Source: Promethearchaeota archaeon (lineage in GTDB: Archaea; Asgardarchaeota; Lokiarchaeia; Sigyniarchaeales; SOKP01). Taken from it: DNA of 64,000 bases. How positions within the stretch are numbered: position 1 is the stretch's first letter; every line of letters starts with the position of its first letter. A model generated the notes under the pieces. It made no database searches and was not told the DNA's origin. It was given only the letters and a program-made list of their open reading frames with translations. Both the position numbers and the translations under genes were made by a program. Below are positions 1 to 64,000 of this stretch, one piece after another. The stretch is taken from positions 32,001 through 96,000 of the forward strand of contig JAEOSU010000051.1 in the NCBI GenBank assembly GCA_016840165.1. The letters are read 5' to 3'.

Positions 1-84
1 GAATTTCGTAAATATGTATTACGCAAAATCCAATTAGGATTAACAGACCCCAATCTTATCGTAGATGAATCCGATTATAAATAA
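1..84 (+). CDS. 3' end of a CDS entering from the left edge (…EFRKYVLRKIQLGLTDPNLIVDESDYK*)
   Basis: Frame 1 is open from base 1 to TAA at 82-84 and is followed by an AT-rich intergenic stretch. Confidence 0.55.
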   Translation, partial: EFRKYVLRKIQLGLTDPNLIVDESDYK

Positions 85-219
85 TAATAAATATCAATTA
101 ATTTTTTTAAAAACTCAAGTTTATAACTATAGTTATAAATAGACATCTATCATTAATTTTATTCATCAATCACTTTGCATTAAATGATATAAAATTAAAA
201 ATATGAGTAAAGAATAAAA

Positions 220-972
220 TTGATAGAAAAGGAATTTGAGACTGTTTTATATGAAAGTAAGAATAACATAGGTTATATTACTCTTAATAGACCAGAAAAA
301 CATAATGCTTTGAGTTCTCAATTACTCGATGATATAGATGCTGTTTTTGATTATGCAGAAGCAGACGATAAAGCCAATGTAATAGTATTAAAAGGAGCAG
401 GTAAAAGTTTTTGTTCAGGGTTTGATCTTAACCAATCTTATTATATTACACCTCCAGAAGGCGGTTGGAAATATAAAAATTCCTATGATATTTTAAACAA
501 GAAAATATTTGCAAAATATCCAAGGATTTGGGATTTTCCTAAACCAACTATTGCTCAAGTTCATGGGTATTGTACTGATGCAGGTTGTTATTTACAACTC
601 TTATGTGATATTACAGTAGCTGCTGATGATGCAGTTTTAGGTCATCCTGCTCAATTATGGGGCGGAGCACAAAGCTTGCCGTTATGGCAACTCTACTTGG
701 GAGTTAAAAAAGCACGATATCTTCTTATGAGCGGAAGAAGAATTTCTGGAAAAGAAGCTGCGGAAATGGGACTAGTGAGTATTAGTGTGCCTCGAGAAGA
801 CCTTGAAGCTGAAGTTAACAAGTTAGCTGCAGAGATTGCTAAAATACCGCCCGTAGGAGCTTTACATAGTAAGATCTCTCTGAACACAGATCTTAAGATA
901 AGAGGTATTGGTGCTTTATTCGAATATTATGGTCAAATGAATCGATACTGGAGATTATTTCAAAAAAGATAA
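220..972 (+). CDS. Enoyl-CoA hydratase/isomerase (crotonase) family protein
   Basis: ITLNRPEKHNAL, GAGKSFCSGFDL, PKPTIAQVHG and EAAEMGLV crotonase motifs; the usual catalytic Glu positions appear substituted. Confidence 0.9.
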   Translation: MIEKEFETVLYESKNNIGYITLNRPEKHNALSSQLLDDIDAVFDYAEADDKANVIVLKGAGKSFCSGFDLNQSYYITPPEGGWKYKNSYDILNKKIFAKYPRIWDFPKPTIAQVHGYCTDAGCYLQLLCDITVAADDAVLGHPAQLWGGAQSLPLWQLYLGVKKARYLLMSGRRISGKEAAEMGLVSISVPREDLEAEVNKLAAEIAKIPPVGALHSKISLNTDLKIRGIGALFEYYGQMNRYWRLFQKR

Positions 973-1170
973 CTAAATACTAATAAGAATTTTTAAGGAT
1001 TCTGTAATTTTTCTTTTTTATTCATTCAAGTAATTTCACCCTCTTTTTTTCTATAATTTTTTATATCATGGAACAAGCTAATATGTTTCTCCAGTTAATA
1101 AATAAGCTTAAAAACTGTAAATTGCTATGCATATGTTAAGAATATACTTAAAATAACAATATTTTCGTCG

Positions 1171-2304
1171 ATGTTATATAAAAAAGAACGACCCGCGATT
1201 TTAATGTTCAATGATGGTCGTTATTTCGAAGGCATCGGATTCGGTGCTACTAAGAAAGTCCATGGTGAAATTGTCTTTACAACTATTACGGGAGCAGGTT
1301 ATAATGAGACTCTTACTGATCCCAGTTATAAAGGACAAATTGTGGTAATGACTCACCCTTTAATAGGGAACTATGGTGTGCCAGCATGGGAAAAAGATGA
1401 AGTAGGTATTTGGAAATTTTTTGAATCGGATTCTATAAAGTTAAATGGGTTAATTGTAAATGAATGCTGTAAAAATCCTAGTCATTATGAAAGTGTTAAA
1501 ACTTTAAATGAATTTCTTTTAGAAGAAGACGTACCAGGAATTGAATGGATAGATACTCGTGCAATAACTAAGATCTTGCGTGAAGAAGGAGTTAAATTAG
1601 GATTATTAGCAGTATACAATCCAGGAGAACAACCAGATTTAGAAAAATTAAAAGAAGAAGCAAGAGAAGTAGAAGATCCTAACTTAAGAAATTTAGCCAG
1701 TGAAGTTTCTACTCAAGATGTGGTTCATTATAAGCCATTACAAATTAAAGGAAGGATTGTGGTATTGGATCTAGGGGTTAAATTAAACATATTACGAAAT
1801 TTTGTAAAAAGGCAGCTTGAAGTAATAGTAGTACCTCACTATTATAGTTATGAGCAAATTATAGCTTTAGATCCAAATGGAGTGTTCATTTCGAATGGTC
1901 CAGGCGATCCTGCAATATATAAAAATGCAATTGAAGTAACTCGCCAATTAATCGAAAATAACATTCCAACTATGGGAATATGCTTAGGTAATCAGATTAT
2001 TGGGTTGGCTGGAGGAGGGTCGTCTTATAAGTTAAAATATGGTCATAGAGGAGGCAATAAAACAGTTATTAATCCTTATACCAAAAGATGCTTTATTACT
2101 TCCCAAAATCATGGTTTTTGTGTTAAAGACTTCGAAAAGGGAGGGTTTAAGGAATTTCTAAAAAATATTGATGATGAATCCAATGAAGGGTTAATTCACG
2201 AACATAAAAAAGTATTAGCTGTGCAATTTCATCCCGAAGCATCCCCTGGACCTTTAGATTCCTTATATTTATTTGATAAATTTATTGAAATGATGGGGGT
2301 TTGA
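1171..2304 (+). CDS. carA: Carbamoyl-phosphate synthase small subunit
   Basis: TDPSYKGQ, PLIGNYG, SNGPGDP, GICLGNQ (catalytic Cys), TSQNHG, QFHPEASPGP. Confidence 0.97.
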   Translation: MLYKKERPAILMFNDGRYFEGIGFGATKKVHGEIVFTTITGAGYNETLTDPSYKGQIVVMTHPLIGNYGVPAWEKDEVGIWKFFESDSIKLNGLIVNECCKNPSHYESVKTLNEFLLEEDVPGIEWIDTRAITKILREEGVKLGLLAVYNPGEQPDLEKLKEEAREVEDPNLRNLASEVSTQDVVHYKPLQIKGRIVVLDLGVKLNILRNFVKRQLEVIVVPHYYSYEQIIALDPNGVFISNGPGDPAIYKNAIEVTRQLIENNIPTMGICLGNQIIGLAGGGSSYKLKYGHRGGNKTVINPYTKRCFITSQNHGFCVKDFEKGGFKEFLKNIDDESNEGLIHEHKKVLAVQFHPEASPGPLDSLYLFDKFIEMMGV

Positions 2305-2307
2305 ATC

Positions 2308-5300
2308 TTGCCCTTGGATTCTTCTATAAAGAAAGCTTTGGTTCTTGGATCTGGTGGAATTAGAATTGGTCAAGCAGGAGAATTTGATTATTCAGGTAGC
2401 CAAGTATTGAAAGCTTTAAAGGAGGAGGGTATAAAGACGATATTAATTAATCCCAATATCGCAACCATCCAAACAGACCCTTTACTTTCTGATCAAGTCT
2501 ATTTATTACCGATTAATGTGAGATATGTAGAAGAAATAATTAAGAAAGAACGTCCTGATGGAATTTTATTGGCATTTGGGGGCCAAACTGCATTAAACGT
2601 CGGTGTCGAACTGCAACAGAAGGGAATTCTAAATAAATATAACATTAAGGTACTTGGAACACCAATCGAAGCAATAGAAGCGACAGAAGACCGAGATTTG
2701 TTTGTTCAAGCGATGAATAAGGCAAATGCGAAAGTATGTAAAAGTAAAGCAGTAACCTCCTTTAAAGAAGCCATGAAGGCAACTGAAGAAATTGATTTCC
2801 CTCTCATGATTCGAGTAGCCTACACGTTAGGAGGCAGAGGTTCGGGGATAGTTGACAATGTAAAGGATTTTGAGCGAATGGCAAAGAAGGGTTTAGCTCA
2901 ATCTCGAATCAATCAAATTTTAATTGAAGAATCTGTTTGGGGTTGGAAAGAAATCGAATACGAAGTTGTTCGAGATGCCGCTGATAATTGTTTTATTAAC
3001 TGTAACATGGAAAACATGGACCCTGTTGGGATTCATACAGGTGAAAGTATCGTCATAGCTCCTTCTCAAACTTTGACAAATGAAGAATACCACATGCTCC
3101 GTTCAGCTTCAATTCGGATAATTCGAGGATTGGGCATAATTGGCGAATGTAATATACAATATGCTCTCCATCCCTATTCCAAAGAATTTAGGGTTATAGA
3201 GGTGAATGCTCGCCTTTCTAGATCCTCCGCATTAGCCTCGAAGGCAACGGGTTATCCTCTTGCTTATATCGCTGCAAAATTGGCAATTGGATATACTCTT
3301 CCTGAATTGAAGAACAAGATCACAGGAATTACAACAGCATGTTTTGAACCCGCCTTGGATTATCTGGTTTTAAAAATACCGCGATGGGATCTTACTAAAT
3401 TTCAGAAAGTTGACCGAAAAATAGGTTCTCAGATGAAAAGTGTCGGAGAAGTCATGGCAATAGGGAGAACTTTTGAGGAAACTCTACAAAAGGCAATTAG
3501 AATGTTAGATATTGGAATGAGAGGTTTTGTCGTTAATGATTTGGAACCTATAGAAGATGTTAATGAGCTTAAGTATGCCTTACGGCATCCTACTGATTTA
3601 AGATTATTCAGAATTGCTGAAGCAATGAAGAAAAAGATCTCAATAGAAGAAATATATCGTTTAACTCGTATCGATCGCTGGTTTCTTTACAAATTAAAAC
3701 ATATAATCGAATTAAAACGACGATTACAAGATATTGAACTATTAGAATCAAGTGATGAAGAAAAAAAATATTGGCTAGAGCGAGCAAAACGATTCGGATT
3801 CTCTGATGGTCAAATTGCTAGACTAATGAATGTGGATACCATTTTCATAAGACAAATGCGGAGGAGGTTGGATATTCATCCCTTTGTCAAAAGAATTGAT
3901 ACTCTAGCTGCAGAATGGCCTGCTAAAACAAACTATTTATATTTAACTTATAGTGCTTCTGAACATGATATCGATTTTGAGAAAGAACATAGCTCAAATC
4001 TTAAGAAAGTTGTCGTTTTAGGGTCAGGAACCTATAGAATTGGAGCATCTGTTGAATTTGATTGGAGTTCTGTGAACTGTCTATGGGGTTTAAAAGATTG
4101 TGGAGTAGATCAAGCGATTATGATTAATTATAATCCTGAAACAGTTTCAACTGATTATGATATATCGGATAAGCTTTATTTTGAGGAGTTATCTGGAGAA
4201 AGAGTTTTAGACATATGCGAATTAGAAAGAGCATACGGAATTGTTGTATCCGCGGGTGGACAGATCGCTCAAAATTTAGCGTCCAAGTTTGCAAAATATT
4301 CTGAATTCTTCAGAAAAACGGGAATTCACATCTTAGGGACTCATGGAAATCGCATAGATATGGCTGAAGATCGAGCAAAATTTAGTGCTTTATTAGATCA
4401 ACTAAACATTCAACAACCACAATGGAAAATGTTGACTACAGTTCAAGAGGCTTTGGATTTTGCTAAAGAAGTAGAATATCCAATATTAGTAAGACCTTCA
4501 TATGTTTTGAGTGGGGCAGCAATGAGAGTATCTTATGATAAAGAAACATTAATCAAAACTCTTGATCTAGCAGCAACGGTGTCTAAAGAATATCCTGTAG
4601 TAATAACAAAATTCTTCACTAATGCTCGAGAAGTTGAATGCGATGGTGTTGCCGATGGAGAAAATGTATTTATTGGAGCAATAGTTGAACATATCGAAAA
4701 CGCTGGTGTACACTCTGGAGATGCTACCATGGCAATTCCACCTCAAACCATTGCTAAAAATACTATTCAAAAAATAGAGCACTATACTAAAAAGATTGCT
4801 TTAGCACTCAAAATAATTGGTCCATTCAATATCCAATATTTGGTAAAGAATGGAGAAGTTAATGTCATTGAATGTAATCTACGTTCAAGTAGAAGCATGC
4901 CTTACGTATCCAAAACGCGTGGAATCAATCTTATGAAATTAGCCGCAGAGGTGATTATGGGAAATAAAATCCCCGAACGTCTTTTAAATTTAGCATATGG
5001 AAATTATGTTGCAATTAAAGCCCCAATGTTTTCTTTTGTAAGATTAGATAAAGCAGATTACCTTTTAGGAGTAGAAATGAGTTCAACTGGAGAAGTGGGA
5101 TGTATCGGTGAAAATTTTCCTGATGCTTTAATGAAGGCTTTAGAATCTACTGAGATGCATATTCCTACTGAAGGTGGCAATATTCTTATTTCTGTAGGAG
5201 GAGAGAAATTGAAGGAAAAAATAGTACCATTAACGAAGAAGATAAAAAAATTAGGATTTACGATATTTGCTACGGAAGATACGAAAAGAACTCTAGAAAA

Positions 5301-5619
5301 AAATGGGATTGATGCCGTTAAACTTTATAAAGTACACGAGTACGGATTGGAGCCAAATATCATTCAATGTCTTCAAGAAGGGCGTATTGATATGGTGATT
5401 AATATTCCCTTGCCAACTACCGCGGAAGAGAAGTTTAAAATAATTATGCAAGATGAATATCAAATTCGAAGAACTGCGGTTGATTATAACATACCAGTAA
5501 TTACTAATTTTCAATTAGCTCAGGCTATAATTGATGCAATAGAACAAATACGAAATAAAAAAACTTCAATCAATTCACTGAATGAATACCATAAGGCCTT
5601 AAAAGAGATATACTGGTAA
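2308..5619 (+). CDS. carB: Carbamoyl-phosphate synthase large subunit
   Basis: IGQAGEFDYSG, two ATP-grasp halves (HTGES, EVNARLSRSSALASKATGYP; RPSYVLSG, HSGDA) and a C-terminal MGS-like domain; TTG start. Confidence 0.98.
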   Translation: MPLDSSIKKALVLGSGGIRIGQAGEFDYSGSQVLKALKEEGIKTILINPNIATIQTDPLLSDQVYLLPINVRYVEEIIKKERPDGILLAFGGQTALNVGVELQQKGILNKYNIKVLGTPIEAIEATEDRDLFVQAMNKANAKVCKSKAVTSFKEAMKATEEIDFPLMIRVAYTLGGRGSGIVDNVKDFERMAKKGLAQSRINQILIEESVWGWKEIEYEVVRDAADNCFINCNMENMDPVGIHTGESIVIAPSQTLTNEEYHMLRSASIRIIRGLGIIGECNIQYALHPYSKEFRVIEVNARLSRSSALASKATGYPLAYIAAKLAIGYTLPELKNKITGITTACFEPALDYLVLKIPRWDLTKFQKVDRKIGSQMKSVGEVMAIGRTFEETLQKAIRMLDIGMRGFVVNDLEPIEDVNELKYALRHPTDLRLFRIAEAMKKKISIEEIYRLTRIDRWFLYKLKHIIELKRRLQDIELLESSDEEKKYWLERAKRFGFSDGQIARLMNVDTIFIRQMRRRLDIHPFVKRIDTLAAEWPAKTNYLYLTYSASEHDIDFEKEHSSNLKKVVVLGSGTYRIGASVEFDWSSVNCLWGLKDCGVDQAIMINYNPETVSTDYDISDKLYFEELSGERVLDICELERAYGIVVSAGGQIAQNLASKFAKYSEFFRKTGIHILGTHGNRIDMAEDRAKFSALLDQLNIQQPQWKMLTTVQEALDFAKEVEYPILVRPSYVLSGAAMRVSYDKETLIKTLDLAATVSKEYPVVITKFFTNAREVECDGVADGENVFIGAIVEHIENAGVHSGDATMAIPPQTIAKNTIQKIEHYTKKIALALKIIGPFNIQYLVKNGEVNVIECNLRSSRSMPYVSKTRGINLMKLAAEVIMGNKIPERLLNLAYGNYVAIKAPMFSFVRLDKADYLLGVEMSSTGEVGCIGENFPDALMKALESTEMHIPTEGGNILISVGGEKLKEKIVPLTKKIKKLGFTIFATEDTKRTLEKNGIDAVKLYKVHEYGLEPNIIQCLQEGRIDMVINIPLPTTAEEKFKIIMQDEYQIRRTAVDYNIPVITNFQLAQAIIDAIEQIRNKKTSINSLNEYHKALKEIYW

Positions 5620-5672
5620 GTTAATTTATATATATTTTAAATATAAATAAAAAAAAGATAAGAATTTTTAAT

Positions 5673-6647
5673 TTATTTGCGTTGAATTTTTGTAAAAATC
5701 CATGGAACTAAAGTTACCAGTATGAATGATAGGATAAAATATTGCAGAAGATCCATAATATGATCAATAATAGAATCAAATTCGGGAAAGATAAGGCTTA
5801 ATCCGAAATAAAGTAGTAAAGTAATTGCGAGTCCAATAGCTAAATTAATAATTCTTTGAGTTGTTGATAAATTTGTTGGTTCATATTTTATTTTTTCCGT
5901 TTCAATAATGTATCCTAATGAAAGCCCCATTAAGCCCCCACATATTAATCCATAACTTTCTTCTGTAGTAGGAAAGATTAATATCGCTAATATGAATAAG
6001 AATATTGGAATAAATATAGAAAGTATAGCTTTAATTAAAAAAGAAAGACTACTGAGTTTTTCGGATACCTTTGGCTCAAGAAATATTAATAAGATAAGCC
6101 ATATAAATCCGATTGTTAATCCGCCCCAAACGTCCTGCAAGTCATGGACTCCTATAACTAATCGTGAACCTGCAATAAGATATAACAGAATTGCAAAAAT
6201 CCAAAATAATATTTTATTATCCTTGCGATATGCCTCATATGCTAAATATCCCCAACCCACTGCACCATTTTGTGCATGCCCTGAGGGAAAACCATTTCCA
6301 CTTTCGTTAGCTTTATAGTTTGTAGCAGGACGTGGATCTTGAAAGATATCTTTTAAAAAACTGCAAAAATAGTAAGAACTAAGGATACCTATAGCTAAAT
6401 TTTTTGCAAATCGTTTATCATATATGTACCAACTTGCCACGATAATCAAGAGGAATATTAAAACAAGGATTTTAGTGTCGATAACCGAAAAAATTGCAAA
6501 GGTGATATCATTATCAATAAAGAGATCATTAAAGAATAAATTAAAACCGGTTAAGTAGAGAATTAAACCAATTATAAAGGTAACTGCTGTTATCGCTAGT
6601 AAATATAGCATTAATTTACCATTAGATTTGTCATTCATTATTTTCAC
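5673..6647 (-). CDS. PAP2-family integral membrane phosphatase
   Basis: KxxxxxxRP (KDIFQDPRP), FPSGH and SRxxxGVHxxxD motifs; multiple TM segments. Confidence 0.92.
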   Translation of the reverse strand: MKIMNDKSNGKLMLYLLAITAVTFIIGLILYLTGFNLFFNDLFIDNDITFAIFSVIDTKILVLIFLLIIVASWYIYDKRFAKNLAIGILSSYYFCSFLKDIFQDPRPATNYKANESGNGFPSGHAQNGAVGWGYLAYEAYRKDNKILFWIFAILLYLIAGSRLVIGVHDLQDVWGGLTIGFIWLILLIFLEPKVSEKLSSLSFLIKAILSIFIPIFLFILAILIFPTTEESYGLICGGLMGLSLGYIIETEKIKYEPTNLSTTQRIINLAIGLAITLLLYFGLSLIFPEFDSIIDHIMDLLQYFILSFILVTLVPWIFTKIQRK

Positions 6648-6838
6648 ATTTATTTTTCTAAGAGAATATATTATTGGTTGATCATTTTTTGATAAAATTC
6701 TATATATAACTTTCCTTATTTTATACTATAAAAACATTAAAATTACCGGTTCTCTCCATAGAAAATAGAATGATTTGATTAATAGAAAGTTTGAAAAAGT
6801 TTAAAACACTAATATTTAAAATCGCTACAAAATGAGAT

Positions 6839-7135
6839 GTGTGGTGTTTATTAATTTATTATCGTGGATATATCCTAATACGCTTGAAAATTATTGATAC
6901 ACAATGGAAAATAGTGGATAAACTTAAAACACTTCGTCCAAACAAGGATCAAGATTGGAAAATTACCTATACATCTCCTACCTATGGCGGTTGGGACTTA
7001 ATTATTGAATGTATGTTTTCAAACCTTGATGATCTAGAATCTATAGTATCATTTTGTCGCTTTGATCCCGAATTAAGCCGATGGATCGAGGCAACTACTA
7101 CCTTAATAAGCACCAAAAAAAATTATTCTGGTTAG
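6839..7135 (+). CDS. Stand-alone Lrp/AsnC ligand-binding (RAM-like) domain protein
   Basis: YGGWDLIIE…LDDLESIV…IEATTTLI resembles the AsnC C-terminal domain; no HTH; start uncertain. Confidence 0.6.
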   Translation: MWCLLIYYRGYILIRLKIIDTQWKIVDKLKTLRPNKDQDWKITYTSPTYGGWDLIIECMFSNLDDLESIVSFCRFDPELSRWIEATTTLISTKKNYSG

Positions 7136-7333
7136 ATTAGATTATTTTTATGCGATATAATGAAAATTCTTTAGTTATATAATAATTTTAATATATTTTG
7201 AGATTAACAATTTAAAACTAAATATATATTTCAGTAAAAGCTTAATAATTAACTATATATTATCATCTTCGAATATTAGAAATAAATATCTTCTATAGAT
7301 AAACTAAATTGATAATTTACGGAATGATTAATC

Positions 7334-7993
7334 ATGGAATTAAGTGAAAAAGAGTTGAATAAATTAAATATTGATGAATTAACTCGGTTATTCACAGATA
7401 ATATTAACGAACAGAATTTACAATTAATTAGCGGTATTGAATCTCTCGTAGAAGAAGATTTTGATACTTTTAAAAAAAAGTTGAATTATGTCATCAAAAC
7501 CACTACTGAAGTTCAGATTAAGAAAACATTTGAGAATAAGATTTTTAAATCAAAACTTATGTTTTCAAAAGCCGACAGGTTAAAAGTTTTCGGAAAAATA
7601 AATGATATTAAAAATATTGGGGAATTTATGGCAAATAGATTACTACTCTATCGTGCTATTTTTCCAGATGAAGAATTTAAACTCAATATTTTGAGTATAC
7701 TGAAATCCTTACGTATGATTTCTCTAAATTTATCAAAAGCAGTTAAACAAATTGGCTCAGATTTAAGAGATTCTTATAATATCTGTGAGGATATAAAAGA
7801 AGAAAGGCGAAAAATGAGAAAAGAAGAATGGAAATTATTGAATCGTTTATACAATTATGAGATGGATTATTTATCAAGGACTTTCTTATATCTCAAAAAC
7901 CTAATTGAAGATATTATGATGCTTGCTGATCACATTAAAAGCTTCTCAGAATATATCCAATTTTTAGGAACCAAATATTTAATATTCGACTAA
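7334..7993 (+). CDS. DUF47/PhoU-like helical protein (divergent)
   Basis: All-helical, about 220 aa, with an FSKADRL motif and a C-terminal 'IEDIMMLADHI'; directly upstream of PiT. Confidence 0.65.
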   Translation: MELSEKELNKLNIDELTRLFTDNINEQNLQLISGIESLVEEDFDTFKKKLNYVIKTTTEVQIKKTFENKIFKSKLMFSKADRLKVFGKINDIKNIGEFMANRLLLYRAIFPDEEFKLNILSILKSLRMISLNLSKAVKQIGSDLRDSYNICEDIKEERRKMRKEEWKLLNRLYNYEMDYLSRTFLYLKNLIEDIMMLADHIKSFSEYIQFLGTKYLIFD

Positions 7994-8014
7994 ACTCAAA
8001 AATGATGAAGAGCG

Positions 8015-9043
8015 ATGGCGGATATAACTTCTATTTTAGTTTCAATCTTGGTTATAATGGCTATCTCCCTAGCGTTTTCAATTGGAGCTAACGATGAGAC
8101 TTTATCCGTTTTGGTTGGAGCTGGAGTCCTCAAGTTCAAAATTGCTCTAATAATTGGAGGTATTGCCATAGGTTTGGGGATGGTTTTGTTTAGTGGGGGA
8201 TATGTTGCTAAGACTGTAGGTGCAGATATATTAGGTGAAGGGATTCAATATACAAGGTTTATGATATTAACAGTATTGATAAGTAGTATCTTATGGTTAG
8301 TTGTTGGGAGTTTTGCTGGCATTCCTTTGAGTAGTACTCATTCATTAATAGGAAGTGTTGTTGGGGTTGTTATTATTTATGCTATATTTCAAGGAAGTAT
8401 AAATCTTGAAACAGCGTTTAATTGGGATAAGTTAGGAAATGTACTTCTAAGTTGGGTCATATCTCCATTGTCTGGTTTAATAATAACATATATTATTTTT
8501 AAAATCATTGTTAAAGTATATTTGTATCGTTTAAAAGGATTGAATCAAATTGAAAAATCTGAAAAATATTTTAAATGGATTTTACTTTTAGTGGTCATAT
8601 TTGCAGAGATATGGGTAGGTGCAAATTCAGGAGAAGCTTTAGGAATCCTCTATGGTCTATTAGCAAATAGTTCCTTGAATATACAGCAATATTTCTTTTT
8701 TTCGGTGATATGTGGAATATTTGCATTTTTAGGAATCTATATTGCTGCTCGATATGTAATAAAAAATCTTGCATCACAAATGATTGACTCTCGACCAAGT
8801 GAAGGAATAATTGTACAATTTAGTTCATCAGTAATTTTAATGATTGCCACATTCTTCGGATTACCAATATCTCACAGTCATGTCATAGTATTCTGTATAT
8901 TAGGATTAAGCATTGCTCAAAAAAAAGAGATTGATTACAAAGGACTGGGTAAAATGGCTATGTATTGGCTATTAACGTTTCCCATAGCTGCGATATTATC
9001 AGCATTATTATATTTTGGATTAGGTAGTATAGGGTTGATCTAA
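8015..9043 (+). CDS. PiT (PHO4) family inorganic phosphate transporter, divergent
   Basis: GAND, GIPLSSTH and GLPISHSH motifs; about 9-10 TM; flanked by DUF47 genes. Confidence 0.85.
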   Translation: MADITSILVSILVIMAISLAFSIGANDETLSVLVGAGVLKFKIALIIGGIAIGLGMVLFSGGYVAKTVGADILGEGIQYTRFMILTVLISSILWLVVGSFAGIPLSSTHSLIGSVVGVVIIYAIFQGSINLETAFNWDKLGNVLLSWVISPLSGLIITYIIFKIIVKVYLYRLKGLNQIEKSEKYFKWILLLVVIFAEIWVGANSGEALGILYGLLANSSLNIQQYFFFSVICGIFAFLGIYIAARYVIKNLASQMIDSRPSEGIIVQFSSSVILMIATFFGLPISHSHVIVFCILGLSIAQKKEIDYKGLGKMAMYWLLTFPIAAILSALLYFGLGSIGLI

Positions 9044-9107
9044 TAAAATATAAATGTAAAATTATTTATTTAATACAAGAATCAAAAATAAAAGGAAGGT
9101 AAGAAAA

Positions 9108-9791
9108 ATGGGGTCATTAATCGAGTTTTTAAAGAGAGAAGTTGCATTAAATGCTTTAGAGAAATCAATAAATCATGCAAAGATCGTTCAGTCATGTGTT
9201 GAGGAATTAGGAAAGGGCTTAACGCTTTTATTGCAAGAGAGAAAACCAGATCAAGCCCAAGAAGTATTTCATAAAGTGGATATCATCGAGAATAATGCAG
9301 ATAAATTGAGAAGAGAAATTCAAAAAGATATTAGTAGAGGAGAATTAAATCCAAGCGTTAGACAAAATCTATCCCATCTAGTAAAAAGAATGGATGATGT
9401 GGCTAATTGTTGTACGGGAGTTGCTCGAAGAATAAATACCGTACCCGAAAAATTTTGGGATCAATCCAGTAAAGAGAGCATCCAGATTGTTCTTGAGATG
9501 ATGGATAACACAGTTTCTTGTTCAAAATATTTAGATAAAATCCTTATTGATCTCCTTGAGGAAAGAGAAAATCTTAAGGAATATTCACGACAGATTAATC
9601 AATATGAACATCAAATAGATTTGCTTAATATCAAATTAAGAAAAAATCTTCAACTAACACATTATGATGTAAATCAATTTACAGTTTTCACGGTAGGAAA
9701 TGTTTTTGATATTCTCGAAGCTATTTCAGATTCAATTGAAGGTGTAGCAGATTATATAATGGTGTTGGTAACAAGTACAGAATCTATCTAA
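9108..9791 (+). CDS. DUF47 phosphate transport regulator (PhoU-like)
   Basis: ENNADKLRREI, RMDDVAN, EHQID, ISDSIEGVAD; the usual PiT partner. Confidence 0.88.
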   Translation: MGSLIEFLKREVALNALEKSINHAKIVQSCVEELGKGLTLLLQERKPDQAQEVFHKVDIIENNADKLRREIQKDISRGELNPSVRQNLSHLVKRMDDVANCCTGVARRINTVPEKFWDQSSKESIQIVLEMMDNTVSCSKYLDKILIDLLEERENLKEYSRQINQYEHQIDLLNIKLRKNLQLTHYDVNQFTVFTVGNVFDILEAISDSIEGVADYIMVLVTSTESI

Positions 9792-9800
9792 ACTTCTTAA

Positions 9801-10805
9801 TTATATTAGATTATTGATAATTATTTCAGAGATATCTGACGAATATTCTCCAGTTCTCCGAATACTCTCGATAATGTAACCAATTTCAACAACAAACTCA
9901 GCGCTATTTCTTTCACTAAATTCAATTTTTTCACATTTGTAGGTTAATTTTTCAATGGATTCAATATTCTCATTTGCTAAGCTTAAACTTTTTTGTAGCC
10001 AGGCATCTAGACTCAGATTTAGCAGCTCTAAGGATAATTTACTTACCTCAGTAATGTTATTCAGTAAAATTTTATCAATTTTCTTAAAGTCAATTCTTAA
10101 GACACTCTTTGCGATTTTTACAGCATGATCTGCAATTCGTTCTAAAAATCTGCTGATTAATTGAAAATTACTCGCATCTTCTAAAGTGATATTCATTTTT
10201 TGACATAAGATAATATCTCGTAAGACGATATGAGCTTGACGTTCCACTAACCAATTCAACCTATCAATCTGATCATCTCTATTGATGACTTGCTCTGCTA
10301 AGTTCTTATTACCACTTTCTAAGGCTCTAACAGCATCCTCATGCATATTTTGTGCTAAAATATACATCCTTTTTATTGTTTTATCGAATGGCATCTCTTT
10401 TGGATCAAGTAGATCTTTTATTAAAATCGTATTACTAGTTTCTTCAATAATCTCAGGACCCATTGCGATATTTATAAAACTTTCAATGGTACTTCGCACT
10501 TGATGTTGCAATTTTTTACTAGACTTGATCTTAATAATACTATATCCCATAATATATGCTCCAATTAGTAAGCGAAATAGGAAATCTGAATTATTTATCT
10601 CATCAATATCAAATGATCTTTCTTTGATATATTGCTCAGAATATATATAGGGAGTGATCATTAAATTTCCATCAGGTTGGGGCAGTATCCCGATTGTATC
10701 TTTTGCTTGAATTCCGTGACGATCAATCCATTCTTTAGGTAGGGACACAATATAACTACTACCGCCAGTCTGCTGGACTTTTCGCGTTTCGATATTATAT
10801 GTCAT
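9801..10805 (-). CDS. phoU: Archaeal phosphate uptake regulator (AbrB/SpoVT N-terminal DNA-binding domain + PhoU repeats)
   Basis: ETRKVQQTGGSSYIVSLPKEW (AbrB-like), LIGAYIMG, DDQIDRL, LERIADHA. Confidence 0.93.
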   Translation of the reverse strand: MTYNIETRKVQQTGGSSYIVSLPKEWIDRHGIQAKDTIGILPQPDGNLMITPYIYSEQYIKERSFDIDEINNSDFLFRLLIGAYIMGYSIIKIKSSKKLQHQVRSTIESFINIAMGPEIIEETSNTILIKDLLDPKEMPFDKTIKRMYILAQNMHEDAVRALESGNKNLAEQVINRDDQIDRLNWLVERQAHIVLRDIILCQKMNITLEDASNFQLISRFLERIADHAVKIAKSVLRIDFKKIDKILLNNITEVSKLSLELLNLSLDAWLQKSLSLANENIESIEKLTYKCEKIEFSERNSAEFVVEIGYIIESIRRTGEYSSDISEIIINNLI

Positions 10806-10807
10806 AA

Positions 10808-10882
10808 TTATATAGAATAAAGAATATCAATATTATAAAGATTATATATATTATATATATCTGACTATATAGATATATATAG
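10808..10882. promoter_or_regulatory. Cluster of (C/T/A)TATATAG motifs upstream of AbrB-PhoU; putative Pho operator
   Basis: TTATATAG 10808-10815, CTATATAG 10865-10872 and further TATATA repeats; the same motif recurs before pstS and pstCA. Confidence 0.45.
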
Positions 10883-11030
10883 TTATTACCAAAACTAGTT
10901 CTTAAGCGCTCGTTCGATGTTTGATAAAATTGAAAACGTGAAGTATAAAAACATAGCGTTTAAATAATAATATAAATAAAAATTAAAATGTTTAATATTT
11001 TATCATTAACGCTAAAATGGGGTATGATAT

Positions 11031-11855
11031 ATGGGAGAAAAAAAGCGTAAGTTTAAAATATATCTCTTAGCCGCGGTTATAATTACTTTGGTATCTTATA
11101 CAGTTCTTTTTATTCTCTTCTGGGAGCTTTTAGGAGGTGTATTAGTAGCTTCAGAGATTTTATGGGTAGGTTTTGTAATAAGTCTTTCTAAGGTAATAAT
11201 ATTGGCATTGATGAGCTTTTATATCTTTCGAAGATGGTTTAAACAAGATGCCATCTTTACATCTGATGCTTACTTTTTGTTTGGTTCTTTTTTCTGGATT
11301 TTGGTATCAGGTAAGATTCTAGATATTTTCTGGAACTTAGGATTTGTCGGTGAAGTCTTGGACATGAACCTCCTATTGTTTTTATTGAAGATACGATTTG
11401 CAATTGTTATACTAACGATTGTACCTATTCTATTTGTTGCTTTAGAAGCAATTTTAACCTTTGTTAACCTCTATAAGAAAAAAGAAATGAATAAGCAACA
11501 ATTCAGCAAGATACGAAAGAGAATAATTATCATTTATGTTATTATAATTGCTATTCTCATAGTAATAGCACCAAGTGTACCTTTCATGAACATAATGCTT
11601 CCGTTTGTGTCGTTTCCAATGTTTCTCTTTATTGCGATTATGTTTCTCTATATGTATAAGAACAAGTATCTTTCTCAAGCACATGGTTTAATAATCGGTG
11701 TTTCATTTCTACTTCTTATCATTGCAAGTATTATTCGTTCAATCTTATCACTTTCATTTGAGGCATTGCCAGTAATACTAGCTGAGTTTATAGATATTGG
11801 TGTATATATACTAATGTTCATTGGGTTCATAACTAAACCAAGATATGCTAAATAA
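11031..11855 (+). CDS. Polytopic (7-8 TM) membrane protein, unknown function
   Basis: About 8 hydrophobic segments with basic loops; no catalytic motif recognised. Confidence 0.75.
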   Translation: MGEKKRKFKIYLLAAVIITLVSYTVLFILFWELLGGVLVASEILWVGFVISLSKVIILALMSFYIFRRWFKQDAIFTSDAYFLFGSFFWILVSGKILDIFWNLGFVGEVLDMNLLLFLLKIRFAIVILTIVPILFVALEAILTFVNLYKKKEMNKQQFSKIRKRIIIIYVIIIAILIVIAPSVPFMNIMLPFVSFPMFLFIAIMFLYMYKNKYLSQAHGLIIGVSFLLLIIASIIRSILSLSFEALPVILAEFIDIGVYILMFIGFITKPRYAK

Positions 11856-11952
11856 TAGTTTTTTCAATTTCTTATTTTTTCTAAAAATTCGTGTAGATTA
11901 AATTGATTTTTTTTAAATTAATTTAAACTAGAGCAAAAAAGTTCTTCATACC

Positions 11953-13251
11953 ATGATCTGGATAACTATAGTTCTAAGTTCATCTCTATCTGTCGGATTT
12001 TTTTACCTATTAGATCTCTATTTAAAGAAAAGAGGATCTTCACTTAAGAAAATTTTAAAAGCTCAATTTAGATTCTCTAAGAGGCTTATTCGAACTAAAA
12101 GGATATTAAGTTTCTTCGGAATTTATCTTATATTAGGAGGAATGGTCTTCACATTTTACAATATAAGTAATCGTATAGCTTTTAATCGTGTTTATTCTGG
12201 ATATTCGGAATGGCGAGATAGTAATGGTGAGTTATATCTTTATATTGAAGCGGATGATTACTATGATTTGGGATATCAAACGGGCAAAGGATTGGCAATG
12301 AATATTGCTCTCATGAAATATGAGTTAATGATATCGTCTCTGATGTTTGGAATTGATTATTTTTCAATGATAAACTTGGCTAAGCAATATTTAGAGTATA
12401 TACCAGATAATTATCTCCTTGAATTATATGGAATGAGCGAAGGAGCTACAGCGGGGAGTGGTTTTTATCTTTCTTTTGAAGACATTTTAGTTCAATCCGT
12501 ATTTCTTGAGGTTATTTACGGTCGTGTACTTCCTGAAAAGACTATATCATTTGGGTGTACCGCATTTGGAACAGTTAACAGCAATAATAAATCTTTAATT
12601 GGTCAAAATATTGATCTTGTAAAACCGATGGGAGCATGTGGAGCGTTCGTATTAGAAAAATTTCAAGATCATCCCCTAACCTTTACCTATCGCATAGGTG
12701 CTTGTACTTTGCCTATGGGGAAAAATGAGTATGATATTGTTGTGAATATGAATTTGGTCCAATTAAATATTCAATCTGAACTAACTACTCCTTTTTTTAT
12801 ATTAGCGAGAGAAGCATTTTCTCAATCCAATACCATTGAACAATGTTATGATCGAATTTTCCAAAATCATTCACTTCCTTACGGATGTAACATTCTTATT
12901 GCTCAGAATAACAGTTTATTTGCAGTTCAATGCTTACCTGATGAGTTTAATTTATTATATCCTAATTCTTCAATAGTCCAATCTAATACGTATCTGAATG
13001 AAACTTGGCAAGATAAATTGGCAGATCCTAATTATTCTAAAGCAAGGCAAGAATATGCAGAAACTATACTTCTCTCTGCTTTTGGAGATAATAATTTAAC
13101 CAATTCCGAATTGATTTCGATTTTAGGGAATAAACCTATTATCTGTCGAGATGAAGGAGGTCTAACTGGTGATGGCACTGTAGCTTTCTTGACCTCTCTA
13201 TATTTTGGAATAGGAACGGTTTATGATAATATTGGAATTATCCCCATCTAA
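11953..13251 (+). CDS. Membrane-anchored peptidase C45 / Ntn-hydrolase (NAAA/acid-ceramidase-like fold)
   Basis: YDLGYQTG, ELYGMSEGA, GCTAF (nucleophile Cys), GQNID; two N-terminal TM segments. Confidence 0.8.
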   Translation: MIWITIVLSSSLSVGFFYLLDLYLKKRGSSLKKILKAQFRFSKRLIRTKRILSFFGIYLILGGMVFTFYNISNRIAFNRVYSGYSEWRDSNGELYLYIEADDYYDLGYQTGKGLAMNIALMKYELMISSLMFGIDYFSMINLAKQYLEYIPDNYLLELYGMSEGATAGSGFYLSFEDILVQSVFLEVIYGRVLPEKTISFGCTAFGTVNSNNKSLIGQNIDLVKPMGACGAFVLEKFQDHPLTFTYRIGACTLPMGKNEYDIVVNMNLVQLNIQSELTTPFFILAREAFSQSNTIEQCYDRIFQNHSLPYGCNILIAQNNSLFAVQCLPDEFNLLYPNSSIVQSNTYLNETWQDKLADPNYSKARQEYAETILLSAFGDNNLTNSELISILGNKPIICRDEGGLTGDGTVAFLTSLYFGIGTVYDNIGIIPI

Positions 13252-13383
13252 TTTTAATTCTCTTTATGATGTCTATAATGTTGAAATTAGACATTTTTCT
13301 TTTTTAAATCGCTGAAAATTTTATATTCGATAGCTCTCTATTATGATATACTCAACCCAAATCTTTAACTTAATTAAATATAA

Positions 13384-13902
13384 ATGAAACAAATCGCTCT
13401 TAAATTTCTGGTTTTAGGTGATGGTGGAGTTGGAAAGACAACACTCCTTCACAGGTATGTAAAGGGTAAGTTTCTAAATACAGCAACTATGACTATTGGA
13501 GTTGAATTTCTCTCAAAACAAATTCAGATGAATGGAATTATATGTCAGCTAATCTTATGGGATATCTCGGGTCAAGATCGCTTTCGTTTTATGATTGACA
13601 AATATATGAGAGGTGCAAGTGGAGCTCTTTTACTCTTTGATACTACTAACATGACATCATTCGTGAATATTGGTAAATGGGTAAATCTTGTAAGAAAATA
13701 TTACCAAAACTTACCGATTCTATTAATCGCAGCAAAATGCGATCTTGAAGAGTTTTCAATTGTAGGAGATATTTATGCGAAAAAGACAAAAGAGCGTTTT
13801 GGGATGGTTGACTTTATTAAGACATCATCGAAGTCAGGCATGAATGTGAAATTAGCATTTGAGACCTTAGCAAATTATATAGTTCAGCTAAAAAAAATAT
13901 GA
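13384..13902 (+). CDS. Rab-like small GTPase
   Basis: G1 GDGGVGKT, TIGVEF, WDISGQDRFR, YMRGA, LLFDTT, G4 AKCD, G5 TSSK; no C-terminal prenylation Cys. Confidence 0.93.
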   Translation: MKQIALKFLVLGDGGVGKTTLLHRYVKGKFLNTATMTIGVEFLSKQIQMNGIICQLILWDISGQDRFRFMIDKYMRGASGALLLFDTTNMTSFVNIGKWVNLVRKYYQNLPILLIAAKCDLEEFSIVGDIYAKKTKERFGMVDFIKTSSKSGMNVKLAFETLANYIVQLKKI

Positions 13903-14037
13903 TCCCTAATACCGATATATGAAATAATATCAATTGTCTTTAGTTCTAATATATATAAACCATGTAAAATGTATCTCATTTTTTTCCAATGAGTATTAAT
14001 AAGGTAATATTTCTCTAAAAGACCTTAAAAATCAAAA

Positions 14038-14082
14038 CTATATAGATCATATACTCTCAATATTAACCAATAATCTATATCG
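14038..14082. promoter_or_regulatory. CTATATAG palindrome (14038-14045) and CTATATCG (14075-14082) upstream of pstS; putative Pho operator
   Basis: ACTATATAGAT is identical to the copy at 10864-10874. Confidence 0.45.
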
Positions 14083-14154
14083 AGATGGCTTTTATTTCCT
14101 TAATTCCACTTCAAAATAACCTAATTTAAAAATTAACCCAAAATCAATTGATAA

Positions 14155-15066
14155 GTGAAAATTAATATGCAAAAAAATGCTTTAGCTGTTTTAATGGTAA
14201 TAATCGGTCTTATTGGGGGTACTTTTATCGGTTGGGGAATCACTGCAACCTTAACTCCTGGCGGAGTGCAATTTGTTACTATTGAAATTACAGGATCAAC
14301 CACTTGTGAGCCAGTTATTACAACCTGTTCAGAGATTTTCATGGCTATTAATCCTAACGTAGATATCTCCGTAACTGGTACTGGTTCAGGCTCTGGTATT
14401 GCTGATACAATAAGTAGTCTAAATGATATTGGTATGTCTTCTAGAAATATCAAACCTGATGAGAATATTACTGCAGGTGGTACATTAGTAGATTACCAAT
14501 TCGCTAAAGATGGTATTGCCGTCATTATCGACGCGGATCATCCAGATGCTGCGTGGTTAGAATCAAATGGTCTAACTATGGACGAAGTATTCTCAATATT
14601 TAATGGTACATATAGTCATTGGAGCAACATATCAGGATCATTATCTGAAGAAACAATTGACTGTTATACTCGACCAGACGGTTCTGGAACAAGAGCTACG
14701 TTTGAAGAGTTGGTTATTTCCTTCGGAGAGGAACTTGGAGATAATGCAGGATATCAAGCTTCAGTTACTGGATATACTCAAGTGGCTTCTAATTCATTGA
14801 TTGTCCAAGGAGTAGCTGGTAATAACTACGGATTCGGATATTGTGGTCTTGGTTACGTCGATGCATCCGTCACTGCTGTTAAAATTAATAATGTAACTCC
14901 ATCAGTAGCTACAATATTAGACGATTCTTATCCAATCTCTCGATCCCTACATCTTTTAACTAATGGACCTGCAACCGGATGGATACAAGCCTTTTTAGAC
15001 TTTATTTATGGTCCTTATGGACAAGAAGTTGTAGCTAATGAGGGATTTATCCGTCTTTGGTTCTAA
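14155..15066 (+). CDS. pstS: Phosphate ABC transporter substrate-binding protein
   Basis: ITGSTT, GSGSGI, DIGMSSR, RPDGSGTR, YPISRSL; N-terminal membrane anchor. Confidence 0.95.
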   Translation: MKINMQKNALAVLMVIIGLIGGTFIGWGITATLTPGGVQFVTIEITGSTTCEPVITTCSEIFMAINPNVDISVTGTGSGSGIADTISSLNDIGMSSRNIKPDENITAGGTLVDYQFAKDGIAVIIDADHPDAAWLESNGLTMDEVFSIFNGTYSHWSNISGSLSEETIDCYTRPDGSGTRATFEELVISFGEELGDNAGYQASVTGYTQVASNSLIVQGVAGNNYGFGYCGLGYVDASVTAVKINNVTPSVATILDDSYPISRSLHLLTNGPATGWIQAFLDFIYGPYGQEVVANEGFIRLWF

Positions 15067-15338
15067 ATAAAATAAATTTCATTTAAATAAAAATTAAGTT
15101 ATCATTTTTTTATCTTCTTTAATTTGTGGAAATCTCTTATTTTTATATGAATTTGAGAATGAAATATATAGATTATATAGGGTATATATTTGACTATAAT
15201 ATATGGTGATTATGAATTTAATCAATATAATGTTATTTTTCCTATAAAGAGTAAAATTATACAATTAATCACTTATTATCATAATCAATTTTATCTTAAT
15301 TGATTATAAATAAATTGGTTTGAGTCATTGAAAGAATT

Positions 15339-17456
15339 ATGGCCACAGAAACTGTTTTTGAGGAAGAAGTTCTTTTCCAAGATGACGATTTTTCTTATTT
15401 AAAGAAAAACCGGGATCCCTTGATTAAATGGATCTTGTTTGCTTTTGCCTCAGTAGCAACTGTATTTGTGTTTTTAATTATTATCTTTTTATTTGTTAAC
15501 GGAGCTCCATTTTTTGTACAAGTCCCATTACAGGACTTTTTTTTTGGTACTAATTGGCTTCCCTCAGCAGGAGATTTTGGTGCCTTACCAATTATTATTG
15601 ATACACTATTGGTAACTTTAGGAGCGATTGTTATTGCGTTACCATTGGGTATCCTTACTGCAATATTTATTGCGGAGTTAGCACCTCCTTTATTGAGGCA
15701 AATACTTAAATTCACTGTAGAAATACTCGCAGGTATTCCATCAATAGTATATGGCTTCTTTGGGGTGGCAATTCTGAATACTTGGATAAAGGATATATTT
15801 GGGATGCATGATGGAAGAAGTTGGCTTTCTGGTTCTCTTATACTAGCTATAATGGCATTACCTACCATTGTATCAGTATGTGAAGACGCAATTCGAGCAG
15901 TTCCCGATTATTATCGAGATGCATCTTATGCAATGGGAGCAACAAAATGGCAAACCATCCGTAAGGTGGTAATACCCGCTGGAATGTCAGGGATAACAGC
16001 TGCGATGATTCTAGGAATTGGGCGAGCCTTAGGTGAGACTATGGCAATGACATTAGTAATTGGCAATAGTTATCGCTTACCCGACCCGCTAACAAATATG
16101 TTGAGTCAAGTAACGGTAATAACTTCAACTATTGCTACAAATTGGGGGCCAACTGTAGAAGGTAGTATTGAGCAAAAAAGTCTCTTAGCACTTGGAATTG
16201 TACTATTTATCATGGCTTTACTCGTAAATACGCTTTCAAATATTATTATGACTAGGGTTAAAAGAAAATTTACTGGTCAAAAACCAAAAGAAAAATTTTT
16301 AAAATTAAAAAATTCGAACTATTATAAATTATACAAGCAGTATAGACAATGGATAATTACTGCTCTTGTTATAATATTAGTAATATTAGTCTTACCTGAT
16401 TTTAATTCTCAAATTTTCGGAGCTTTATTAATTTCTGGATTAAGTGTTTTATATTATATCTATAAAAAAGTACCAAAACAACATAAAAGACTTGTGATCT
16501 ATTCTGTCTTGCTTTCATTCTTTGGATGGATACTTAGTACGTGGATAGGAATATTTTTAGCTATATCTATGTGCTTAATAATTTTTGCCTCCTTAATTCT
16601 CCTTAAGCGTATTTCTACCGTGATTCAACAGCGAATATGGTTTGTCATCATCTATTCAAGTTCTGCATTTGCTGTTTTCGCAGTAGGTCTTTTAATATAC
16701 TATATTGTAGTGACAGGAGCACCTGTATTTCTTGAGCCTGGCTTTCTTACGGGCGTGCCAAGTAATAGTGGAAGAGAAGGGGGAATTTTCCCAGCAATCA
16801 TTGGAACTTTACAACTCACAATAGGTTCAATATTATTTGCACTCCCTCTAGGCATGTTTGCAGGGATATATCTTTCTGAGTATGCGAGGGATAGCAAAAT
16901 AACTAAATTTTTTCGAGCTGGTATAGATAATCTAAATGGTACGCCTTCAATTGTTTTTGGCTTATTTGGAGTAATGTTTTTTCTTTTATTTATTGGCTTG
17001 CCAAGATCCTTGTTAGTCGGAATTTTAACCTTAGGGTTAATGATCCTTCCTACAATCATAAGAACTACTGAAGAAGCTGTTAAAGCAATTCCTCAATCTT
17101 TTCGAGAAGGAAGTTTAGCATTAGGTTCAAGTAAATTTCAAGGAATTCTTAAAATAGTGGTACCCGCAGCTATACCCGGAATAGTGACAGGGGCTGTTTT
17201 AGGGATGGGTCGAAGTGCAGGAGAAACAGCACCAATAATGTTTACAGCAGTAAGATCCCACTCTTCCTATATATCATTCTCGTTATTAAATCCCGTTATG
17301 ACACTCACTTATCACTTATTTCGATTAAGTGGTGAAGTCACAGGAGGACTTGAACGAGCTGCTGGAACGGCTTTGACTCTATTGTTATTAGTTTTAGTTT
17401 TGTATAGTTTTGCATTTATTATTCGTATTAGATATGAAAAAAGAAAACAATGGTGA
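15339..17456 (+). CDS. pstCA: Fused phosphate ABC permease PstC-PstA
   Basis: N-half [10 protein letters not shown]…RALGETMA (PstC); C-half [10 protein letters not shown]…PSIVFGLFG…GETAP (PstA); extra TM linker between them. Confidence 0.93.
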
Positions 17457-18286
17457 AAAATTTGCTTATAAAAATTAAAAGTAAATATAAACAAGAATTT
17501 GAAAATAACGAATATCTGAAGGAGTATAATAATGAATTTGTAATCGAATGTCGCGACTTAAATCTTTGGTACGACGAATTTCAGGCATTAAAAAACATTA
17601 ACATGAAATATCGTAAGAATAAAGTAACAGCGATAATTGGCCCCTCAGGATGTGGTAAGAGCACCCTTCTTCGATGCTTCAATCGAATGAACGATGTGAT
17701 TGAAGATTGCAGAATTGAAGGTCAGGTATTGTTTAATGGGAAGAATCTTTATGACAGCAATGCAGATATTCGATTGAATCGTAAGAAAATTGGGATGATT
17801 TTTCAAAAACCGAATCCATTTCCAATGTCCATCTATGATAATATCACATATGGTCCTAAGATCCATAAAATTATAGAAGATGATGTACTAGAAAAAATAA
17901 CTGAGAGGTGTCTTAAACGAGCTGTTTTATGGGATGAGGTGATGGACAGACTGGATGATTCTGCAATGGGTTTATCAGGAGGTCAGCAACAACGATTATG
18001 TATCGCCAGAGCGCTCGCAGTGGAGCCAGAATTGTTACTAATGGATGAGCCAACAGCTTCACTTGATCCAATCGCGACACAGAAAATTGAGGATTTAATA
18101 CTTCAATTAAAAGAAGAATGGACAGTTATTATTGTCACCCATAATATGCAACAAGCAGCACGGATTTCAGATTATACAGCCTTTATGTATCTTGGTCAGA
18201 TGATTGAATATGGCGAAACTACTCAAATATTTGAAAATCCTCAAGAAAAGTTAACAGAAAATTATATAACAGGAAGATTTGGTTAG
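17450..18286 (+). CDS. pstB: Phosphate ABC transporter ATPase
   Basis: [51 protein letters not shown]. Confidence 0.97.
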
Positions 18287-18949
18287 GTGGATATTATGAC
18301 AACAGAAATGCATAAAGAATTAATTACACTTAAAAATGAAGTTTCTAAAATGGGGCATTTTGCGTTAAATATGCTAAGTGATTCGATTGAATCCCTTTAT
18401 TATCAAGATATACGACTTGCTTCCGACGTATTAAGTAAAAAGGATATGATTAGAGATTATGATAACCAAATAGAAGAGAAAACACTTAAACTCATCATGC
18501 TCTACCAACCAATGGCTATCGATCTTAGGAGTCTTGCTGCTATTCTAAAAATAATTACTTATTTGCATAGAATTGGAAGATATGGTAAAGATATTGCCGA
18601 TGTAGTAAAAAAACATTTGTCTGATAAACAGGTTGCTCTCAACCTCGTGAATTTACGACACATTTATGAGCATGTTCAGATTATGATTAGCGATGCGCTT
18701 TTAGCATTCGAAAAAATGGATATTTCCTTAATTAAAGATTTTAAAGCAAGAGATGACGAGGTAGATAAACTAAGATGGTCTATTTTTCGCGAGTGTCTTA
18801 CTTATATGATTGAAGATCCAAAATATATAACGGAATGTGCCCATTACATGATGTTTGCCCGTTACCTTGAGAGGTGCGGTGACCATGCCTGTAAAATAGC
18901 TGAAAAAATATATTATATGGTTACTGGCAACCACATTGAAATCAGTTAA
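18287..18949 (+). CDS. phoU: Phosphate signalling protein PhoU
   Basis: QPMAIDLR, DDEVD, RYLERCGDHA; follows pstB. Confidence 0.95.
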   Translation: MDIMTTEMHKELITLKNEVSKMGHFALNMLSDSIESLYYQDIRLASDVLSKKDMIRDYDNQIEEKTLKLIMLYQPMAIDLRSLAAILKIITYLHRIGRYGKDIADVVKKHLSDKQVALNLVNLRHIYEHVQIMISDALLAFEKMDISLIKDFKARDDEVDKLRWSIFRECLTYMIEDPKYITECAHYMMFARYLERCGDHACKIAEKIYYMVTGNHIEIS

Positions 18950-19185
18950 CTATATATTTTTGCTTTTTGCGTAATTCTATTGTAGAGGTTTTTTAAATGA
19001 TGTTATTTGGTATAACTTCAGTTTAAGTGTTGATATAATCATAGATTTCATATATATGAACTTAAAATAGATCTCCCGAAACATTATAGATTCCATCTAT
19101 AATTTAAAAATATAAAATTTAATTGGAATTCATAACATTTTAGCTTATTTAAGAACTAATTATAATTATTGATTTTAAATTTAAA

Positions 19186-21021
19186 ATGAAAAAAGCTGAT
19201 AATCTTTATTCGGATCATCAACTCGCAGAATTTAAGCTAGAAAAAGATTCCTTTCAGAAAAGTCGTAAAAAAGGAGCACGTAGATGGATTTTAGCACACA
19301 TTTTTTACGGCTCTAATAAATTGTTTATCATAGTAGTATTATTTACAACTATAATTGCATCAGTACTAGCCTCACTATTATCTGTCATTATTGGGAATGC
19401 AGTCGAAGAATTTCTTAATGCAAATATTAGTAGCCTCATGTTTTTCACCCTCATTATATTGATTTTAGGATTATTAACTCCTATTTTCCGCTTAGTGAAT
19501 TATATGCAACGAGAATTGCTTGCTCAAAGATTAGAAAGAGATTCACGAAAAGAGTTTTATGCTAATCTATTAGGTAAAAGTCAATCATTTCATGATAAAC
19601 AAAAAATTGGAGAGCTCATGGCGCGAGCCACCGATGATGTTCGTATGTTAAATTTTTTAATGAGCCCTGCTATCTCATTGATATTAGAATCTTTTACCTC
19701 TTTAATAATTCCTTTATTTTTTATCTTGTTTTTATATCCCTTACAGCTCATCATTGAACCGGTGGTGTTCACTATACTCTTTTTAATCAATCTTCGGTCA
19801 TATAATCGAAAACTTTCACCTATTACTGGGAAACTAAGGATGAATTTCGGAATGATAAATTCTACGCTCAACGAAACGCTTTCTGGGATAGAAGTTGTTA
19901 AAGGATCAATAAAGGAGGATCATGAATATAAACGATACGAGAGATTCGCTCAAGATTATCGCGACGCGTTTATAGAACAAGGAAAGGTGCAGGCAAAATA
20001 TTATCCTATTCTCTTTTTGGCTCTTACCATTACAATTGGCTTTACCCATTCGCTCATCTTATACTCTGAGGGTCTAATAAACATCGGACAAATAATTTCC
20101 TATCTTGGTCTTTTAGGATTATTACGCTTTCCGACGTTTATATCTATTTTCGTCTTTGCCATAATAAAACTTGCGGGTTCGAGCGCGAAACGTTTACTTG
20201 AATTAATGAATAAAAAGTCTGAGATTGATGAGAATATTAAGGGAAAGACCAAAATCGTCCAAGGAGCGATAAAGTTTGAGAATGTAAGTTTCAAATACCC
20301 TGGGACTGATAATGAAGTCTTAAATGATATATCTTTTGAGGTTAAACCAGGTCAAACTGTTGCTATAGTAGGAACCACAGGTTCTGGAAAAACTACACTT
20401 ACAAAATTAATTTCACGCTTATATGATGTTTCTCAAGGGCGCATACTAGTGGATGACATTGACATTCGGAATTATGCATTAAAATCTTTAAGGGCTCAAA
20501 TTTCGTATATTGAACAAGATGTTTTTCTCTTTTCCTTTTCAGTGTTTGATAATATAGCATTTGGACGTGTCAGTTCATTAGATGAGGTTAAACAAGCAGC
20601 TATTCAAGCACAAGCAGATGATTTTATATCAAAATTGCCTAATGGCTATAACTCTGAGATCGGAGAAAGAGGTGTCCAGCTTAGTGGTGGTGAAAGACAA
20701 AGAGTTGCGATCGCTCGTGCATTTCTTTCCAATCCCCGGATATTAATTCTTGATGATTCTACTTCGGCAATCGATTCTAATACTGAAGATAAAATCCAGC
20801 AAGCAATTAAAAATATACTAGTCAACCGAACTACATTCTTAATTACCCATCGTTTAAGTCAAATTCGATGGGCAGATCTAATTATTGTGCTTAAAAATGG
20901 AAGAATTGAGGCTAAAGGCACTCATTGGGAACTTATTAAGGAATCAGAAGAGTACCGGAAGATATTTGTAAAGAAATTTGACTTAGATGAAGAACAATTA
21001 TTAAGAGGTGAGATCGGATAG
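19186..21021 (+). CDS. ABC exporter subunit (TMD+NBD), heterodimer partner 1
   Basis: 6 TM, GTTGSGKT, LSGGERQR, degenerate Walker B ILDDS. Confidence 0.93.
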   Translation: MKKADNLYSDHQLAEFKLEKDSFQKSRKKGARRWILAHIFYGSNKLFIIVVLFTTIIASVLASLLSVIIGNAVEEFLNANISSLMFFTLIILILGLLTPIFRLVNYMQRELLAQRLERDSRKEFYANLLGKSQSFHDKQKIGELMARATDDVRMLNFLMSPAISLILESFTSLIIPLFFILFLYPLQLIIEPVVFTILFLINLRSYNRKLSPITGKLRMNFGMINSTLNETLSGIEVVKGSIKEDHEYKRYERFAQDYRDAFIEQGKVQAKYYPILFLALTITIGFTHSLILYSEGLINIGQIISYLGLLGLLRFPTFISIFVFAIIKLAGSSAKRLLELMNKKSEIDENIKGKTKIVQGAIKFENVSFKYPGTDNEVLNDISFEVKPGQTVAIVGTTGSGKTTLTKLISRLYDVSQGRILVDDIDIRNYALKSLRAQISYIEQDVFLFSFSVFDNIAFGRVSSLDEVKQAAIQAQADDFISKLPNGYNSEIGERGVQLSGGERQRVAIARAFLSNPRILILDDSTSAIDSNTEDKIQQAIKNILVNRTTFLITHRLSQIRWADLIIVLKNGRIEAKGTHWELIKESEEYRKIFVKKFDLDEEQLLRGEIG

Positions 21022-22822
21022 AATGTTTTATGGATTAGAAGCTGAAGAGTATGATAGAACCTATAAGGACCGAAATTTATTGCGACGAATTTTCTCCTTT
21101 TTTGCCCCATATAAACGTTACATGATAATTGTAGTCCTATTTTTAACACTTTCTTCATTGATTACGTCATTTGTCCCCTTAATAACTTCGATAGCAATAA
21201 ACAACATCAATGAAAGTGCAGGGATTACTTATTTAATCTTTTTAATCGTATTGATCTTAAGTTTTAATATTTTAAGCTTTGTATTTAATTACTTTCGTCA
21301 AATCAATGGTGCCAAAGCAGTTGCAAATGTAGTACTTGATTTAAGAGGAGAGGCAACGAAATCTATTCTAGATCATGATCTCTCATTTTTTGATAAAAAT
21401 CCAATCGGAAAAATTGTCAGTCGTATCAATTCTGATAGTAGAGACTTTGGTCAGACTGTTGAGCTCTCATTAGAAGTTATTTCTTCTTTGGTAGTGATGA
21501 TCATAATCATTCTTCTTCTTTCTTTAATTAATATTGCCTTAACACTCATCATGCTTATAGCTATCCCTCTCTTTTTTGTTGTAGCCCTTGCTTTTCGAAA
21601 ATTTGCAAGAAAGATGACGCTTCTTGGGCAACGAGCTCTCGCATCGGTTAATTCCTTCGTAAAAGAAAGTTTTTCTGGGATTCAAATTGCAAAAACGTTC
21701 CGTCAGGAGCAAAAATTATATGATCAGTTCGAAAAAGTAAATCTACAATCATATAAGGTTAACTTAAAGCGAGCATTCTTGTTAAATGCAATTTTTCCCT
21801 CGTTAGGAATAGTTCAAGGAATAGTAACTACATTTTTAGTCTATTTAGGAGGCAATTTTTTAATCTTTGATACAATTAATATTGGAGATTTCAATATGTT
21901 TATTCAAAGTCTTAACTTGCTTTTCTTTCCCCTCTTAACCATTGCTTCATTTTGGCCTCAATTTCAATCAGGATTATCTGCTTCCGAAAGAATTTTTGCT
22001 ATAATTGATACACCTCCAGTTGTAATTCAAACCGGTGATATTATCCCTGGAAAGTTAACTGGAGAGATTGAATTTAAAAATCTCACCTTTCAATATGAAG
22101 AGAATAAAAAAGTGTTTGATAACTTTAATCTGAAGATTAAACCAGGGGAATCACTCGCTATTGTAGGACATACGGGTGCTGGTAAGTCAAGTATTGCAAA
22201 CTTATTAGCAAGATTTTATGAATTTCAAGAAGGTGATATCGTGATTGACGGAAAAAGTATTAGAAACTTCAAACTCCAAGCTTATCGCCAACAAATTGGA
22301 ATAATCCCCCAAGTTCCATTTTTATGGGCTGATACCGTTGAGCATAATATAAGTTATGGATGTACTTCTGCATCATGTGATGATGTCATTTCTGCTTTAG
22401 ATAAGGCAGGTGGTTCAGAATGGGTTAATAATCTCCCAAATGGATTAGATACTATGGTTGGAGAGCGCGGTAGTCTACTTTCCATGGGACAACGGCAGTT
22501 AGTTGCCTTCGCTCGCGTATTATTAGAAAATCCCTCCATCTTAATTTTAGATGAAGCTACGGCTTCGGTTGATCCATTCACGGAAACGCGGATTCAAGAT
22601 GCCCTCGAGAAGACAATCGAGGGAAGAACCTCGATAGTTATTGCTCATCGCTTATGGACAGTACGACACGTCGATAGAATAATTGTTCTGGATAAAGGAA
22701 AGATAATTGAAGAGGGTAATCATGACGAACTCATGAAGCGTAATGGATACTATGCTGATCTTTATAATACTTATTTCAGACACCAATCTCTGAAGTATAT
22801 CGAAGAAATGGGAAAAACTTAA
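21008..22822 (+). CDS. ABC exporter subunit (TMD+NBD), heterodimer partner 2
   Basis: GHTGAGKS, degenerate signature LSMGQ, ILDEATA; overlaps partner 1. Confidence 0.93.
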   Translation: MRSDRMFYGLEAEEYDRTYKDRNLLRRIFSFFAPYKRYMIIVVLFLTLSSLITSFVPLITSIAINNINESAGITYLIFLIVLILSFNILSFVFNYFRQINGAKAVANVVLDLRGEATKSILDHDLSFFDKNPIGKIVSRINSDSRDFGQTVELSLEVISSLVVMIIIILLLSLINIALTLIMLIAIPLFFVVALAFRKFARKMTLLGQRALASVNSFVKESFSGIQIAKTFRQEQKLYDQFEKVNLQSYKVNLKRAFLLNAIFPSLGIVQGIVTTFLVYLGGNFLIFDTINIGDFNMFIQSLNLLFFPLLTIASFWPQFQSGLSASERIFAIIDTPPVVIQTGDIIPGKLTGEIEFKNLTFQYEENKKVFDNFNLKIKPGESLAIVGHTGAGKSSIANLLARFYEFQEGDIVIDGKSIRNFKLQAYRQQIGIIPQVPFLWADTVEHNISYGCTSASCDDVISALDKAGGSEWVNNLPNGLDTMVGERGSLLSMGQRQLVAFARVLLENPSILILDEATASVDPFTETRIQDALEKTIEGRTSIVIAHRLWTVRHVDRIIVLDKGKIIEEGNHDELMKRNGYYADLYNTYFRHQSLKYIEEMGKT

Positions 22823-22876
22823 GTCATTTTCTCTCTAATTCTAAATATTTAATAATAGATTGGTTGAATTATTACT

Positions 22877-23548
22877 ATGAACTTAGAAAAATGGAAACGA
22901 ATTGCAGCTATCTGTGAGATCTTAGGATCTTTTCTATTTTTTCTCTTGATACTAATAGCAATGTTTTTTTATCCGGGGGGCACGATGGACAACCCTTCAT
23001 CTCCGGGATATTACTTTTGGGGTAATACTATTAGTGATTTAGGCAGAATAATTTCACATAATGGTGCCTTCAATATTATTTCGATGGTATTATTTACGAT
23101 TGGTATAGCCGCTCTTGCCTTGCTATCAATTCCACTATATATTGTCTTCCCTAAGATATTTTCAGCAAGTAAATTTGAATCAATTTCTGCGAGAGTCGGT
23201 TCCTTACTTGGATATATAGCTACGATTGGTTGGATTGGTGTACTTTTTTTCCCTGCGGATATTTCAAATGATATTCATTGGATCTTTGCCTATCTCATCT
23301 ATATCGCTTTCTTTTTCAGTGGGTTCTTCTACACTATCTCGCTATTTCTAAATAAAAAAATCTCTAAAACCTATGCAATAATCTTTACTATCTACTGCAT
23401 TATTCATTTTATATCTCTAATGATTATTATCATCGGTATCCCCATCGCACGAATTTATTTAGTAGTTGGACAAAAAATAGCCCATATCTCCTCTTTAATT
23501 AGCTATTTCATCTTAGGCTATGGACTATTAAAATATAAATTAAATTAA
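22877..23548 (+). CDS. DUF998-like membrane protein
   Basis: YPGG…Y.FW.NTISDLG, FPAD, conserved His; 6 TM. Confidence 0.7.
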   Translation: MNLEKWKRIAAICEILGSFLFFLLILIAMFFYPGGTMDNPSSPGYYFWGNTISDLGRIISHNGAFNIISMVLFTIGIAALALLSIPLYIVFPKIFSASKFESISARVGSLLGYIATIGWIGVLFFPADISNDIHWIFAYLIYIAFFFSGFFYTISLFLNKKISKTYAIIFTIYCIIHFISLMIIIIGIPIARIYLVVGQKIAHISSLISYFILGYGLLKYKLN

Positions 23549-23600
23549 CTCTCTTTTTTTTACTTTCTTAATATTAATGAAAAATTAAAAAAATTGATTA

Positions 23601-24959
23601 TTAGAGCCTATTGATATATCGATTTCGTTCCCATTCACTTACTATAACTCGATATGCATCATTTTCCTCTAATTTCGCATAGTAAAAATTCTTAAAGGGT
23701 TCCTCTCCAAACACTTCCTTCATGAACTCGGAACTATAGAATTCTCCTAATGCCTCGCTTAAACTACCGGGAAGGGAATTTATACCTTCTTTAATCATTT
23801 CCTTAGTGGTGAGATGATAAACATTTCGATCTGTTGGCTCGGGAATTTCAATATCATTGGAGAGAACCCCATCCATTCCCGTCTGTAATAAGACCGCAAA
23901 CTGTAAATAAGGATTTCCTGCCGGATCCGGACATCGTATTTCACATCTTGCGGCCGAGGATTTATTATGAAAATCAGGAACTCTAATCAAGGGAGATCTA
24001 TTCCTAAACCCCCATGCTATATAAACTGGAGCTTCATATCCCGGGACTAATCGCTTATAGGAGTTTGGCCAACTGCTTAAAACCGCACACATCGCTTTCG
24101 CATGCCGAAGTTGACCCGCAATCCATTTCTTCATAAGTAACGAGATATTGTCCTTATCATTCTCGTCATAAAACGCATTAGTTCCATTTTTCCAAAGACT
24201 TTGATGACAATGCATACCACTTCCATTTATTCCATCAAAAGGTTTAGGCATAAATGTTGCGGTCATATTATTCATTGCAGCAACTATTTTAATGATTGCT
24301 TTGATTGTTATAGTATTATCTGCTGAATTCACAGCCTCATCATAGCGAAAATCTATCTCATGCTGCCCATATGCTACTTCATGATGGAGAGCCTCGATCT
24401 CAATTCCCATCGCATCGCAATATTGAGCAATTGAATATCGCATTCGCTCGTTAATATCATAGGGATCATAGTCAAAATACCCGCGCATGTCTGACGGTTT
24501 AAATGCTGCTTCTCTCGCTTCTTGGTTCAAGATGAAAAATTCCATTTCAGGGGCACACAAGTACTTAAAGCCATGTTCTTCAGCTTTTTTCACTGCTCTT
24601 TGAAGAATGTATCGTGGATCTCCTTCATACCGATTTCCATCTGGTTTATATATATCACAAATGACACGAGCCACCCGATTACTATTTGTTCTCCATGGAA
24701 GCATATAAAATGTGCTTGGATCAGGCAATGCGACTTTGTCAGATTCCTCAATCGCTCCATAACCCGTTATAGAACTTCCGTCGAAATTCTCTCCATCCTG
24801 AAAAAAATCCTCAATGCGTTTCGAATTAATCTCAAAGGACTTGATAATACCATGGATATCAGTAAATTGAAGGTAAATAAATTTAATCTCCTCTTCTTTC
24901 ACCTTCTCAATTACCGCGTCACATAATTCTTTTCTATTAGGATCGTTTTTTTCAATCAT
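23601..24959 (-). CDS. glnA: Glutamine synthetase type I
   Basis: FDGSSI, HHEVAYGQHEI, FMPKP…NGSGMH, NSYKRLVPGYEAP, NRSPLIRVP, EIRCPDP. Confidence 0.97.
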   Translation of the reverse strand: MIEKNDPNRKELCDAVIEKVKEEEIKFIYLQFTDIHGIIKSFEINSKRIEDFFQDGENFDGSSITGYGAIEESDKVALPDPSTFYMLPWRTNSNRVARVICDIYKPDGNRYEGDPRYILQRAVKKAEEHGFKYLCAPEMEFFILNQEAREAAFKPSDMRGYFDYDPYDINERMRYSIAQYCDAMGIEIEALHHEVAYGQHEIDFRYDEAVNSADNTITIKAIIKIVAAMNNMTATFMPKPFDGINGSGMHCHQSLWKNGTNAFYDENDKDNISLLMKKWIAGQLRHAKAMCAVLSSWPNSYKRLVPGYEAPVYIAWGFRNRSPLIRVPDFHNKSSAARCEIRCPDPAGNPYLQFAVLLQTGMDGVLSNDIEIPEPTDRNVYHLTTKEMIKEGINSLPGSLSEALGEFYSSEFMKEVFGEEPFKNFYYAKLEENDAYRVIVSEWERNRYINRL

Positions 24960-25011
24960 AGTTTCTCAAATCTTTAATTATTAAATTTTAAGTCATATTC
25001 TAATTTTTTAA

Positions 25012-25425
25012 CTACTCATAGGTTAGTAAAGAGTCCGTTCTTTCCTTAAAAAATTCCATAAAATCATCCACTATTTTAGATTTAATATCCAGTCTAACTT
25101 TCTCAATAGATTCTTCTAAACATGCTCGCAACTTAATAGCAGAGTCGGAGTTCCAGAAATAATGCGTAGGACCCTTATTTTTATAATTTCGTGGTTCTTT
25201 CGTGATACAAAAGTCGATTCTTTTACTACCAGATCTAATAATAGGGATGGTACCCTTATGAATGAATCGGTCACAGTTCCATTTGTAAAAATTTATCGTA
25301 GAGGCCTCGACAAAAATCTCTGATTTAGTCAATCCACTATATATCGCATATTCTTCACATTCACGACAAATTTTACTTTCATAAAAATACTCTTTACCAC
25401 AAATTGCGCATTTTAAGCCATGCAA
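25012..25425 (-). CDS. Uncharacterised Cys/Zn-finger protein with YxWN[C/S] motifs, upstream of glnA (paralog of 36252..36593)
   Basis: LKCAICGKEYFY…ICREC, YKWNC, KEP, YFWNS, C-terminus LLTYE. Confidence 0.8.
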   Translation of the reverse strand: MHGLKCAICGKEYFYESKICRECEEYAIYSGLTKSEIFVEASTINFYKWNCDRFIHKGTIPIIRSGSKRIDFCITKEPRNYKNKGPTHYFWNSDSAIKLRACLEESIEKVRLDIKSKIVDDFMEFFKERTDSLLTYE

Positions 25426-25652
25426 TATTAATCCTCTAATTATGATGGTAATTTTATACTAAAATAATATGCATGAAAATATATAAATTTTTATTATTGC
25501 ATCAAAATAATTATTTATTATACATTTTCTTCAAAATAATTGCTATTTATATTAAATATTTATTTAAAAATATGGAAATAATAATTTATGCTTATATTGA
25601 ACTTACCTAAAAATATAAATCATATTCAGAACTTGGTAAAAGTATTAGATTT

Positions 25653-25991
25653 TTATTCATATCTTGGATTTCCGCTATAAAAATCAGATGAAATTATCTT
25701 TAAGTTAGGTAAACAAGTCCAATTGGGCTTGAAAGGGATCTTACAATTAACAATATCAAGTAATTCAAGACGCTTGAGATGTTCAATACCCTTTAATTCT
25801 TTAATTGGATTTTCATTGAGGTAAAGTCTTTTTAAATTCCTTAGGGTATCTAATCCTCGAATTTCTTGGATCTGATTTCCCCCAAGATCTAATATTTCTA
25901 AGTGGTGGAGCTTCTCTAACCCTTCAGCCTTTTTGATCTGATTGTACTCCAAATTCAAATTTGTTAGATGTTTTAGAGAGTTAAGATTTTT
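25653..25991 (-). pseudogene. 5'-truncated SDS22-like leucine-rich-repeat gene fragment
   Basis: 22-aa LRR units (LNLEYNQI, LDLGGNQI, LYLNENPI); the LRR register continues upstream of the TTG at 25958 (KNLNSLKHLTN) up to the stop of the neighbouring ORF. Confidence 0.65.
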
Positions 25992-27396
25992 ATAATATTA
26001 TAAACGGTGAAATTATTTCTAATGGTAATACTAATGGTCTTTCTTCCGCTATCACCAAGTAGCAAGCCTCATTAACTATAACAAAATCTGAGAAAAATTC
26101 ATCTCTGTGTCCATCATCAAACAAGACATACACATATTGATTATCTCCGAGCTCACCTAGCTCAGTTGTGAATTTATCTGTAATCTTAGTCTTAATATTA
26201 TTCTCGTTTAATTTTTGTAAAATTAGATTTTTTTTATTTTGATTATTACTCTCTATATCGATTATTGGTTCGTTTATCAGGAATTCTCTCCTATTCACGA
26301 ATTCAATTCTATACTTAATCATGATCGTATCTTGTTCTTCAGTAAAGATGAGCCAAATAATATCAATGATATGGGGATTTGTAAGGACTGGTTGGCAATG
26401 AAAATGCACATGTACAGAGAAGGTTTCTATGATGTAGCCATGCCCACTAGATCTACGTACTGTAAACATGTTTGCTACTTCTTCCTTTGTTATTATATTA
26501 TCAGTAAGGGGTTTAAGTTTAATGCTTTTGATGATTGTGTCTCCAAAATAAACGACACGTAGCATTGGTGCCCTTGTCAAATAGCGAAGATTGATTGTTA
26601 TGGGGATTTGATCATATACATCAAATGTACGAGTAATTCCCAAAATATTATCAATATCCCCGCTTGCAAAACCCCTAGAATAGGATGAAAAGTAATATGA
26701 AGTTACTTGAACCTTTCTTGACAAAGCTAATGAAGGATGGGGGTATATCCGAATTGAATTTGCAGGGGCTCTTTTTCCATCTCGTTGAAATTGACGGATA
26801 TCTTGATTCATATAATGTTTTACGTCATAAGGATAGGTTTTGTCCAATGAATAATATTTACTTTTTCCTTCGCAATTTTGTTTTTTAAATATTTCAAATC
26901 CTGTAGGCGGAGGATCGACAAAGACATTATCTAGGACTAATGTCTTTTCCATACTTCCTGATTTCCCCTTGAGAGTTATCTTTAGAACGGTGTGATTAAA
27001 TGGGGTGATAAAGTTAAATACAAAATGCCCTGGACTTAGTTGAATTATGCCAACAACATTTAGTGGTGTGGTATTATCAGGTCTTTCATCTATTATGGTC
27101 ACTTGCACCTCTTCATTTTTAAGAGGAAACCATTGTTCTGTTCCATCTTCATGATACACAATCCCTGCAGTAAATGAGAGCGTTGCTAGTCTTAACGCTG
27201 GTAGGAGTGCATAAGAGTTTATTAAATCAAATCCATTTAAGGTGATATCTGAAAATTCTACATGATCTATGCCTTGAGCGAAACGATCTTTAAGTTTTGA
27301 AGATAATTTAACCTCCAAATCTTTAACACTGTATAATCCTTTAATGGTATATCGCTCTTCTGATATGCGTCTATCGAATGGATCTCTTGGACTCAT
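25990..27396 (-). CDS. Hypothetical beta-rich protein with a possible beta/gamma-crystallin-like motif
   Basis: 468-aa ORF; FEIFKKQNCEGKSKYY…NSIRI resembles a Greek-key crystallin motif. Confidence 0.6.
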   Translation of the reverse strand: MSPRDPFDRRISEERYTIKGLYSVKDLEVKLSSKLKDRFAQGIDHVEFSDITLNGFDLINSYALLPALRLATLSFTAGIVYHEDGTEQWFPLKNEEVQVTIIDERPDNTTPLNVVGIIQLSPGHFVFNFITPFNHTVLKITLKGKSGSMEKTLVLDNVFVDPPPTGFEIFKKQNCEGKSKYYSLDKTYPYDVKHYMNQDIRQFQRDGKRAPANSIRIYPHPSLALSRKVQVTSYYFSSYSRGFASGDIDNILGITRTFDVYDQIPITINLRYLTRAPMLRVVYFGDTIIKSIKLKPLTDNIITKEEVANMFTVRRSSGHGYIIETFSVHVHFHCQPVLTNPHIIDIIWLIFTEEQDTIMIKYRIEFVNRREFLINEPIIDIESNNQNKKNLILQKLNENNIKTKITDKFTTELGELGDNQYVYVLFDDGHRDEFFSDFVIVNEACYLVIAEERPLVLPLEIISPFIIL

Positions 27397-27659
27397 AAGT
27401 ATAATTTTTATTCACTAATTTAAAAATGTTTTCATTTTTTTACATTTTTGTAAGTTATAAAGATATTTTGCGTAAGCATCAAAATGTCTTATATAATTGA
27501 AATTGAAGAACAAAATAAGTTGCTTGGTAAAATCATACTCGATTCATCTAAAGGGAATAGATTCTGGTGACATACCCCCTCATATATACTACAAAGGAAA
27601 TAATAAGCCGTTATTCTCTATAATCATACCAATTTTCTTATTTTATTATTTTAATTTAT

Positions 27660-28154
27660 CTATATATAGATGTCAATTTTATCTAAAAATTCTAATGGTA
27701 AATAATTAAGATATCCTTCTTTTTTCAGATATTCTATCACAGTCGGATGACCACTTTTATATCGTTTCATAACCTCCTTAGGTAAAACCATCTTAGCCTG
27801 AGGATCTCCGACCATATATAACTCTTTTAATAAAGGAAAAGCAATATTTCGATGCAATAATCTTGTATCATACTTCATCTCAGACCAAGCCTGCAAATTG
27901 GAACAAGTCCCCCAGAAAATATCCTCAGGAGATATTTCTTTAACTTTTCGACGATTATACTCCATAGTACGATCCAAACTTTCAGCTACTTCGTCTATTG
28001 AATCTCTATACTTATTTGGTTCTATTTTACTATTAAGGCTCTCTAGAAGTAAAAATTTACATTGCCGGAAAAATTTCTCATTAATATAAATGTTGGAAAC
28101 TTTTCCTTCTAATCTTACAGTAATATACTCATTAATCTTAAATTCTTCTTTCAT
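27660..28154 (-). CDS. Lokiarchaeal LRR-associated domain protein (stand-alone)
   Basis: EFKINEYITVRLE…F.QCKFLLL…SIDE…FWGTCSNLQAW.E..YDTRLLHRNIAFPLLKEL..GDP.A, a domain recalled as recurrent in Lokiarchaeia. Confidence 0.75.
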   Translation of the reverse strand: MKEEFKINEYITVRLEGKVSNIYINEKFFRQCKFLLLESLNSKIEPNKYRDSIDEVAESLDRTMEYNRRKVKEISPEDIFWGTCSNLQAWSEMKYDTRLLHRNIAFPLLKELYMVGDPQAKMVLPKEVMKRYKSGHPTVIEYLKKEGYLNYLPLEFLDKIDIYI

Positions 28155-28370
28155 AGTTATTTCAAAATGAATATCGCGAAATTTTGTCTTATTAATCTAA
28201 TAGACATCTTATTCATATATTTATTTGTATCTTTTTGATATAGAAATTTCTGAGGAATATATCAAGATTTTATAAGATTTAAATAAAAAAATAGATTATT
28301 TTTGAATTAACATAATTGTGAAAATTATGTCGTCGAAATCTAATAGGATAACAAAAGAGGACTAAATAAA

Positions 28371-28682
28371 ATGAGATTTATCGCGTATTTTGAACTTAAT
28401 CCAAAATATGATCCATCTGAACTTGCAGAAGTTGGAATTGATCTAATGAAGAGAAAGTTATATCCTGCTGAGGGAGTGAAAACCCTTGCATGGTACATGA
28501 CTCCCGGACTCTGGGGTATTTCAGTTTCAGAGGCAGATAGTGTAGAAGCTTTAATGAACAATGTTCATGCATGGAGGATTGCAAAACCTGGAATATTTAC
28601 ATTCTTTAAAATTGAACCAGCTATGGATACCAAAGAATTAATACCGCTTGGCGTCCAATTAGCAAAAAGAGTTAAAGAATAG
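28371..28682 (+). CDS. DUF3303-like dimeric alpha/beta-barrel protein
   Basis: PAEGVKTLAWY…GISVSEADSVEAL…W…IEPAM. Confidence 0.7.
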   Translation: MRFIAYFELNPKYDPSELAEVGIDLMKRKLYPAEGVKTLAWYMTPGLWGISVSEADSVEALMNNVHAWRIAKPGIFTFFKIEPAMDTKELIPLGVQLAKRVKE

Positions 28683-28772
28683 AGCATATTCAAATTGATA
28701 TTAATAATTATCTTTTTTTTTATTTTAGTGTAAATTTTTTCTAAAACAAAATATTTAGATAATCCTTTTCCG

Positions 28773-28919
28773 TTATACTCGGCGGTGGATTCGTATCATC
28801 TCATCCCATAATTCTGGTTCTGAATAATGATTCTGGACAATTTCTTGAAGGGAATAAGAAGGCGGTAAACCTGAGTAGCTAACTTCTTTATTTTCATTAT
28901 CTTCTTTTTCATGATGCAT
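28773..28919 (-). CDS. Small 48-aa ORF not in the track (MHHEKEDNENKEVSYSGLPPSYSLQEIVQNHYSEPELWDEMIRIHRRV)
   Basis: ATG at 28919, TAA at 28773-28775, GAGGT SD-like motif 7 nt upstream; more GC-rich than its flanks. Confidence 0.5.
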   Translation of the reverse strand: MHHEKEDNENKEVSYSGLPPSYSLQEIVQNHYSEPELWDEMIRIHRRV

Positions 28920-29068
28920 TTAAATTACCTCATTAGCAATGATAAATGCCAATATTATCAAATATATATAAAGAAAAATTTGTAATTGATGCTAGAAGAC
29001 ACAATAAATTTCTTTCTATAAAAGAATATATATTACCTAAATCCTTCTAAAAAAGGCCTTAAGTAACC

Positions 29069-29278
29069 TTGCCTGGTATTAATATAGTGGCTAAACTAAG
29101 ATGTTTGAATTGTGGAAAGACAATCCATTTCCGTGAAGGGCAAGAGACAGAGTGTCCTAGATGTGGCTCAAATGAATATATACAAGTTTCATCATTTGAA
29201 ACGTGCGTAACATGCTATTGTATTTGCGCAATCGTTATTGTTCTCACTGGTTTTATATTATTATGGGTATTCGCTTAA
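29069..29278 (+). CDS. Small zinc-ribbon protein with Cys-rich C-terminal TM anchor
   Basis: CLNC…CPRC, then CVTCYCIC and a hydrophobic tail. Confidence 0.65.
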   Translation: MPGINIVAKLRCLNCGKTIHFREGQETECPRCGSNEYIQVSSFETCVTCYCICAIVIVLTGFILLWVFA

Positions 29279-29314
29279 CTCAATTCCCGTTTTAAGGATG
29301 CTAGGATCAATTGG

Positions 29315-29794
29315 CTATTTCTTCTTTTTTTTTGGAATTATTTTCATTAGTTCAATAATAATTCCAAAAGTATCTTCAGTATCCATATAAGCATAATGCA
29401 GTTTTACAATCTGCCCCATTTGAAGCGCTTTGATTCCCTTCTTTTTAAAATCTTCAACAGATAAATCGAGATCATCGACATACCTACCAATATGGTGAAA
29501 ACCTTCTCTCCCGCTATTAATAAATTCCTGATATATGTTCTCTCCATCTAATGGCTGAATCAGTTCAATATTTAAATTGAAATATTGCGTAGTTCCTAGC
29601 TTAATAGAATTTTTCGTTTCTTTTCCACGGTATGTGATTGTCTGATCATGAAATTCGAAGAAGGTAATCTTGGGGATATTATATATTGATTCCAATATTT
29701 GAGCTTGTTTTTCTACATCTTTATAGACAAAACCTAGTTGATCTACCTTTAAATCATTTAAAATTAGTCTATTTTCTTCATTCATAATAATCAT
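29315..29794 (-). CDS. VOC (glyoxalase/methylmalonyl-CoA epimerase-like) family protein
   Basis: DQLGFVYKD, IELIQP..G.NIY.EF…EGFHHIG, YAYMDT…GIIIEL. Confidence 0.88.
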   Translation of the reverse strand: MIIMNEENRLILNDLKVDQLGFVYKDVEKQAQILESIYNIPKITFFEFHDQTITYRGKETKNSIKLGTTQYFNLNIELIQPLDGENIYQEFINSGREGFHHIGRYVDDLDLSVEDFKKKGIKALQMGQIVKLHYAYMDTEDTFGIIIELMKIIPKKKKK

Positions 29795-29806
29795 ATAAAT
29801 TTTTAT

Positions 29807-30193
29807 TTAATAATTCCTAAAATTTGATATTAATCGTTCTAACTCACGATTCCAACTATCTAAATCTTTTACATACCATGCTGCTGCATCTATATCGCCC
29901 TGATCATTCTCAAAGGTAATTTTTAATAAGGTTCTGAAAACTGATTTGCCAAGGAACGATTTTGGATTTTCCACAGACTTAATTGCCACTATCGGTATTT
30001 TTAATTCCTTTTTCGGAGTCCACATCCCAAAAAAGAGTTCTTTATCCGTCAAGATTAGAACTCCATTCCCCCGAATTTGAGGTACCCGTTTTGAATCTTG
30101 GCCAAAGAAGTTTGCTCCTCTACTAGTGAGTAAAACATTCTTTCCAACAAATTGGTCCTCAATCTCTCGAGTGCGTTTTTTGAATAGTGGCAT
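29807..30193 (-). CDS. PH-like (GRAM-type) domain protein
   Basis: GNGVLILTDKELFF…LKIPIVAIKSVE…W at the C-terminal helix. Confidence 0.6.
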   Translation of the reverse strand: MPLFKKRTREIEDQFVGKNVLLTSRGANFFGQDSKRVPQIRGNGVLILTDKELFFGMWTPKKELKIPIVAIKSVENPKSFLGKSVFRTLLKITFENDQGDIDAAAWYVKDLDSWNRELERLISNFRNY

Positions 30194-30317
30194 TATTCAT
30201 TTTCTCTTATTTAAGATAAAAATCATGTTAAAATTAATAAAAATAAGAACAAATTATATTTAAAATTTAAAGCTTATCGAGATAGAACTATGTACCATAT
30301 TTTTAAAAAAAATGTTT

Positions 30318-31916
30318 TTAAGTTATACTCGTAGATTTTCTATCATATTCTTCTTTCTGTGCAGAATTTATCCCTTTCTTCTCTAATTGGTTGAAAAACA
30401 TCCCAACTCGTTCTTCAAACCCGAGATAATCCTTCTTATTCTTTTGTGTCCAACCGATCTCTGTTATCGCGAACAACCGTGGAAATAATTGCCATTCTAA
30501 CTTCTCGCGTGTTTTAATCAATTCTGTCCATACACATGCCTCAATTCCAACAATATTTTTATGATAATCATCCAATAAAACCTCTGGAATTGGATCATAT
30601 TGATAAACATTTTTCAATGAATTAGCCTTATATGAGTGGTTCAAATAGGTATGATTGATTTCAGAAATAATAACTTTTCTTCCTCTTCTCAGTTCATTGA
30701 GAATTTCCTCATGAGAGGCATTCCAATATTGACAATATACCTCTTTATTTAGGCTTTTATCAATGGTTTCATTCCAACTCACAACTTTCTTGCCATGAGC
30801 TATAAGAAAATCCGAGATTCTATTCGTAAAATAAAGTTGAAGTCCATCAACATTTTCAATCTTTTCTTGAGCTATCCTAGCTTGACAATCAGGACATCTT
30901 TTCCATCGACTTCTTGGAGCCTCATCGCCACCAATATGTATATATTCTGAAGGAAATAAATCGATAACCTCGCTTAAGATACCTTTGATATATTCGAAGG
31001 TTAGTTCTTTCCCGATACATAATACGTCTCTATAAATGCCAAATTGAGTTCCCACTTCAAATGGTCCTCCAGTACAACTTAATTCAGGATAAGATGCAAG
31101 TAAAGCCATAGTGTGCCCTGGAAGATCGATTTCTGGAATCACTGTGATATATCTCTGAGCAGCATAATCGATAATCTCCTTAATCTCCTCTTGTCTATAG
31201 TATCCTATTACAGGAATTCCGTCATTTTCAGTATTAGCGAAACTAGAATTTACAAACAATTTGCTTTTGGCCACAGCAGTTCCTTTTCTTTTCGATCCAA
31301 CTTCAATAAGTTTTGGATATCTCTTAATATCTATTCTCCATCCTTGATCATCGGTTAAATGCCAATGAAAAGTATTTAGTTTCAGTAATGCCATTATATC
31401 AAGGATACTTTTAACAATTTCTTTTCCAAAAAAGTGTCGTGCCTCATCTAACATAAATCCGCGCCACTGAAATCTTGGCACATCCTTAATTTCTACGCAG
31501 TTAAGCTTTAAAAAGACTTCTTCATTTTTATTGAACGCTGGATCCTTTTGAGAAATTAATTGGATGATAGTCTGAATTCCATAGAAAATGCCATTCTCAG
31601 TTGGTGAAATGAGTTCAATTTTATCTTCATTAATAGTTAAATGATATGCTTGAGGATTTTCATCCCCTAACCCACCAAGTTGTAAGATAATACAATTGTT
31701 CTTTTCTTTAGTGCTTTCAGAAGCAAAAATATTTAGATCTAAGTTATGGTTATCGTTAAGGAAATTGTTGAGATAGATGGCTAATGATTTCAACTCTTCA
31801 CTACAAATTATGGTTGTTTCCCTACTTATTATAAAACTATTAGATTTATTGATAATAAAGTTAGGTTTAGGGATTAAAGTATGTAAAATAGGTTTATTAA
31901 TTTTATGTTCTTCCAA
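30318..31916 (-). CDS. Beta-N-acetylhexosaminidase, GH20
   Basis: DVPRFQWRGFMLDEARHF, HWHLTDDQGWR, PEIDLPGH, HIGGDE (catalytic), WTE; no signal peptide. Confidence 0.95.
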   Translation of the reverse strand: MEEHKINKPILHTLIPKPNFIINKSNSFIISRETTIICSEELKSLAIYLNNFLNDNHNLDLNIFASESTKEKNNCIILQLGGLGDENPQAYHLTINEDKIELISPTENGIFYGIQTIIQLISQKDPAFNKNEEVFLKLNCVEIKDVPRFQWRGFMLDEARHFFGKEIVKSILDIMALLKLNTFHWHLTDDQGWRIDIKRYPKLIEVGSKRKGTAVAKSKLFVNSSFANTENDGIPVIGYYRQEEIKEIIDYAAQRYITVIPEIDLPGHTMALLASYPELSCTGGPFEVGTQFGIYRDVLCIGKELTFEYIKGILSEVIDLFPSEYIHIGGDEAPRSRWKRCPDCQARIAQEKIENVDGLQLYFTNRISDFLIAHGKKVVSWNETIDKSLNKEVYCQYWNASHEEILNELRRGRKVIISEINHTYLNHSYKANSLKNVYQYDPIPEVLLDDYHKNIVGIEACVWTELIKTREKLEWQLFPRLFAITEIGWTQKNKKDYLGFEERVGMFFNQLEKKGINSAQKEEYDRKSTSIT

Positions 31917-32019
31917 ATATTATCCCCATTATAATAAAATTTATTCATCTAAGTTAGAAAAACTCTTAAAAAATATAAGGGTAATTTAAACTATAGATTC
32001 ATAAACTAATCTGCTAAGT

Positions 32020-32517
32020 GTGATGTATATGGAAGATTCAAAACTCTCAGATATTGATAGTGTAGATTTAGAGATATTAAAAATCTTGAGCGAAGATGGT
32101 CGAACTGTATTTAATAAAATCGCCGATGAACTTAACAAATCTCCAGTCACTATTAAAAAGCATGTTCTAGACCTTGAAGAAAAAGGTCTTATAGAAGGAT
32201 ATGGGGCAAAAGTAAGTTTCGATAAGTTAGGGTATAATTTAATCGCATTCATTGAAATTACCATATCAAAAGGGAAAATGTTTGAAGTGGAGGAAAAAAT
32301 CGCTCGCAATCCCAATGTATTCGGAGTGTATGACATTACTGGTACCTACGATGCTCTCATCATGGGTCGTTTCAAATCAAGGATGCAACTTAGCAATATG
32401 ATTAAGGATATTCATAAATCTCCCTATGTAGAGAGAACTAATACCCATATTATTCTGAATGTGATTAAAGAAGGAACAAGCTTAAAAGAAATACTTGAAA
32501 ATGAAAACCTTGATTAG
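32020..32517 (+). CDS. Lrp/AsnC family transcriptional regulator
   Basis: DSVDLEILKILSEDGR…HTH…LEEKGLIEGY; VYDITGTYD. Confidence 0.93.
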   Translation: MMYMEDSKLSDIDSVDLEILKILSEDGRTVFNKIADELNKSPVTIKKHVLDLEEKGLIEGYGAKVSFDKLGYNLIAFIEITISKGKMFEVEEKIARNPNVFGVYDITGTYDALIMGRFKSRMQLSNMIKDIHKSPYVERTNTHIILNVIKEGTSLKEILENENLD

Positions 32518-32549
32518 ATAATCTTGAATTAGAAATCTTGAATTCAAAA

Positions 32550-32843
32550 CTATTTTAAGCTATCAAGCAATCCTAGAAAATTTGAATACGGAATAGCAGT
32601 CCAACTCTCCGCAAACATGGCACCTGCAGCACGTGATAATAATGAAACTTTTGCCGCTTCTTCTTCGTTTTTAGCCTCAAAAATATCAAGAAAATCATAT
32701 GGACCCAATATAGCATAGTGAGCAATCCATTTAATATTCGGTACTTTTTCTTTTACCGTATGTAGCCATTTTTCTCCTTGTTCCTTTCTTCTATCAACTA
32801 AATCAGGATTTTGTAATTTAGTTGCTAATATATAAATTGGCAT
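32550..32843 (-). CDS. GYD-domain protein
   Basis: MPIYILATKL…YAILGPYDFLDIFEAKNEEEAAK…ESWTAI. Confidence 0.88.
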   Translation of the reverse strand: MPIYILATKLQNPDLVDRRKEQGEKWLHTVKEKVPNIKWIAHYAILGPYDFLDIFEAKNEEEAAKVSLLSRAAGAMFAESWTAIPYSNFLGLLDSLK

Positions 32844-32975
32844 AAGAAATAATATTCTAAATAAAAATAAATAATTTTTTCCAACCCAATTTGAAATAAT
32901 TGTTAAATATTCAAATTTCTTAAAAAATAATTATTCTAATTTATTTAGAAATCCAATTAATTTAGAAGTGATTGT

Positions 32976-34565
32976 ATGAAATCACATATATTTCAAGGAT
33001 TATGCTTATTTTTCGTGATTTTTAATTTGACAATGGTTATACAAGGTAATTACTTTTATTCAACGAATATACCAGAAGATCAAATGGCTCTAGAGACTTC
33101 TCAATCTAATCCTCAAATTGAATGGAGTCCAAATGGCACAGTAATATGCTCAGAAATTAATTCACAAGGACCTATAGGGTTATGTAGTGATAATTTAGGC
33201 AACACAATAATAGTGTGGGGTGATAGAAGGAACCCATATTTAGATATATATGCTCAAAAAGTTAATTCAAATGGAGTTTCATTATGGGATATTAATGGTA
33301 CTGTAATCTGTGATTACAATGATAGTCAAGGATATATAAAGATGTGTTGCGATGGTTTAGGCGGGGCGATAGTTGTATGGGTCGATGAGAGAGATGATAT
33401 GGGTGATATCTATGCTCAGCGGGTTGATAGTAATGGAGTGCTATTATGGGATATTAATGGAACAATAATAAGCAATGAAAATAATTACCAATCTGATCCA
33501 GAACTTTGTAGCGATGGTAGCGGTGGCGCTATTATATCTTGGAGTGATGATAGAAATGGAGATCAAGATATTTATGCTCAACATATTAACGCAACTGGAA
33601 ATACTCTATGGGATAATAATGGCACAGCGATATGTAATTTGGCTGAATATCAAGGAGAGTCTGTTATTTGCTCAGATGATGCTGGAGGAGCAATTATTGC
33701 ATGGGTAGATGGGAGAGATACTTTATACGATATTTTTGCTCAAAGAATAACAGGAAATGGCAATATCTTGTGGCCAGAAAATGGTACTGGAATCTGCACT
33801 TCCCAACCTAGAGGAAAAAGTTATTTAGTAATGTCTAGCGATGGTTTCGGTGGAGCCATTATTGCTTGGCAAGATAATAGAGATATTCTATTAACTGGTA
33901 CAGACATCTATGCCGAAAGAATTAACGAGAATGGAGTTTCTCAATGGCACTATGATGGTAAAGCTATTTGTACAATTTTACCCGATCAATATAGCCCTTA
34001 TCTTTGCGTCGATAATAGTGGAGGAGCAATAATTGCTTGGACAGATGGCAGAGGTGGTATGGTAACAGAGTATGAAATTTATGCCCAGAAATTAGATCCA
34101 AATGGTAATATTCAATGGGCTTCAAATGGCAAATGTGTTTGCAATGCATATTATGACCAATGGCTCTCAGGAATAATCAATGATGGAAAGGGCGGGGCAA
34201 TTCTAGCTTGGATTGATGACAGAAATGGAAATGAAGATCTTTATGCTCAAAGAATAAGTTCTGACGGCGATGCTCTCTGGCAGTCAAATGGTTCTGTTAT
34301 CTGTAATGTAGAAGATGATCAAGATGCTGCTTATTTAACAAATGATGGTAAAGGTGTAGCCATTATTACGTGGCGTGACGATAGAAATGATGTAGGTGAT
34401 GTATATGCTCAGCGTGTGCTATATTCTCCGACTTCGACTGGAGAGTCGAATGGCATCCCATTAGGAGATTGGTATCTAGCATTTATGTTCATAACCTGTT
34501 TAGCACTCATAATTATCAATCTACAAAGAAAAAAGAATGGTAACATTTTTAAAAATAAATCCTAA
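32976..34565 (+). CDS. Secreted repeat (probable beta-propeller) surface protein with C-terminal membrane anchor
   Basis: Signal peptide, eight repeats of about 54 aa, C-terminal IPLG+TM+RKK tail. Confidence 0.85.
   Translation: MKSHIFQGLCLFFVIFNLTMVIQGNYFYSTNIPEDQMALETSQSNPQIEWSPNGTVICSEINSQGPIGLCSDNLGNTIIVWGDRRNPYLDIYAQKVNSNGVSLWDINGTVICDYNDSQGYIKMCCDGLGGAIVVWVDERDDMGDIYAQRVDSNGVLLWDINGTIISNENNYQSDPELCSDGSGGAIISWSDDRNGDQDIYAQHINATGNTLWDNNGTAICNLAEYQGESVICSDDAGGAIIAWVDGRDTLYDIFAQRITGNGNILWPENGTGICTSQPRGKSYLVMSSDGFGGAIIAWQDNRDILLTGTDIYAERINENGVSQWHYDGKAICTILPDQYSPYLCVDNSGGAIIAWTDGRGGMVTEYEIYAQKLDPNGNIQWASNGKCVCNAYYDQWLSGIINDGKGGAILAWIDDRNGNEDLYAQRISSDGDALWQSNGSVICNVEDDQDAAYLTNDGKGVAIITWRDDRNDVGDVYAQRVLYSPTSTGESNGIPLGDWYLAFMFITCLALIIINLQRKKNGNIFKNKS
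33123..34418 (+). repeat. Eight tandem coding repeats of about 54 aa (W..NG..IC…Q…DG.GGAII.W.D.R….DIYAQR…G)
   Basis: Read directly from the translation. Confidence 0.9.
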
Positions 34566-34722
34566 TTTTTTTTTAATTTTTATTGATAAAAGCGTCAGTA
34601 ATTCAAGGATATTTAATTTATAAATTGCTCTTTATGCTCACTCTTTACCTTTATCACTAAATTTGTCGAGTGTTTCAATATAAATTCCCTCAATAAATTT
34701 AGTTTATTAAAAAAAGATAAGA

Positions 34723-34935
34723 GTGATTAAATTGAGTTTGAATTCAACCCTTGTTAAGAATCATGTTCTTTTCGAGTTTGAAGTCGACCTCTTCGAATTA
34801 TCCCAAGTATTCACTCCTTATTCTGAATTTTTCAAAGCTAGTGATGTAAAAGATATTTACTCGGGAGACGAGGCTATCTCTTTTGAGAGTAAGGATCCTG
34901 AGTTTAAACGGATTATGCTCCTTGAATTTCTTTAA
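34723..34935 (+). CDS. Small hypothetical protein
   Basis: 70-aa ORF filling an intergenic gap, followed by a T-rich tract; no motif. Confidence 0.4.
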   Translation: MIKLSLNSTLVKNHVLFEFEVDLFELSQVFTPYSEFFKASDVKDIYSGDEAISFESKDPEFKRIMLLEFL

Positions 34936-34998
34936 TTTCTCCTTCTTTTTTTAAATTAGATATATAACTACTAAATTTTTTACCCTATCTCTTTAGTA

Positions 34999-35397
34999 TT
35001 ATCGGTTTTTTCTGTAAACGAAGATATCTAATCCTATTAAGCAAATAAGAATAATGTTGGTTGCCCACACGACTGCAGTTGGATAGAGTACATAGGAAAA
35101 AGCTATAAAATTAATTAAAGAAAAACTTATAAAAACCATCGCAATTTGCCAAGCAATAATTAACTCAAGAAATAGCTTAATTTGAATTATATTATTTCTA
35201 TATGATACTACTAGGGAAAAAATAGCTAAAACAAGAAGAGTTCCCCCAAATGCTATTTAGTAGAGTCTGTTAAACCTAGGCATACTTAGAAGTTCTAATA
35301 ATATATCGAAAATACTGATATACAATATTGAAAGAATAAAAAATACTACTGCATCTAATATCATTACAATTTTCAAATTCTTAGGAATTTCTGTCAA
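34999..35397 (-). pseudogene. 4-TM membrane protein gene interrupted by one in-frame TAA (35257-35259)
   Basis: GGGGTGA SD + TTG; MTEIPKNLKIVMILDAVVFF…RFNRLY*IAFGGTLLVLAIFSL…DIFVYRKNR; 133 codons in one frame. Confidence 0.7.
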
Positions 35398-35961
35398 TAT
35401 ATTTCACCCCTCATAATTGATTAAAGGTTGGATTAATACTGAAATTGAATTCAATTGTATTTTTAAATATTTCCATAAATGTAAAAACATATCTGAATAT
35501 AGGAAAGGAAAATATAAACCTAATCAAATGAGTTCTGGTTACTAGTCCTATAAAGCTTAAAATGCATTTTGTACAAATTTTAATTTTAACAACCATTTTA
35601 GGTTATTTCTTTAGCTAATTGCGTATTAATATAATGAATTTTATTTCATTGTATACAAAAATATTTATTCTTTTTCAGTTTTTTCAAATAATGTAATTAT
35701 TCTTATATTTTTGTCGAAATGGCTAACAAAAAATTGAAAAGATTTCAAAAAAATCATAAGTTTTAAATATAATTATTGACTAATTTGAACGAAAAATACA
35801 TTTTTATTTTCTAACTAAAAAGATTTCAATTTTCCCCATATTTCTGGAAAAATATAACACAAAGAACTCTATAACCTAAAAATTTTTAAGTGACCTAAAT
35901 CATATACTATCTAATATAAAATAAATGGGAACTCACTCCCACAAAAATGTAAAAAGGTGAA

Positions 35962-36225
35962 TTGATGATGGTTTTTCAAAAGTTAAAAAGTAGTATAGAA
36001 GCGATAATCTCTCTGTCCGAGGAGAAGGTGCCACGCACGTTTGAACAAATGTGCTTGGATAAATTGAAGGAGATTGGAGTATCTTCGGCCGCGGAATGGG
36101 GTGCGGCGATGGGCTACATGCACAGATCGTCCCTCGCAAAAGTAATTCGAAGGATACTCGCAAAGAACCCTGAAAAGCTTAAGGTATACTATAACAGGAA
36201 ACCACGTCAATATGAAGCCTTATAA
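35962..36225 (+). CDS. Small putative winged-HTH DNA-binding protein
   Basis: LDKLKEIGVSSAAEWGAAMGY…SLAKVIRRI…KLKVYYNRKPRQYEA, a helix-helix-helix-wing pattern; first gene of the glutamate synthase operon. Confidence 0.6.
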   Translation: MMMVFQKLKSSIEAIISLSEEKVPRTFEQMCLDKLKEIGVSSAAEWGAAMGYMHRSSLAKVIRRILAKNPEKLKVYYNRKPRQYEAL

Positions 36226-36251
36226 TGAGGTATAATATTGGTGATTAGATC

Positions 36252-36593
36252 GTGTTAAGATGTCCTGTATGTGATGAAGTATACTCTTATGGCAGAATGA
36301 TAAGTCATCTATGTGGTGGCAAGACATTCTTTTTCGGGGCTATCATTAATGAAAGACCCCATAAGTATCAATGGAATTGCTACCCTCATCCAAAGACAAT
36401 TCTCAGTGATTCAATTCCGAGTACTCACAGCTTCCCAACACCTAGAGACGACAAAGAACCAAACAGACTTGGATTTCTTAGTGATGAAATAAGTTCTAAA
36501 GTATTATATCCTTGGAATTGTTGTATGAATCAAAATGATGCAACTTTCATGTTACATCTTACTATATCAGATAGACAATTAATATACGAATAA
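36252..36593 (+). CDS. Uncharacterised Cys protein with YxWNC motifs, upstream of glutamate synthase (paralog of 25012..25425)
   Basis: LRCPVCDEVYSY…ISHLC, YQWNC, KEP, YPWNC, C-terminus QLIYE. Confidence 0.78.
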   Translation: MLRCPVCDEVYSYGRMISHLCGGKTFFFGAIINERPHKYQWNCYPHPKTILSDSIPSTHSFPTPRDDKEPNRLGFLSDEISSKVLYPWNCCMNQNDATFMLHLTISDRQLIYE

Positions 36594-36596
36594 GAC

Positions 36597-38252
36597 TTGA
36601 TACATATGCCGAACCAATCGAGGTTAACTTATCAATCGAGTTTGATAGGATCCAAAACACGGGTTCACGATTCCTGCGAGTCGGGATTATGTCCAGTATG
36701 TATCGCAGATTGTCCTGTGTTTTGTGAAGTATCAAAAGCCGCTCTTAGAGGTCGTGAAACACTATATCCTCAGAGAGAATATTATGGAATATCTACTGCG
36801 GGCTCTCCGAAAGATTTTGGGCTTTCATATAGGGATTTTCAAATCCAATTTGAGGTCAGAGGTGCTCAAGGGATAAAACCGGATGAAGATCTGGTTATTT
36901 TTCCGAATGTTGATTTAAGTTGTTATTGGGGCAATATTTTACAAAATCTTCCAATAGTTATTGCTGGGTTAGGAAGTACTTATGTAGCCAAAAGGAACTG
37001 GGAAGGATTAGCAAAAGGAGCAGCTCTGGCAGGCGTGAGCATTACTGTAGGAGAAAACGTAGTTGGTATGGATCCAAAAGCGCAGTTTGCCAATCATGCT
37101 ATTTATCCGCGAGTAATCGATACTGTAGATATGAAATCACGAATCAAAACATATCGCGAATATTGGGATGGAATTCATGGAGATATTATTGTTCAGAAAA
37201 ACGTAGAAGACGGCCGTTTAGGTGTTTTTGATTATGTAACTTCGACCCTCGAAGTTAACTGCTTAGAGTTGAAATTTGGGCAAGGAGCGAAGGCTATAGG
37301 CGGTGAAGTTCGCCTTGAATCCTTAAAAAAGGCACAATTATTACATGAGAGAGGGTATTTAGTGATCCCTGATCCAACAGATCCATTGGTTATTGATCAA
37401 TGGAATGCGGGATTGATTCCCGATTTTGAACGGCATAGTAGAATAGGGTTATCTTCTACTGACGAAATATTGGATGAGATCGATGAAATTAAAGCAACTG
37501 GAGTAAGAAACATCTTTATTAAGACTGGTGCTTATAGACCAGCAGCAACGGCGTGGATATTACGCTTAGGAATAGAAGCAAAGGTGGATGGGATGACCTT
37601 TGACGGTGCAGGAGGTGGGACCGGAATGAGTCCCGTCAGCATGATGAATGAAGGGTCCATCCCAACACTATATTTGGAAGCTTTAGTTGTAGGGTGTTTA
37701 GATATGTTAAAGAAGAATCATCCGAATATAACCCCTCCAACCATTGCCATCGCAGGCGGTTTTGCAAACGAGACTCAAATGTTCAAAGCTCTTGCCATGG
37801 GTGCACCATATATCAAGTGTATCGCCATGGCAAGAGCCCCTTTAACGGCTGGAATGAAAGCGAAATATATTGGTGATATAATAAAAAACCATACTGCTAA
37901 TCGGTCCATATTGAAAAGCTTAGGCTTTCCGGAGAGTAAGGATCCTCTTACTTTAACTTTAAACGAAGCTTTTGTGGAATATGAGGAATTAAAGAGAATG
38001 ATAGGTGATAAGGTTCCTCCGAGTGCTGTTGGAGTTTATACCTATTTTATGAGTAAATTAGGTACTGGCTTGAGACAGTTATTAGCAGGTGTTCGTAAGT
38101 TCAATTTAGAGTTAATTACAAGGGATGATATAGCATATTTATCGCAAAGAGCTGGCGATGTATGTAATAAGTGGAATTTAGGAATTAAATCTCAAGAAGC
38201 GGTAGATTTTGAAGCTGTGAAAAAGGAGATTTATTCAGGAAATTATGATTAA
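36597..38252 (+). CDS. FMN-binding glutamate synthase family protein (no glutamine amidotransferase domain)
   Basis: N-terminal SGLCPVCIADCPVFCE, LGST, GENV, ELKFGQGAK, DGAGGGTGMSP, AGGF. Confidence 0.88.
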   Translation: MIHMPNQSRLTYQSSLIGSKTRVHDSCESGLCPVCIADCPVFCEVSKAALRGRETLYPQREYYGISTAGSPKDFGLSYRDFQIQFEVRGAQGIKPDEDLVIFPNVDLSCYWGNILQNLPIVIAGLGSTYVAKRNWEGLAKGAALAGVSITVGENVVGMDPKAQFANHAIYPRVIDTVDMKSRIKTYREYWDGIHGDIIVQKNVEDGRLGVFDYVTSTLEVNCLELKFGQGAKAIGGEVRLESLKKAQLLHERGYLVIPDPTDPLVIDQWNAGLIPDFERHSRIGLSSTDEILDEIDEIKATGVRNIFIKTGAYRPAATAWILRLGIEAKVDGMTFDGAGGGTGMSPVSMMNEGSIPTLYLEALVVGCLDMLKKNHPNITPPTIAIAGGFANETQMFKALAMGAPYIKCIAMARAPLTAGMKAKYIGDIIKNHTANRSILKSLGFPESKDPLTLTLNEAFVEYEELKRMIGDKVPPSAVGVYTYFMSKLGTGLRQLLAGVRKFNLELITRDDIAYLSQRAGDVCNKWNLGIKSQEAVDFEAVKKEIYSGNYD

Positions 38253-38280
38253 TTTTAATTAAAAAAATGTTATAAAAGTT

Positions 38281-40092
38281 TTACATTAAATTCTCTAACT
38301 CATCCACGAAAGCTTTATATTGCTTTATTCCAAGTTTCCAAAAGTCTGCTTTTGATATATCTAGCCCAACAAGTGCAGCTAATTCTTGAGGGGTTCTACT
38401 GCCCCCTGAATTCAATAATTGTTTAAATTTAGGAATAAATTCTTTTCCTTCTTGCTTATAGGTTTGATATAAAGCATAAACAAAAAGTTGAGCAAATACA
38501 TAGGGATAATTATAAAACCTAAAATTTGGTATGAAGTAATGCCCTTTCATGGTCCATTCCCAATCCATTTCTTCAAACCAATCTACAGAATCACCGTAAA
38601 TTTTATCCCTTCCGGCAGTCCAATACTTTGCGATGGTTTCTCCATTTAGATTGTCCCCTTTTTGTATTACCTTATATAAATCATGCTCAAAAAAATATCG
38701 GGCACTCACTTGGAAAGCAGCTTGGCCAGCATCATCTAGTACATGGGCAAGAATTGCCATTTTTTCTTCATTTGATTCAGATTTTTCAAGTAAAAGGTCT
38801 GTCATCAATAATTCTCCGAATGTAGAAGCGCATTCTGCTATGCAATAGCCTGGATGGAAATTCAAATAGCTCTGGTTCCGCGTAGCATAGTAATCATGAA
38901 TTGCATGTCCCATTTCATGAATTAAGGTATATACTTCTTTTAAGTTTCCCTTAAATGTTTCTAAGATATATGCAGATTTTCCTTTATACCAACCATCGCA
39001 ATAAGCTCCATTTCGCTTCCCCTTTCTTGAAGCGGCATCAATATGTTTTCGATCAACCATATCCTTTGCATATTCTACAAATTGCTCATCAAATCTTCCT
39101 AATGCCTCAAACATCAGAGATAGAGCCTCTTGCCAGCTATATTTTTTATGAGGCGCGTTTATTAAGGGAGCTACTACATCAGCACAGCTTAATTTAGGTA
39201 GGTTCAATAATTTTGCTTTCAATCTAAGATACCTCCTGTAAACTTTAACTCCTTCTTCCATGATTGCTTTCATCAGATTATCAATAACATCTTGAGTGAG
39301 ATCATTAACAATAAGACTGTCATGCATCGGATTATCATACTTTCTTCTTTCAGACATTTTCGTCCAATCTCCACATATATTTCGTAATGCTGTGGAGAAA
39401 ATTTCTTGGTTCTCTCCTAACAAACCATAAATCGCCTTATTTGCCGAGATTCTAGTATCTCTATCGGGATGAGAGAGGAGACTATTTGCGTCACCATAAG
39501 TTAATACTTGTTCTTTTCCCTCAACCATGACTTTATAATCTCTTGTGGTGAGCCAAATACTCTGTAATTTACTCCATTCTTTAACTCCAAATTGATCCTT
39601 TTCTAATATCAGTTTCTCCTCAGTTTCAGACAACTTATGAGGATACTCTCTCTTAAGGGTTTTTAAATAATGAAAATAATCTTTAAGAATTTCATCTTCA
39701 AGTAATTCTGGATTTTCATATACAAATTTTGCTATTTCTAAATCAAGAAATGCCATTTTTTTTGATGTTGAAGTGCTAAAGTTTTCAAATTTGTTTAATA
39801 ATGCTTTAGTTTTCGGCAAAAGCATATTAGCGTTAAATGAATTCCTTGCCAATAAACCTATCTCCTCTTTATCCATATAAAATTGTTCTATTTCTTCAAA
39901 AAGTTGTAATAAATCTTTGGCAGTAAAGTTTGGTTTTTTAATTTTACCCCGATATCTTTTTTCAAAATCATCGGCTCTCTTTGTTAAATGTTCCATATCA
40001 GAGGAAATTTTGGGGTCATCAATTCCACTATATAGCTCTGAAAAATCCCATGTGATTTCGGTATTTGACATAATAATCAAGAATTTAAACAT
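38281..40092 (-). CDS. pepF: Oligoendopeptidase F (peptidase M3B)
   Basis: WDFSELY, GKRNGAYC, TLIHEMGHAIH, AECASTFGE, HYF…FYNYPY. Confidence 0.93.
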   Translation of the reverse strand: MFKFLIIMSNTEITWDFSELYSGIDDPKISSDMEHLTKRADDFEKRYRGKIKKPNFTAKDLLQLFEEIEQFYMDKEEIGLLARNSFNANMLLPKTKALLNKFENFSTSTSKKMAFLDLEIAKFVYENPELLEDEILKDYFHYLKTLKREYPHKLSETEEKLILEKDQFGVKEWSKLQSIWLTTRDYKVMVEGKEQVLTYGDANSLLSHPDRDTRISANKAIYGLLGENQEIFSTALRNICGDWTKMSERRKYDNPMHDSLIVNDLTQDVIDNLMKAIMEEGVKVYRRYLRLKAKLLNLPKLSCADVVAPLINAPHKKYSWQEALSLMFEALGRFDEQFVEYAKDMVDRKHIDAASRKGKRNGAYCDGWYKGKSAYILETFKGNLKEVYTLIHEMGHAIHDYYATRNQSYLNFHPGYCIAECASTFGELLMTDLLLEKSESNEEKMAILAHVLDDAGQAAFQVSARYFFEHDLYKVIQKGDNLNGETIAKYWTAGRDKIYGDSVDWFEEMDWEWTMKGHYFIPNFRFYNYPYVFAQLFVYALYQTYKQEGKEFIPKFKQLLNSGGSRTPQELAALVGLDISKADFWKLGIKQYKAFVDELENLM

Positions 40093-40167
40093 TAGAATGA
40101 ATTAAAAATTTATGTATCCATTTTGATGGAGTATTGGAAGAATTCAAATTAGAAGAACACGAATAAT

Positions 40168-41724
40168 TTATTCATATTCAATAGTTGATGGTGGTTTGTT
40201 TGAAATGTCATAAACCACCCGGTTGAAACCTTTAACTTCATTAATAATTCGGGAGGCAATTTTTTCCAAGAGATCCCATTCAAGCTTTGCAAAGTTTGCG
40301 GTCATAGCATCAACTGACTCTACCGCTCGTATTGAGCAAATATATTCATAGGTACGATAATCTCCCATTACACCTACGGTACGAACGGGGATTAACACGC
40401 AAAATATCTGCCAAATATTTTGATATAAATTTGCTCTTTTAATTTCTTCCAGAAGTATAGCATCTGCTTCTCTTAAGGTATCAAGCCTTTTTTTATCAAT
40501 TGGACCTAATACTCGCACTGCAAGACCAGGACCGGGAAAAGGGTGACGTTCAATCAATTCGTTATCCAATCCTAATTTTAATCCGATTTTTCTTACTTCA
40601 TCTTTATATAAATCCTTTATTGGTTCAATAATCTTAAGTTTCATATCTGGAGGTAAAGTTAAATTATGATGAGACTTAATTTTTGCTGCTGATTCGCTAG
40701 TTTTAGCGGTCTCAATCCGATCAGGATAAATGGTGCCTTGAGCTAAGTATTTAATTCCAAGATTCTCTTGTTCTAATTCATACGTCTTATTCTCAAAGAC
40801 TTCAATAAATGTGTGTCCAATAATTCTTCGTTTTTCTTCGGGATCTTCGATATTGTTAAGTTTTTCCAAAAAGATATCTTCTGCGTTAATATAGTGTAGA
40901 TTTTTAAAACCCAGTTTTTCATTAAATTGTTTTTGTACTTCCTTCTCTTCATTTTTCCTTAATAACCCATTATTTACAAAGATACAATGTAAATTGTCTC
41001 CAATTGCTCGGTGAAGCAAAATTGCGGTCACAGATGAATCTACTCCCCCTGATAATCCTAGAATGACTCGTTTATCCCCAACTATATCTTTAATTTCTTG
41101 AATCTTCTTATCTATCCAATCATCTAATTTCCAATCTCGATGTGCTTTTGCTATGAGACTAATAAAGTTCTCTAAAATGACATTTCCATTAATTGTATGC
41201 TGGACTTCAGGATGGAATTGAACTCCATATAAATTCAACTTCTCGTTTTTAAATGCAGCAATAGGGCAAGTATCTGTTTTTGCTAACACTCTAAAACCTT
41301 CTGGCATGCTTTTTATCTGATCTCCATGAGACATCCAAACAATTTCCTTGTTATTTAGGGATTGGAATAATAAATTCTTTTCAATTATATTTAACTCTAT
41401 TTTACCATATTCTTTTTTGTCTGTTTGTATGATTTTACCTCCCATTTGATGAATGATTAAATGTAATCCGTAGCATATCCCTAATACGGGAATTTTTTGT
41501 TGAATGACATAATTAAAGAATTCTGTTGGCAAGTTTGGACTTTCCGCTTCATAAACACTACTTGGACCACCGGATAAGATGATTGCTCTTGGCTCTAATT
41601 TTTTTAGCTCTTTCAAAGGGATATTAAAGGGGACTATTTCAGAAAATACTCCAAATTCCCTAATTCTTCGAGCAATAAGGTGACTATATTGAGATCCCAT
41701 GTCAATAATACAGATTTTATCCAA
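40168..41724 (-). CDS. guaA: GMP synthase (glutamine-hydrolysing), fused form
   Basis: GSQYSHLIARR, GICYG, QFHPEV, LSGGVDS, HPFPGPGL, KPPSTIEYE. Confidence 0.97.
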   Translation of the reverse strand: MDKICIIDMGSQYSHLIARRIREFGVFSEIVPFNIPLKELKKLEPRAIILSGGPSSVYEAESPNLPTEFFNYVIQQKIPVLGICYGLHLIIHQMGGKIIQTDKKEYGKIELNIIEKNLLFQSLNNKEIVWMSHGDQIKSMPEGFRVLAKTDTCPIAAFKNEKLNLYGVQFHPEVQHTINGNVILENFISLIAKAHRDWKLDDWIDKKIQEIKDIVGDKRVILGLSGGVDSSVTAILLHRAIGDNLHCIFVNNGLLRKNEEKEVQKQFNEKLGFKNLHYINAEDIFLEKLNNIEDPEEKRRIIGHTFIEVFENKTYELEQENLGIKYLAQGTIYPDRIETAKTSESAAKIKSHHNLTLPPDMKLKIIEPIKDLYKDEVRKIGLKLGLDNELIERHPFPGPGLAVRVLGPIDKKRLDTLREADAILLEEIKRANLYQNIWQIFCVLIPVRTVGVMGDYRTYEYICSIRAVESVDAMTANFAKLEWDLLEKIASRIINEVKGFNRVVYDISNKPPSTIEYE

Positions 41725-41954
41725 TTTATAGCACCACTATTGAGATATTATATATTCATATTCTTTTTCAACTTAATTTATATTTCGAATATAGAATATA
41801 TATTTGAAGTCATTATCTAGTGAAAAGGAAGCAAGGAAAATAATTTTTTCCAATAACCAAACCATTTTTTAATTATTATTTATTCCTAAAGAATATAGAC
41901 CGGTTAAAGGAATTTCCTCTTATTATGAAACAGTAAATTATTGGAGATTATACT

Positions 41955-42839
41955 ATGCCTTATAAAATTCTTAGAAAACAGCAATTAGGAACCAGTGGAA
42001 CATTACTCGAAATGGTTTTAGAAACTCCTCTAATTGCTAAAAAAGCATTCGCGGGCAATTTTGTCCTACTTAGAATTGATGAAACGGGGGAAAGATTTCC
42101 CCTCACCATCGCTGACTATAACCCAACAGAAGGTACAATTACTATCGTGGTCCAAATAGTTGGAAAAAGTACAAAACATCTCTCCAGCTTAAAGGAGGGA
42201 GATGAGATAGCGGATGTAGTTGGACCTCTTGGGAATAAAATTGAAATTAAGAGATATGAACATCCTATCATTATAATCGGTGGAGGGGTCGGGATAGCAC
42301 CCTGCTATCCTCAAGCAAAGGAATTAAAAAAAGCAGGAAATACTCTTTATACAATATTAGGAGCAAAGAATTCCGACTTAATTTTTTGGCGAGATAAATT
42401 CGCTACATTGAGCGATAAACTTATTATTACTACTGATGATGGAACCGAGGGGATTAAAGGTTTTGTAACCGATCCACTTAAAGAACTTATTAGTAAAGAA
42501 AAAATTAGTTTGGTGATTGCGATTGGCCCGCTTATAATGATGAAGAATGTAACACTAATCACTAATGGAAAGAATAATTTACCATTCGTAGAAACGGTTG
42601 TTTCATTAAATACAATAATGGTAGATGGAACAGGCATGTGTGGAGGGTGTAGATTCCCAACAATAAGTGGAGAATTTCATTTTGCTTGCGTAGATGGTCC
42701 AGATGTAAATGGGCATATCGTGGATTTTGATAATTTAATGAATCGCTCGATACGATACAGTACTCAAGAAAAGATTTCTCTAGATAGATATAATGGTCAT
42801 TGCCGTAGTGTTATCCATTTAGGCAAACCAAAAGAATAA
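41955..42839 (+). CDS. NfnA/SudB-like FAD/[2Fe-2S] subunit
   Basis: GERFPLTIAD, GPLG, GGGVG, DGTGMCGGC…ACVDGP. Confidence 0.9.
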   Translation: MPYKILRKQQLGTSGTLLEMVLETPLIAKKAFAGNFVLLRIDETGERFPLTIADYNPTEGTITIVVQIVGKSTKHLSSLKEGDEIADVVGPLGNKIEIKRYEHPIIIIGGGVGIAPCYPQAKELKKAGNTLYTILGAKNSDLIFWRDKFATLSDKLIITTDDGTEGIKGFVTDPLKELISKEKISLVIAIGPLIMMKNVTLITNGKNNLPFVETVVSLNTIMVDGTGMCGGCRFPTISGEFHFACVDGPDVNGHIVDFDNLMNRSIRYSTQEKISLDRYNGHCRSVIHLGKPKE

Positions 42840-42851
42840 GGAACAGAAGGC

Positions 42852-44246
42852 ATGGTAAAGATGAAAAAGTTATTACTTAGGCCAAAGATGCCCGAACAAG
42901 ATCCTCAAAAACGGATTGCTAATTTCGATGAAGTTCCATTAGGATATACCGAAGAAATGGCTCAAATAGAAGCTAACAGATGCTTACAGTGTGCGGATCC
43001 TAAATGTATTGGTGGTTGTCCCGTCAATATAGATATTCCCGGGTTTATTAAACTCATAAAAGAAAAGGAATATCGCAAATCAATCGAATATATCAAAGAA
43101 TTTAATATTTTACCCGCAATTTGTGGAAGAGTTTGTCCTCAAGAGGTTCAATGTGAACAAGCATGCATTCTAGGAAAAAAAAAGGATCCTATCGCGATTG
43201 GAGCCTTGGAGCGATTTATTGCTGATTGGGAACTAATTAATTCTCTTAAAGCTTGTCCAGATTGTAAGCCTCCAAATAATATTAAAGTAGCAGTTATTGG
43301 TTCTGGTCCAGCAGGTTTAACCTGTGCCGCGGATCTTGCCCGAAAAGGATATAACGTGACGATTTTCGAGGCTTTTCATGAGGGAGGAGGCGTTTTAGTA
43401 TATGGAATCCCTGAATTTCGTTTACCTAAAGAAATCGTTAAGGATGAAATCGAAACTCTCAAGATGCTTGGTGTTAAAATAGAATATAATAAAATTATTG
43501 GCAAGATTTTAACAATAGGAGATTTAAGGGATATGGAGTTCAAAGCTTTTTTCATAGGAGTTGGAGCTGGATTGCCAATAATGCTAAAAATGCCCGGGTT
43601 AAATCTAAATGGTGTGGTAACCGCTAATGAGCTCCTAACACGAGCCAATTTAATGAAAGCGTATAAATTTCCTGAATACGATACTCCAATTAACATTGGT
43701 AAAGTTATTACGGTTGTTGGTGGAGGTAATGTTGCTTTAGATTCGGCTAGAGTTGCTTTACGCTTAGGTGTGGATAAAGTAATTGTCGTCTATCGACGAA
43801 GCGAAGCCGAAATGCCTGCCAGAAAAGCGGAATATCATCATGCTAAAGAAGAGGGAATTGAATTCAAATTTCTTACAAATCCCATAGAAATTATCGGTGA
43901 TGACTATTCAAATGTAAAGCAATTAAAAGTGCTTAAAATGAAATTAGGTGAACCAGATGATTCTGGACGTAGAAGACCAATCCCAATTGAAAATTCTGAC
44001 TTCCTTATACCAACTGACACTATTATCCTCGCTATTGGTACTCGAGCGAATCCAATTTTGACTAAGACTTTACCAAATTTAAAGTTAAATAAATATGGTT
44101 ATATTGAAACTGATGAGTTAGGAAGAACCAATATTAAAGACATTTTTGCAGGGGGAGATATCGTAACTGGTTCTGCGACAGTGATTTCTGCTATGGGCGC
44201 TGGAAGAAACGCAGCTAAAGCAATCGATGAATATTTGAAATCTTAA
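42852..44246 (+). CDS. NfnB/SudA (GltD-like) NADPH-dependent oxidoreductase
   Basis: EANRCLQC…CIGGCPV, CGRVCPQEVQCEQAC, GSGPAG, YGIPEFRLP, GGGNVALD, FAGGD. Confidence 0.92.
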   Translation: MVKMKKLLLRPKMPEQDPQKRIANFDEVPLGYTEEMAQIEANRCLQCADPKCIGGCPVNIDIPGFIKLIKEKEYRKSIEYIKEFNILPAICGRVCPQEVQCEQACILGKKKDPIAIGALERFIADWELINSLKACPDCKPPNNIKVAVIGSGPAGLTCAADLARKGYNVTIFEAFHEGGGVLVYGIPEFRLPKEIVKDEIETLKMLGVKIEYNKIIGKILTIGDLRDMEFKAFFIGVGAGLPIMLKMPGLNLNGVVTANELLTRANLMKAYKFPEYDTPINIGKVITVVGGGNVALDSARVALRLGVDKVIVVYRRSEAEMPARKAEYHHAKEEGIEFKFLTNPIEIIGDDYSNVKQLKVLKMKLGEPDDSGRRRPIPIENSDFLIPTDTIILAIGTRANPILTKTLPNLKLNKYGYIETDELGRTNIKDIFAGGDIVTGSATVISAMGAGRNAAKAIDEYLKS

Positions 44247-44391
44247 CTGAAGAAATTATTATTTCTTGTCATTTAATTTAATAAATCTTTACCTTTCCCA
44301 ACTTTTTCCCCCAGTAACTTAAAATTATTTCAACAAATTATAGTTACATATAATTAAAAAATATAATAACAATCGAAAATTTGATTGAACT

Positions 44392-45642
44392 ATGACTGAA
44401 TATTTAGATCCTTTTAAAATCTCTCAAACTCAACTTGCTGAAGCATGCAAAATTAAAGGATACGATAATGAAATCTACGAAGCGTTAAGTCAACCAGAAA
44501 GATTCATTGAAATAAAAATCACTCTTAAAATGGATAATGGACATTTAAAAACGTTCAAAGGTTTTCGAAGTCAATATAATTCTGCTCGGGGTCCAATGAA
44601 AGGAGGTATAAGGTGGCATCCTGAGGAGAGTGGCTCATTAGTGAAAGCGTTAAGTGCATGGATGACATGGAAAACCGCTTGCGTGGATATCCCTCTTGGT
44701 GGAGCCAAGGGGGGGATCATATGTAATCCAAAAGGAATGAGTGAACGAGAACTTGAAACTTTAGCGAGAAGCTATATTCGACAATTAGCAGACTTTATTG
44801 GGCCAAATATCGACGTTCCTGCCCCCGATGTTTATACCAATCCTCAGATAATGGCGTGGATGATGGACGAGTATGAGACTATTGTTCGTCGCCATGCTCC
44901 ATCGGTTATCACAGGAAAACCATTACCCATTGGAGGAAGCGCAGGGAGAGCGATTGCTACGGCAAAGGGAGGAGTCTTTTGCATACGAGAAGCAGCAAAA
45001 GATATAGGTTTAAACCTAAAAGGCGCCCCGGTAGCTATTCAAGGATATGGAAATGCGGGTTCTTGGGCAGCTAAACTTTTAAAGGATGATTTTGACTGTA
45101 AAATCATTGCTGTATCGGATTCAAAGGGAGGTATTTGCAACCTTGATGGAATTGATCCATATAAAGCAGCTGATCATAAGGAGAAAACTGGAACCGTCGT
45201 TGGTCTCGACGGCACGAAAAAAATAACCAATGAAGAGCTCTTAGAATTAGAATGTGATATATTAGTTCCTGCTGCTTTAGAAAATGTAATAACAAAGAAA
45301 AATGCCTCACAAATTAAAACAAAAATAATTGCTGAATTAGCAAATGGTCCCACTACTCCTCAAGCAGACAATATTTTGCACAATAATAATGTTCTTATGA
45401 TTCCCGACTTTCTTTGTAATGCTGGTGGTGTAACCGTATCCTACTTCGAAATGGTACAGGGATACTATCGCTACTTTTGGACAGAAGAGGAAGTATTCGT
45501 TGCTCTTGATAGAATTATGACGAATGCCTATAGATCTACCGTGGAGCACGCAGAACAAGTCAATACTCATAATCGAATGGGTGCATACATGGTTTCCATT
45601 GACCGTGTTATTGAAGCTATGCAATTAAGAGGTTGGATATAA
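44392..45642 (+). CDS. gdhA: Glutamate dehydrogenase
   Basis: [40 protein letters not shown]. Confidence 0.95.
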
Positions 45643-45787
45643 GATAATTATTACAGTTATCCTATTTTTAGTTTTATTTTCTTATTTCTCATTTTGATCA
45701 TTAAAAAAGTAAAATCTTTAATGAAGCGATCCTATTCTTACATGTATTTCAATAATTAATAAAAAATATTAGAATAGTAATATATGA

Positions 45788-47047
45788 GTGAAAAAGATGG
45801 AAATAAATCCATATGATGTTGCGAAGGCACAAATTGAAATTGTTGCTAAGGAAATGGGATTAGATAAAAATACGACTCAATATCTCAAAAGAATTGAACG
45901 GGCATTAATCGTATCGATACCAATTACGATGGATGACGGCTCCGTTCAGATTTTTGAAGGATATCGGGTTCATCATTCCACGGTACGAGGACCAGGAAAA
46001 GGGGGCATTCGATACTCTCCTGAAGTAAATCTAGATGAGGTGAAAGCACTTGCTACATGGATGACCTGGAAATCTTCTTTGCTAAACCTTCCTCTCGGTG
46101 GGGCAAAAGGTGGCGTTCGAGTCGATCCAAGGAAATTGTCTATGAAGGAATTGGAAAGATTGACCAGAAGGTATACAGCAGAGATCATAAATATTATAGG
46201 GCCAGATATTGATATACCCGCCCCTGATGTTAACACTAATTCCCAAATCATGGCCTGGATTATGGATGTATATTCAATGCAAAAAGGACGTTCAATACCA
46301 GGGGTTGTAACGGGCAAACCAATAGAAATTGGAGGCTCTGTTGGAAGAGAACCTGCAACAGGAATGGGATTATATTTTGTTCTAAAGGCATTATGTGGAA
46401 AATTGGATCTTAGTTTGAAAGAACAAAGTATCGTTATTCAAGGATTTGGTAATGTAGGCGGAACCATATCAGAACTATTGTACAATGAAGGATGTAAGAT
46501 CCTTGCCGTTTCAGATATCTCCACTGGAATTTTCTGCAAGGATGGCTTGGATATCGAAAAACTACTTAAATGGGTAAAAGAGGGAAAATACCTCAAGGAT
46601 TATAAAGATAGCAGTTATAATTTTCTTACTAATGAGGAATTATTAACTACCAAATGTGATGTATTGGTTCCTGCTGCGATAGAAAATCAAATAACAGAAA
46701 AAAATGCGGACAAAATTCAGTGTAAAATTGTTCTTGAAGGTGCCAATGGACCAACAACTCCTGAAGCAGACAAAATATTATATAGCAAAGGAATACATGT
46801 AGTACCAGATATATTAGCCAATAGTGGTGGAGTTTGTGTCTCTTATTTTGAATATATCCAAGATATTCATTCATATTTCTGGAAATTAGATAGAATTAAT
46901 CAAGAATTAGAGCGTATCATTCTTGAAGCATTTGAGGAGACCTATAAAATCTCTGTTGAGAGAAAAATCCCCCTTCGAACCGCAGCATATATTATAGCGG
47001 TCTCACGAGTTGCAAAAGCAATAGAATTGAGGGGTTTTTTTCCATAA
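45788..47047 (+). CDS. gdhA: Glutamate dehydrogenase (second paralog)
   Basis: GPGKGGIRY, GGAKGG, DIPAPDV, GFGNVG, EGANGP. Confidence 0.95.
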   Translation: MKKMEINPYDVAKAQIEIVAKEMGLDKNTTQYLKRIERALIVSIPITMDDGSVQIFEGYRVHHSTVRGPGKGGIRYSPEVNLDEVKALATWMTWKSSLLNLPLGGAKGGVRVDPRKLSMKELERLTRRYTAEIINIIGPDIDIPAPDVNTNSQIMAWIMDVYSMQKGRSIPGVVTGKPIEIGGSVGREPATGMGLYFVLKALCGKLDLSLKEQSIVIQGFGNVGGTISELLYNEGCKILAVSDISTGIFCKDGLDIEKLLKWVKEGKYLKDYKDSSYNFLTNEELLTTKCDVLVPAAIENQITEKNADKIQCKIVLEGANGPTTPEADKILYSKGIHVVPDILANSGGVCVSYFEYIQDIHSYFWKLDRINQELERIILEAFEETYKISVERKIPLRTAAYIIAVSRVAKAIELRGFFP

Positions 47048-47119
47048 TAAACTATTATTAATTTCTTTCTTATACTTTTTTAATTTTTACAAGCCTTAAC
47101 GCTCTTTTACGAGTTTGAG

Positions 47120-48418
47120 TTAACTAGTAAATGGAGTCAATATGATTAAGTATAATAAAGAACACCCAATATGAATTAAAGCAAAAATAGAACCTGATTT
47201 GAGTAATCGCTTATAACTCATATTTTCCACTCCACTATCTCGGGCAACTTTTAAAGTCATCATATCCGCTGCTGCTCCTTGCGGTATCAAGTTTCCTCCA
47301 AGGTTAATTGCTATTATAAAGGCAAAGAGTAATGGAACTGATGGAAAATTAAAACTGTCAATTAAAGTACCGATTATAGGAATAAATATAAGTGCTGTAG
47401 GCGTGTTAGCTACAAAACCAGAGATTAAACTTATTAAAATTAATAAGATTAAGGAGAGCAAAAAGGGGTTAAATAATTCAAATGGGATATTTATAAATAA
47501 GTCTCTAAATCCCGCTTGTAAAAGACATCCGATTATCACATAGAGAGAAATAAAGAAAAAAATAATTTCCCATTCAATATCCCGTAAAAGTTCTCCCATT
47601 GATTTTTTTGTATAGCCTTTATTAGCCAAAACTAAAATAAGAGCAGAAATAACCGCGGTTAAATAAAGTATTGGGAGGATCGCAAACAAAGCGATTGTAA
47701 TTATTATCGCTATGCTATTAAAATAAAACATTTTTTTATTCTTTATCATGACATCTGCGTCGACTAGTTCTAAAACAAAACGCTTTTGGTCTTCATCAAT
47801 ATTTGGTTCTTTTGAAAGCATGTATTTATCTATCAGAAAAATTGTGAAAAAAAGTAATAAAAATGAGAATATCCAATAATATTGAAAGAAGTAAGCCGTA
47901 TCCAATTCAAAAGCAGTCGAAATGATTATATTTTCTCCACTTGAAAAGGGAGTTATAATACTGCCGATATTGATACAAATAGTCATACCTAAAAGGTAAG
48001 TTCCCGACCTTATTTTAAGGAAATGACAGAGCCGGATCACAACAGGCGCTAAAATTAACACCACCACTACATCTGTAATTATTGCCGCTAGTAGGGTAGT
48101 TATAAAACATAATAAATATAAAAATACTCTTCGATTCCCTCTTGAAAGTTTAAATAATTTAACTGCTACATATTCTAATACATTAGAATCTTGAGCGATT
48201 TTTGTGATAATACTCATACTTAAGATAATAATAATTGCTTCCCATTCAATATATCCTACAAATTCTGGAAATGCAATCTCATTTTTCAAACCTGTCACCG
48301 TTGCGGCATAGAACATACATAATAAGGAAATGGCAACGAAGTCAAGATTCGCAATAGAGTAGCTGGCAATTACTAACGCAAATAGAATAAAGAGTAAAAT
48401 TAAAAGAGGGACGTCCAT
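47120..48418 (-). CDS. ArsB/NhaD/SLC13-type (IT superfamily) permease
   Basis: About 11 TM; NIGSIITPFS, SGFVANTP, NLGGNLIPQGA. Confidence 0.85.
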   Translation of the reverse strand: MDVPLLILLFILFALVIASYSIANLDFVAISLLCMFYAATVTGLKNEIAFPEFVGYIEWEAIIIILSMSIITKIAQDSNVLEYVAVKLFKLSRGNRRVFLYLLCFITTLLAAIITDVVVVLILAPVVIRLCHFLKIRSGTYLLGMTICINIGSIITPFSSGENIIISTAFELDTAYFFQYYWIFSFLLLFFTIFLIDKYMLSKEPNIDEDQKRFVLELVDADVMIKNKKMFYFNSIAIIITIALFAILPILYLTAVISALILVLANKGYTKKSMGELLRDIEWEIIFFFISLYVIIGCLLQAGFRDLFINIPFELFNPFLLSLILLILISLISGFVANTPTALIFIPIIGTLIDSFNFPSVPLLFAFIIAINLGGNLIPQGAAADMMTLKVARDSGVENMSYKRLLKSGSIFALIHIGCSLLYLIILTPFTS

Positions 48419-48544
48419 ATCTACTCTACGATAAGAATTATTTTATTATTAATTCTAATAAATAAAATTTAATAAATCTAATCATAATTTAAAAGGGGGC
48501 AGTTATGGGAAAATTTATCAATTCTTACATTCCAATATTATCGC

Positions 48545-49390
48545 TTATTTCAATAGAAATAATCTTAAAAGAAATTTAAACAAATTCAGTTCATTTAGAA
48601 GAGCCATATTTGAAATTATATAATCAAAAATATTCTCCTCTATGAAGTAAATCAGACTTTTTTGATGCCCCTCTTCTATTTTAATAAGTTCTACAATTCT
48701 TCTGATTAAATTAATGATTTGCTTCTCTACTACCAGCATATCGCAATTGGTAGGGTCAATATTAATTATATTAATGCCTGTGCTTGGATCAAATGAAAAT
48801 TTACTTAGTTCTGGATGATCTCTTACATAATTATGGCTTAGATAGTTTTCAAACATACTTTCGATACGTAGATACATTCTCTGTTTTTTATCTTGACTCA
48901 TATGAGCCTCTATTAGATTGATTAATAAATTTAAAATCTGTTGAAACACACCTAATATATCATAAAACTCTGCAATTGTAGTGATATTTTCAGCAGTTAA
49001 CCATTGAGAGTAATACTCTTCAATTATATTTTTAAATGGATTAAAATGATCGGTATTACCCTTCCATAGTGTTTTCCATGCTTCTTTATCACTCGCATAT
49101 TCTGCAATAAATGTTTGTTTGATAATATTTAACCTTGCTCTCAGAATATTTGAACTCACTGTTTTTTCGGAAGCAGCTACAAATAATAATTTTAACTCTT
49201 TATCTTCTAAATATACCCAACGCAACCCGCCCATGTCAATGCTTTCAATTCCCTCTTGAAACTCAAAGACAGTAAATTGATTTAACGCTGCTAATAAACC
49301 GCTTACTAAATCCTCATCTAAAAGTAAGGATAGATAAGACTTATATAATAATGTTATTCCACTCTCAGAGTCCAAGATCCAAATATTCAT
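48545..49390 (-). CDS. Longin-like N-terminal domain protein
   Basis: NIWILDSESGITLLYKSY…DEDLVSGLLAALNQF…IESIDMGG…LLFVA, a longin-type pattern, followed by a helical C-domain. Confidence 0.65.
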   Translation of the reverse strand: MNIWILDSESGITLLYKSYLSLLLDEDLVSGLLAALNQFTVFEFQEGIESIDMGGLRWVYLEDKELKLLFVAASEKTVSSNILRARLNIIKQTFIAEYASDKEAWKTLWKGNTDHFNPFKNIIEEYYSQWLTAENITTIAEFYDILGVFQQILNLLINLIEAHMSQDKKQRMYLRIESMFENYLSHNYVRDHPELSKFSFDPSTGINIINIDPTNCDMLVVEKQIINLIRRIVELIKIEEGHQKSLIYFIEENIFDYIISNMALLNELNLFKFLLRLFLLK

Positions 49391-49469
49391 TTTCTAACCG
49401 AAGTTATCAGATACTATATTTGATATAATAAAAAATGTTTATCAATAAAATTGTTTTGGAAAACATAAA

Positions 49470-49964
49470 CTACCCTTTTTCTAGAAAATGACTCAAATCA
49501 TTTGATTTACAATACTTTTGTAGATTTCTCAACATGTCTGTTATCTTCATTTGGAGTGTCAAATCAGCGGCACCTCCGATTAGGTTCAAAAAATCACTAC
49601 TTAACTTAAAGTTCTCAATGAAGACGCCTAATTTTGATTTGCTATCTGATAATGATTTAACTCTCAGTCTTCCCTCCAATTCTTTTACATCCTTATTATT
49701 CCTAACGTTAAATTCAATTACTCTTCCTTTTCCTTCCTCTTCGCCTTTATCAATGAGTACTAATTCACCTTCCATTTCAATTGGAACCTTTATGACATTA
49801 ATTTCATCTAGAACCTTTGTAAATAACACATTAGGTGCAATGAATTCCGCTTCCATTTCTTTTGTTGGTTTTATCATTATCCAGAAGTCTGAATTATATA
49901 TTGCCTTTATGAGTGTTTCTTTATTGCAGTTTTCTATTTCTAAAACCTTTGATATTTTGCTCAT
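49470..49964 (-). CDS. Hypothetical protein, possible SRPBCC/helix-grip fold
   Basis: Strand-helix start, beta meander and long C-terminal helix. Confidence 0.5.
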   Translation of the reverse strand: MSKISKVLEIENCNKETLIKAIYNSDFWIMIKPTKEMEAEFIAPNVLFTKVLDEINVIKVPIEMEGELVLIDKGEEEGKGRVIEFNVRNNKDVKELEGRLRVKSLSDSKSKLGVFIENFKLSSDFLNLIGGAADLTLQMKITDMLRNLQKYCKSNDLSHFLEKG

Positions 49965-50182
49965 AATTTCCTTCTCTCAATTATTAATATATTATTTTAA
50001 TACAATGAAAAAAGTCTAATTTAGTTTTCTTTCTTGAGAATGTTTTCTAGATTTAGCCTCAGACTTCCTAGATTTTTTCATTTTCATAGACGGTGATTCA
50101 TAATTTATTTTTTCATCATAGGCTAATAAGTAATCTAATATTCTCTATTATAGAATCTTTTTTTTTATTAAATTCGAATCTA

Positions 50183-50389
50183 TTAACTCCTGATTAATTT
50201 AGACTTCTCTATTTCATGTTCAGTATGGCAGTTAGGACAAATCCATACTTTATCATTCTTTTTTACGGAATTAAGACAATTGGCGCATATTGTTATGTCA
50301 CAAATACAATATACACAATTTTCTATGTCCTTATTACAGTCTTTATTACAAATATAGCAAAATGGGGGATTTTTTGGCATTCTTCTCAA
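50183..50389 (-). CDS. Small C4C4 RING-like zinc finger protein
   Basis: CYIC…CIC…ICANC…ICPNC. Confidence 0.7.
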   Translation of the reverse strand: MRRMPKNPPFCYICNKDCNKDIENCVYCICDITICANCLNSVKKNDKVWICPNCHTEHEIEKSKLIRS

Positions 50390-50489
50390 TTATCAAATTC
50401 CACTCTTATAATATTCAATATTATACTTTTAATTTTAAAAATTATTTCATTTAACATAAGTTAATAATAATACGAATGAGTCAATTATT

Positions 50490-50684
50490 ATGTATAATTT
50501 TCAATCAAGAATGCGTTTGTTAAGCTTGATTAGCATTTTATTCATCTATTTTGCAATTTCAAGATTAATTTCATCAGATTTACAAGGTTTTTATATTTGG
50601 TTGATAGTGACGATTGTATACTTAACATCATTAGTAATCTTCTATGTTACATATAAAAAAACCCAAAAGAATACAGTGTCATAA
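50490..50684 (+). CDS. Small two-TM membrane protein
   Basis: Two hydrophobic segments and a basic tail. Confidence 0.6.
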   Translation: MYNFQSRMRLLSLISILFIYFAISRLISSDLQGFYIWLIVTIVYLTSLVIFYVTYKKTQKNTVS

Positions 50685-50695
50685 ATATAATGCTT

Positions 50696-50962
50696 TTATT
50701 TCTTTCTCTTTAAGAATTCAGGAATCACTCCTTCCAAGCCTAAGCTTTTAATAAGTGTGTCTCTGATATCCATTTGAATTTTCATATCTTGCATTATTTT
50801 TAGCGTGTTTTCTAAGGTAATAGAAAAGTTCTGACTCATTTCTTTAATCGTATCAGAAGTTAACTTTAATGATTCCCTGATTGCAATATTGGTCTCATGC
50901 AATTCCTGACTCATTTTTTCCATCGCTTTTCTCATTTCAGCAAGTTCGTCTTTAATCCCCAT
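50696..50962 (-). CDS. Small coiled-coil protein
   Basis: Heptad pattern over most of its length. Confidence 0.65.
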   Translation of the reverse strand: MGIKDELAEMRKAMEKMSQELHETNIAIRESLKLTSDTIKEMSQNFSITLENTLKIMQDMKIQMDIRDTLIKSLGLEGVIPEFLKRKK

Positions 50963-51120
50963 TTGAAATCATTTAGAAAATTAGTTGTATTTAACTACTA
51001 TATGCTTAATTGTACATTAAGAATTTAATTCTTATAGTTTTTTCTAATTAAGCGGAAATATATTTTAATTATTATTTATAAAAGTAATAGATTAAAGCTT
51101 TCAAATATATATGAGAAACA

Positions 51121-51258
51121 ATGTCAGAATGGAAAAAAAGGCTTTCAACCAGCGAAACTAAGGATAATTTTTCTTGTACAGGATGAGCTATGGTTGATGG
51201 ACTCATAAAATGCATCAGAGATCTAAAAAATAAACGCCAAGAAAAGAAGAACAAATAA
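51121..51258 (+). CDS. Candidate 45-aa selenoprotein (CxxU): MSEWKKRLSTSETKDNFSCTG[U]AMVDGLIKCIRDLKNKRQEKKNK
   Basis: In-frame TGA at 51184-51186, three codons after TGT; the frame stays open to TAA at 51256-51258; TTTATAAA box about 40 nt upstream. Confidence 0.45.
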
Positions 51259-51424
51259 TTTAAAAATTTCTCAAGTGTTAAGTCGAAAAATAGTAGGACT
51301 TAATTCTAATGTTTTGCCCAAACAAGAGAAAAATGATGAGTTTTATCACTACTTTTTATTTTCTTTTTATATCAAGCAACAAGATAAATGTTTGATTACA
51401 ATATTAAATAAATTCTTTCATTAA

Positions 51425-52798
51425 CTATGGCCTTTTTGAGCCTTCTCCTACCTTTCTATATATAAATCCATGGCTCTCTACAACCTTTTTATCAAATATA
51501 TTTCGACCATCAATAATAATCGGCGTTCTCACCTTCTTCTTTAAATCATCTAAATTGATATCATAATATTGTTTGTGGTTGGTAGTAAACATCAAAACAT
51601 CTGCATCCTTGACCGCTTTTTCAAAATCATCTGTTAATTCCGTTGCATAATAATCTCGGACTTTTACATAAGGATCATGAGCAATATAGACAATATTATG
51701 AGAATGATATCTACTTCTAAGTGTTTTAATTACATTTTCGGTGGGTGTATTACGAGTATCATCTGTATCTGCCTTGTATGATACTCCAAGAAATACTATC
51801 TTAATATTATCTACTAATTTATGTTTTTCTCGAAATATATCTTCCATTAATTGTACCATATGCTTAGGCATGTAATCATTTAATTCTCGGGATTTTAATA
51901 GAATATCCGTCTTATATTTATTATCAGTATAATTTCGATGGCCATATACCAGTAAAAAGGGATCTTTGGTTAAACAATGGCCCCCAACACCTGAACCAGG
52001 AAAATGCATCATTCTATCATGTCTGTAATTAATGAGTTTGATAATTTCAAATATATCCCTATTAAAATCTTCACAGACTAATGCCATCTCATTTGCAAAC
52101 GCGATGTTTACATCTCGATAGGTGTTTTCTATACATTTTGTTAGTTCAGCAGTTAGAGTATCAGTTACATGCAAATCCTTCTTAACCACTCTTCCATAAA
52201 GATATTTCGCTTTCTCATTTGCCTCTTTGCAACCACCCCCGATTACACGAGGGAAATTGACAATATAGTCTAATAATTTACCTGGCATAACACGCTCGAA
52301 CGAAAACACTAAATAAAAGTCTTTACCTCTTACCAAGCCACTTTCTTTCTCAATAATAGGTTGAACAATGTTTTCTGTAGTACCCGGGGCGACAGTTGAT
52401 TCAATAATGATGGTGGCTCCCTTTTTAATATGTTTTGCGATTTTTCCAGATACTTCCTTTATAGATTCATAACGCGGAATTTTAGAGTCTAAATCTACAG
52501 GAGTTTGTACATCGATAAGAATATAGTCTGCTTTTGCTACATCATCATAGTCATCAGTAACATGGAATTTTCCATTTTTTACTACTTTTGCGATTAATTC
52601 ATCCAATCCGGGTTCTTCTCCTTCGAAAGGATTTTTTCCTGCGTTAAGCCAATCAATTTTCCATCCAGATCGTAATGATCTTCGTTGTATGCCCGTCACA
52701 TAGAAATTTTCTACATCTGCAAGTACAACAGCCATTGGTATACCTACATAGCCCATTCCTATGACACATATCTGAACTTTCTCACTCATAATCTCCAT
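51425..52798 (-). CDS. Nucleotide-sugar dehydrogenase (UDP-GlcNAc/UDP-ManNAc dehydrogenase family)
   Basis: GMGYVG, VQTP, ESTVAPGTT, ENTYRDVNIAFANE, GVGGHC, YKADTDDTRNTP, DGRN. Confidence 0.93.
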   Translation of the reverse strand: MEIMSEKVQICVIGMGYVGIPMAVVLADVENFYVTGIQRRSLRSGWKIDWLNAGKNPFEGEEPGLDELIAKVVKNGKFHVTDDYDDVAKADYILIDVQTPVDLDSKIPRYESIKEVSGKIAKHIKKGATIIIESTVAPGTTENIVQPIIEKESGLVRGKDFYLVFSFERVMPGKLLDYIVNFPRVIGGGCKEANEKAKYLYGRVVKKDLHVTDTLTAELTKCIENTYRDVNIAFANEMALVCEDFNRDIFEIIKLINYRHDRMMHFPGSGVGGHCLTKDPFLLVYGHRNYTDNKYKTDILLKSRELNDYMPKHMVQLMEDIFREKHKLVDNIKIVFLGVSYKADTDDTRNTPTENVIKTLRSRYHSHNIVYIAHDPYVKVRDYYATELTDDFEKAVKDADVLMFTTNHKQYYDINLDDLKKKVRTPIIIDGRNIFDKKVVESHGFIYRKVGEGSKRP

Positions 52799-52886
52799 TC
52801 TCCGTCAGAACACAAATTAATATATACAAAAATCGGTCATGATTGAAAAAATTTTAGGATAATAAAAGAAAAAAAGTTAAAATTTT

Positions 52887-53582
52887 TTATGGCTTCTTCT
52901 TCTGGTAGCTTGTACCTTTCACGCCTTTGAAAATACCCGCAGCTATCGCGCCAAAAATGAAGCCTCCCACATGAGCGAAATGCGCAGTTGATCCTGCTCC
53001 AAATGGATCTAAAAGAGAAACCATAGCATAGGTTAATTCAGCTATAAAATAGGTTAAAATAAAATACCCTGCACTTACTTTTCTCATTGATGTACCTGTT
53101 GCAGATGGAAGATAAAACTTATTTTTAGGATAGAGAATTAAGTATACTCCCATCAATCCAAATATCGCTCCTGAAGCTCCTAAAGAAGGTATATCCGCAA
53201 AAGTTATTCCTGGTATAATTTCTATCGGTATAATTAATGTACTTACCGCATGGAGTAAACTACCGCAAATACCTGAGATTAAATAAACAATGAGATAATA
53301 AACATGACCCATTGCGTGTTCACAATTATCAGTGATGATAATGAAAAACCACATATTCATTATTATATGTACGATGTCACCATGCATAAACATTGAAGTC
53401 AGTAAAGTCCATAATTTCTGTCCGGCAAAAAATTCTGCTGGTACGAACGCATATTCTATATGCATTTGTCCTGCAGGGTCGCTCAGTTGCCAGATAAAAA
53501 CTATTATATTAGCCGCTAAAATTATTACAGAAAAATATTGTTTAAAAAACGGAATTTTATCACTTTCAGCTTCAAAAACCAT
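52887..53582 (-). CDS. Rhomboid intramembrane serine protease
   Basis: TSMFMHGDIVHIIMNMW, GASGAI (catalytic Ser), AHVGG (catalytic His). Confidence 0.93.
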   Translation of the reverse strand: MVFEAESDKIPFFKQYFSVIILAANIIVFIWQLSDPAGQMHIEYAFVPAEFFAGQKLWTLLTSMFMHGDIVHIIMNMWFFIIITDNCEHAMGHVYYLIVYLISGICGSLLHAVSTLIIPIEIIPGITFADIPSLGASGAIFGLMGVYLILYPKNKFYLPSATGTSMRKVSAGYFILTYFIAELTYAMVSLLDPFGAGSTAHFAHVGGFIFGAIAAGIFKGVKGTSYQKKKP

Positions 53583-53717
53583 TAGTAACCACTTTTTCTA
53601 ATACTTAATTTTATGGATAGAGAAAGTTGGTTTTTATTGTATTTAAGAGTTTTTAAAATAAATCATTAGCTCGATACTATTGACCTCTACAATATGTATA
53701 ATCTATTTAAAATAATT

Positions 53718-54302
53718 TTATATAGGTTTGGCAAATATCATTTTTACTCTTAATTTATCGAACATCCCTGTTGGCATTGGTTTTATTAGGCATACTGTAT
53801 CTGCTCCCCGTCCAGTCCCCGCAACACATATCACATCTCTCTCGATGTCGGGAATCAAACCAGCATCCACTGCCATAGCAGCTATCTCCATACATACTTT
53901 AATTCCTTGGCAAAAATTTTGTCGTAAGTACTTTGCCATCAATTCTACGGGTGGCCATTGATTTAAGGAAAGACGATAACTTCTTGAAACAGCTCCTAAA
54001 GCGTGGGTTGTGGAAAACACCTTGAAACCTTTCTCCTCTAAATCTTTCATTACTTTTTCCGGAAATTCTTGTCTTTTATTTAAACCTGTAAAATAGTAAG
54101 AATGAGTCATAATAACTATATTAAATTCATTTGGAGAGAAATATTCAACAGATTTCTGTGCGGTCATACCTGTTGTACTTGCAATAATAATATCTTTTAT
54201 AGAAAACTCATCAGCATACTTTCTAGCAACCTCTAAAGCTTTCTTAGTATTAACAGCCCCTTGTTCCTTAAAATAAGACACTTCTACTCGAATTTCACTC
54301 AT
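53718..54302 (-). CDS. Pyruvate kinase C-terminal-like (DUF1867/MTH1675-type) protein
   Basis: YF…G..NT, IIIASTTGMTA, F.QGIKVCMEIAAMAVDAG, GTGRGADT. Confidence 0.85.
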   Translation of the reverse strand: MSEIRVEVSYFKEQGAVNTKKALEVARKYADEFSIKDIIIASTTGMTAQKSVEYFSPNEFNIVIMTHSYYFTGLNKRQEFPEKVMKDLEEKGFKVFSTTHALGAVSRSYRLSLNQWPPVELMAKYLRQNFCQGIKVCMEIAAMAVDAGLIPDIERDVICVAGTGRGADTVCLIKPMPTGMFDKLRVKMIFAKPI

Positions 54303-54415
54303 AATCTTGTTTACTTTTTGTTATTTTATTTTCATAACTTTTCTTACCTTAAAAATGAATTTAATAAGAAAATAATTGCTTTTTTTAGAGATTCTTCTTT
54401 TTAGTTAGTAACATC

Positions 54416-55396
54416 ATGATTAATATTATCATAGGGATCATACTAGCATTAGTAACAACATTCTGTTTTAATATAGCTATTGTGTACCAAAAAAAGGGGC
54501 TTAGTCAAGGAAGATTAAGCGGAGCTGAGATAAATCTTGGAGCAGGATTTAAATCAACAATCAAAACTTTTATAAAATTAATCAAAAATAAGAACTGGGC
54601 ATTTGGAGCATTACTTGGAGTAGTTGGATGGGTTCCCTATATAATTTCGATTGGTTTAGTTGGTATTATCGTTACGGAACCTGTAATGGCAACGGGATTC
54701 ATCTTCTTTGTCATTGCTGCTAACCGTATTCTACATGAAAAAATTGGGGTCATTGAGTATATAGCAATTGGAATGCTAACTATCTCTCCCATTCTAATAG
54801 CATTAGCAGGAATATCAAATTTAGAAATAGATTTAATTGGTTTCGTCCCATCAATGATAATCTTTTTAATAATAACTGTTAGTGCTAGTATTATTTCTCT
54901 TTATTTTGCTAAAAGAAAAAGGGATACGAATCTTGAAGGTTTACTAACCATGTTTGGAGGAGCAATTTTGTTTGCCTTAGGAGGAATAGCTACTAATATA
55001 TTAGTCCAAGCCTTACTCCAAGCGGTAGATACAATTCATTGGTATGTGATTTTTCAATTACCCTTAGGGATATTTTGGTTTTTTTTAACCTCGTCATATC
55101 CATACTTATGGGTTTTTCTCGGATTTTGGATGATGGCAATCTTTAATTTATCAAGTCTGCCGTATTATCAAGGAGGTTATCAAAAAGGAAAAATTCTTAT
55201 TATGTATCCATTATTAGATTCCGTAGCTTTGCTATTGCCTATATTTGCTGGTTTAATTGTTTTCAAACAAACATTTGAGAACTTCTATTTATTTATTATA
55301 GCATTAATACTGATCGTTATTGCTTCCGTTATCCTTAGTAAATATCAAGTTGCTATTGAAAAGATGGAAGTAGAGAACCAGATTGATAATTCCTAA
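54416..55396 (+). CDS. DMT-superfamily (NIPA/EamA-like) membrane transporter
   Basis: QKKG, L..N..W..G and L.EKI motifs; 9-10 TM. Confidence 0.7.
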   Translation: MINIIIGIILALVTTFCFNIAIVYQKKGLSQGRLSGAEINLGAGFKSTIKTFIKLIKNKNWAFGALLGVVGWVPYIISIGLVGIIVTEPVMATGFIFFVIAANRILHEKIGVIEYIAIGMLTISPILIALAGISNLEIDLIGFVPSMIIFLIITVSASIISLYFAKRKRDTNLEGLLTMFGGAILFALGGIATNILVQALLQAVDTIHWYVIFQLPLGIFWFFLTSSYPYLWVFLGFWMMAIFNLSSLPYYQGGYQKGKILIMYPLLDSVALLLPIFAGLIVFKQTFENFYLFIIALILIVIASVILSKYQVAIEKMEVENQIDNS

Positions 55397-55409
55397 GCAA
55401 TAATATTAT

Positions 55410-55814
55410 TTATTGATCTCCGGTTTTTTCTAGAATCTTTTTAACATATTCAAGTAAGGCTTTTCCAGAGATTGCTTTTAAAAGATAACCATCGGCACCT
55501 AATTCTTTTCCTTTAATAATATCAAATTTAAAATTTTTTACAGTAAAAAGAATAACCAGAATCTTCTTATATTTCTCATTAGTCTTAATTTTCTCCAAAA
55601 CCGTATATCCATCAACGTTGGGCATCATGATATCTAATAATACCAGTGTGATCTCATTATGTTGCTGTTCAATGATCTCAAGAGCTTCTTTTCCGCTATT
55701 AGATGTAATGGTGTCATAATTTTCGAGTTTAAGAATTTTATCTGTTAAATTTAGGATATCCTCCTCGTCATCGATTATCATTATTTTTCCTATACTCCTT
55801 GCGATTTTAGACAC
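55410..55814 (-). CDS. Single-domain response regulator receiver
   Basis: IMIIDDE, LLDIMMP (phospho-Asp), GADGYLLK. Confidence 0.92.
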   Translation of the reverse strand: MSKIARSIGKIMIIDDEEDILNLTDKILKLENYDTITSNSGKEALEIIEQQHNEITLVLLDIMMPNVDGYTVLEKIKTNEKYKKILVILFTVKNFKFDIIKGKELGADGYLLKAISGKALLEYVKKILEKTGDQ

Positions 55815-56044
55815 CCTTCAATTTTTTAGATTATTCACTAATTTTACGAGAGAAATATAAGTTAATCCTCTCATATACCACAATCTATAATTTAAATCGT
55901 TTAATTGCTTTTTAAATTTTTATGATTTTATAAATTTGATCGATATTGTCATAGAATAATAATTGGGATCTCTTTATTTGCTTAAGATAATAATTATTTG
56001 CTAATGATAATAAAAAATTAGATTTAAACTATTGAAAGTGTAAT

Positions 56045-56434
56045 CTAATGGGTTTCAAATACACTATTGACATATTCTAATAATTGCTTACCAGAAAATG
56101 GTTTTGTAATATAACCGTCAGCCCCCATTTCTTTACCTTTTTGGATGTCTTCCTTAAAGCTTTTTACAGTAAATAAAATAACGAGGATATGTTTAAACAT
56201 ATCGTTTGACTTTATAGTTCTTAGTACTTCCATCCCACTCACTCCTGGCATCATTAAATCTAATAAAACAAGAGATATCTCGCTATACCTATCCTCGATA
56301 ATTTTAAGAGCCTCTTTCCCATTATTACAAGTCAGTGTATTATAACTAGCTAATTTGAGAATTTTATCCGTTAGATTGACTATATCAGGCTCATCATCCA
56401 CGACTAATATCGTTTTCGACGGATTTTTATCCAT
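56045..56434 (-). CDS. Single-domain response regulator receiver (paralog)
   Basis: ILVVDDE, LLDLMMP, GADGYITKPF. Confidence 0.93.
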   Translation of the reverse strand: MDKNPSKTILVVDDEPDIVNLTDKILKLASYNTLTCNNGKEALKIIEDRYSEISLVLLDLMMPGVSGMEVLRTIKSNDMFKHILVILFTVKSFKEDIQKGKEMGADGYITKPFSGKQLLEYVNSVFETH

Positions 56435-56566
56435 TCTTAGCCCCGCTCGTTAAATGTTTTAATATTTAGTTATAAAAAATAAATAAATGAATTCAATTTA
56501 TTTTAACTATCATATATTGATTTTCTTATTTAATAGTTTATTCCAACTACGAAAATTTTACCATTC

Positions 56567-57229
56567 ATGTCACGAAAAACGAAGAAACCAAAATTCCCAG
56601 AATCTTATCAAGGAGATAAAGCAGAAGAATACAATCAGTCACGTTGGATGGAAAGAAATCAAAAGAGAACCGCTCTGTTATGTATCCAGTATTTGTATGA
56701 TGAACACTTAGATAATGTTTACCATCATGATATTCTGAGAGATTTACCTTATTTAATGCTAGATTTAGGATGTGGTACAGGCTTTTCATCTGAAATATTA
56801 GCAGAAAATGGCTTTCGAGTAATAGGTGTTGACATTTTAAAAGATATGATCTATAAAGCAAAACAAAAAAAAATAAGATATGAAAAGGATACACACATAG
56901 AATATGTACAATCTGATATCAACTATTTACCTTTTAAAGATGATAGCATAGATCACATAATCTCAATCTCTGCCTATAATTTTATAATAGATCCTACTAC
57001 TACCTCTAAAGAAAAAATTATTCGATTAACGCAAACGGCACAAGACTTGAATGCTATTATTAAAGATCATGGAAGATTGGTTTTAGAATTTTATCCTAAT
57101 GATGAACAAGAATTAAATCTGTTTAAATCTTCTTTTACTAACAATGGTTTTGATGGATTTATGATTAAGCAAAATCCAAACCAAAAATCGGGTCAAACTT
57201 TTTTGTTACTAAAAAAAATTAAGGAATAA
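56567..57229 (+). CDS. Class I SAM methyltransferase, Bud23/WBSCR22-like
   Basis: LDLGCGTG, GVDI, LPF..DS.D.IISISA, FYPND, GFDG. Confidence 0.8.
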   Translation: MSRKTKKPKFPESYQGDKAEEYNQSRWMERNQKRTALLCIQYLYDEHLDNVYHHDILRDLPYLMLDLGCGTGFSSEILAENGFRVIGVDILKDMIYKAKQKKIRYEKDTHIEYVQSDINYLPFKDDSIDHIISISAYNFIIDPTTTSKEKIIRLTQTAQDLNAIIKDHGRLVLEFYPNDEQELNLFKSSFTNNGFDGFMIKQNPNQKSGQTFLLLKKIKE

Positions 57230-57230
57230 T

Positions 57231-58367
57231 ATGGGAACGTGTAAATATTGTGGAAGAACATCACCAGTAATTTCAGATATACTTCAAATTTGTCGGAATT
57301 GCATTCTTAATGGAGATTGGACTGTTATAAAACCACATCTTATCAATATTCATACTCAGGTAAGAAAAATAGCAGATTTACCGGGGATGCCTCCTAAATC
57401 GTCAATTGAGAATAAAAAAATAAACTGCAACTTATGTGTAAATGAATGCTCTCTTGGTCAGCAAGATGTAAGTTATTGTGGTTTAAGAAATATATTGAAA
57501 GATAAAACTCGTGAATTGCCGCTACCGACCAAAAATAAAGGATATATTCATGGATATTTAGATGCTAATCCTACAAATTGCTGTAATGCATGGTTTTGTC
57601 CTGCTGGGTCTTCATATGGTTACCCTGAATATTCAAATCAAAAGGGTCCTGAATTAGGGACTTATTCTTATGCTGCGTTCCTCTATGGATGTTCCTTCGA
57701 TTGTTTATTTTGTCAAAATGCCTCTCATAAATCTTTTTCTAAACATAATTTACACAATGTTGAAAATATAGCAGATTATATCTATAAAAACGATAAAATC
57801 ACCTGTATTTGTTATTTTGGAGGTACACCTGAACCCCAATTACCATTCACTATTAATTTAGCAGAATTAATCTTGAATAAAATTAAGAATAATATCCATG
57901 AAAGAAAATTTCGTGTGTGTTGGGAATGGAATGGTAGCGGGAATAGGAATTTAATAGAACGATGTATGAAAATTGTCATTAAGACTGGAGGAAATATTAA
58001 ATTTGATTTAAAATCATACAATGAACGATTAAACTATGCTTTCTGCGGTGTAAGCAATAAAAGAACATATAATAACTTTGCATTTTTAGCTAAAAATTAT
58101 TTTGGAACCCGTAAAGGTTTATATGAAATGAGTGCTTGTACGTTATTAGTACCAGAATATGTTAATAAAGAAGAAGTCGAATTAATTGCCAAATTTATTA
58201 GTGAAATTGATGATAAGATACCCTATAGTTTATTAATTTTTCACCCCGATTATCAAATGCGCGATTTGCCAATAACTCCGAAACAACAAGCATTAGATTG
58301 TCTTAAAACTGCAAAAAAGTATTTAAAAAACGTTCATTTAGGGAATAAATTTCTTTTAAGGTTTTGA
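57231..58367 (+). CDS. Radical SAM protein (PflA/activase-like) with N-terminal Cys motifs
   Basis: GCSFDCLFCQN, YFGGTP, EWNG, KFDLK, TLLVP, FHPDY. Confidence 0.88.
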   Translation: MGTCKYCGRTSPVISDILQICRNCILNGDWTVIKPHLINIHTQVRKIADLPGMPPKSSIENKKINCNLCVNECSLGQQDVSYCGLRNILKDKTRELPLPTKNKGYIHGYLDANPTNCCNAWFCPAGSSYGYPEYSNQKGPELGTYSYAAFLYGCSFDCLFCQNASHKSFSKHNLHNVENIADYIYKNDKITCICYFGGTPEPQLPFTINLAELILNKIKNNIHERKFRVCWEWNGSGNRNLIERCMKIVIKTGGNIKFDLKSYNERLNYAFCGVSNKRTYNNFAFLAKNYFGTRKGLYEMSACTLLVPEYVNKEEVELIAKFISEIDDKIPYSLLIFHPDYQMRDLPITPKQQALDCLKTAKKYLKNVHLGNKFLLRF

Positions 58368-58489
58368 AGTTCTATTCTTTGTTAGATTTTTAGTATTTGA
58401 TAATAAAATATTTATTTTACTAATTATTATCCATCCTACAATTAATCAATATTGCGTATTGAGAAACATAAAAAGGAGAATTAATTAGT

Positions 58490-58795
58490 TTGCAAGCTGC
58501 TCGTATCCGTCTGTCAAGCGTCCAACTTGATGCACTTCAATCTGTATGCGATCAAATCGAAAGTGTATGTAAAAATCAAGGAATTAAAAAGTATGGACCA
58601 ATACCTCTTCCTACTAAACGATTAAGAGTTCCGACCTTAAAAGCACCTTCTGGTCAAGGGACATCTACCTGGGCTAAATTTGAGATGCGAATTCATAAAC
58701 GTCTTTTTGAAATAATCGCAAATGAAAGAAGTATGCATCTTATTATGAAAATACAGATTCCAGAATCAGTATTAGTTGAGATTGAATTAATGTAA
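58490..58795 (+). CDS. rpsJ: 30S ribosomal protein uS10
   Basis: ARIRLSS, GPIPLPTKRL…KAPSGQG..TW..FEMRIHKRL (archaeal/eukaryotic type). Confidence 0.96.
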   Translation: MQAARIRLSSVQLDALQSVCDQIESVCKNQGIKKYGPIPLPTKRLRVPTLKAPSGQGTSTWAKFEMRIHKRLFEIIANERSMHLIMKIQIPESVLVEIELM

Positions 58796-58963
58796 TTCAC
58801 TATACTAATATTTTATCTAAATTATAATCCTATTAGAATCCTGTTATAACCATTAAATAATAACTATTATATAATATTAAACAGATTTAAATCAGAAAAA
58901 GAGTTTTAAATTCTTAAGGAATTAAGTCTTTTTGTATTAAATTAACTAAAATAATTTGTAAAA

Positions 58964-59686
58964 ATGGCAGATTACCATACAAAAACATTTTTTGGACAGA
59001 AAAAAGCACTCATTCTTACTAGTCCAGCTAAAACTGTTCCCTATATCTTCTTAAGTTGTATTACTCGAAAGGAGGATGGTATTTGGGAGACCTTAGCAAA
59101 ACAAGAAGGCAAGACAGTTAAGATCTCAATGGAAGAGATTATATGTATATTAGAGGTCCTTAATAAAAAGAGTGCTAATTGGAGAGGGTCTCATGTGTTT
59201 AAGGAAAGAAAGACTGAAATTTATGTCGGGTGGGAATCTGAAGCACGTGAGACTATTCGGATTAAAATTGGTGAATATGTGAAAAAATTGCGATTTCCTG
59301 GCTTGAATCTTTTAGTTTTAATGCTAGAACATATATTGAAAGAAAAAGTTGAATTTGCAACTTCGGGGACATTTGATATTCAAGAAAAAGAACAAATGGA
59401 AGATGAAGGTGAGTATGGTGTGTTTTCAGAGCGAATAACTGCAAGAGATGGGCTACAGATCGTTGAAACTACTGAATATGGTGTGTCATCTGGTGCATTA
59501 GAAATATCAGCAAAAATCAAAGTTGAAAGCCCAAAAGCGCTCTTAATTACCCTAGATTCTGGTGAGGAGTTCTGGATTCCGAAAAGTACTATTCATAGTA
59601 AATATGATACGTCTCAGAAACAGAAATCTCTAAAATTATTAGTAGATAAATGGATTATAGAAAAGAATAAGATCGTTAATGATTAA
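58964..59686 (+). CDS. Conserved-looking hypothetical protein with a C-terminal small beta domain (ESPKALLI…FWIPKS)
   Basis: 240-aa ORF in an operon with the CDF and IMPase genes. Confidence 0.6.
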   Translation: MADYHTKTFFGQKKALILTSPAKTVPYIFLSCITRKEDGIWETLAKQEGKTVKISMEEIICILEVLNKKSANWRGSHVFKERKTEIYVGWESEARETIRIKIGEYVKKLRFPGLNLLVLMLEHILKEKVEFATSGTFDIQEKEQMEDEGEYGVFSERITARDGLQIVETTEYGVSSGALEISAKIKVESPKALLITLDSGEEFWIPKSTIHSKYDTSQKQKSLKLLVDKWIIEKNKIVND

Positions 59687-59688
59687 TC

Positions 59689-60927
59689 TTGGATATAAAT
59701 ACAAAGTTATATAAGAAGCCAGTTTTTCTAAACTTAATTCTTTTAGTAATCAATTTAGGTTTATTTATTTTTAAAATCTTTTTTTCAATACTCTCAAATA
59801 GTTTGGCTCTTCAAGCAGATGCCTATGATTCATTAACTGATATCTTCATGGCTCTTGTAGCGTTTATAGGTTTAATTTTTGCAAATAAGAAACCGAATGA
59901 AAAATTTCCTTATGGTTATTATAAAATTGAGAATATCATTAGTTTGGTTATCTCGTTTTTCATTTTTTATACCGCTTTTAATATTATTTACCAAGCTATA
60001 TCTGATTTTAATTTGTTCATAGGAGGAAGTTTAAAACAATTTTATTTAACTACTGAGGTGATTATCTTTTTACTTATATCGTTCGGCATTACCATTCTCT
60101 TAACTATTTACTTAAAATATGTCGGCAGATATTCAAAATCACCAATAATTCAATCACAAGCAAGTGAGAAGCTCTATGATAATTTTATTTCCTTATCAGT
60201 CATTATTAGCTTTATATTAGCTTACTTTGGGTTTTCTCTTATAGATACGATAATAGGTTTAATCATAGCAGCGTTTATCATTAAGGGAGGTTATGATATA
60301 TTTGTACATTCAACAAAAACTTTGCTAGATGCGGTAATTGATTTTGATAACAGAAAGGAACTCTATGATTTAATTACTGGTTTTCCTAAAGTGAAAGAAA
60401 TAGAAAAGCTAGAAGTTCGCTCTTATGGTAGATATATCTTTTTAGAAGTAAGTATTACTCTCAATAAAGAGCTTCAACTCCATCTTATAGAAGATCTAAA
60501 GAAAGCGATCACTCGAAAAATTCAATCAAGATTTCCTCAGATTTTTCGTATTATCATTATAACTCAAGCATCTGAAAAACAATTTATTCGTGTCGCTGTA
60601 CCAATCGCAGAAAATAATGATCTAAACTCACAAATTTCAGATCATTTCGGTGAGGCTCCCTATTTTGTGCTTCTTGATTTTGTATACGATAACAAAGGGA
60701 CATTATCGAACTATACAATTATCTCTAATAAATTCAAGGATGTTGAGAAGAGAAAAGGTATTCTAATTTCTGATTGGTTAGTCTCTGAGAAGGTAGATAA
60801 ATTATACCTCAGAAAAGCGTTAAATAAAGGACCAAGCTTAATCTTTGAGAATAGTTTTGTTCATATTATTATTGTAGAATCAGAAAACTTAAGAGAAATT
60901 ATAAAAAGAGAGATGGAAAATCCATAA
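59689..60927 (+). CDS. Cation diffusion facilitator transporter with C-terminal NifB/NifX-like domain
   Basis: SLALQADAYDSLTD, FPYGYYKIE, LLDA, ISDHFGEAPYF. Confidence 0.9.
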   Translation: MDINTKLYKKPVFLNLILLVINLGLFIFKIFFSILSNSLALQADAYDSLTDIFMALVAFIGLIFANKKPNEKFPYGYYKIENIISLVISFFIFYTAFNIIYQAISDFNLFIGGSLKQFYLTTEVIIFLLISFGITILLTIYLKYVGRYSKSPIIQSQASEKLYDNFISLSVIISFILAYFGFSLIDTIIGLIIAAFIIKGGYDIFVHSTKTLLDAVIDFDNRKELYDLITGFPKVKEIEKLEVRSYGRYIFLEVSITLNKELQLHLIEDLKKAITRKIQSRFPQIFRIIIITQASEKQFIRVAVPIAENNDLNSQISDHFGEAPYFVLLDFVYDNKGTLSNYTIISNKFKDVEKRKGILISDWLVSEKVDKLYLRKALNKGPSLIFENSFVHIIIVESENLREIIKREMENP

Positions 60928-61748
60928 TGAGTATAACTATTGATGATTTAAAAGAGATGGGACAGAGAGTATACAATAAAGTTCATCCTATACTAGGAAA
61001 ACCATCAGCAGCAAAAAAATCGACCAAAGGAGCGGGTGGGGACATGACGATGTATATAGATACACTCGCAGAAAATACAATAATCGAGTATCTAAAAGAA
61101 TCTGGTTTTAACCTTTTGTTAATTAGCGAGGAAGTTGGAGAGCAATTTATCGGAACTCGTGAGGAGGCCATTAAAAATAAGAGGGTTCTTATAGTGGATC
61201 CTATTGATGGTTCAAATAATTCAGTAAGAGGTATCCCATATTGCTCCGTTTCTATTGCTTATGCAGAAGGTACTCATATGAGAGATATTGTAAAATCTGT
61301 TATCGTAAACCTAAATACTAAGGATTTTTACTGGGCAGAAAAAGGGATGGGAGCATTTATGAATGATCAAAAAATTCACGTTTCAGAGTTAGGAACGTCA
61401 GATAAACCCTTTTTTGAAATTAATATCTCTCCACATAATATTGAAAAAAAATTGATTTTCTTGAATCCAATTATATCAAAATTTCATAGGATTCGAATAT
61501 TAGGAAGCACTGCATTGTCGTTATGTCTGGTTGCGAGCGGTAATATGGAAGCATTCATTAATTTGAGAAAAAGTAATCGTCTTGTGGACACTGCTGCTGG
61601 ATATTTAATATTAAAAGAAGCTGGTGGTAAATTTTTCTCATTTGAAGGTACTGAAGTTGATTTAGAGTTAGCAATCGATAAAAGATTTGCATTTATCGCA
61701 TGCAATGCCCAAATGGAACATTTTCTTAAGCAAAACCTGACGGACTAA
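60927..61748 (+). CDS. Bifunctional inositol monophosphatase/FBPase (archaeal type)
   Basis: GAGGD.T..ID..AE, ISEE, VDPIDGSNN, RILGS, DTAAG.LI.KEAGG. Confidence 0.92.
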   Translation: MSITIDDLKEMGQRVYNKVHPILGKPSAAKKSTKGAGGDMTMYIDTLAENTIIEYLKESGFNLLLISEEVGEQFIGTREEAIKNKRVLIVDPIDGSNNSVRGIPYCSVSIAYAEGTHMRDIVKSVIVNLNTKDFYWAEKGMGAFMNDQKIHVSELGTSDKPFFEINISPHNIEKKLIFLNPIISKFHRIRILGSTALSLCLVASGNMEAFINLRKSNRLVDTAAGYLILKEAGGKFFSFEGTEVDLELAIDKRFAFIACNAQMEHFLKQNLTD

Positions 61749-61782
61749 AATGATGAATAAAAATTTACTGGTATTTAATTAA

Positions 61783-62379
61783 ATGGAACACTTAAAAAGA
61801 ATTCAAAGGGATTTCTTTTCACGCGACACTATAACTGTTGCCCGGGAATTACTAGGAAAATATCTTATAAGAATTGAAAATCATCATAATTTAATTGGAA
61901 AGATTATTGAAGTTGAGGCTTATTTAGGTTCAAATGATAAAGCATGCCACAGTTATAATTTTCGTAAGACACCAAGAACAGAAGCTATGTATAAGAAACC
62001 AGGTACATTATATGTATATTTAATCTATGGGATGTATCATTGTTTAAATGTTATTACTGAACCTGAAGGAATACCGTGTGCAGTACTCATTAGGAAACTA
62101 TATCCCATTAAGGGTATAGAACTAATGAAAGAAAGAAGAAATGTGAAGATTGGGAAAAATTTTAAAAATCTTATTGATGGTCCGGGAAAGCTCTGCATGG
62201 CAATGGATATCACTAGAAAAAAATTTAATAGTAGAGATTCATGTTCAGAAGATTCAGAACTTTTTTTCGCCCTAGAAGAGCCTATAAATAGTGAAAAGAT
62301 CTTAAGGGGGAAACGAATTGGTATTGAATATGCTGAAGAAGATAAGGATCAGTTATTACGATTTTGGGTTGAAGTTTAA
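61783..62379 (+). CDS. mpg: 3-methyladenine DNA glycosylase (MPG/AAG family)
   Basis: VARELLGK, IIEVEAY, YVYLIYGMY.CLN, AVLIR, GPGKLC, RIGI. Confidence 0.93.
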   Translation: MEHLKRIQRDFFSRDTITVARELLGKYLIRIENHHNLIGKIIEVEAYLGSNDKACHSYNFRKTPRTEAMYKKPGTLYVYLIYGMYHCLNVITEPEGIPCAVLIRKLYPIKGIELMKERRNVKIGKNFKNLIDGPGKLCMAMDITRKKFNSRDSCSEDSELFFALEEPINSEKILRGKRIGIEYAEEDKDQLLRFWVEV

Positions 62380-62536
62380 TTAAATAAAAATTTTGTTTAC
62401 TATTGTGTAGATCATACTTTTCTTTTTAACAGAAATGACCATAATTATATGCAATTTATTGTAATAATCAATACTACTAATTAGTAGAAAATAATTATTT
62501 GATTTTACAATTGAAATTCTCTAAATACTGGTAAAA

Positions 62537-62998
62537 ATGGATAAAGATGCTTTAAAATTTTTTCATGCTTATATCAATGAAATGATTGAGGTTGGGGGAG
62601 AGAATCTCCCGAGAGCCGTATCAACAAAACTGGGTTCTAAATTAGGTGAATTATACAAAAAGCGCGGTTGGAATACTACAATTGAAGCCGCATTAAAAAG
62701 AAGTTATAAAGTATTAGGAGCAACTCCCACTATTAGAAAATTAGATGAATCTACCTATGAAGTATCTATAAAACATTCCAAAAAATTTTGTCCAATAGGT
62801 GGGAAAAGTAATCCTTCTCAAGCAACTATCATTCAAGATAACATCTGCTATCCCTATACTAAAAGCTTTTTAATAACTATGTTCCCTAAATATGAATTTC
62901 ATGCGAACATTAATCGGTGTATATTAGCAGATAATGACAGATATTGTAAATATACACTTAAAGTCTCAGATAAAAATAATCAAGCTAAAAAACTCTAA
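62537..62998 (+). CDS. MetOD1/V4R-like small ligand-binding domain protein
   Basis: FCPIGG…C.PYT..F…RCI…C.Y Cys pattern. Confidence 0.55.
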   Translation: MDKDALKFFHAYINEMIEVGGENLPRAVSTKLGSKLGELYKKRGWNTTIEAALKRSYKVLGATPTIRKLDESTYEVSIKHSKKFCPIGGKSNPSQATIIQDNICYPYTKSFLITMFPKYEFHANINRCILADNDRYCKYTLKVSDKNNQAKKL

Positions 62999-63060
62999 AT
63001 TTATTCTTATTTCTCTTTACTTTTTATCATTAATTTTAAATTAGATCCGTAATTATTCAA

Positions 63061-63362
63061 TCTCGGACAAGTTGGGCAACGTCTGAAGTCCCTTGCTGGA
63101 CGGACCGCAAAATGCTCATAGCGGAAATTGCCTGGTTTCAGGTTTCATGAGTTATTGCCATCCATTATTATATCCTGTCGAAGCGTCGGCTACATAGGCG
63201 GGTCGCAGAGTAGTACCTTTTGTAGGAAAGGTATAAGCTCATAATGCCAAACCCGGTCAGGCCAGGGATGGAGCAACCGTAAGACTAGTGGTTCGCGCTT
63301 TGTAGTGTCAGGCGTGGAGGGATATGATATCAATGAGCTTGGTGATAGTATTGAACCCGAGA
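63061..63362 (+). ncRNA. ffs: Archaeal SRP (7S) RNA
   Basis: Termini pair (TCTCGG…CCGAGA, about 300 nt); Alu-like helices 3/4; helix 6 TACCTTTT-GTAG-GAAAGGTA (GNAR loop); helix 8 GGTCAGGCCA-GGGA-TGGAGCAACC with the SRP54 motif. Confidence 0.9.
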
Positions 63363-63412
63363 ATCAGGTTTTTTATCTAACTTCTTTTTATTTCTTATAT
63401 CCAAGATTTTAC

Positions 63413-64000
63413 TCAAAAAGATGATAAATAGCGGTAAATATTTATTGCTAAATATTTAAAAATATACTTTAGGTTTCCACTATGAGAAAGGATTATTTTA
63501 AAATAGGGGGCATTCATATAATTAGAAATTTCTAATATCTTATGCAGTTTTATTCTTTCTTTCTCATGAACATCATTTTTAATCCCAAGTAGTATATGTG
63601 GAATTTTTTGTAATCCGTAGTTTATAACATTTTTATTCCAGAATTTTAATTTTGAAAAGCTACTAGGAATGGATAAATTAAATGTAAAAATAACACCATT
63701 TGCACCATTGAAGTAAGGGCGATGAAGCATGGAAAATTGAGGTTGACCTGCTACATCCCAAAACATTAGATTTGCAACAGTGTTTTCATCCAGATTAATT
63801 GGTTCCTTAAGAATATTCACTCCTACAGTTGACAAATATCTTTCCTTAAATTGATTTTTAGCAAACTTAGTAAGAAGACTTGTTTTACCAACTGCGGGAT
63901 CCGCGATCACGATAACTTTATAGATTGCTTCGGTTCTCCCCTGAAATACAATATTACTATTTAGTAACTGCATCAATTTCAAGAAGATAGATTTAGCTCT
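63413..64000 (-). CDS. Degenerate Rab-like small GTPase domain, N-terminally truncated by the window edge
   Basis: ADPAVGKTS, TVGVN, WDVAGQ, YFNGA, G4 IKND, no SAK; frame open to base 64000. Confidence 0.8.
   Translation of the reverse strand, partial: RAKSIFLKLMQLLNSNIVFQGRTEAIYKVIVIADPAVGKTSLLTKFAKNQFKERYLSTVGVNILKEPINLDENTVANLMFWDVAGQPQFSMLHRPYFNGANGVIFTFNLSIPSSFSKLKFWNKNVINYGLQKIPHILLGIKNDVHEKERIKLHKILEISNYMNAPYFKIILSHSGNLKYIFKYLAINIYRYLSSF

Follow-up and report, generated by a model that had tools for sequence, protein, structure and literature searches.

The analysed window, a stretch of 64,000 nucleotides from a Promethearchaeota archaeon, contains two small open reading frames on opposite strands. 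ORF A (25012..25425, minus strand) starts with TTG, stops with TAG and encodes 137 aa with the motifs CxxC-x10-CxxC, YKWNC, TKEP and YFWNS and the C-terminus LLTYE. ORF B (36252..36593, plus strand) starts with GTG, stops with TAA and encodes 113 aa with CxxC...HxC, YQWNC, YPWNC and the C-terminus QLIYE. A lies 52 nt ahead of glnA (23601..24959, minus strand), as originally stated; glnA codes for a type I glutamine synthetase (GS) by Pfam and TIGR00653 matches above cut-off (506 bits for TIGR00653) and, with a single PF00120 match, is the only GS gene of the genome. B is the second gene of a unit which begins, 26 nt upstream, with the gene of an 87-aa winged-helix-like protein (35962..36225, plus strand) and continues with that of a GltB-like FMN-domain protein of 551 aa with an N-terminal Cys cluster (36597..38252, plus strand). 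An inverted repeat without strand assignment, T-GGGA-ACTCAC-TCCC-A (35926..35941), is situated 35 nt before the winged-helix-like gene and is a candidate operator or leader hairpin. Between the two units, at a conserved position, Pfam identified an Lrp/AsnC-family regulator (32020..32517, plus strand). The original prediction, which had recognised neither NrpR, PII/GlnK nor small GS-binding proteins in the window, overlooked this regulator of a known type, a gene of the conserved island.

A and B have in common, in this order, [LM]-[KR]-C-x2-C-x3-Y-x-Y-x3-I-x3-C, Y[KQ]WNC and a second YxWN[SC]. Both reading frames were confirmed, as was the predicted motif set with one exception: KEP, listed earlier among the shared motifs, is conserved in the A branch only (E77 invariant, P78 in at least 90%) and not among B-type proteins. 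BLASTP aligned A and B with an E of 2e-4. The local alignment score of 57 stood against 26.8 ± 4.7 for 5000 shuffles (z 6.5) and was reached by 1 of the 5000, so that the similarity passed the shuffled control. Alignment of the A family (11 sequences) with the B family (6 sequences) by hhalign gave an E of 3.5e-5 and a probability of 72%, and a profile built from A-type proteins alone recovered the B-type proteins of other genomes with per-genome E values of 1e-5 to 3e-9. The B of the window is more diverged and is joined to the family through transitivity and synteny. Judged by these sequence comparisons, A and B are genuine, distantly related paralogues of one uncharacterised zinc-ribbon family. 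AF2 monomer models reached a pLDDT of 40 and 43 and were unusable.

The family comprises about 69 clusters at 50% identity; 93 distinct members were used for all counts of neighbourhoods and tails. In the N-terminal module, of about 45 aa, a CxxC...[CH]xC zinc ribbon precedes G-x-IF...WNC. A variable linker connects this module to a second WN(C) motif, and the chain ends with a free L-[IVL]-[YF]-E. The knuckles of the ribbon, a predicted metal site, are CxxC-x10-CxxC in A-type and CxxC...HxC in B-type proteins. Truncated or decayed copies exist as well. Searches of Pfam, NCBIfam and the PDB with A and B matched no family beyond sub-threshold zinc ribbons, which bears out the prediction of a dedicated, undescribed paralogous family. 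DZR_2 matched 29 of 47 members with a best E of 0.002, below the curated cut-offs like all matches to Zn_ribbon_3 and zf-ChsH2, and the PDB profile match 6htj was sub-threshold with an E of 0.011; the weak PDB matches are zinc ribbons of DUF35-type proteins. The DZR and DUF35 (ChsH2) ribbons resemble A and B in their CxxC...CxxC spacing, but have neither WNC motifs nor a ...YE tail.

The fixed tail is present in 71 of the 93 members, in agreement with the expected conservation of a terminal [YF]E, and is missing from forms fused to AsnC. Among these tails, Y occupies position -2 in 63 and F in the other 8, and I, V or L is found at position -3 in 57; the last residue is invariably Glu, and the chain always ends exactly one residue past the aromatic one. 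This pattern could be taken for an HbYX-like peptide that docks into the pockets of the 20S alpha-ring, with A and B as proteasome or unfoldase adaptors or as degron-bearing proteins with regulated turnover. Yet, position -3 is T or S in the A of the window and its close kin and K in other members, the last residue is always Glu whereas the X of HbYX is free, and no proteasome genes were linked in the loci examined. We therefore regard docking of this kind as very unlikely.

The combination of small size, zinc ribbon and invariant terminal Glu beside a ligase of the GS family also brings to mind a carrier or tag, whose terminal Glu gamma-carboxylate would be the substrate of a GS-fold or other ATP-dependent ligase. 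LysW likewise joins a terminal Glu to a zinc ribbon, and PafA and Dop have the GS fold; LysW and Pup are, like A and B, small proteins with a C-terminal Glu. Their tails EDWGE or GGE differ from the L-Phi-Y-E of A and B, however, and the latter have neither a sequence match to them nor cognate ligase or pathway genes nearby. A LysW-type carrier was rejected on the tail L-[IVL]-[YF]-E, the lack of a Pfam match at E<=0.1-1 and the lack of LysX/Z/Y/J/K neighbours; Pup, a disordered protein of about 60 aa that ends in GGQ or GGE, was rejected because its tail differs, the predicted zinc ribbon would be structured and the GS-fold gene next to A codes for a canonical GlnA. More generally, the enzyme beside A is the only GS of the genome and a typical GlnA, about 80% conserved; neither LysX/Z/Y/J/K-type nor PafA/Dop-type genes occur among the annotated neighbours of the loci, and B-type and short members have no adjacent ligase. 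A carrier function is thus even more doubtful than proteasome docking.

The tail had also been proposed to act as a YE-stop that stalls ribosomes, the reading frames being cis-acting leaders which control the next gene. Many loci are indeed co-oriented with a short gap to the next gene. On the other hand, the stop codons are mixed (TAA 37, TGA 20, TAG 14), the distance to the next gene varies between -8 and >700 nt, ten B-type genes have no downstream gene, and the products of 100-137 aa carry a conserved module of the metal-binding type, which is moreover found fused to a regulator. The proposal fits these data poorly and is scarcely credible.

The gene downstream of B required a reappraisal of its own. 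The gap is 3 nt, in frame as predicted, only if TTG 36597 is the start; ATG 36606, which gives 12 nt, is likelier because orthologues align from residue 4 and the gap is 12 nt in L006. The protein matched PF01645 only in part (44.5 bits) and nothing in NCBIfam or the PDB. Searches of the genome by tblastn with proteins of a relative yielded no orthologue of the GOGAT amidotransferase (GATase2), Fer4-GltB or GXGXG components. With the amidotransferase and GXGXG without trace and a partial FMN (GltB) match, the gene was rejected as a glutamate synthase and is classed as a GltB-like FMN-domain paralogue. The statement that B precedes an arm of the GOGAT pathway was therefore overstated, as canonical GOGAT was not detected in the genome. 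In relatives a true three-gene GOGAT set follows B or the GltB-like gene.

The lack of recognisable NrpR and PII, noted earlier for the window, extends to the whole genome, which is 99.7% complete: PII was not detected, and NrpR (PF01995) was found in control genomes and not in this one. PII was present in 0 of 41 genomes of the host genus and 6 of 50 of the sister genus, compared with 17 of 29 genomes of the family-poor genera g3, g5, g6, g7 and g12.

Tabulation of the neighbours showed a strong concentration of homologues beside genes of Glu/Gln assimilation, with GS, GltB-like/GOGAT or glutamate dehydrogenase (GDH) genes within 4 kb of 75 of the 93 members. Twenty-eight members lie directly upstream of a co-oriented GS gene at a gap of -8 to 100 nt. 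About 24 precede GltB-like, HdrD-like CCG/Fer4 or GATase2-GltB-GXGXG genes, and about 18 reside in a cluster of response-regulator, histidine-kinase, REC-AsnC and GDH genes. About 31 directly follow the small winged-helix-like gene (30 B-type loci counted) with gaps of 8-129 nt. No enzyme gene accompanies B as closely as the upstream winged-helix-like gene does (30 of about 31). A few members adjoin unrelated genes, i.e. an MBL-fold hydrolase gene or a radical SAM/PfkB-like/FGase cluster.

These neighbourhoods would suit enzyme-binding modulators or scaffolds, A binding GS and B the GltB-like/GOGAT enzymes, with the terminal Tyr-Glu possibly filling a glutamate-binding site. Precedents are IF7/IF17 and sP26, which act on GS, the TnrA/GlnR tail, which inserts into it, and the DUF35 zinc-ribbon protein, a scaffold for two enzymes. 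At A-type loci the next gene was that of a GS in 28 of 28 cases at short distance, even where a 504-aa GS paralogue (37-39% identity) replaces canonical glnA; GS, GOGAT-type enzymes and GDH all bind glutamate, the terminal Glu of the tail is invariant, and the weak PDB profile matches to DUF35-type ribbons agree with such a role. However, branches that lie at different enzymes retain one and the same tail, which suggests a single shared receptor, ten B-type genes retain the winged-helix partner with no enzyme gene downstream, and the fusion partner of the module is a transcription factor, in no case an enzyme. We consider direct enzyme binding unlikely, although its probability is appreciable.

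The family was found in 45 of 68 genomes of one taxonomic family of Asgard (Lokiarchaeota-type) archaea and in 0 of 232 elsewhere in the phylum, and its range is essentially confined to two genera. Because all carrier genomes are close kin, the conserved synteny amounts to few independent events. One could thus argue for some other task, e.g. metal handling or enzyme maturation, with the neighbourhood merely inherited; members beside MBL-fold, radical SAM, PfkB-like or CCG/Fer4 genes and the decayed copies would fit. Yet, each of three distinct paralogue branches is associated with a different Glu/Gln enzyme. A-type proteins fall to 28-40% identity, neighbouring GlnA stays near 80%, and the position of A is unchanged despite this divergence. 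The two units lie side by side in the sister genus and point away from each other (glnA<-A | AsnC->wHTH->B->enzymes), and in the window a rearrangement parts A-GS from winged-helix/B by 11 kb with both adjacencies surviving. In addition, the units have a promoter repeat in common. The absence of any dedicated role in nitrogen metabolism is therefore improbable.

The winged-helix-like gene and the zinc-ribbon family coincide in phyletic range, the gene being present in 40/41 (g1) and 39/50 (g2) genomes. Its product matched nothing in Pfam or the PDB; Atlas (language-model) features point to small winged-helix clusters with 0.85-0.91, a weak lead. From these leads and the pattern we infer that the 87-aa protein is of the HTH/winged-helix type. 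Upstream of such genes GGGA-N6-TCCC with a fixed span of 14 nt was present in 30 of 32 regions, compared with 8 of 263 control upstream regions; in the window this repeat occupies 35927-35940. A related repeat with a variable spacer of 12 to 14 nt occurred in 12 of 28 A promoters and 4 A-like ones against the same 8/263 controls. The A promoter of the window has no repeat. In both promoter types the repeat is located about 36 nt past the TATA box, and an upstream GTTTA(G/C)A box is shared by them.

This position places the repeat probably in the transcribed 5' leader, so that it could act as RNA. The zinc-ribbon proteins might then be autoregulators which recognise a GGGA...UCCC hairpin in the leader of the operon that encodes them and thereby regulate its translation or stability; zinc ribbons are often nucleic-acid binders, and the spacer of 12 to 14 nt in A promoters suits a hairpin loop more than a dimer operator. 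Against this stand the 14-nt span and the GGGA/TCCC letters, fixed in 30 of 30 winged-helix promoters without compensatory pair changes, a stem of just 4-5 bp whose fifth pair forms in about 17 of the 30, and the lack of an Rfam match. RNA binding accordingly has a small chance, below that of inherited synteny. Methanogen NrpR recognises the operator GGAA-N6-TTCC, likewise a GGAA/TTCC-type inverted repeat just past the TATA box of nitrogen-assimilation promoters, yet the core here is TGGGA-N6-TCCCA, usually GGAA-N4-TTCC. An NrpR regulon was rejected on this different spacing and the missing PF01995.

The module is also linked to regulators by fusion. A protein of 197 aa in the GDH cluster carries the 45-aa N-module fused ahead of its HTH_AsnC and RAM domains. 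The fused members and the regulator at 32020-32517 matched HTH_AsnC/HTH_24 and AsnC_trans_reg (RAM) above cut-offs and thus belong to the Lrp/AsnC (FFRP) family. The N-module stands where the REC-AsnC protein of this cluster has its receiver domain, although it is not itself a receiver domain. The Lrp/AsnC gene of the sister genus immediately precedes the winged-helix/B unit and is transcribed away from A-glnA.

Taken together, we tentatively favor, with something short of even confidence, the view that the family is a lineage-specific signal-input or adaptor module for the control of Glu/Gln genes which works with HTH regulators. The N-module would serve these regulators as a signal-input or protein-interaction module, acting in cis on the Lrp/AsnC regulator fused to it in the two-component/GDH cluster and in trans in the stand-alone B, which would partner the winged-helix-like protein encoded just upstream. 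The winged-helix/B promoter or leader with its TGGGA-N6-TCCCA repeat would be part of the circuit. A may join the same circuit, since the repeat is also found in many A-glnA promoters, and/or act with the neighbouring Lrp/AsnC. In the stand-alone forms the tail, free and invariant, might serve as a peptide for docking or output. Here we infer physical interactions, a sensed signal and a direction of control on top of the observed family membership, gene neighbourhoods, fusion, common repeat and taxonomic range. Some observations count against an adaptor: A invariably accompanies a GS gene, not a regulator gene, which direct action on the enzyme would explain equally well, the A promoter of the window has no repeat, and a few members lie beside unrelated genes.

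The closest working analogue of A and B would most plausibly be PipX, the cyanobacterial PII-NtcA adaptor, also a small stand-alone protein of nitrogen control; like it, they would act by binding a transcription factor and perhaps one more partner. There is no relation at the Pfam level, however, A and B have their own zinc ribbon and ...[YF]E tail, and PII was not found in most carrier genomes. IF7/IF17 and sP26 of M. mazei are, like A, small proteins linked to GS, yet no homology was detected, A is probably co-transcribed with glnA instead of separately repressed, and modules related to that of A are found at loci of GOGAT-type enzymes and GDH as well as in fusion with a regulator. With no Pfam or NCBIfam family matched, membership of A and B in IF7/IF17, sP26 or PipX was rejected. 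In glnRA of B. subtilis, where the tails of GlnR and TnrA contact GS, a small promoter-proximal gene likewise precedes glnA, and the tail of A may similarly be a contact peptide; GlnR is a MerR-type DNA binder, whereas A has no recognisable DNA-binding domain.

Of the dedicated nitrogen regulator family originally envisaged, the family itself and its placement at Glu/Gln genes hold; the stalling leader is not supported, and the GOGAT arm was overstated. In these archaea the copies beside GS, glutamate-synthase-type and GDH genes probably act as regulators.

Both ORFs of the original prediction exist as described, A at 25012-25425 (-) with 137 aa and B at 36252-36593 (+) with 113 aa, and the ordered motif set that they had been said to have in common is real. 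The KEP motif listed with it is conserved in the A branch and nowhere else. The similarity of A and B was modest but significant against shuffled controls, with a local score of 57 compared to 26.8 ± 4.7 (z 6.5; the score was reached by one of 5000 shuffles). BLASTP of A versus B gave an E of 2e-4 and profile-profile comparison an E of 3.5e-5. A profile of A-type proteins only found the B-type proteins of other genomes with per-genome E-values of 1e-5 to 3e-9, thus A and B are paralogues by transitivity; the window's own B was too diverged to be reached directly.

At E <= 1e-3 a combined profile picked out 69 proteins among 1.84 billion cluster representatives, and all 69 were short (46-171 aa). 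No family in Pfam, NCBIfam or PDB matched, zinc-ribbon similarities alone being seen, all sub-threshold. Within the window's taxonomic family the protein family was present in 87 of 131 genomes, chiefly in two genera, that of the window (37/41) and a sister genus (43/50). In a comparison across the phylum it occurred in 45/68 genomes of this taxonomic family versus 0/232 genomes from 29 other families; one member is attributed by one source to a Lokiarchaeota MAG. The window's genome carries, besides A and B, a third short member of 66 aa that ends in LYTFE (contig C8, 63480-63710 (-)) beside radical SAM, GFO/IDH/MocA and CCG/Fer4 genes, and a decayed remnant lacking the CxxC knuckle (contig C26, 25302-25490 (-)) at the end of a GDH/REC-AsnC/histidine-kinase/response-regulator cluster. 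AF2 monomer models were unusable (pLDDT 40 for A with an 11-row alignment, 43 for B with 6 rows). ESM Atlas searches with A, an A-type relative and the winged-helix-like protein encoded ahead of B returned leads below 0.9 of a generic zinc-ribbon or winged-helix kind, and one unnamed cluster at 0.91.

An alignment of 47 sequences revealed an N-terminal zinc-ribbon and WNC part of about 45 aa, the N-module, with the consensus h-K-C-P-x-C-G-x-E-Y-S-Y-G-R-K-I-C-H-x-C ... G-x-I-F ... Y-x-W-N-C. It is followed by a variable linker, a second Y-x-W-N-(C) and a C-terminus at which the chain always ends exactly one residue past an aromatic. Some B-type proteins of about 170 aa have the N-module twice. 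The conserved terminal YE was confirmed, 71 of 93 distinct members from genomes ending in [YF]E (63 YE, 8 FE), while just 0.6% of long ORFs in the window's genome end this way. Among the [YF]E tails, L occupies position -4 in 55 and I, V or L position -3 in 57. The proposal that this tail docks to the proteasome in the manner of HbYX is very improbable in our view, and that the terminal Glu has a role like that in LysW or Pup is even harder to credit. A leader peptide that stalls ribosomes at the YE-stop is scarcely conceivable and a poor fit, as the stop codons and the gaps to the next gene vary.

About 90 loci were fetched and the flanking genes assigned to classes via clustering and Pfam. 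GS, GltB-like/GOGAT or GDH genes lay within 4 kb of 75 of the 93 members. As predicted, A lies 52 nt upstream of glnA (23601-24959), and in 28 distinct A-type members the GS gene is directly downstream and co-oriented with gaps of -8 to 100 nt. Identity among relatives is 28-40% for A versus near 80% for GlnA. In three genomes the order is A-type gene, a 504-aa GS paralogue, amt-glnK and canonical glnA. A direct action of the family proteins on the enzymes would fit the strict A-GS adjacency, and every associated enzyme binds glutamate; we consider it rather unlikely. In the sister genus glnA may be followed by a gene for a 549-aa glutamine-dependent NAD synthetase (CN_hydrolase + NAD_synthase; loci L062, L061 and L068). 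A leucine-rich-repeat protein gene stands directly upstream of A- or B-type genes in several genomes (window, 25653-25958 (-); loci L027, L031 and L046).

In 30 B-type members a homologue of the 87-aa winged-helix-like gene (35962-36225 (+) in the window) precedes the family gene by 8-129 nt. In about 24 members there then follows a GltB-like gene, an HdrD-like CCG/4Fe-4S gene with GATase2/Fer4-GltB/GXGXG, or directly the three-gene archaeal GOGAT; 10 B-type genes had no downstream enzyme gene. In the window B ends in TAA and is followed by the gene (36597-38252 (+)) of a 551-aa protein that partially matches the glutamate-synthase FMN domain (PF01645, 44.5 bits). The in-frame spacing of 3 nt claimed for this junction depends on a TTG start; the ATG at 36606, which leaves a gap of 12 nt, is the likelier start because orthologues align from residue 4. 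Recoding of the stop codon was dropped as a candidate, given the TAA stop and a downstream start that probably lies 12 nt away. The gene had been taken for the GOGAT arm. Because GOGAT amidotransferase, Fer4-GltB and GXGXG genes are not detectable in the window's 99.7%-complete genome, it is a GltB-like paralogue here.

The sister genus has the two units side by side in divergent orientation, separated by an Lrp/AsnC gene (glnA<-A, AsnC->winged helix->B->enzymes), and amt-glnK is also part of this island in some genomes. In the window the same genes are dispersed across 11 kb. The conserved Lrp/AsnC gene, which is divergent next to A in the sister genus, is found here at 32020-32517 (+), near a gene for a GYD-domain protein (32550-32843 (-)). 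Further along, 41955-47047 (+) encodes an NfnA/SudB-like Fe-S subunit (294 aa), a GltD/NfnB-like Fer4_20 + Pyr_redox_2 protein (464 aa) and two tandem glutamate dehydrogenases of 416 and 419 aa. Since these genes sit 4-9 kb past the GltB-like gene, the entire 23.6-47 kb region is a glutamate/glutamine island.

About 18 family members reside inside a cluster of response-regulator, histidine-kinase, REC-AsnC and glutamate-dehydrogenase genes. The 45-aa N-module of this cluster forms part of a 197-aa Lrp/AsnC fusion protein (HTH_AsnC + RAM) in the sister genus and is a separate protein of 73-84 aa in the window's genus; these forms are without the YE tail. Fused forms longer than 240 aa were not found, which is weak evidence. 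Minor contexts were short tail-bearing forms near N-formylglutamate-amidohydrolase-family, PfkB-like, radical SAM and CCG/Fer4 genes, and 117-aa forms upstream of an MBL-fold hydrolase gene. That the family has no dedicated nitrogen role is improbable in our estimation; the dedicated nitrogen-control family of the original prediction is supported as a genomic association.

The phyletic range of the winged-helix-like gene matches that of the zinc-ribbon family. Neither its protein family nor the GltB-like protein matched PDB sequences, and we infer the HTH nature of the 87-aa protein. The inverted repeat TGGGA-ACTCAC-TCCCA (35926-35941, 14-nt core 35927-35940) is located 35 nt before this gene. 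The form (A/T)(A/G)T-GGGA-N6-TCCC-A, with a span fixed at 14 nt, was found 23-117 nt ahead of the start codon in 30/32 loci. A similar GGG-N6-8-CCC repeat was present in 12/28 A-type upstream regions and 4 A-like ones, including many A-glnA promoters of the sister genus; the window's own A promoter is without it. For the controls, other upstream regions, the count was 8/263. A TATA-like box lies ahead of the repeat in both promoter types, about 36 nt before its start, and is itself preceded at about 20 nt by a GTTTA(G/C)A box. A scan of the window's genome for GGGA-N6-TCCC gave 22 sites versus 6.6 expected and showed no clear regulon apart from the winged-helix/B promoter. We favor a putative DNA operator for a dimeric regulator because of the fixed spacing, the invariant letters and the absence of compensatory changes. 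An RNA hairpin is possible given the probable leader position and the variable spacer in A promoters; an Rfam search of 35600-36300 gave no match, and binding of the family proteins to such a leader RNA has a slim chance. A second, stand-alone winged-helix-like paralogue (contig C15, 41609-41806 (+)) adjoins no family member and has a different perfect palindrome ahead of it (CTTATACGGAT/ATCCGTATAAG). Sister-genus loci L016-L035 have TGATCA-type boxes, candidate Lrp/AsnC sites, directly past the TATA box of the A promoter, with 2-5 copies across the divergent A/AsnC intergenic region; in the window's clade their place is taken by (C/G)AT(G/A)CAT.

One GS gene and several GDH genes are present in the window's genome. 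NrpR and PII, neither of which had been recognised in the window, were not detected genome-wide either. Counts of PII-positive genomes were 0/41 in the window's genus, 6/50 in the sister genus, where amt-glnK is placed beside A-glnA, and 17/29 in five family-poor genera (g3, g5, g6, g7 and g12). Thus the distributions of PII and the zinc-ribbon family are roughly complementary, on very few evolutionary events.

With somewhat less than even confidence we favor the view that HTH regulators of Glu/Gln metabolism use the N-module for signal input or for interaction, all interactions being ones that we infer. This view is suggested by the fusion of the N-module to Lrp/AsnC where another AsnC of the same cluster has a receiver domain, by B having a closer link with the winged-helix-like gene than with any enzyme, by the promoter architecture common to both operons, and by the restriction of the tail to non-tethered modules, as expected of a docking peptide. 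A more specific and quite doubtful proposal is a self-contained nitrogen-control circuit of this Lokiarchaeial lineage, in which PII and NrpR mostly went undetected, with the free C-terminal Tyr-Glu as a tethered glutamate mimic. The tail of the stand-alone protein would dock in the neighbouring Lrp/AsnC regulator at its amino-acid (RAM) pocket or, alternatively, in the sites where GS, GOGAT-type enzymes or GDH bind glutamate. Its displacement by free glutamate or glutamine would switch the winged-helix/TGGGA-N6-TCCCA regulon, and the tail-less module-AsnC fusion would be a hard-wired form of the same contact. Complex prediction for GlnA, two AsnC and A scored 0.00 and speaks neither for nor against binding.

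Taken together, A and B belong to a protein family that is real, undescribed and confined to one lineage; it is linked to glutamine/glutamate genes and accompanied by a partner gene, a common promoter repeat and a regulator fusion. It is alike in kind to the small-protein and co-regulator systems PipX, IF7/IF17 and GlnR-GS, yet unrelated to them. Asgard archaea are the closest known prokaryotic relatives of eukaryotes, and to our knowledge essentially nothing is known of their control of nitrogen assimilation. The L-Phi-[YF]-E end is an unusual and sharply defined invariant free C-terminus whose receptor is worth finding, and the parts of the circuit are small, defined and easily expressed, so the hypothesis is open to direct test. 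An undescribed family at GS, GOGAT-type and GDH loci, with its winged-helix-like partner, promoter repeat and Lrp/AsnC fusion, points to a lineage-specific replacement of, or addition to, the classical regulators.

Follow-up and report, generated by a model that had tools for sequence, protein, structure and literature searches.

A candidate selenocysteine-containing micro-protein family of Lokiarchaeia and the three-way-junction RNA element that follows its genes

Positions 51121-51258 of the stretch of DNA analysed here (64,000 nucleotides, referred to below as the window; contig C30:32001-96000 of a 3.6 Mb assembly with 31.6% G+C) are best understood, with a probability of about 0.84, as the gene of a 45-residue selenoprotein, in which UGA codon 22 would be recoded as selenocysteine (Sec) under the direction of an RNA element lying downstream. 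A small selenoprotein had been proposed at this place in a preliminary description made from the letters of the sequence, and the proposal now finds support in the invariance of the TGA among relatives, in coding constraint on both of its sides, in covariation within the downstream element and in the Sec machinery encoded by the genome.

The micro-ORF and its relatives

When the sequence was read again, the read-through frame held as it had first been described. It starts at ATG 51121 on the plus strand, arrives at TGA (codon 22) after Cys19-Thr-Gly, and continues for 23 further sense codons to a TAA at 51256-51258, giving 45 codons in addition to the stop. The locus contains the following features.

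51121-51258, plus strand: micro-ORF with an MSEWK start, an acidic stretch, the Cys19-Thr-Gly-Sec22 motif (Sec22 putative), an amphipathic helix and a Lys/Arg-rich tail
51175-51186, plus strand: Cys-Thr-Gly-Sec motif (TGT ACA GGA TGA), with Cys19-Thr-Gly at 51175-51183 and the proposed Sec codon UGA at 51184-51186
51075-51083, plus strand: TATA-like box TTTATAAAA, possible promoter of the micro-ORF as judged from sequence, 39-46 nt 5' of the ATG
51341-51368, plus strand: oligo-T tracts 3' of the RNA element, read from sequence as the likely end of the transcript, of archaeal type

The box TTTATAAAA, which had been reported about 40 nt before the ATG, is indeed there; as a candidate promoter it may serve the micro-ORF, and it stands in an AT-rich region, in a spacer common to the divergent 88-aa gene. 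This spacer, which holds the micro-ORF, is 462 nt long and is flanked by two minus-strand genes (50696-50962 and 51425-52798), of which the divergent one is the 88-aa gene and the convergent one belongs to the UDP-glucose/GDP-mannose dehydrogenase family. Pfam contains no family for the micro-ORF or for its divergent 88-aa neighbour. The gene order, consisting of longin-like, RING-like, micro-ORF, UDP-sugar dehydrogenase and rhomboid genes, is kept on a metagenome contig (L083) from a sulfate-methane transition zone sample. As the flanking genes run divergent or convergent to the micro-ORF, no functional link is drawn from its neighbours.

Elsewhere on the minus strand of the window, 48545-49390 encodes a 281-aa protein with a faint longin domain match and 50183-50389 a 68-aa all-Cys RING-like protein with a weak zf-RING_4 match (E 0.002), both in the order kept on L083. 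At 50051-50128, on the same strand, many sub-threshold matches to C/D-box snoRNA families were obtained (best 32.6 bits, E ~0.001), and this segment, which lies in the spacer that follows the 49470-49964 gene, may encode an archaeal C/D sRNA.

Relatives of the micro-ORF were obtained in two ways. A six-frame search with the read-through peptide recovered full-length relatives with the same TGA in 21 of the 24 sampled genomes of the genus, each significant match having exactly one in-frame TGA, in the same column. A profile made from orthologs located the micro-ORF in 104 of the 134 genomes of a single Promethearchaeota/Lokiarchaeia family, covering 10 genera, and a 400-genome sample of the phylum yielded nothing convincing outside this family. 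A lack of homologs had been named beforehand as an observation that would speak against the proposal; more than 100 relatives are now at hand.

In an ortholog set of 22 sequences (44-54 codons), extracted from the relatives and aligned by codon, the MSEWK start, the Cys, the TGA, an Asp four residues further on and the Lys/Arg-rich tail are present in all members, the TGA being fixed in 22/22. Other parts of the initial picture are less general. The CxxU motif is found in this ORF and in most orthologs, and the spacing from Cys to Sec is CxxxxU in a few; the further Cys noted in the helix, C31, is present here and varies among the relatives.

The TGA column itself has been followed well beyond the genus. 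An interchange of TGA and TGY at codon 22 had been expected, and none is seen among the relatives; profile searches of the family genomes, of the 400-genome phylum sample and of a collection of 5.8 billion proteins gave no form with Cys at this column. The protein collection contains 23 matching proteins (P0001-P0023), and 23/23 have Trp at the Sec column. One of them was checked at the DNA level and translates only with TGA read as Trp, and the Trp copies represent these TGA genes themselves, translated with code 4 by gene calling on short contigs of low GC. Because the TGA is invariant and no homolog carries Cys, it can be explained neither as a sequencing error nor as a recent nonsense mutation, both of which had been considered in the preliminary description. 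The micro-protein family appears to be Sec-only.

Conservation does not end at the TGA, as it might have done, but continues past it in the same frame and with synonymous codon use. Among the orthologs, pN/pS in frame is 0.42 before the TGA and 0.48 after it, against 0.8-1.2 in shifted frames; in the C half, shifted frames give 1.16-1.22 as compared with 0.48 in frame. In the 22-ortholog alignment, entropy is highest at the third codon position in both halves of the ORF. The conserved Gly, Ile, Asp and Gly that come after the TGA are each written with two to four synonymous codons, and the length differences in 42 inspected orthologs are all in frame. An ATG two codons past the TGA had raised the possibility of two separate peptides, and this caveat falls away because Met is not kept at that codon, which is Ile in 16 of 22 relatives. 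Moreover, TGA closes 232 of the 1496 long open frames of this genome; it is therefore an ordinary stop here, and the code is not reassigned.

The RNA element downstream of the stop codon

Beginning 9 nt past the stop codon and about 80 nt past the UGA, the transcript can form a compact structure of three helices, composed as follows.

51268-51330, plus strand: three-helix (three-way-junction) SECIS-like element of 63 nt, with an outer helix around two hairpins
51268-51272, plus strand: 5' arm of the outer helix (UUCUC), pairing with GAGAA at 51326-51330
51326-51330, plus strand: 3' arm of the outer helix (GAGAA), from the 58-copy alignment
51275-51306, plus strand: hairpin 1, with stem 51275-51284/51297-51306 and a 12-nt loop at 51285-51296 made of G and AAAAA...UAG
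51310-51324, plus strand: hairpin 2, with a 5-bp stem 51310-51314/51320-51324 and a 5-nt loop containing an invariant G

A hairpin at 51277-51304 had been noticed before, and it does exist with an A-rich loop of 12 nt; what had not been recognized is that it forms only the central arm of the larger 51268-51330 element. Across copies of the element, hairpin 1 has a stem of 9-10 bp and a loop of 11-12 nt with leading A's and a terminal UAG, and it is flanked by variable linkers of 3-5 nt (58 copies). Compensatory changes are present in 9/9 pairs of hairpin 1 and 5/5 pairs of hairpin 2 in the 58 copies, in which the UCUC/GAGA of the outer helix is invariant and its closing pair covaries as A-U, U-A, C-G or U-G. 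Both hairpins also emerged from RNAalifold, where 12 of 14 pairs had compensatory changes. When pairing was scored in 22 copies, 94% of cells were paired and 13 of 19 pairs were compensatory; none of 500 shuffles equalled or exceeded the observed value, and slid controls gave 28-56%. The corresponding figures for 58 copies, whose alignment was fitted to the model and is thereby biased somewhat toward the modelled structure, are 96.5% of cells paired, 15 of 19 pairs compensatory, 0 of 500 shuffles at or above the observed value and 27-63% in slid controls.

The element accompanies the micro-ORF. A covariance model built from element copies (R1) has its sole significant match in this genome at 51266-51333 (70.4 bits), and it matches directly 3' of the ORF in 47/47 inspected orthologous loci. 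In the family, 107 of 134 genomes are matched, with one or two matches per genome and a single exception with five; the element matches that were compared by coordinate with ORF matches also lie beside micro-ORFs. From genus to genus, the element is spread nearly as the ORF is, and in this genus both are missing together from four genomes. In eight orthologs the ORF extends into the element, its TAA lying inside the 5' arm of hairpin 1, and the conserved "NLxD" tails of these eight are accounted for by the ending of their ORFs within the element.

In many relatives there is also a second, unrelated-looking micro-ORF of about 46 codons, which has an acidic N-terminus, Cys-x4-TGA, and an aromatic and basic helix.

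L017:1848-1985, plus strand: second micro-ORF, with equivalents in L016, L040 and L014, and also in L065-L067 and L073

Several genomes of this genus provide the second micro-ORF with a separate copy of the element, some 370 nt downstream of it. Two other genera have the second micro-ORF directly after the first, with a single element placed 3' of the second, an arrangement like that of the SECIS shared by HdrA-VhuD pairs, of which this genome has four. A tblastn search found the second micro-ORF to be absent from this genome.

Canonical lokiSECIS elements are available in the same genome for comparison, and a pattern scan found seven of them. Six are located 0-25 nt past a stop codon: four follow HdrA-VhuD pairs, one a Prx-like gene and one a membrane micro-ORF of 61 codons. 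For the seventh (on C19) the nearest candidate ORF end is about 1.1 kb upstream. A covariance model made from six canonical copies of this genome (R2) recovers those copies at 52-64 bits. Scanning with such a Lokiarchaeal SECIS model had been suggested as a check, and it turned out negative: R2 gave no match to the element at 51266-51333 at E<=10. Similarly, a Rfam scan of 50000-52500 at E<=10 placed neither SECIS nor any other family on the element, and inspection by eye of other junction registers found no tandem G·A pairs or kink-turn. The lack of a clean AUGA/GA core, entered as a caveat in the preliminary description, is thus real, and it is a conserved trait of the element in all 58 copies. 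By the AUGA/GA core that defines it, the lokiSECIS class does not include this element.

Selenocysteine machinery and other candidate genes of the genome

Lokiarchaeia had been taken from the outset to encode Sec, and this genome possesses the machinery, including tRNA-Sec, SepSecS, EFSec, a PSTK-like gene and Sec-SelD. SepSecS scores 476 bits (C63:14952-16253, minus strand), and EFSec/SelB scores 246 bits, just above the cut-off (C63:21812-22699, plus strand). The PSTK-like gene is below its curated cut-off. SelD has an in-frame TGA (Sec-SelD) and a type II AUGA SECIS. The intron-bearing gene for tRNA-Sec adjoins SepSecS at about C63:16334-16482 (minus strand). It specifies the anticodon UCA, has an acceptor stem of 9 bp and encodes the CCA end, and two insertions of about 30 nt each are found in it, one in the D-arm and the other in the region of the T-loop.

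This tRNA gene was found solely by blastn with a relative's copy that had been validated by Rfam. The Rfam tRNA-Sec search of the genome returned only His and Arg tRNAs, ARAGORN reported 13 tRNAs in the whole assembly with tRNA-Sec not among them, and two hand-written tRNA-Sec scans of the genome gave no match; these searches missed the gene because the two insertions interrupt it. The finding of only 13 tRNAs by ARAGORN suggests that many tRNA genes in this assembly bear introns. SepSecS occurs in 130 of 135 family genomes; genomes with the micro-ORF are thus all Sec-competent, and for this reason its co-occurrence with the micro-ORF is uninformative.

Several other genes of this genome may be of the same kind. 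At C82:26158-26340 (minus strand; L113:259-441, minus strand) there is a 61-codon ORF with one predicted membrane helix and an in-frame TGA in the context Gly-Thr-Gly-U-Gly-Cys, and a canonical AUGA lokiSECIS follows 18 nt past its stop (C82:26104-26145, minus strand). A single-sequence search found this ORF in no relative. A weak TGA-bearing paralog in the same genome, at C37:3273-3419 (minus strand), is located just upstream of a match to the canonical model (C37:3204-3245). Further matches to the canonical lokiSECIS model, at 28-38 bits, were obtained at C19:32036-32077 (minus strand), C30:143842-143894 (plus strand, outside the window) and C103:13705-13746 (plus strand), and the genes upstream of these sub-maximal matches may be additional selenoprotein genes. 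In addition, two TGAs stand in frame at a distance of three codons (Trp-U-Lys-His-U) in the Prx-like gene at C9:67068-67586 (plus strand), upstream of a canonical lokiSECIS, and from their spacing in the sequence these would make a UxxU centre.

Interpretation and comparison with known systems

We infer that Sec is the residue inserted at UGA22 and that the three-way junction is the signal directing its insertion. In the mechanism proposed, the ribosome would read UGA codon 22 as Sec and go on for 23 codons to the UAA, the recoding being directed by the junction RNA 9 nt past the stop. The main arm of this RNA would have retained the apical part of lokiSECIS, while the AUGA/GA kink-turn core would have been swapped for the UCUC/GAGA helix and the small hairpin. 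It is on balance probable that the three-way junction functions as a SECIS without requiring a kink-turn and serves Sec-only micro-proteins.

Other readings of the locus have been weighed. If the UGA were read through with a standard residue by a near-cognate or suppressor tRNA, the structure would be a generic stimulator of read-through, and this would suit an element without the defining SECIS core as well as a family without a Cys homolog to show the need for a Sec-like residue. Such read-through is nevertheless improbable, given that the loop and stem of the hairpin copy specifically the apical part of lokiSECIS, that the UGA stands in the Cys-x-x-U context typical of Sec, and that the Sec machinery is present in essentially all family genomes; furthermore, a TGA that is invariant in >100 genomes would be hard to explain if a sense codon were more efficient.

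It is more improbable still that the UGA is a true stop, which would leave a peptide of 21 residues and make the conserved downstream part a separate small peptide or a non-coding RNA. Standard annotation would call the ORF in this manner, and in this genome an ATG does stand two codons after the TGA, but that ATG is not kept in relatives, and the downstream half, which lies outside the structured RNA in this genome, shows purifying selection specific to the frame of the upstream half, with indels in frame. Least credible of all is that the locus in its entirety is a regulatory RNA without coding function, or a terminator region, with an incidental ORF. Protein signatures oppose it, namely the start with MSEWK, invariance of the Cys and the Asp, the variation at third positions and a pN/pS of <0.5 only in frame, even though the spacer is AT-rich and intergenic and contains oligo-T tracts and an RNA of marked structure.

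For the selenoprotein reading, the predicted protein offers some indication of function. It comprises an acidic N-terminal third, CxxU where a long amphipathic helix begins, and a polybasic tail, and AF2 places helices at residues 3-13 and 17-44 with a pLDDT of 70 overall and 81-87 over residues 21-40. Redox motifs of the CxxC/CxxU type occur at helix N-termini, and the predicted model makes a Cys-x-x-Sec redox centre at the helix start likely. The product would be a small redox-active selenopeptide, whose Cys19-Sec22 pair may cycle through a selenenylsulfide and whose polybasic tail may hold it on an acidic partner, for example a membrane surface or nucleic acid. This combination of a selenenylsulfide-forming redox peptide with an anchoring tail is put forward by analogy and tentatively, at somewhat less than even odds.

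The existence of a family-wide Sec-only micro-protein would mean that the Asgard selenoprotein lists built on homology are incomplete for small genes. Gene callers truncate such genes or use the wrong code for them, a systematic artefact that hides selenoprotein genes, and a Sec-only family of this kind, if true, would be invisible to homology-based surveys of selenoproteomes. The proposed signal, which keeps the eukaryote-like apical loop of lokiSECIS and drops the AUGA/GA core, amounts to a natural experiment on the parts that the Asgard machinery reads. To our knowledge, SBP2 has not been found in the Asgard Sec machinery. Should the proposal be true, these close relatives of eukaryotes would rely for Sec insertion on the A-rich apical loop and the stem rather than on AUGA/GA, and the origin of the eukaryotic SECIS/SBP2 system would have to be seen differently.

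Among known selenoproteins, the micro-protein resembles the eukaryotic Rdx group (SelW, SelH and SelT) in having Cys-x-x-Sec at a helix start, and SelH pairs its CTSU with a basic nucleic-acid-binding segment. The Rdx group, in contrast, has a thioredoxin-like beta-alpha-beta fold of at least 85 residues, whereas the micro-protein has 45 residues and two predicted helices; no homology to Rdx/SelW-like CxxU oxidoreductases was detected, and the prediction shows no thioredoxin-like fold. Asgard selenoproteomes are described as comprising seven families, all recognized through homology to known selenoproteins (PMC11227280; 2026 review PMC13188914), and the micro-protein is outside all seven. A description of these micro-ORFs or of a junction-type SECIS was not found in the literature.

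With the SECIS of Euryarchaeota (Methanococcales), the element would share the character of an archaeal hairpin signal in the 3'-UTR; that SECIS, however, is distinguished by a GAA_A bulge and GC-rich stems, while the element has neither, is AT-rich and differs in architecture. The likeness to lokiSECIS is closer. Four features define the lokiSECIS, in order the AUGA, a stem of 9 bp, a loop of 11 nt that opens with some five A's and closes with (A)G, and the GA (Mariotti 2016, PMC4989117). Hairpin 1 shares with it, and with the seven copies in the genome, the 9-bp stem, the 11-nt loop, the leading A's and the terminal AG, the loop in this genome's own hairpin 1 being of 12 nt, with one G before AAAAA...UAG, instead of 11 nt. 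As with lokiSECIS, the element comes just 3' of the gene's stop codon, and in tandem pairs it comes after the second stop. Different from lokiSECIS are the lack of AUGA 5' of the stem and of GA (or AA) 3' of it, and the presence of the UCUC/GAGA closing helix and of an extra hairpin on the 3' side, which convert the structure into a three-way junction. An element that behaves in so lokiSECIS-like a way probably descends from a lokiSECIS.

The selenoprotein genes described in Lokiarchaeia with a type I lokiSECIS or eSECIS-like element are VhuU, HdrA-VhuD and PrxL (Mariotti 2016, PMC4989117; Huang 2024, PMC11227280). The micro-ORF is like these genes in its in-frame UGA, in a putative 3'-UTR signal that follows the stop by a few nt and in the sharing of that signal by tandem genes, and, as far as sequences can tell, it represents a new protein family with a recoding signal of known type in a new form.
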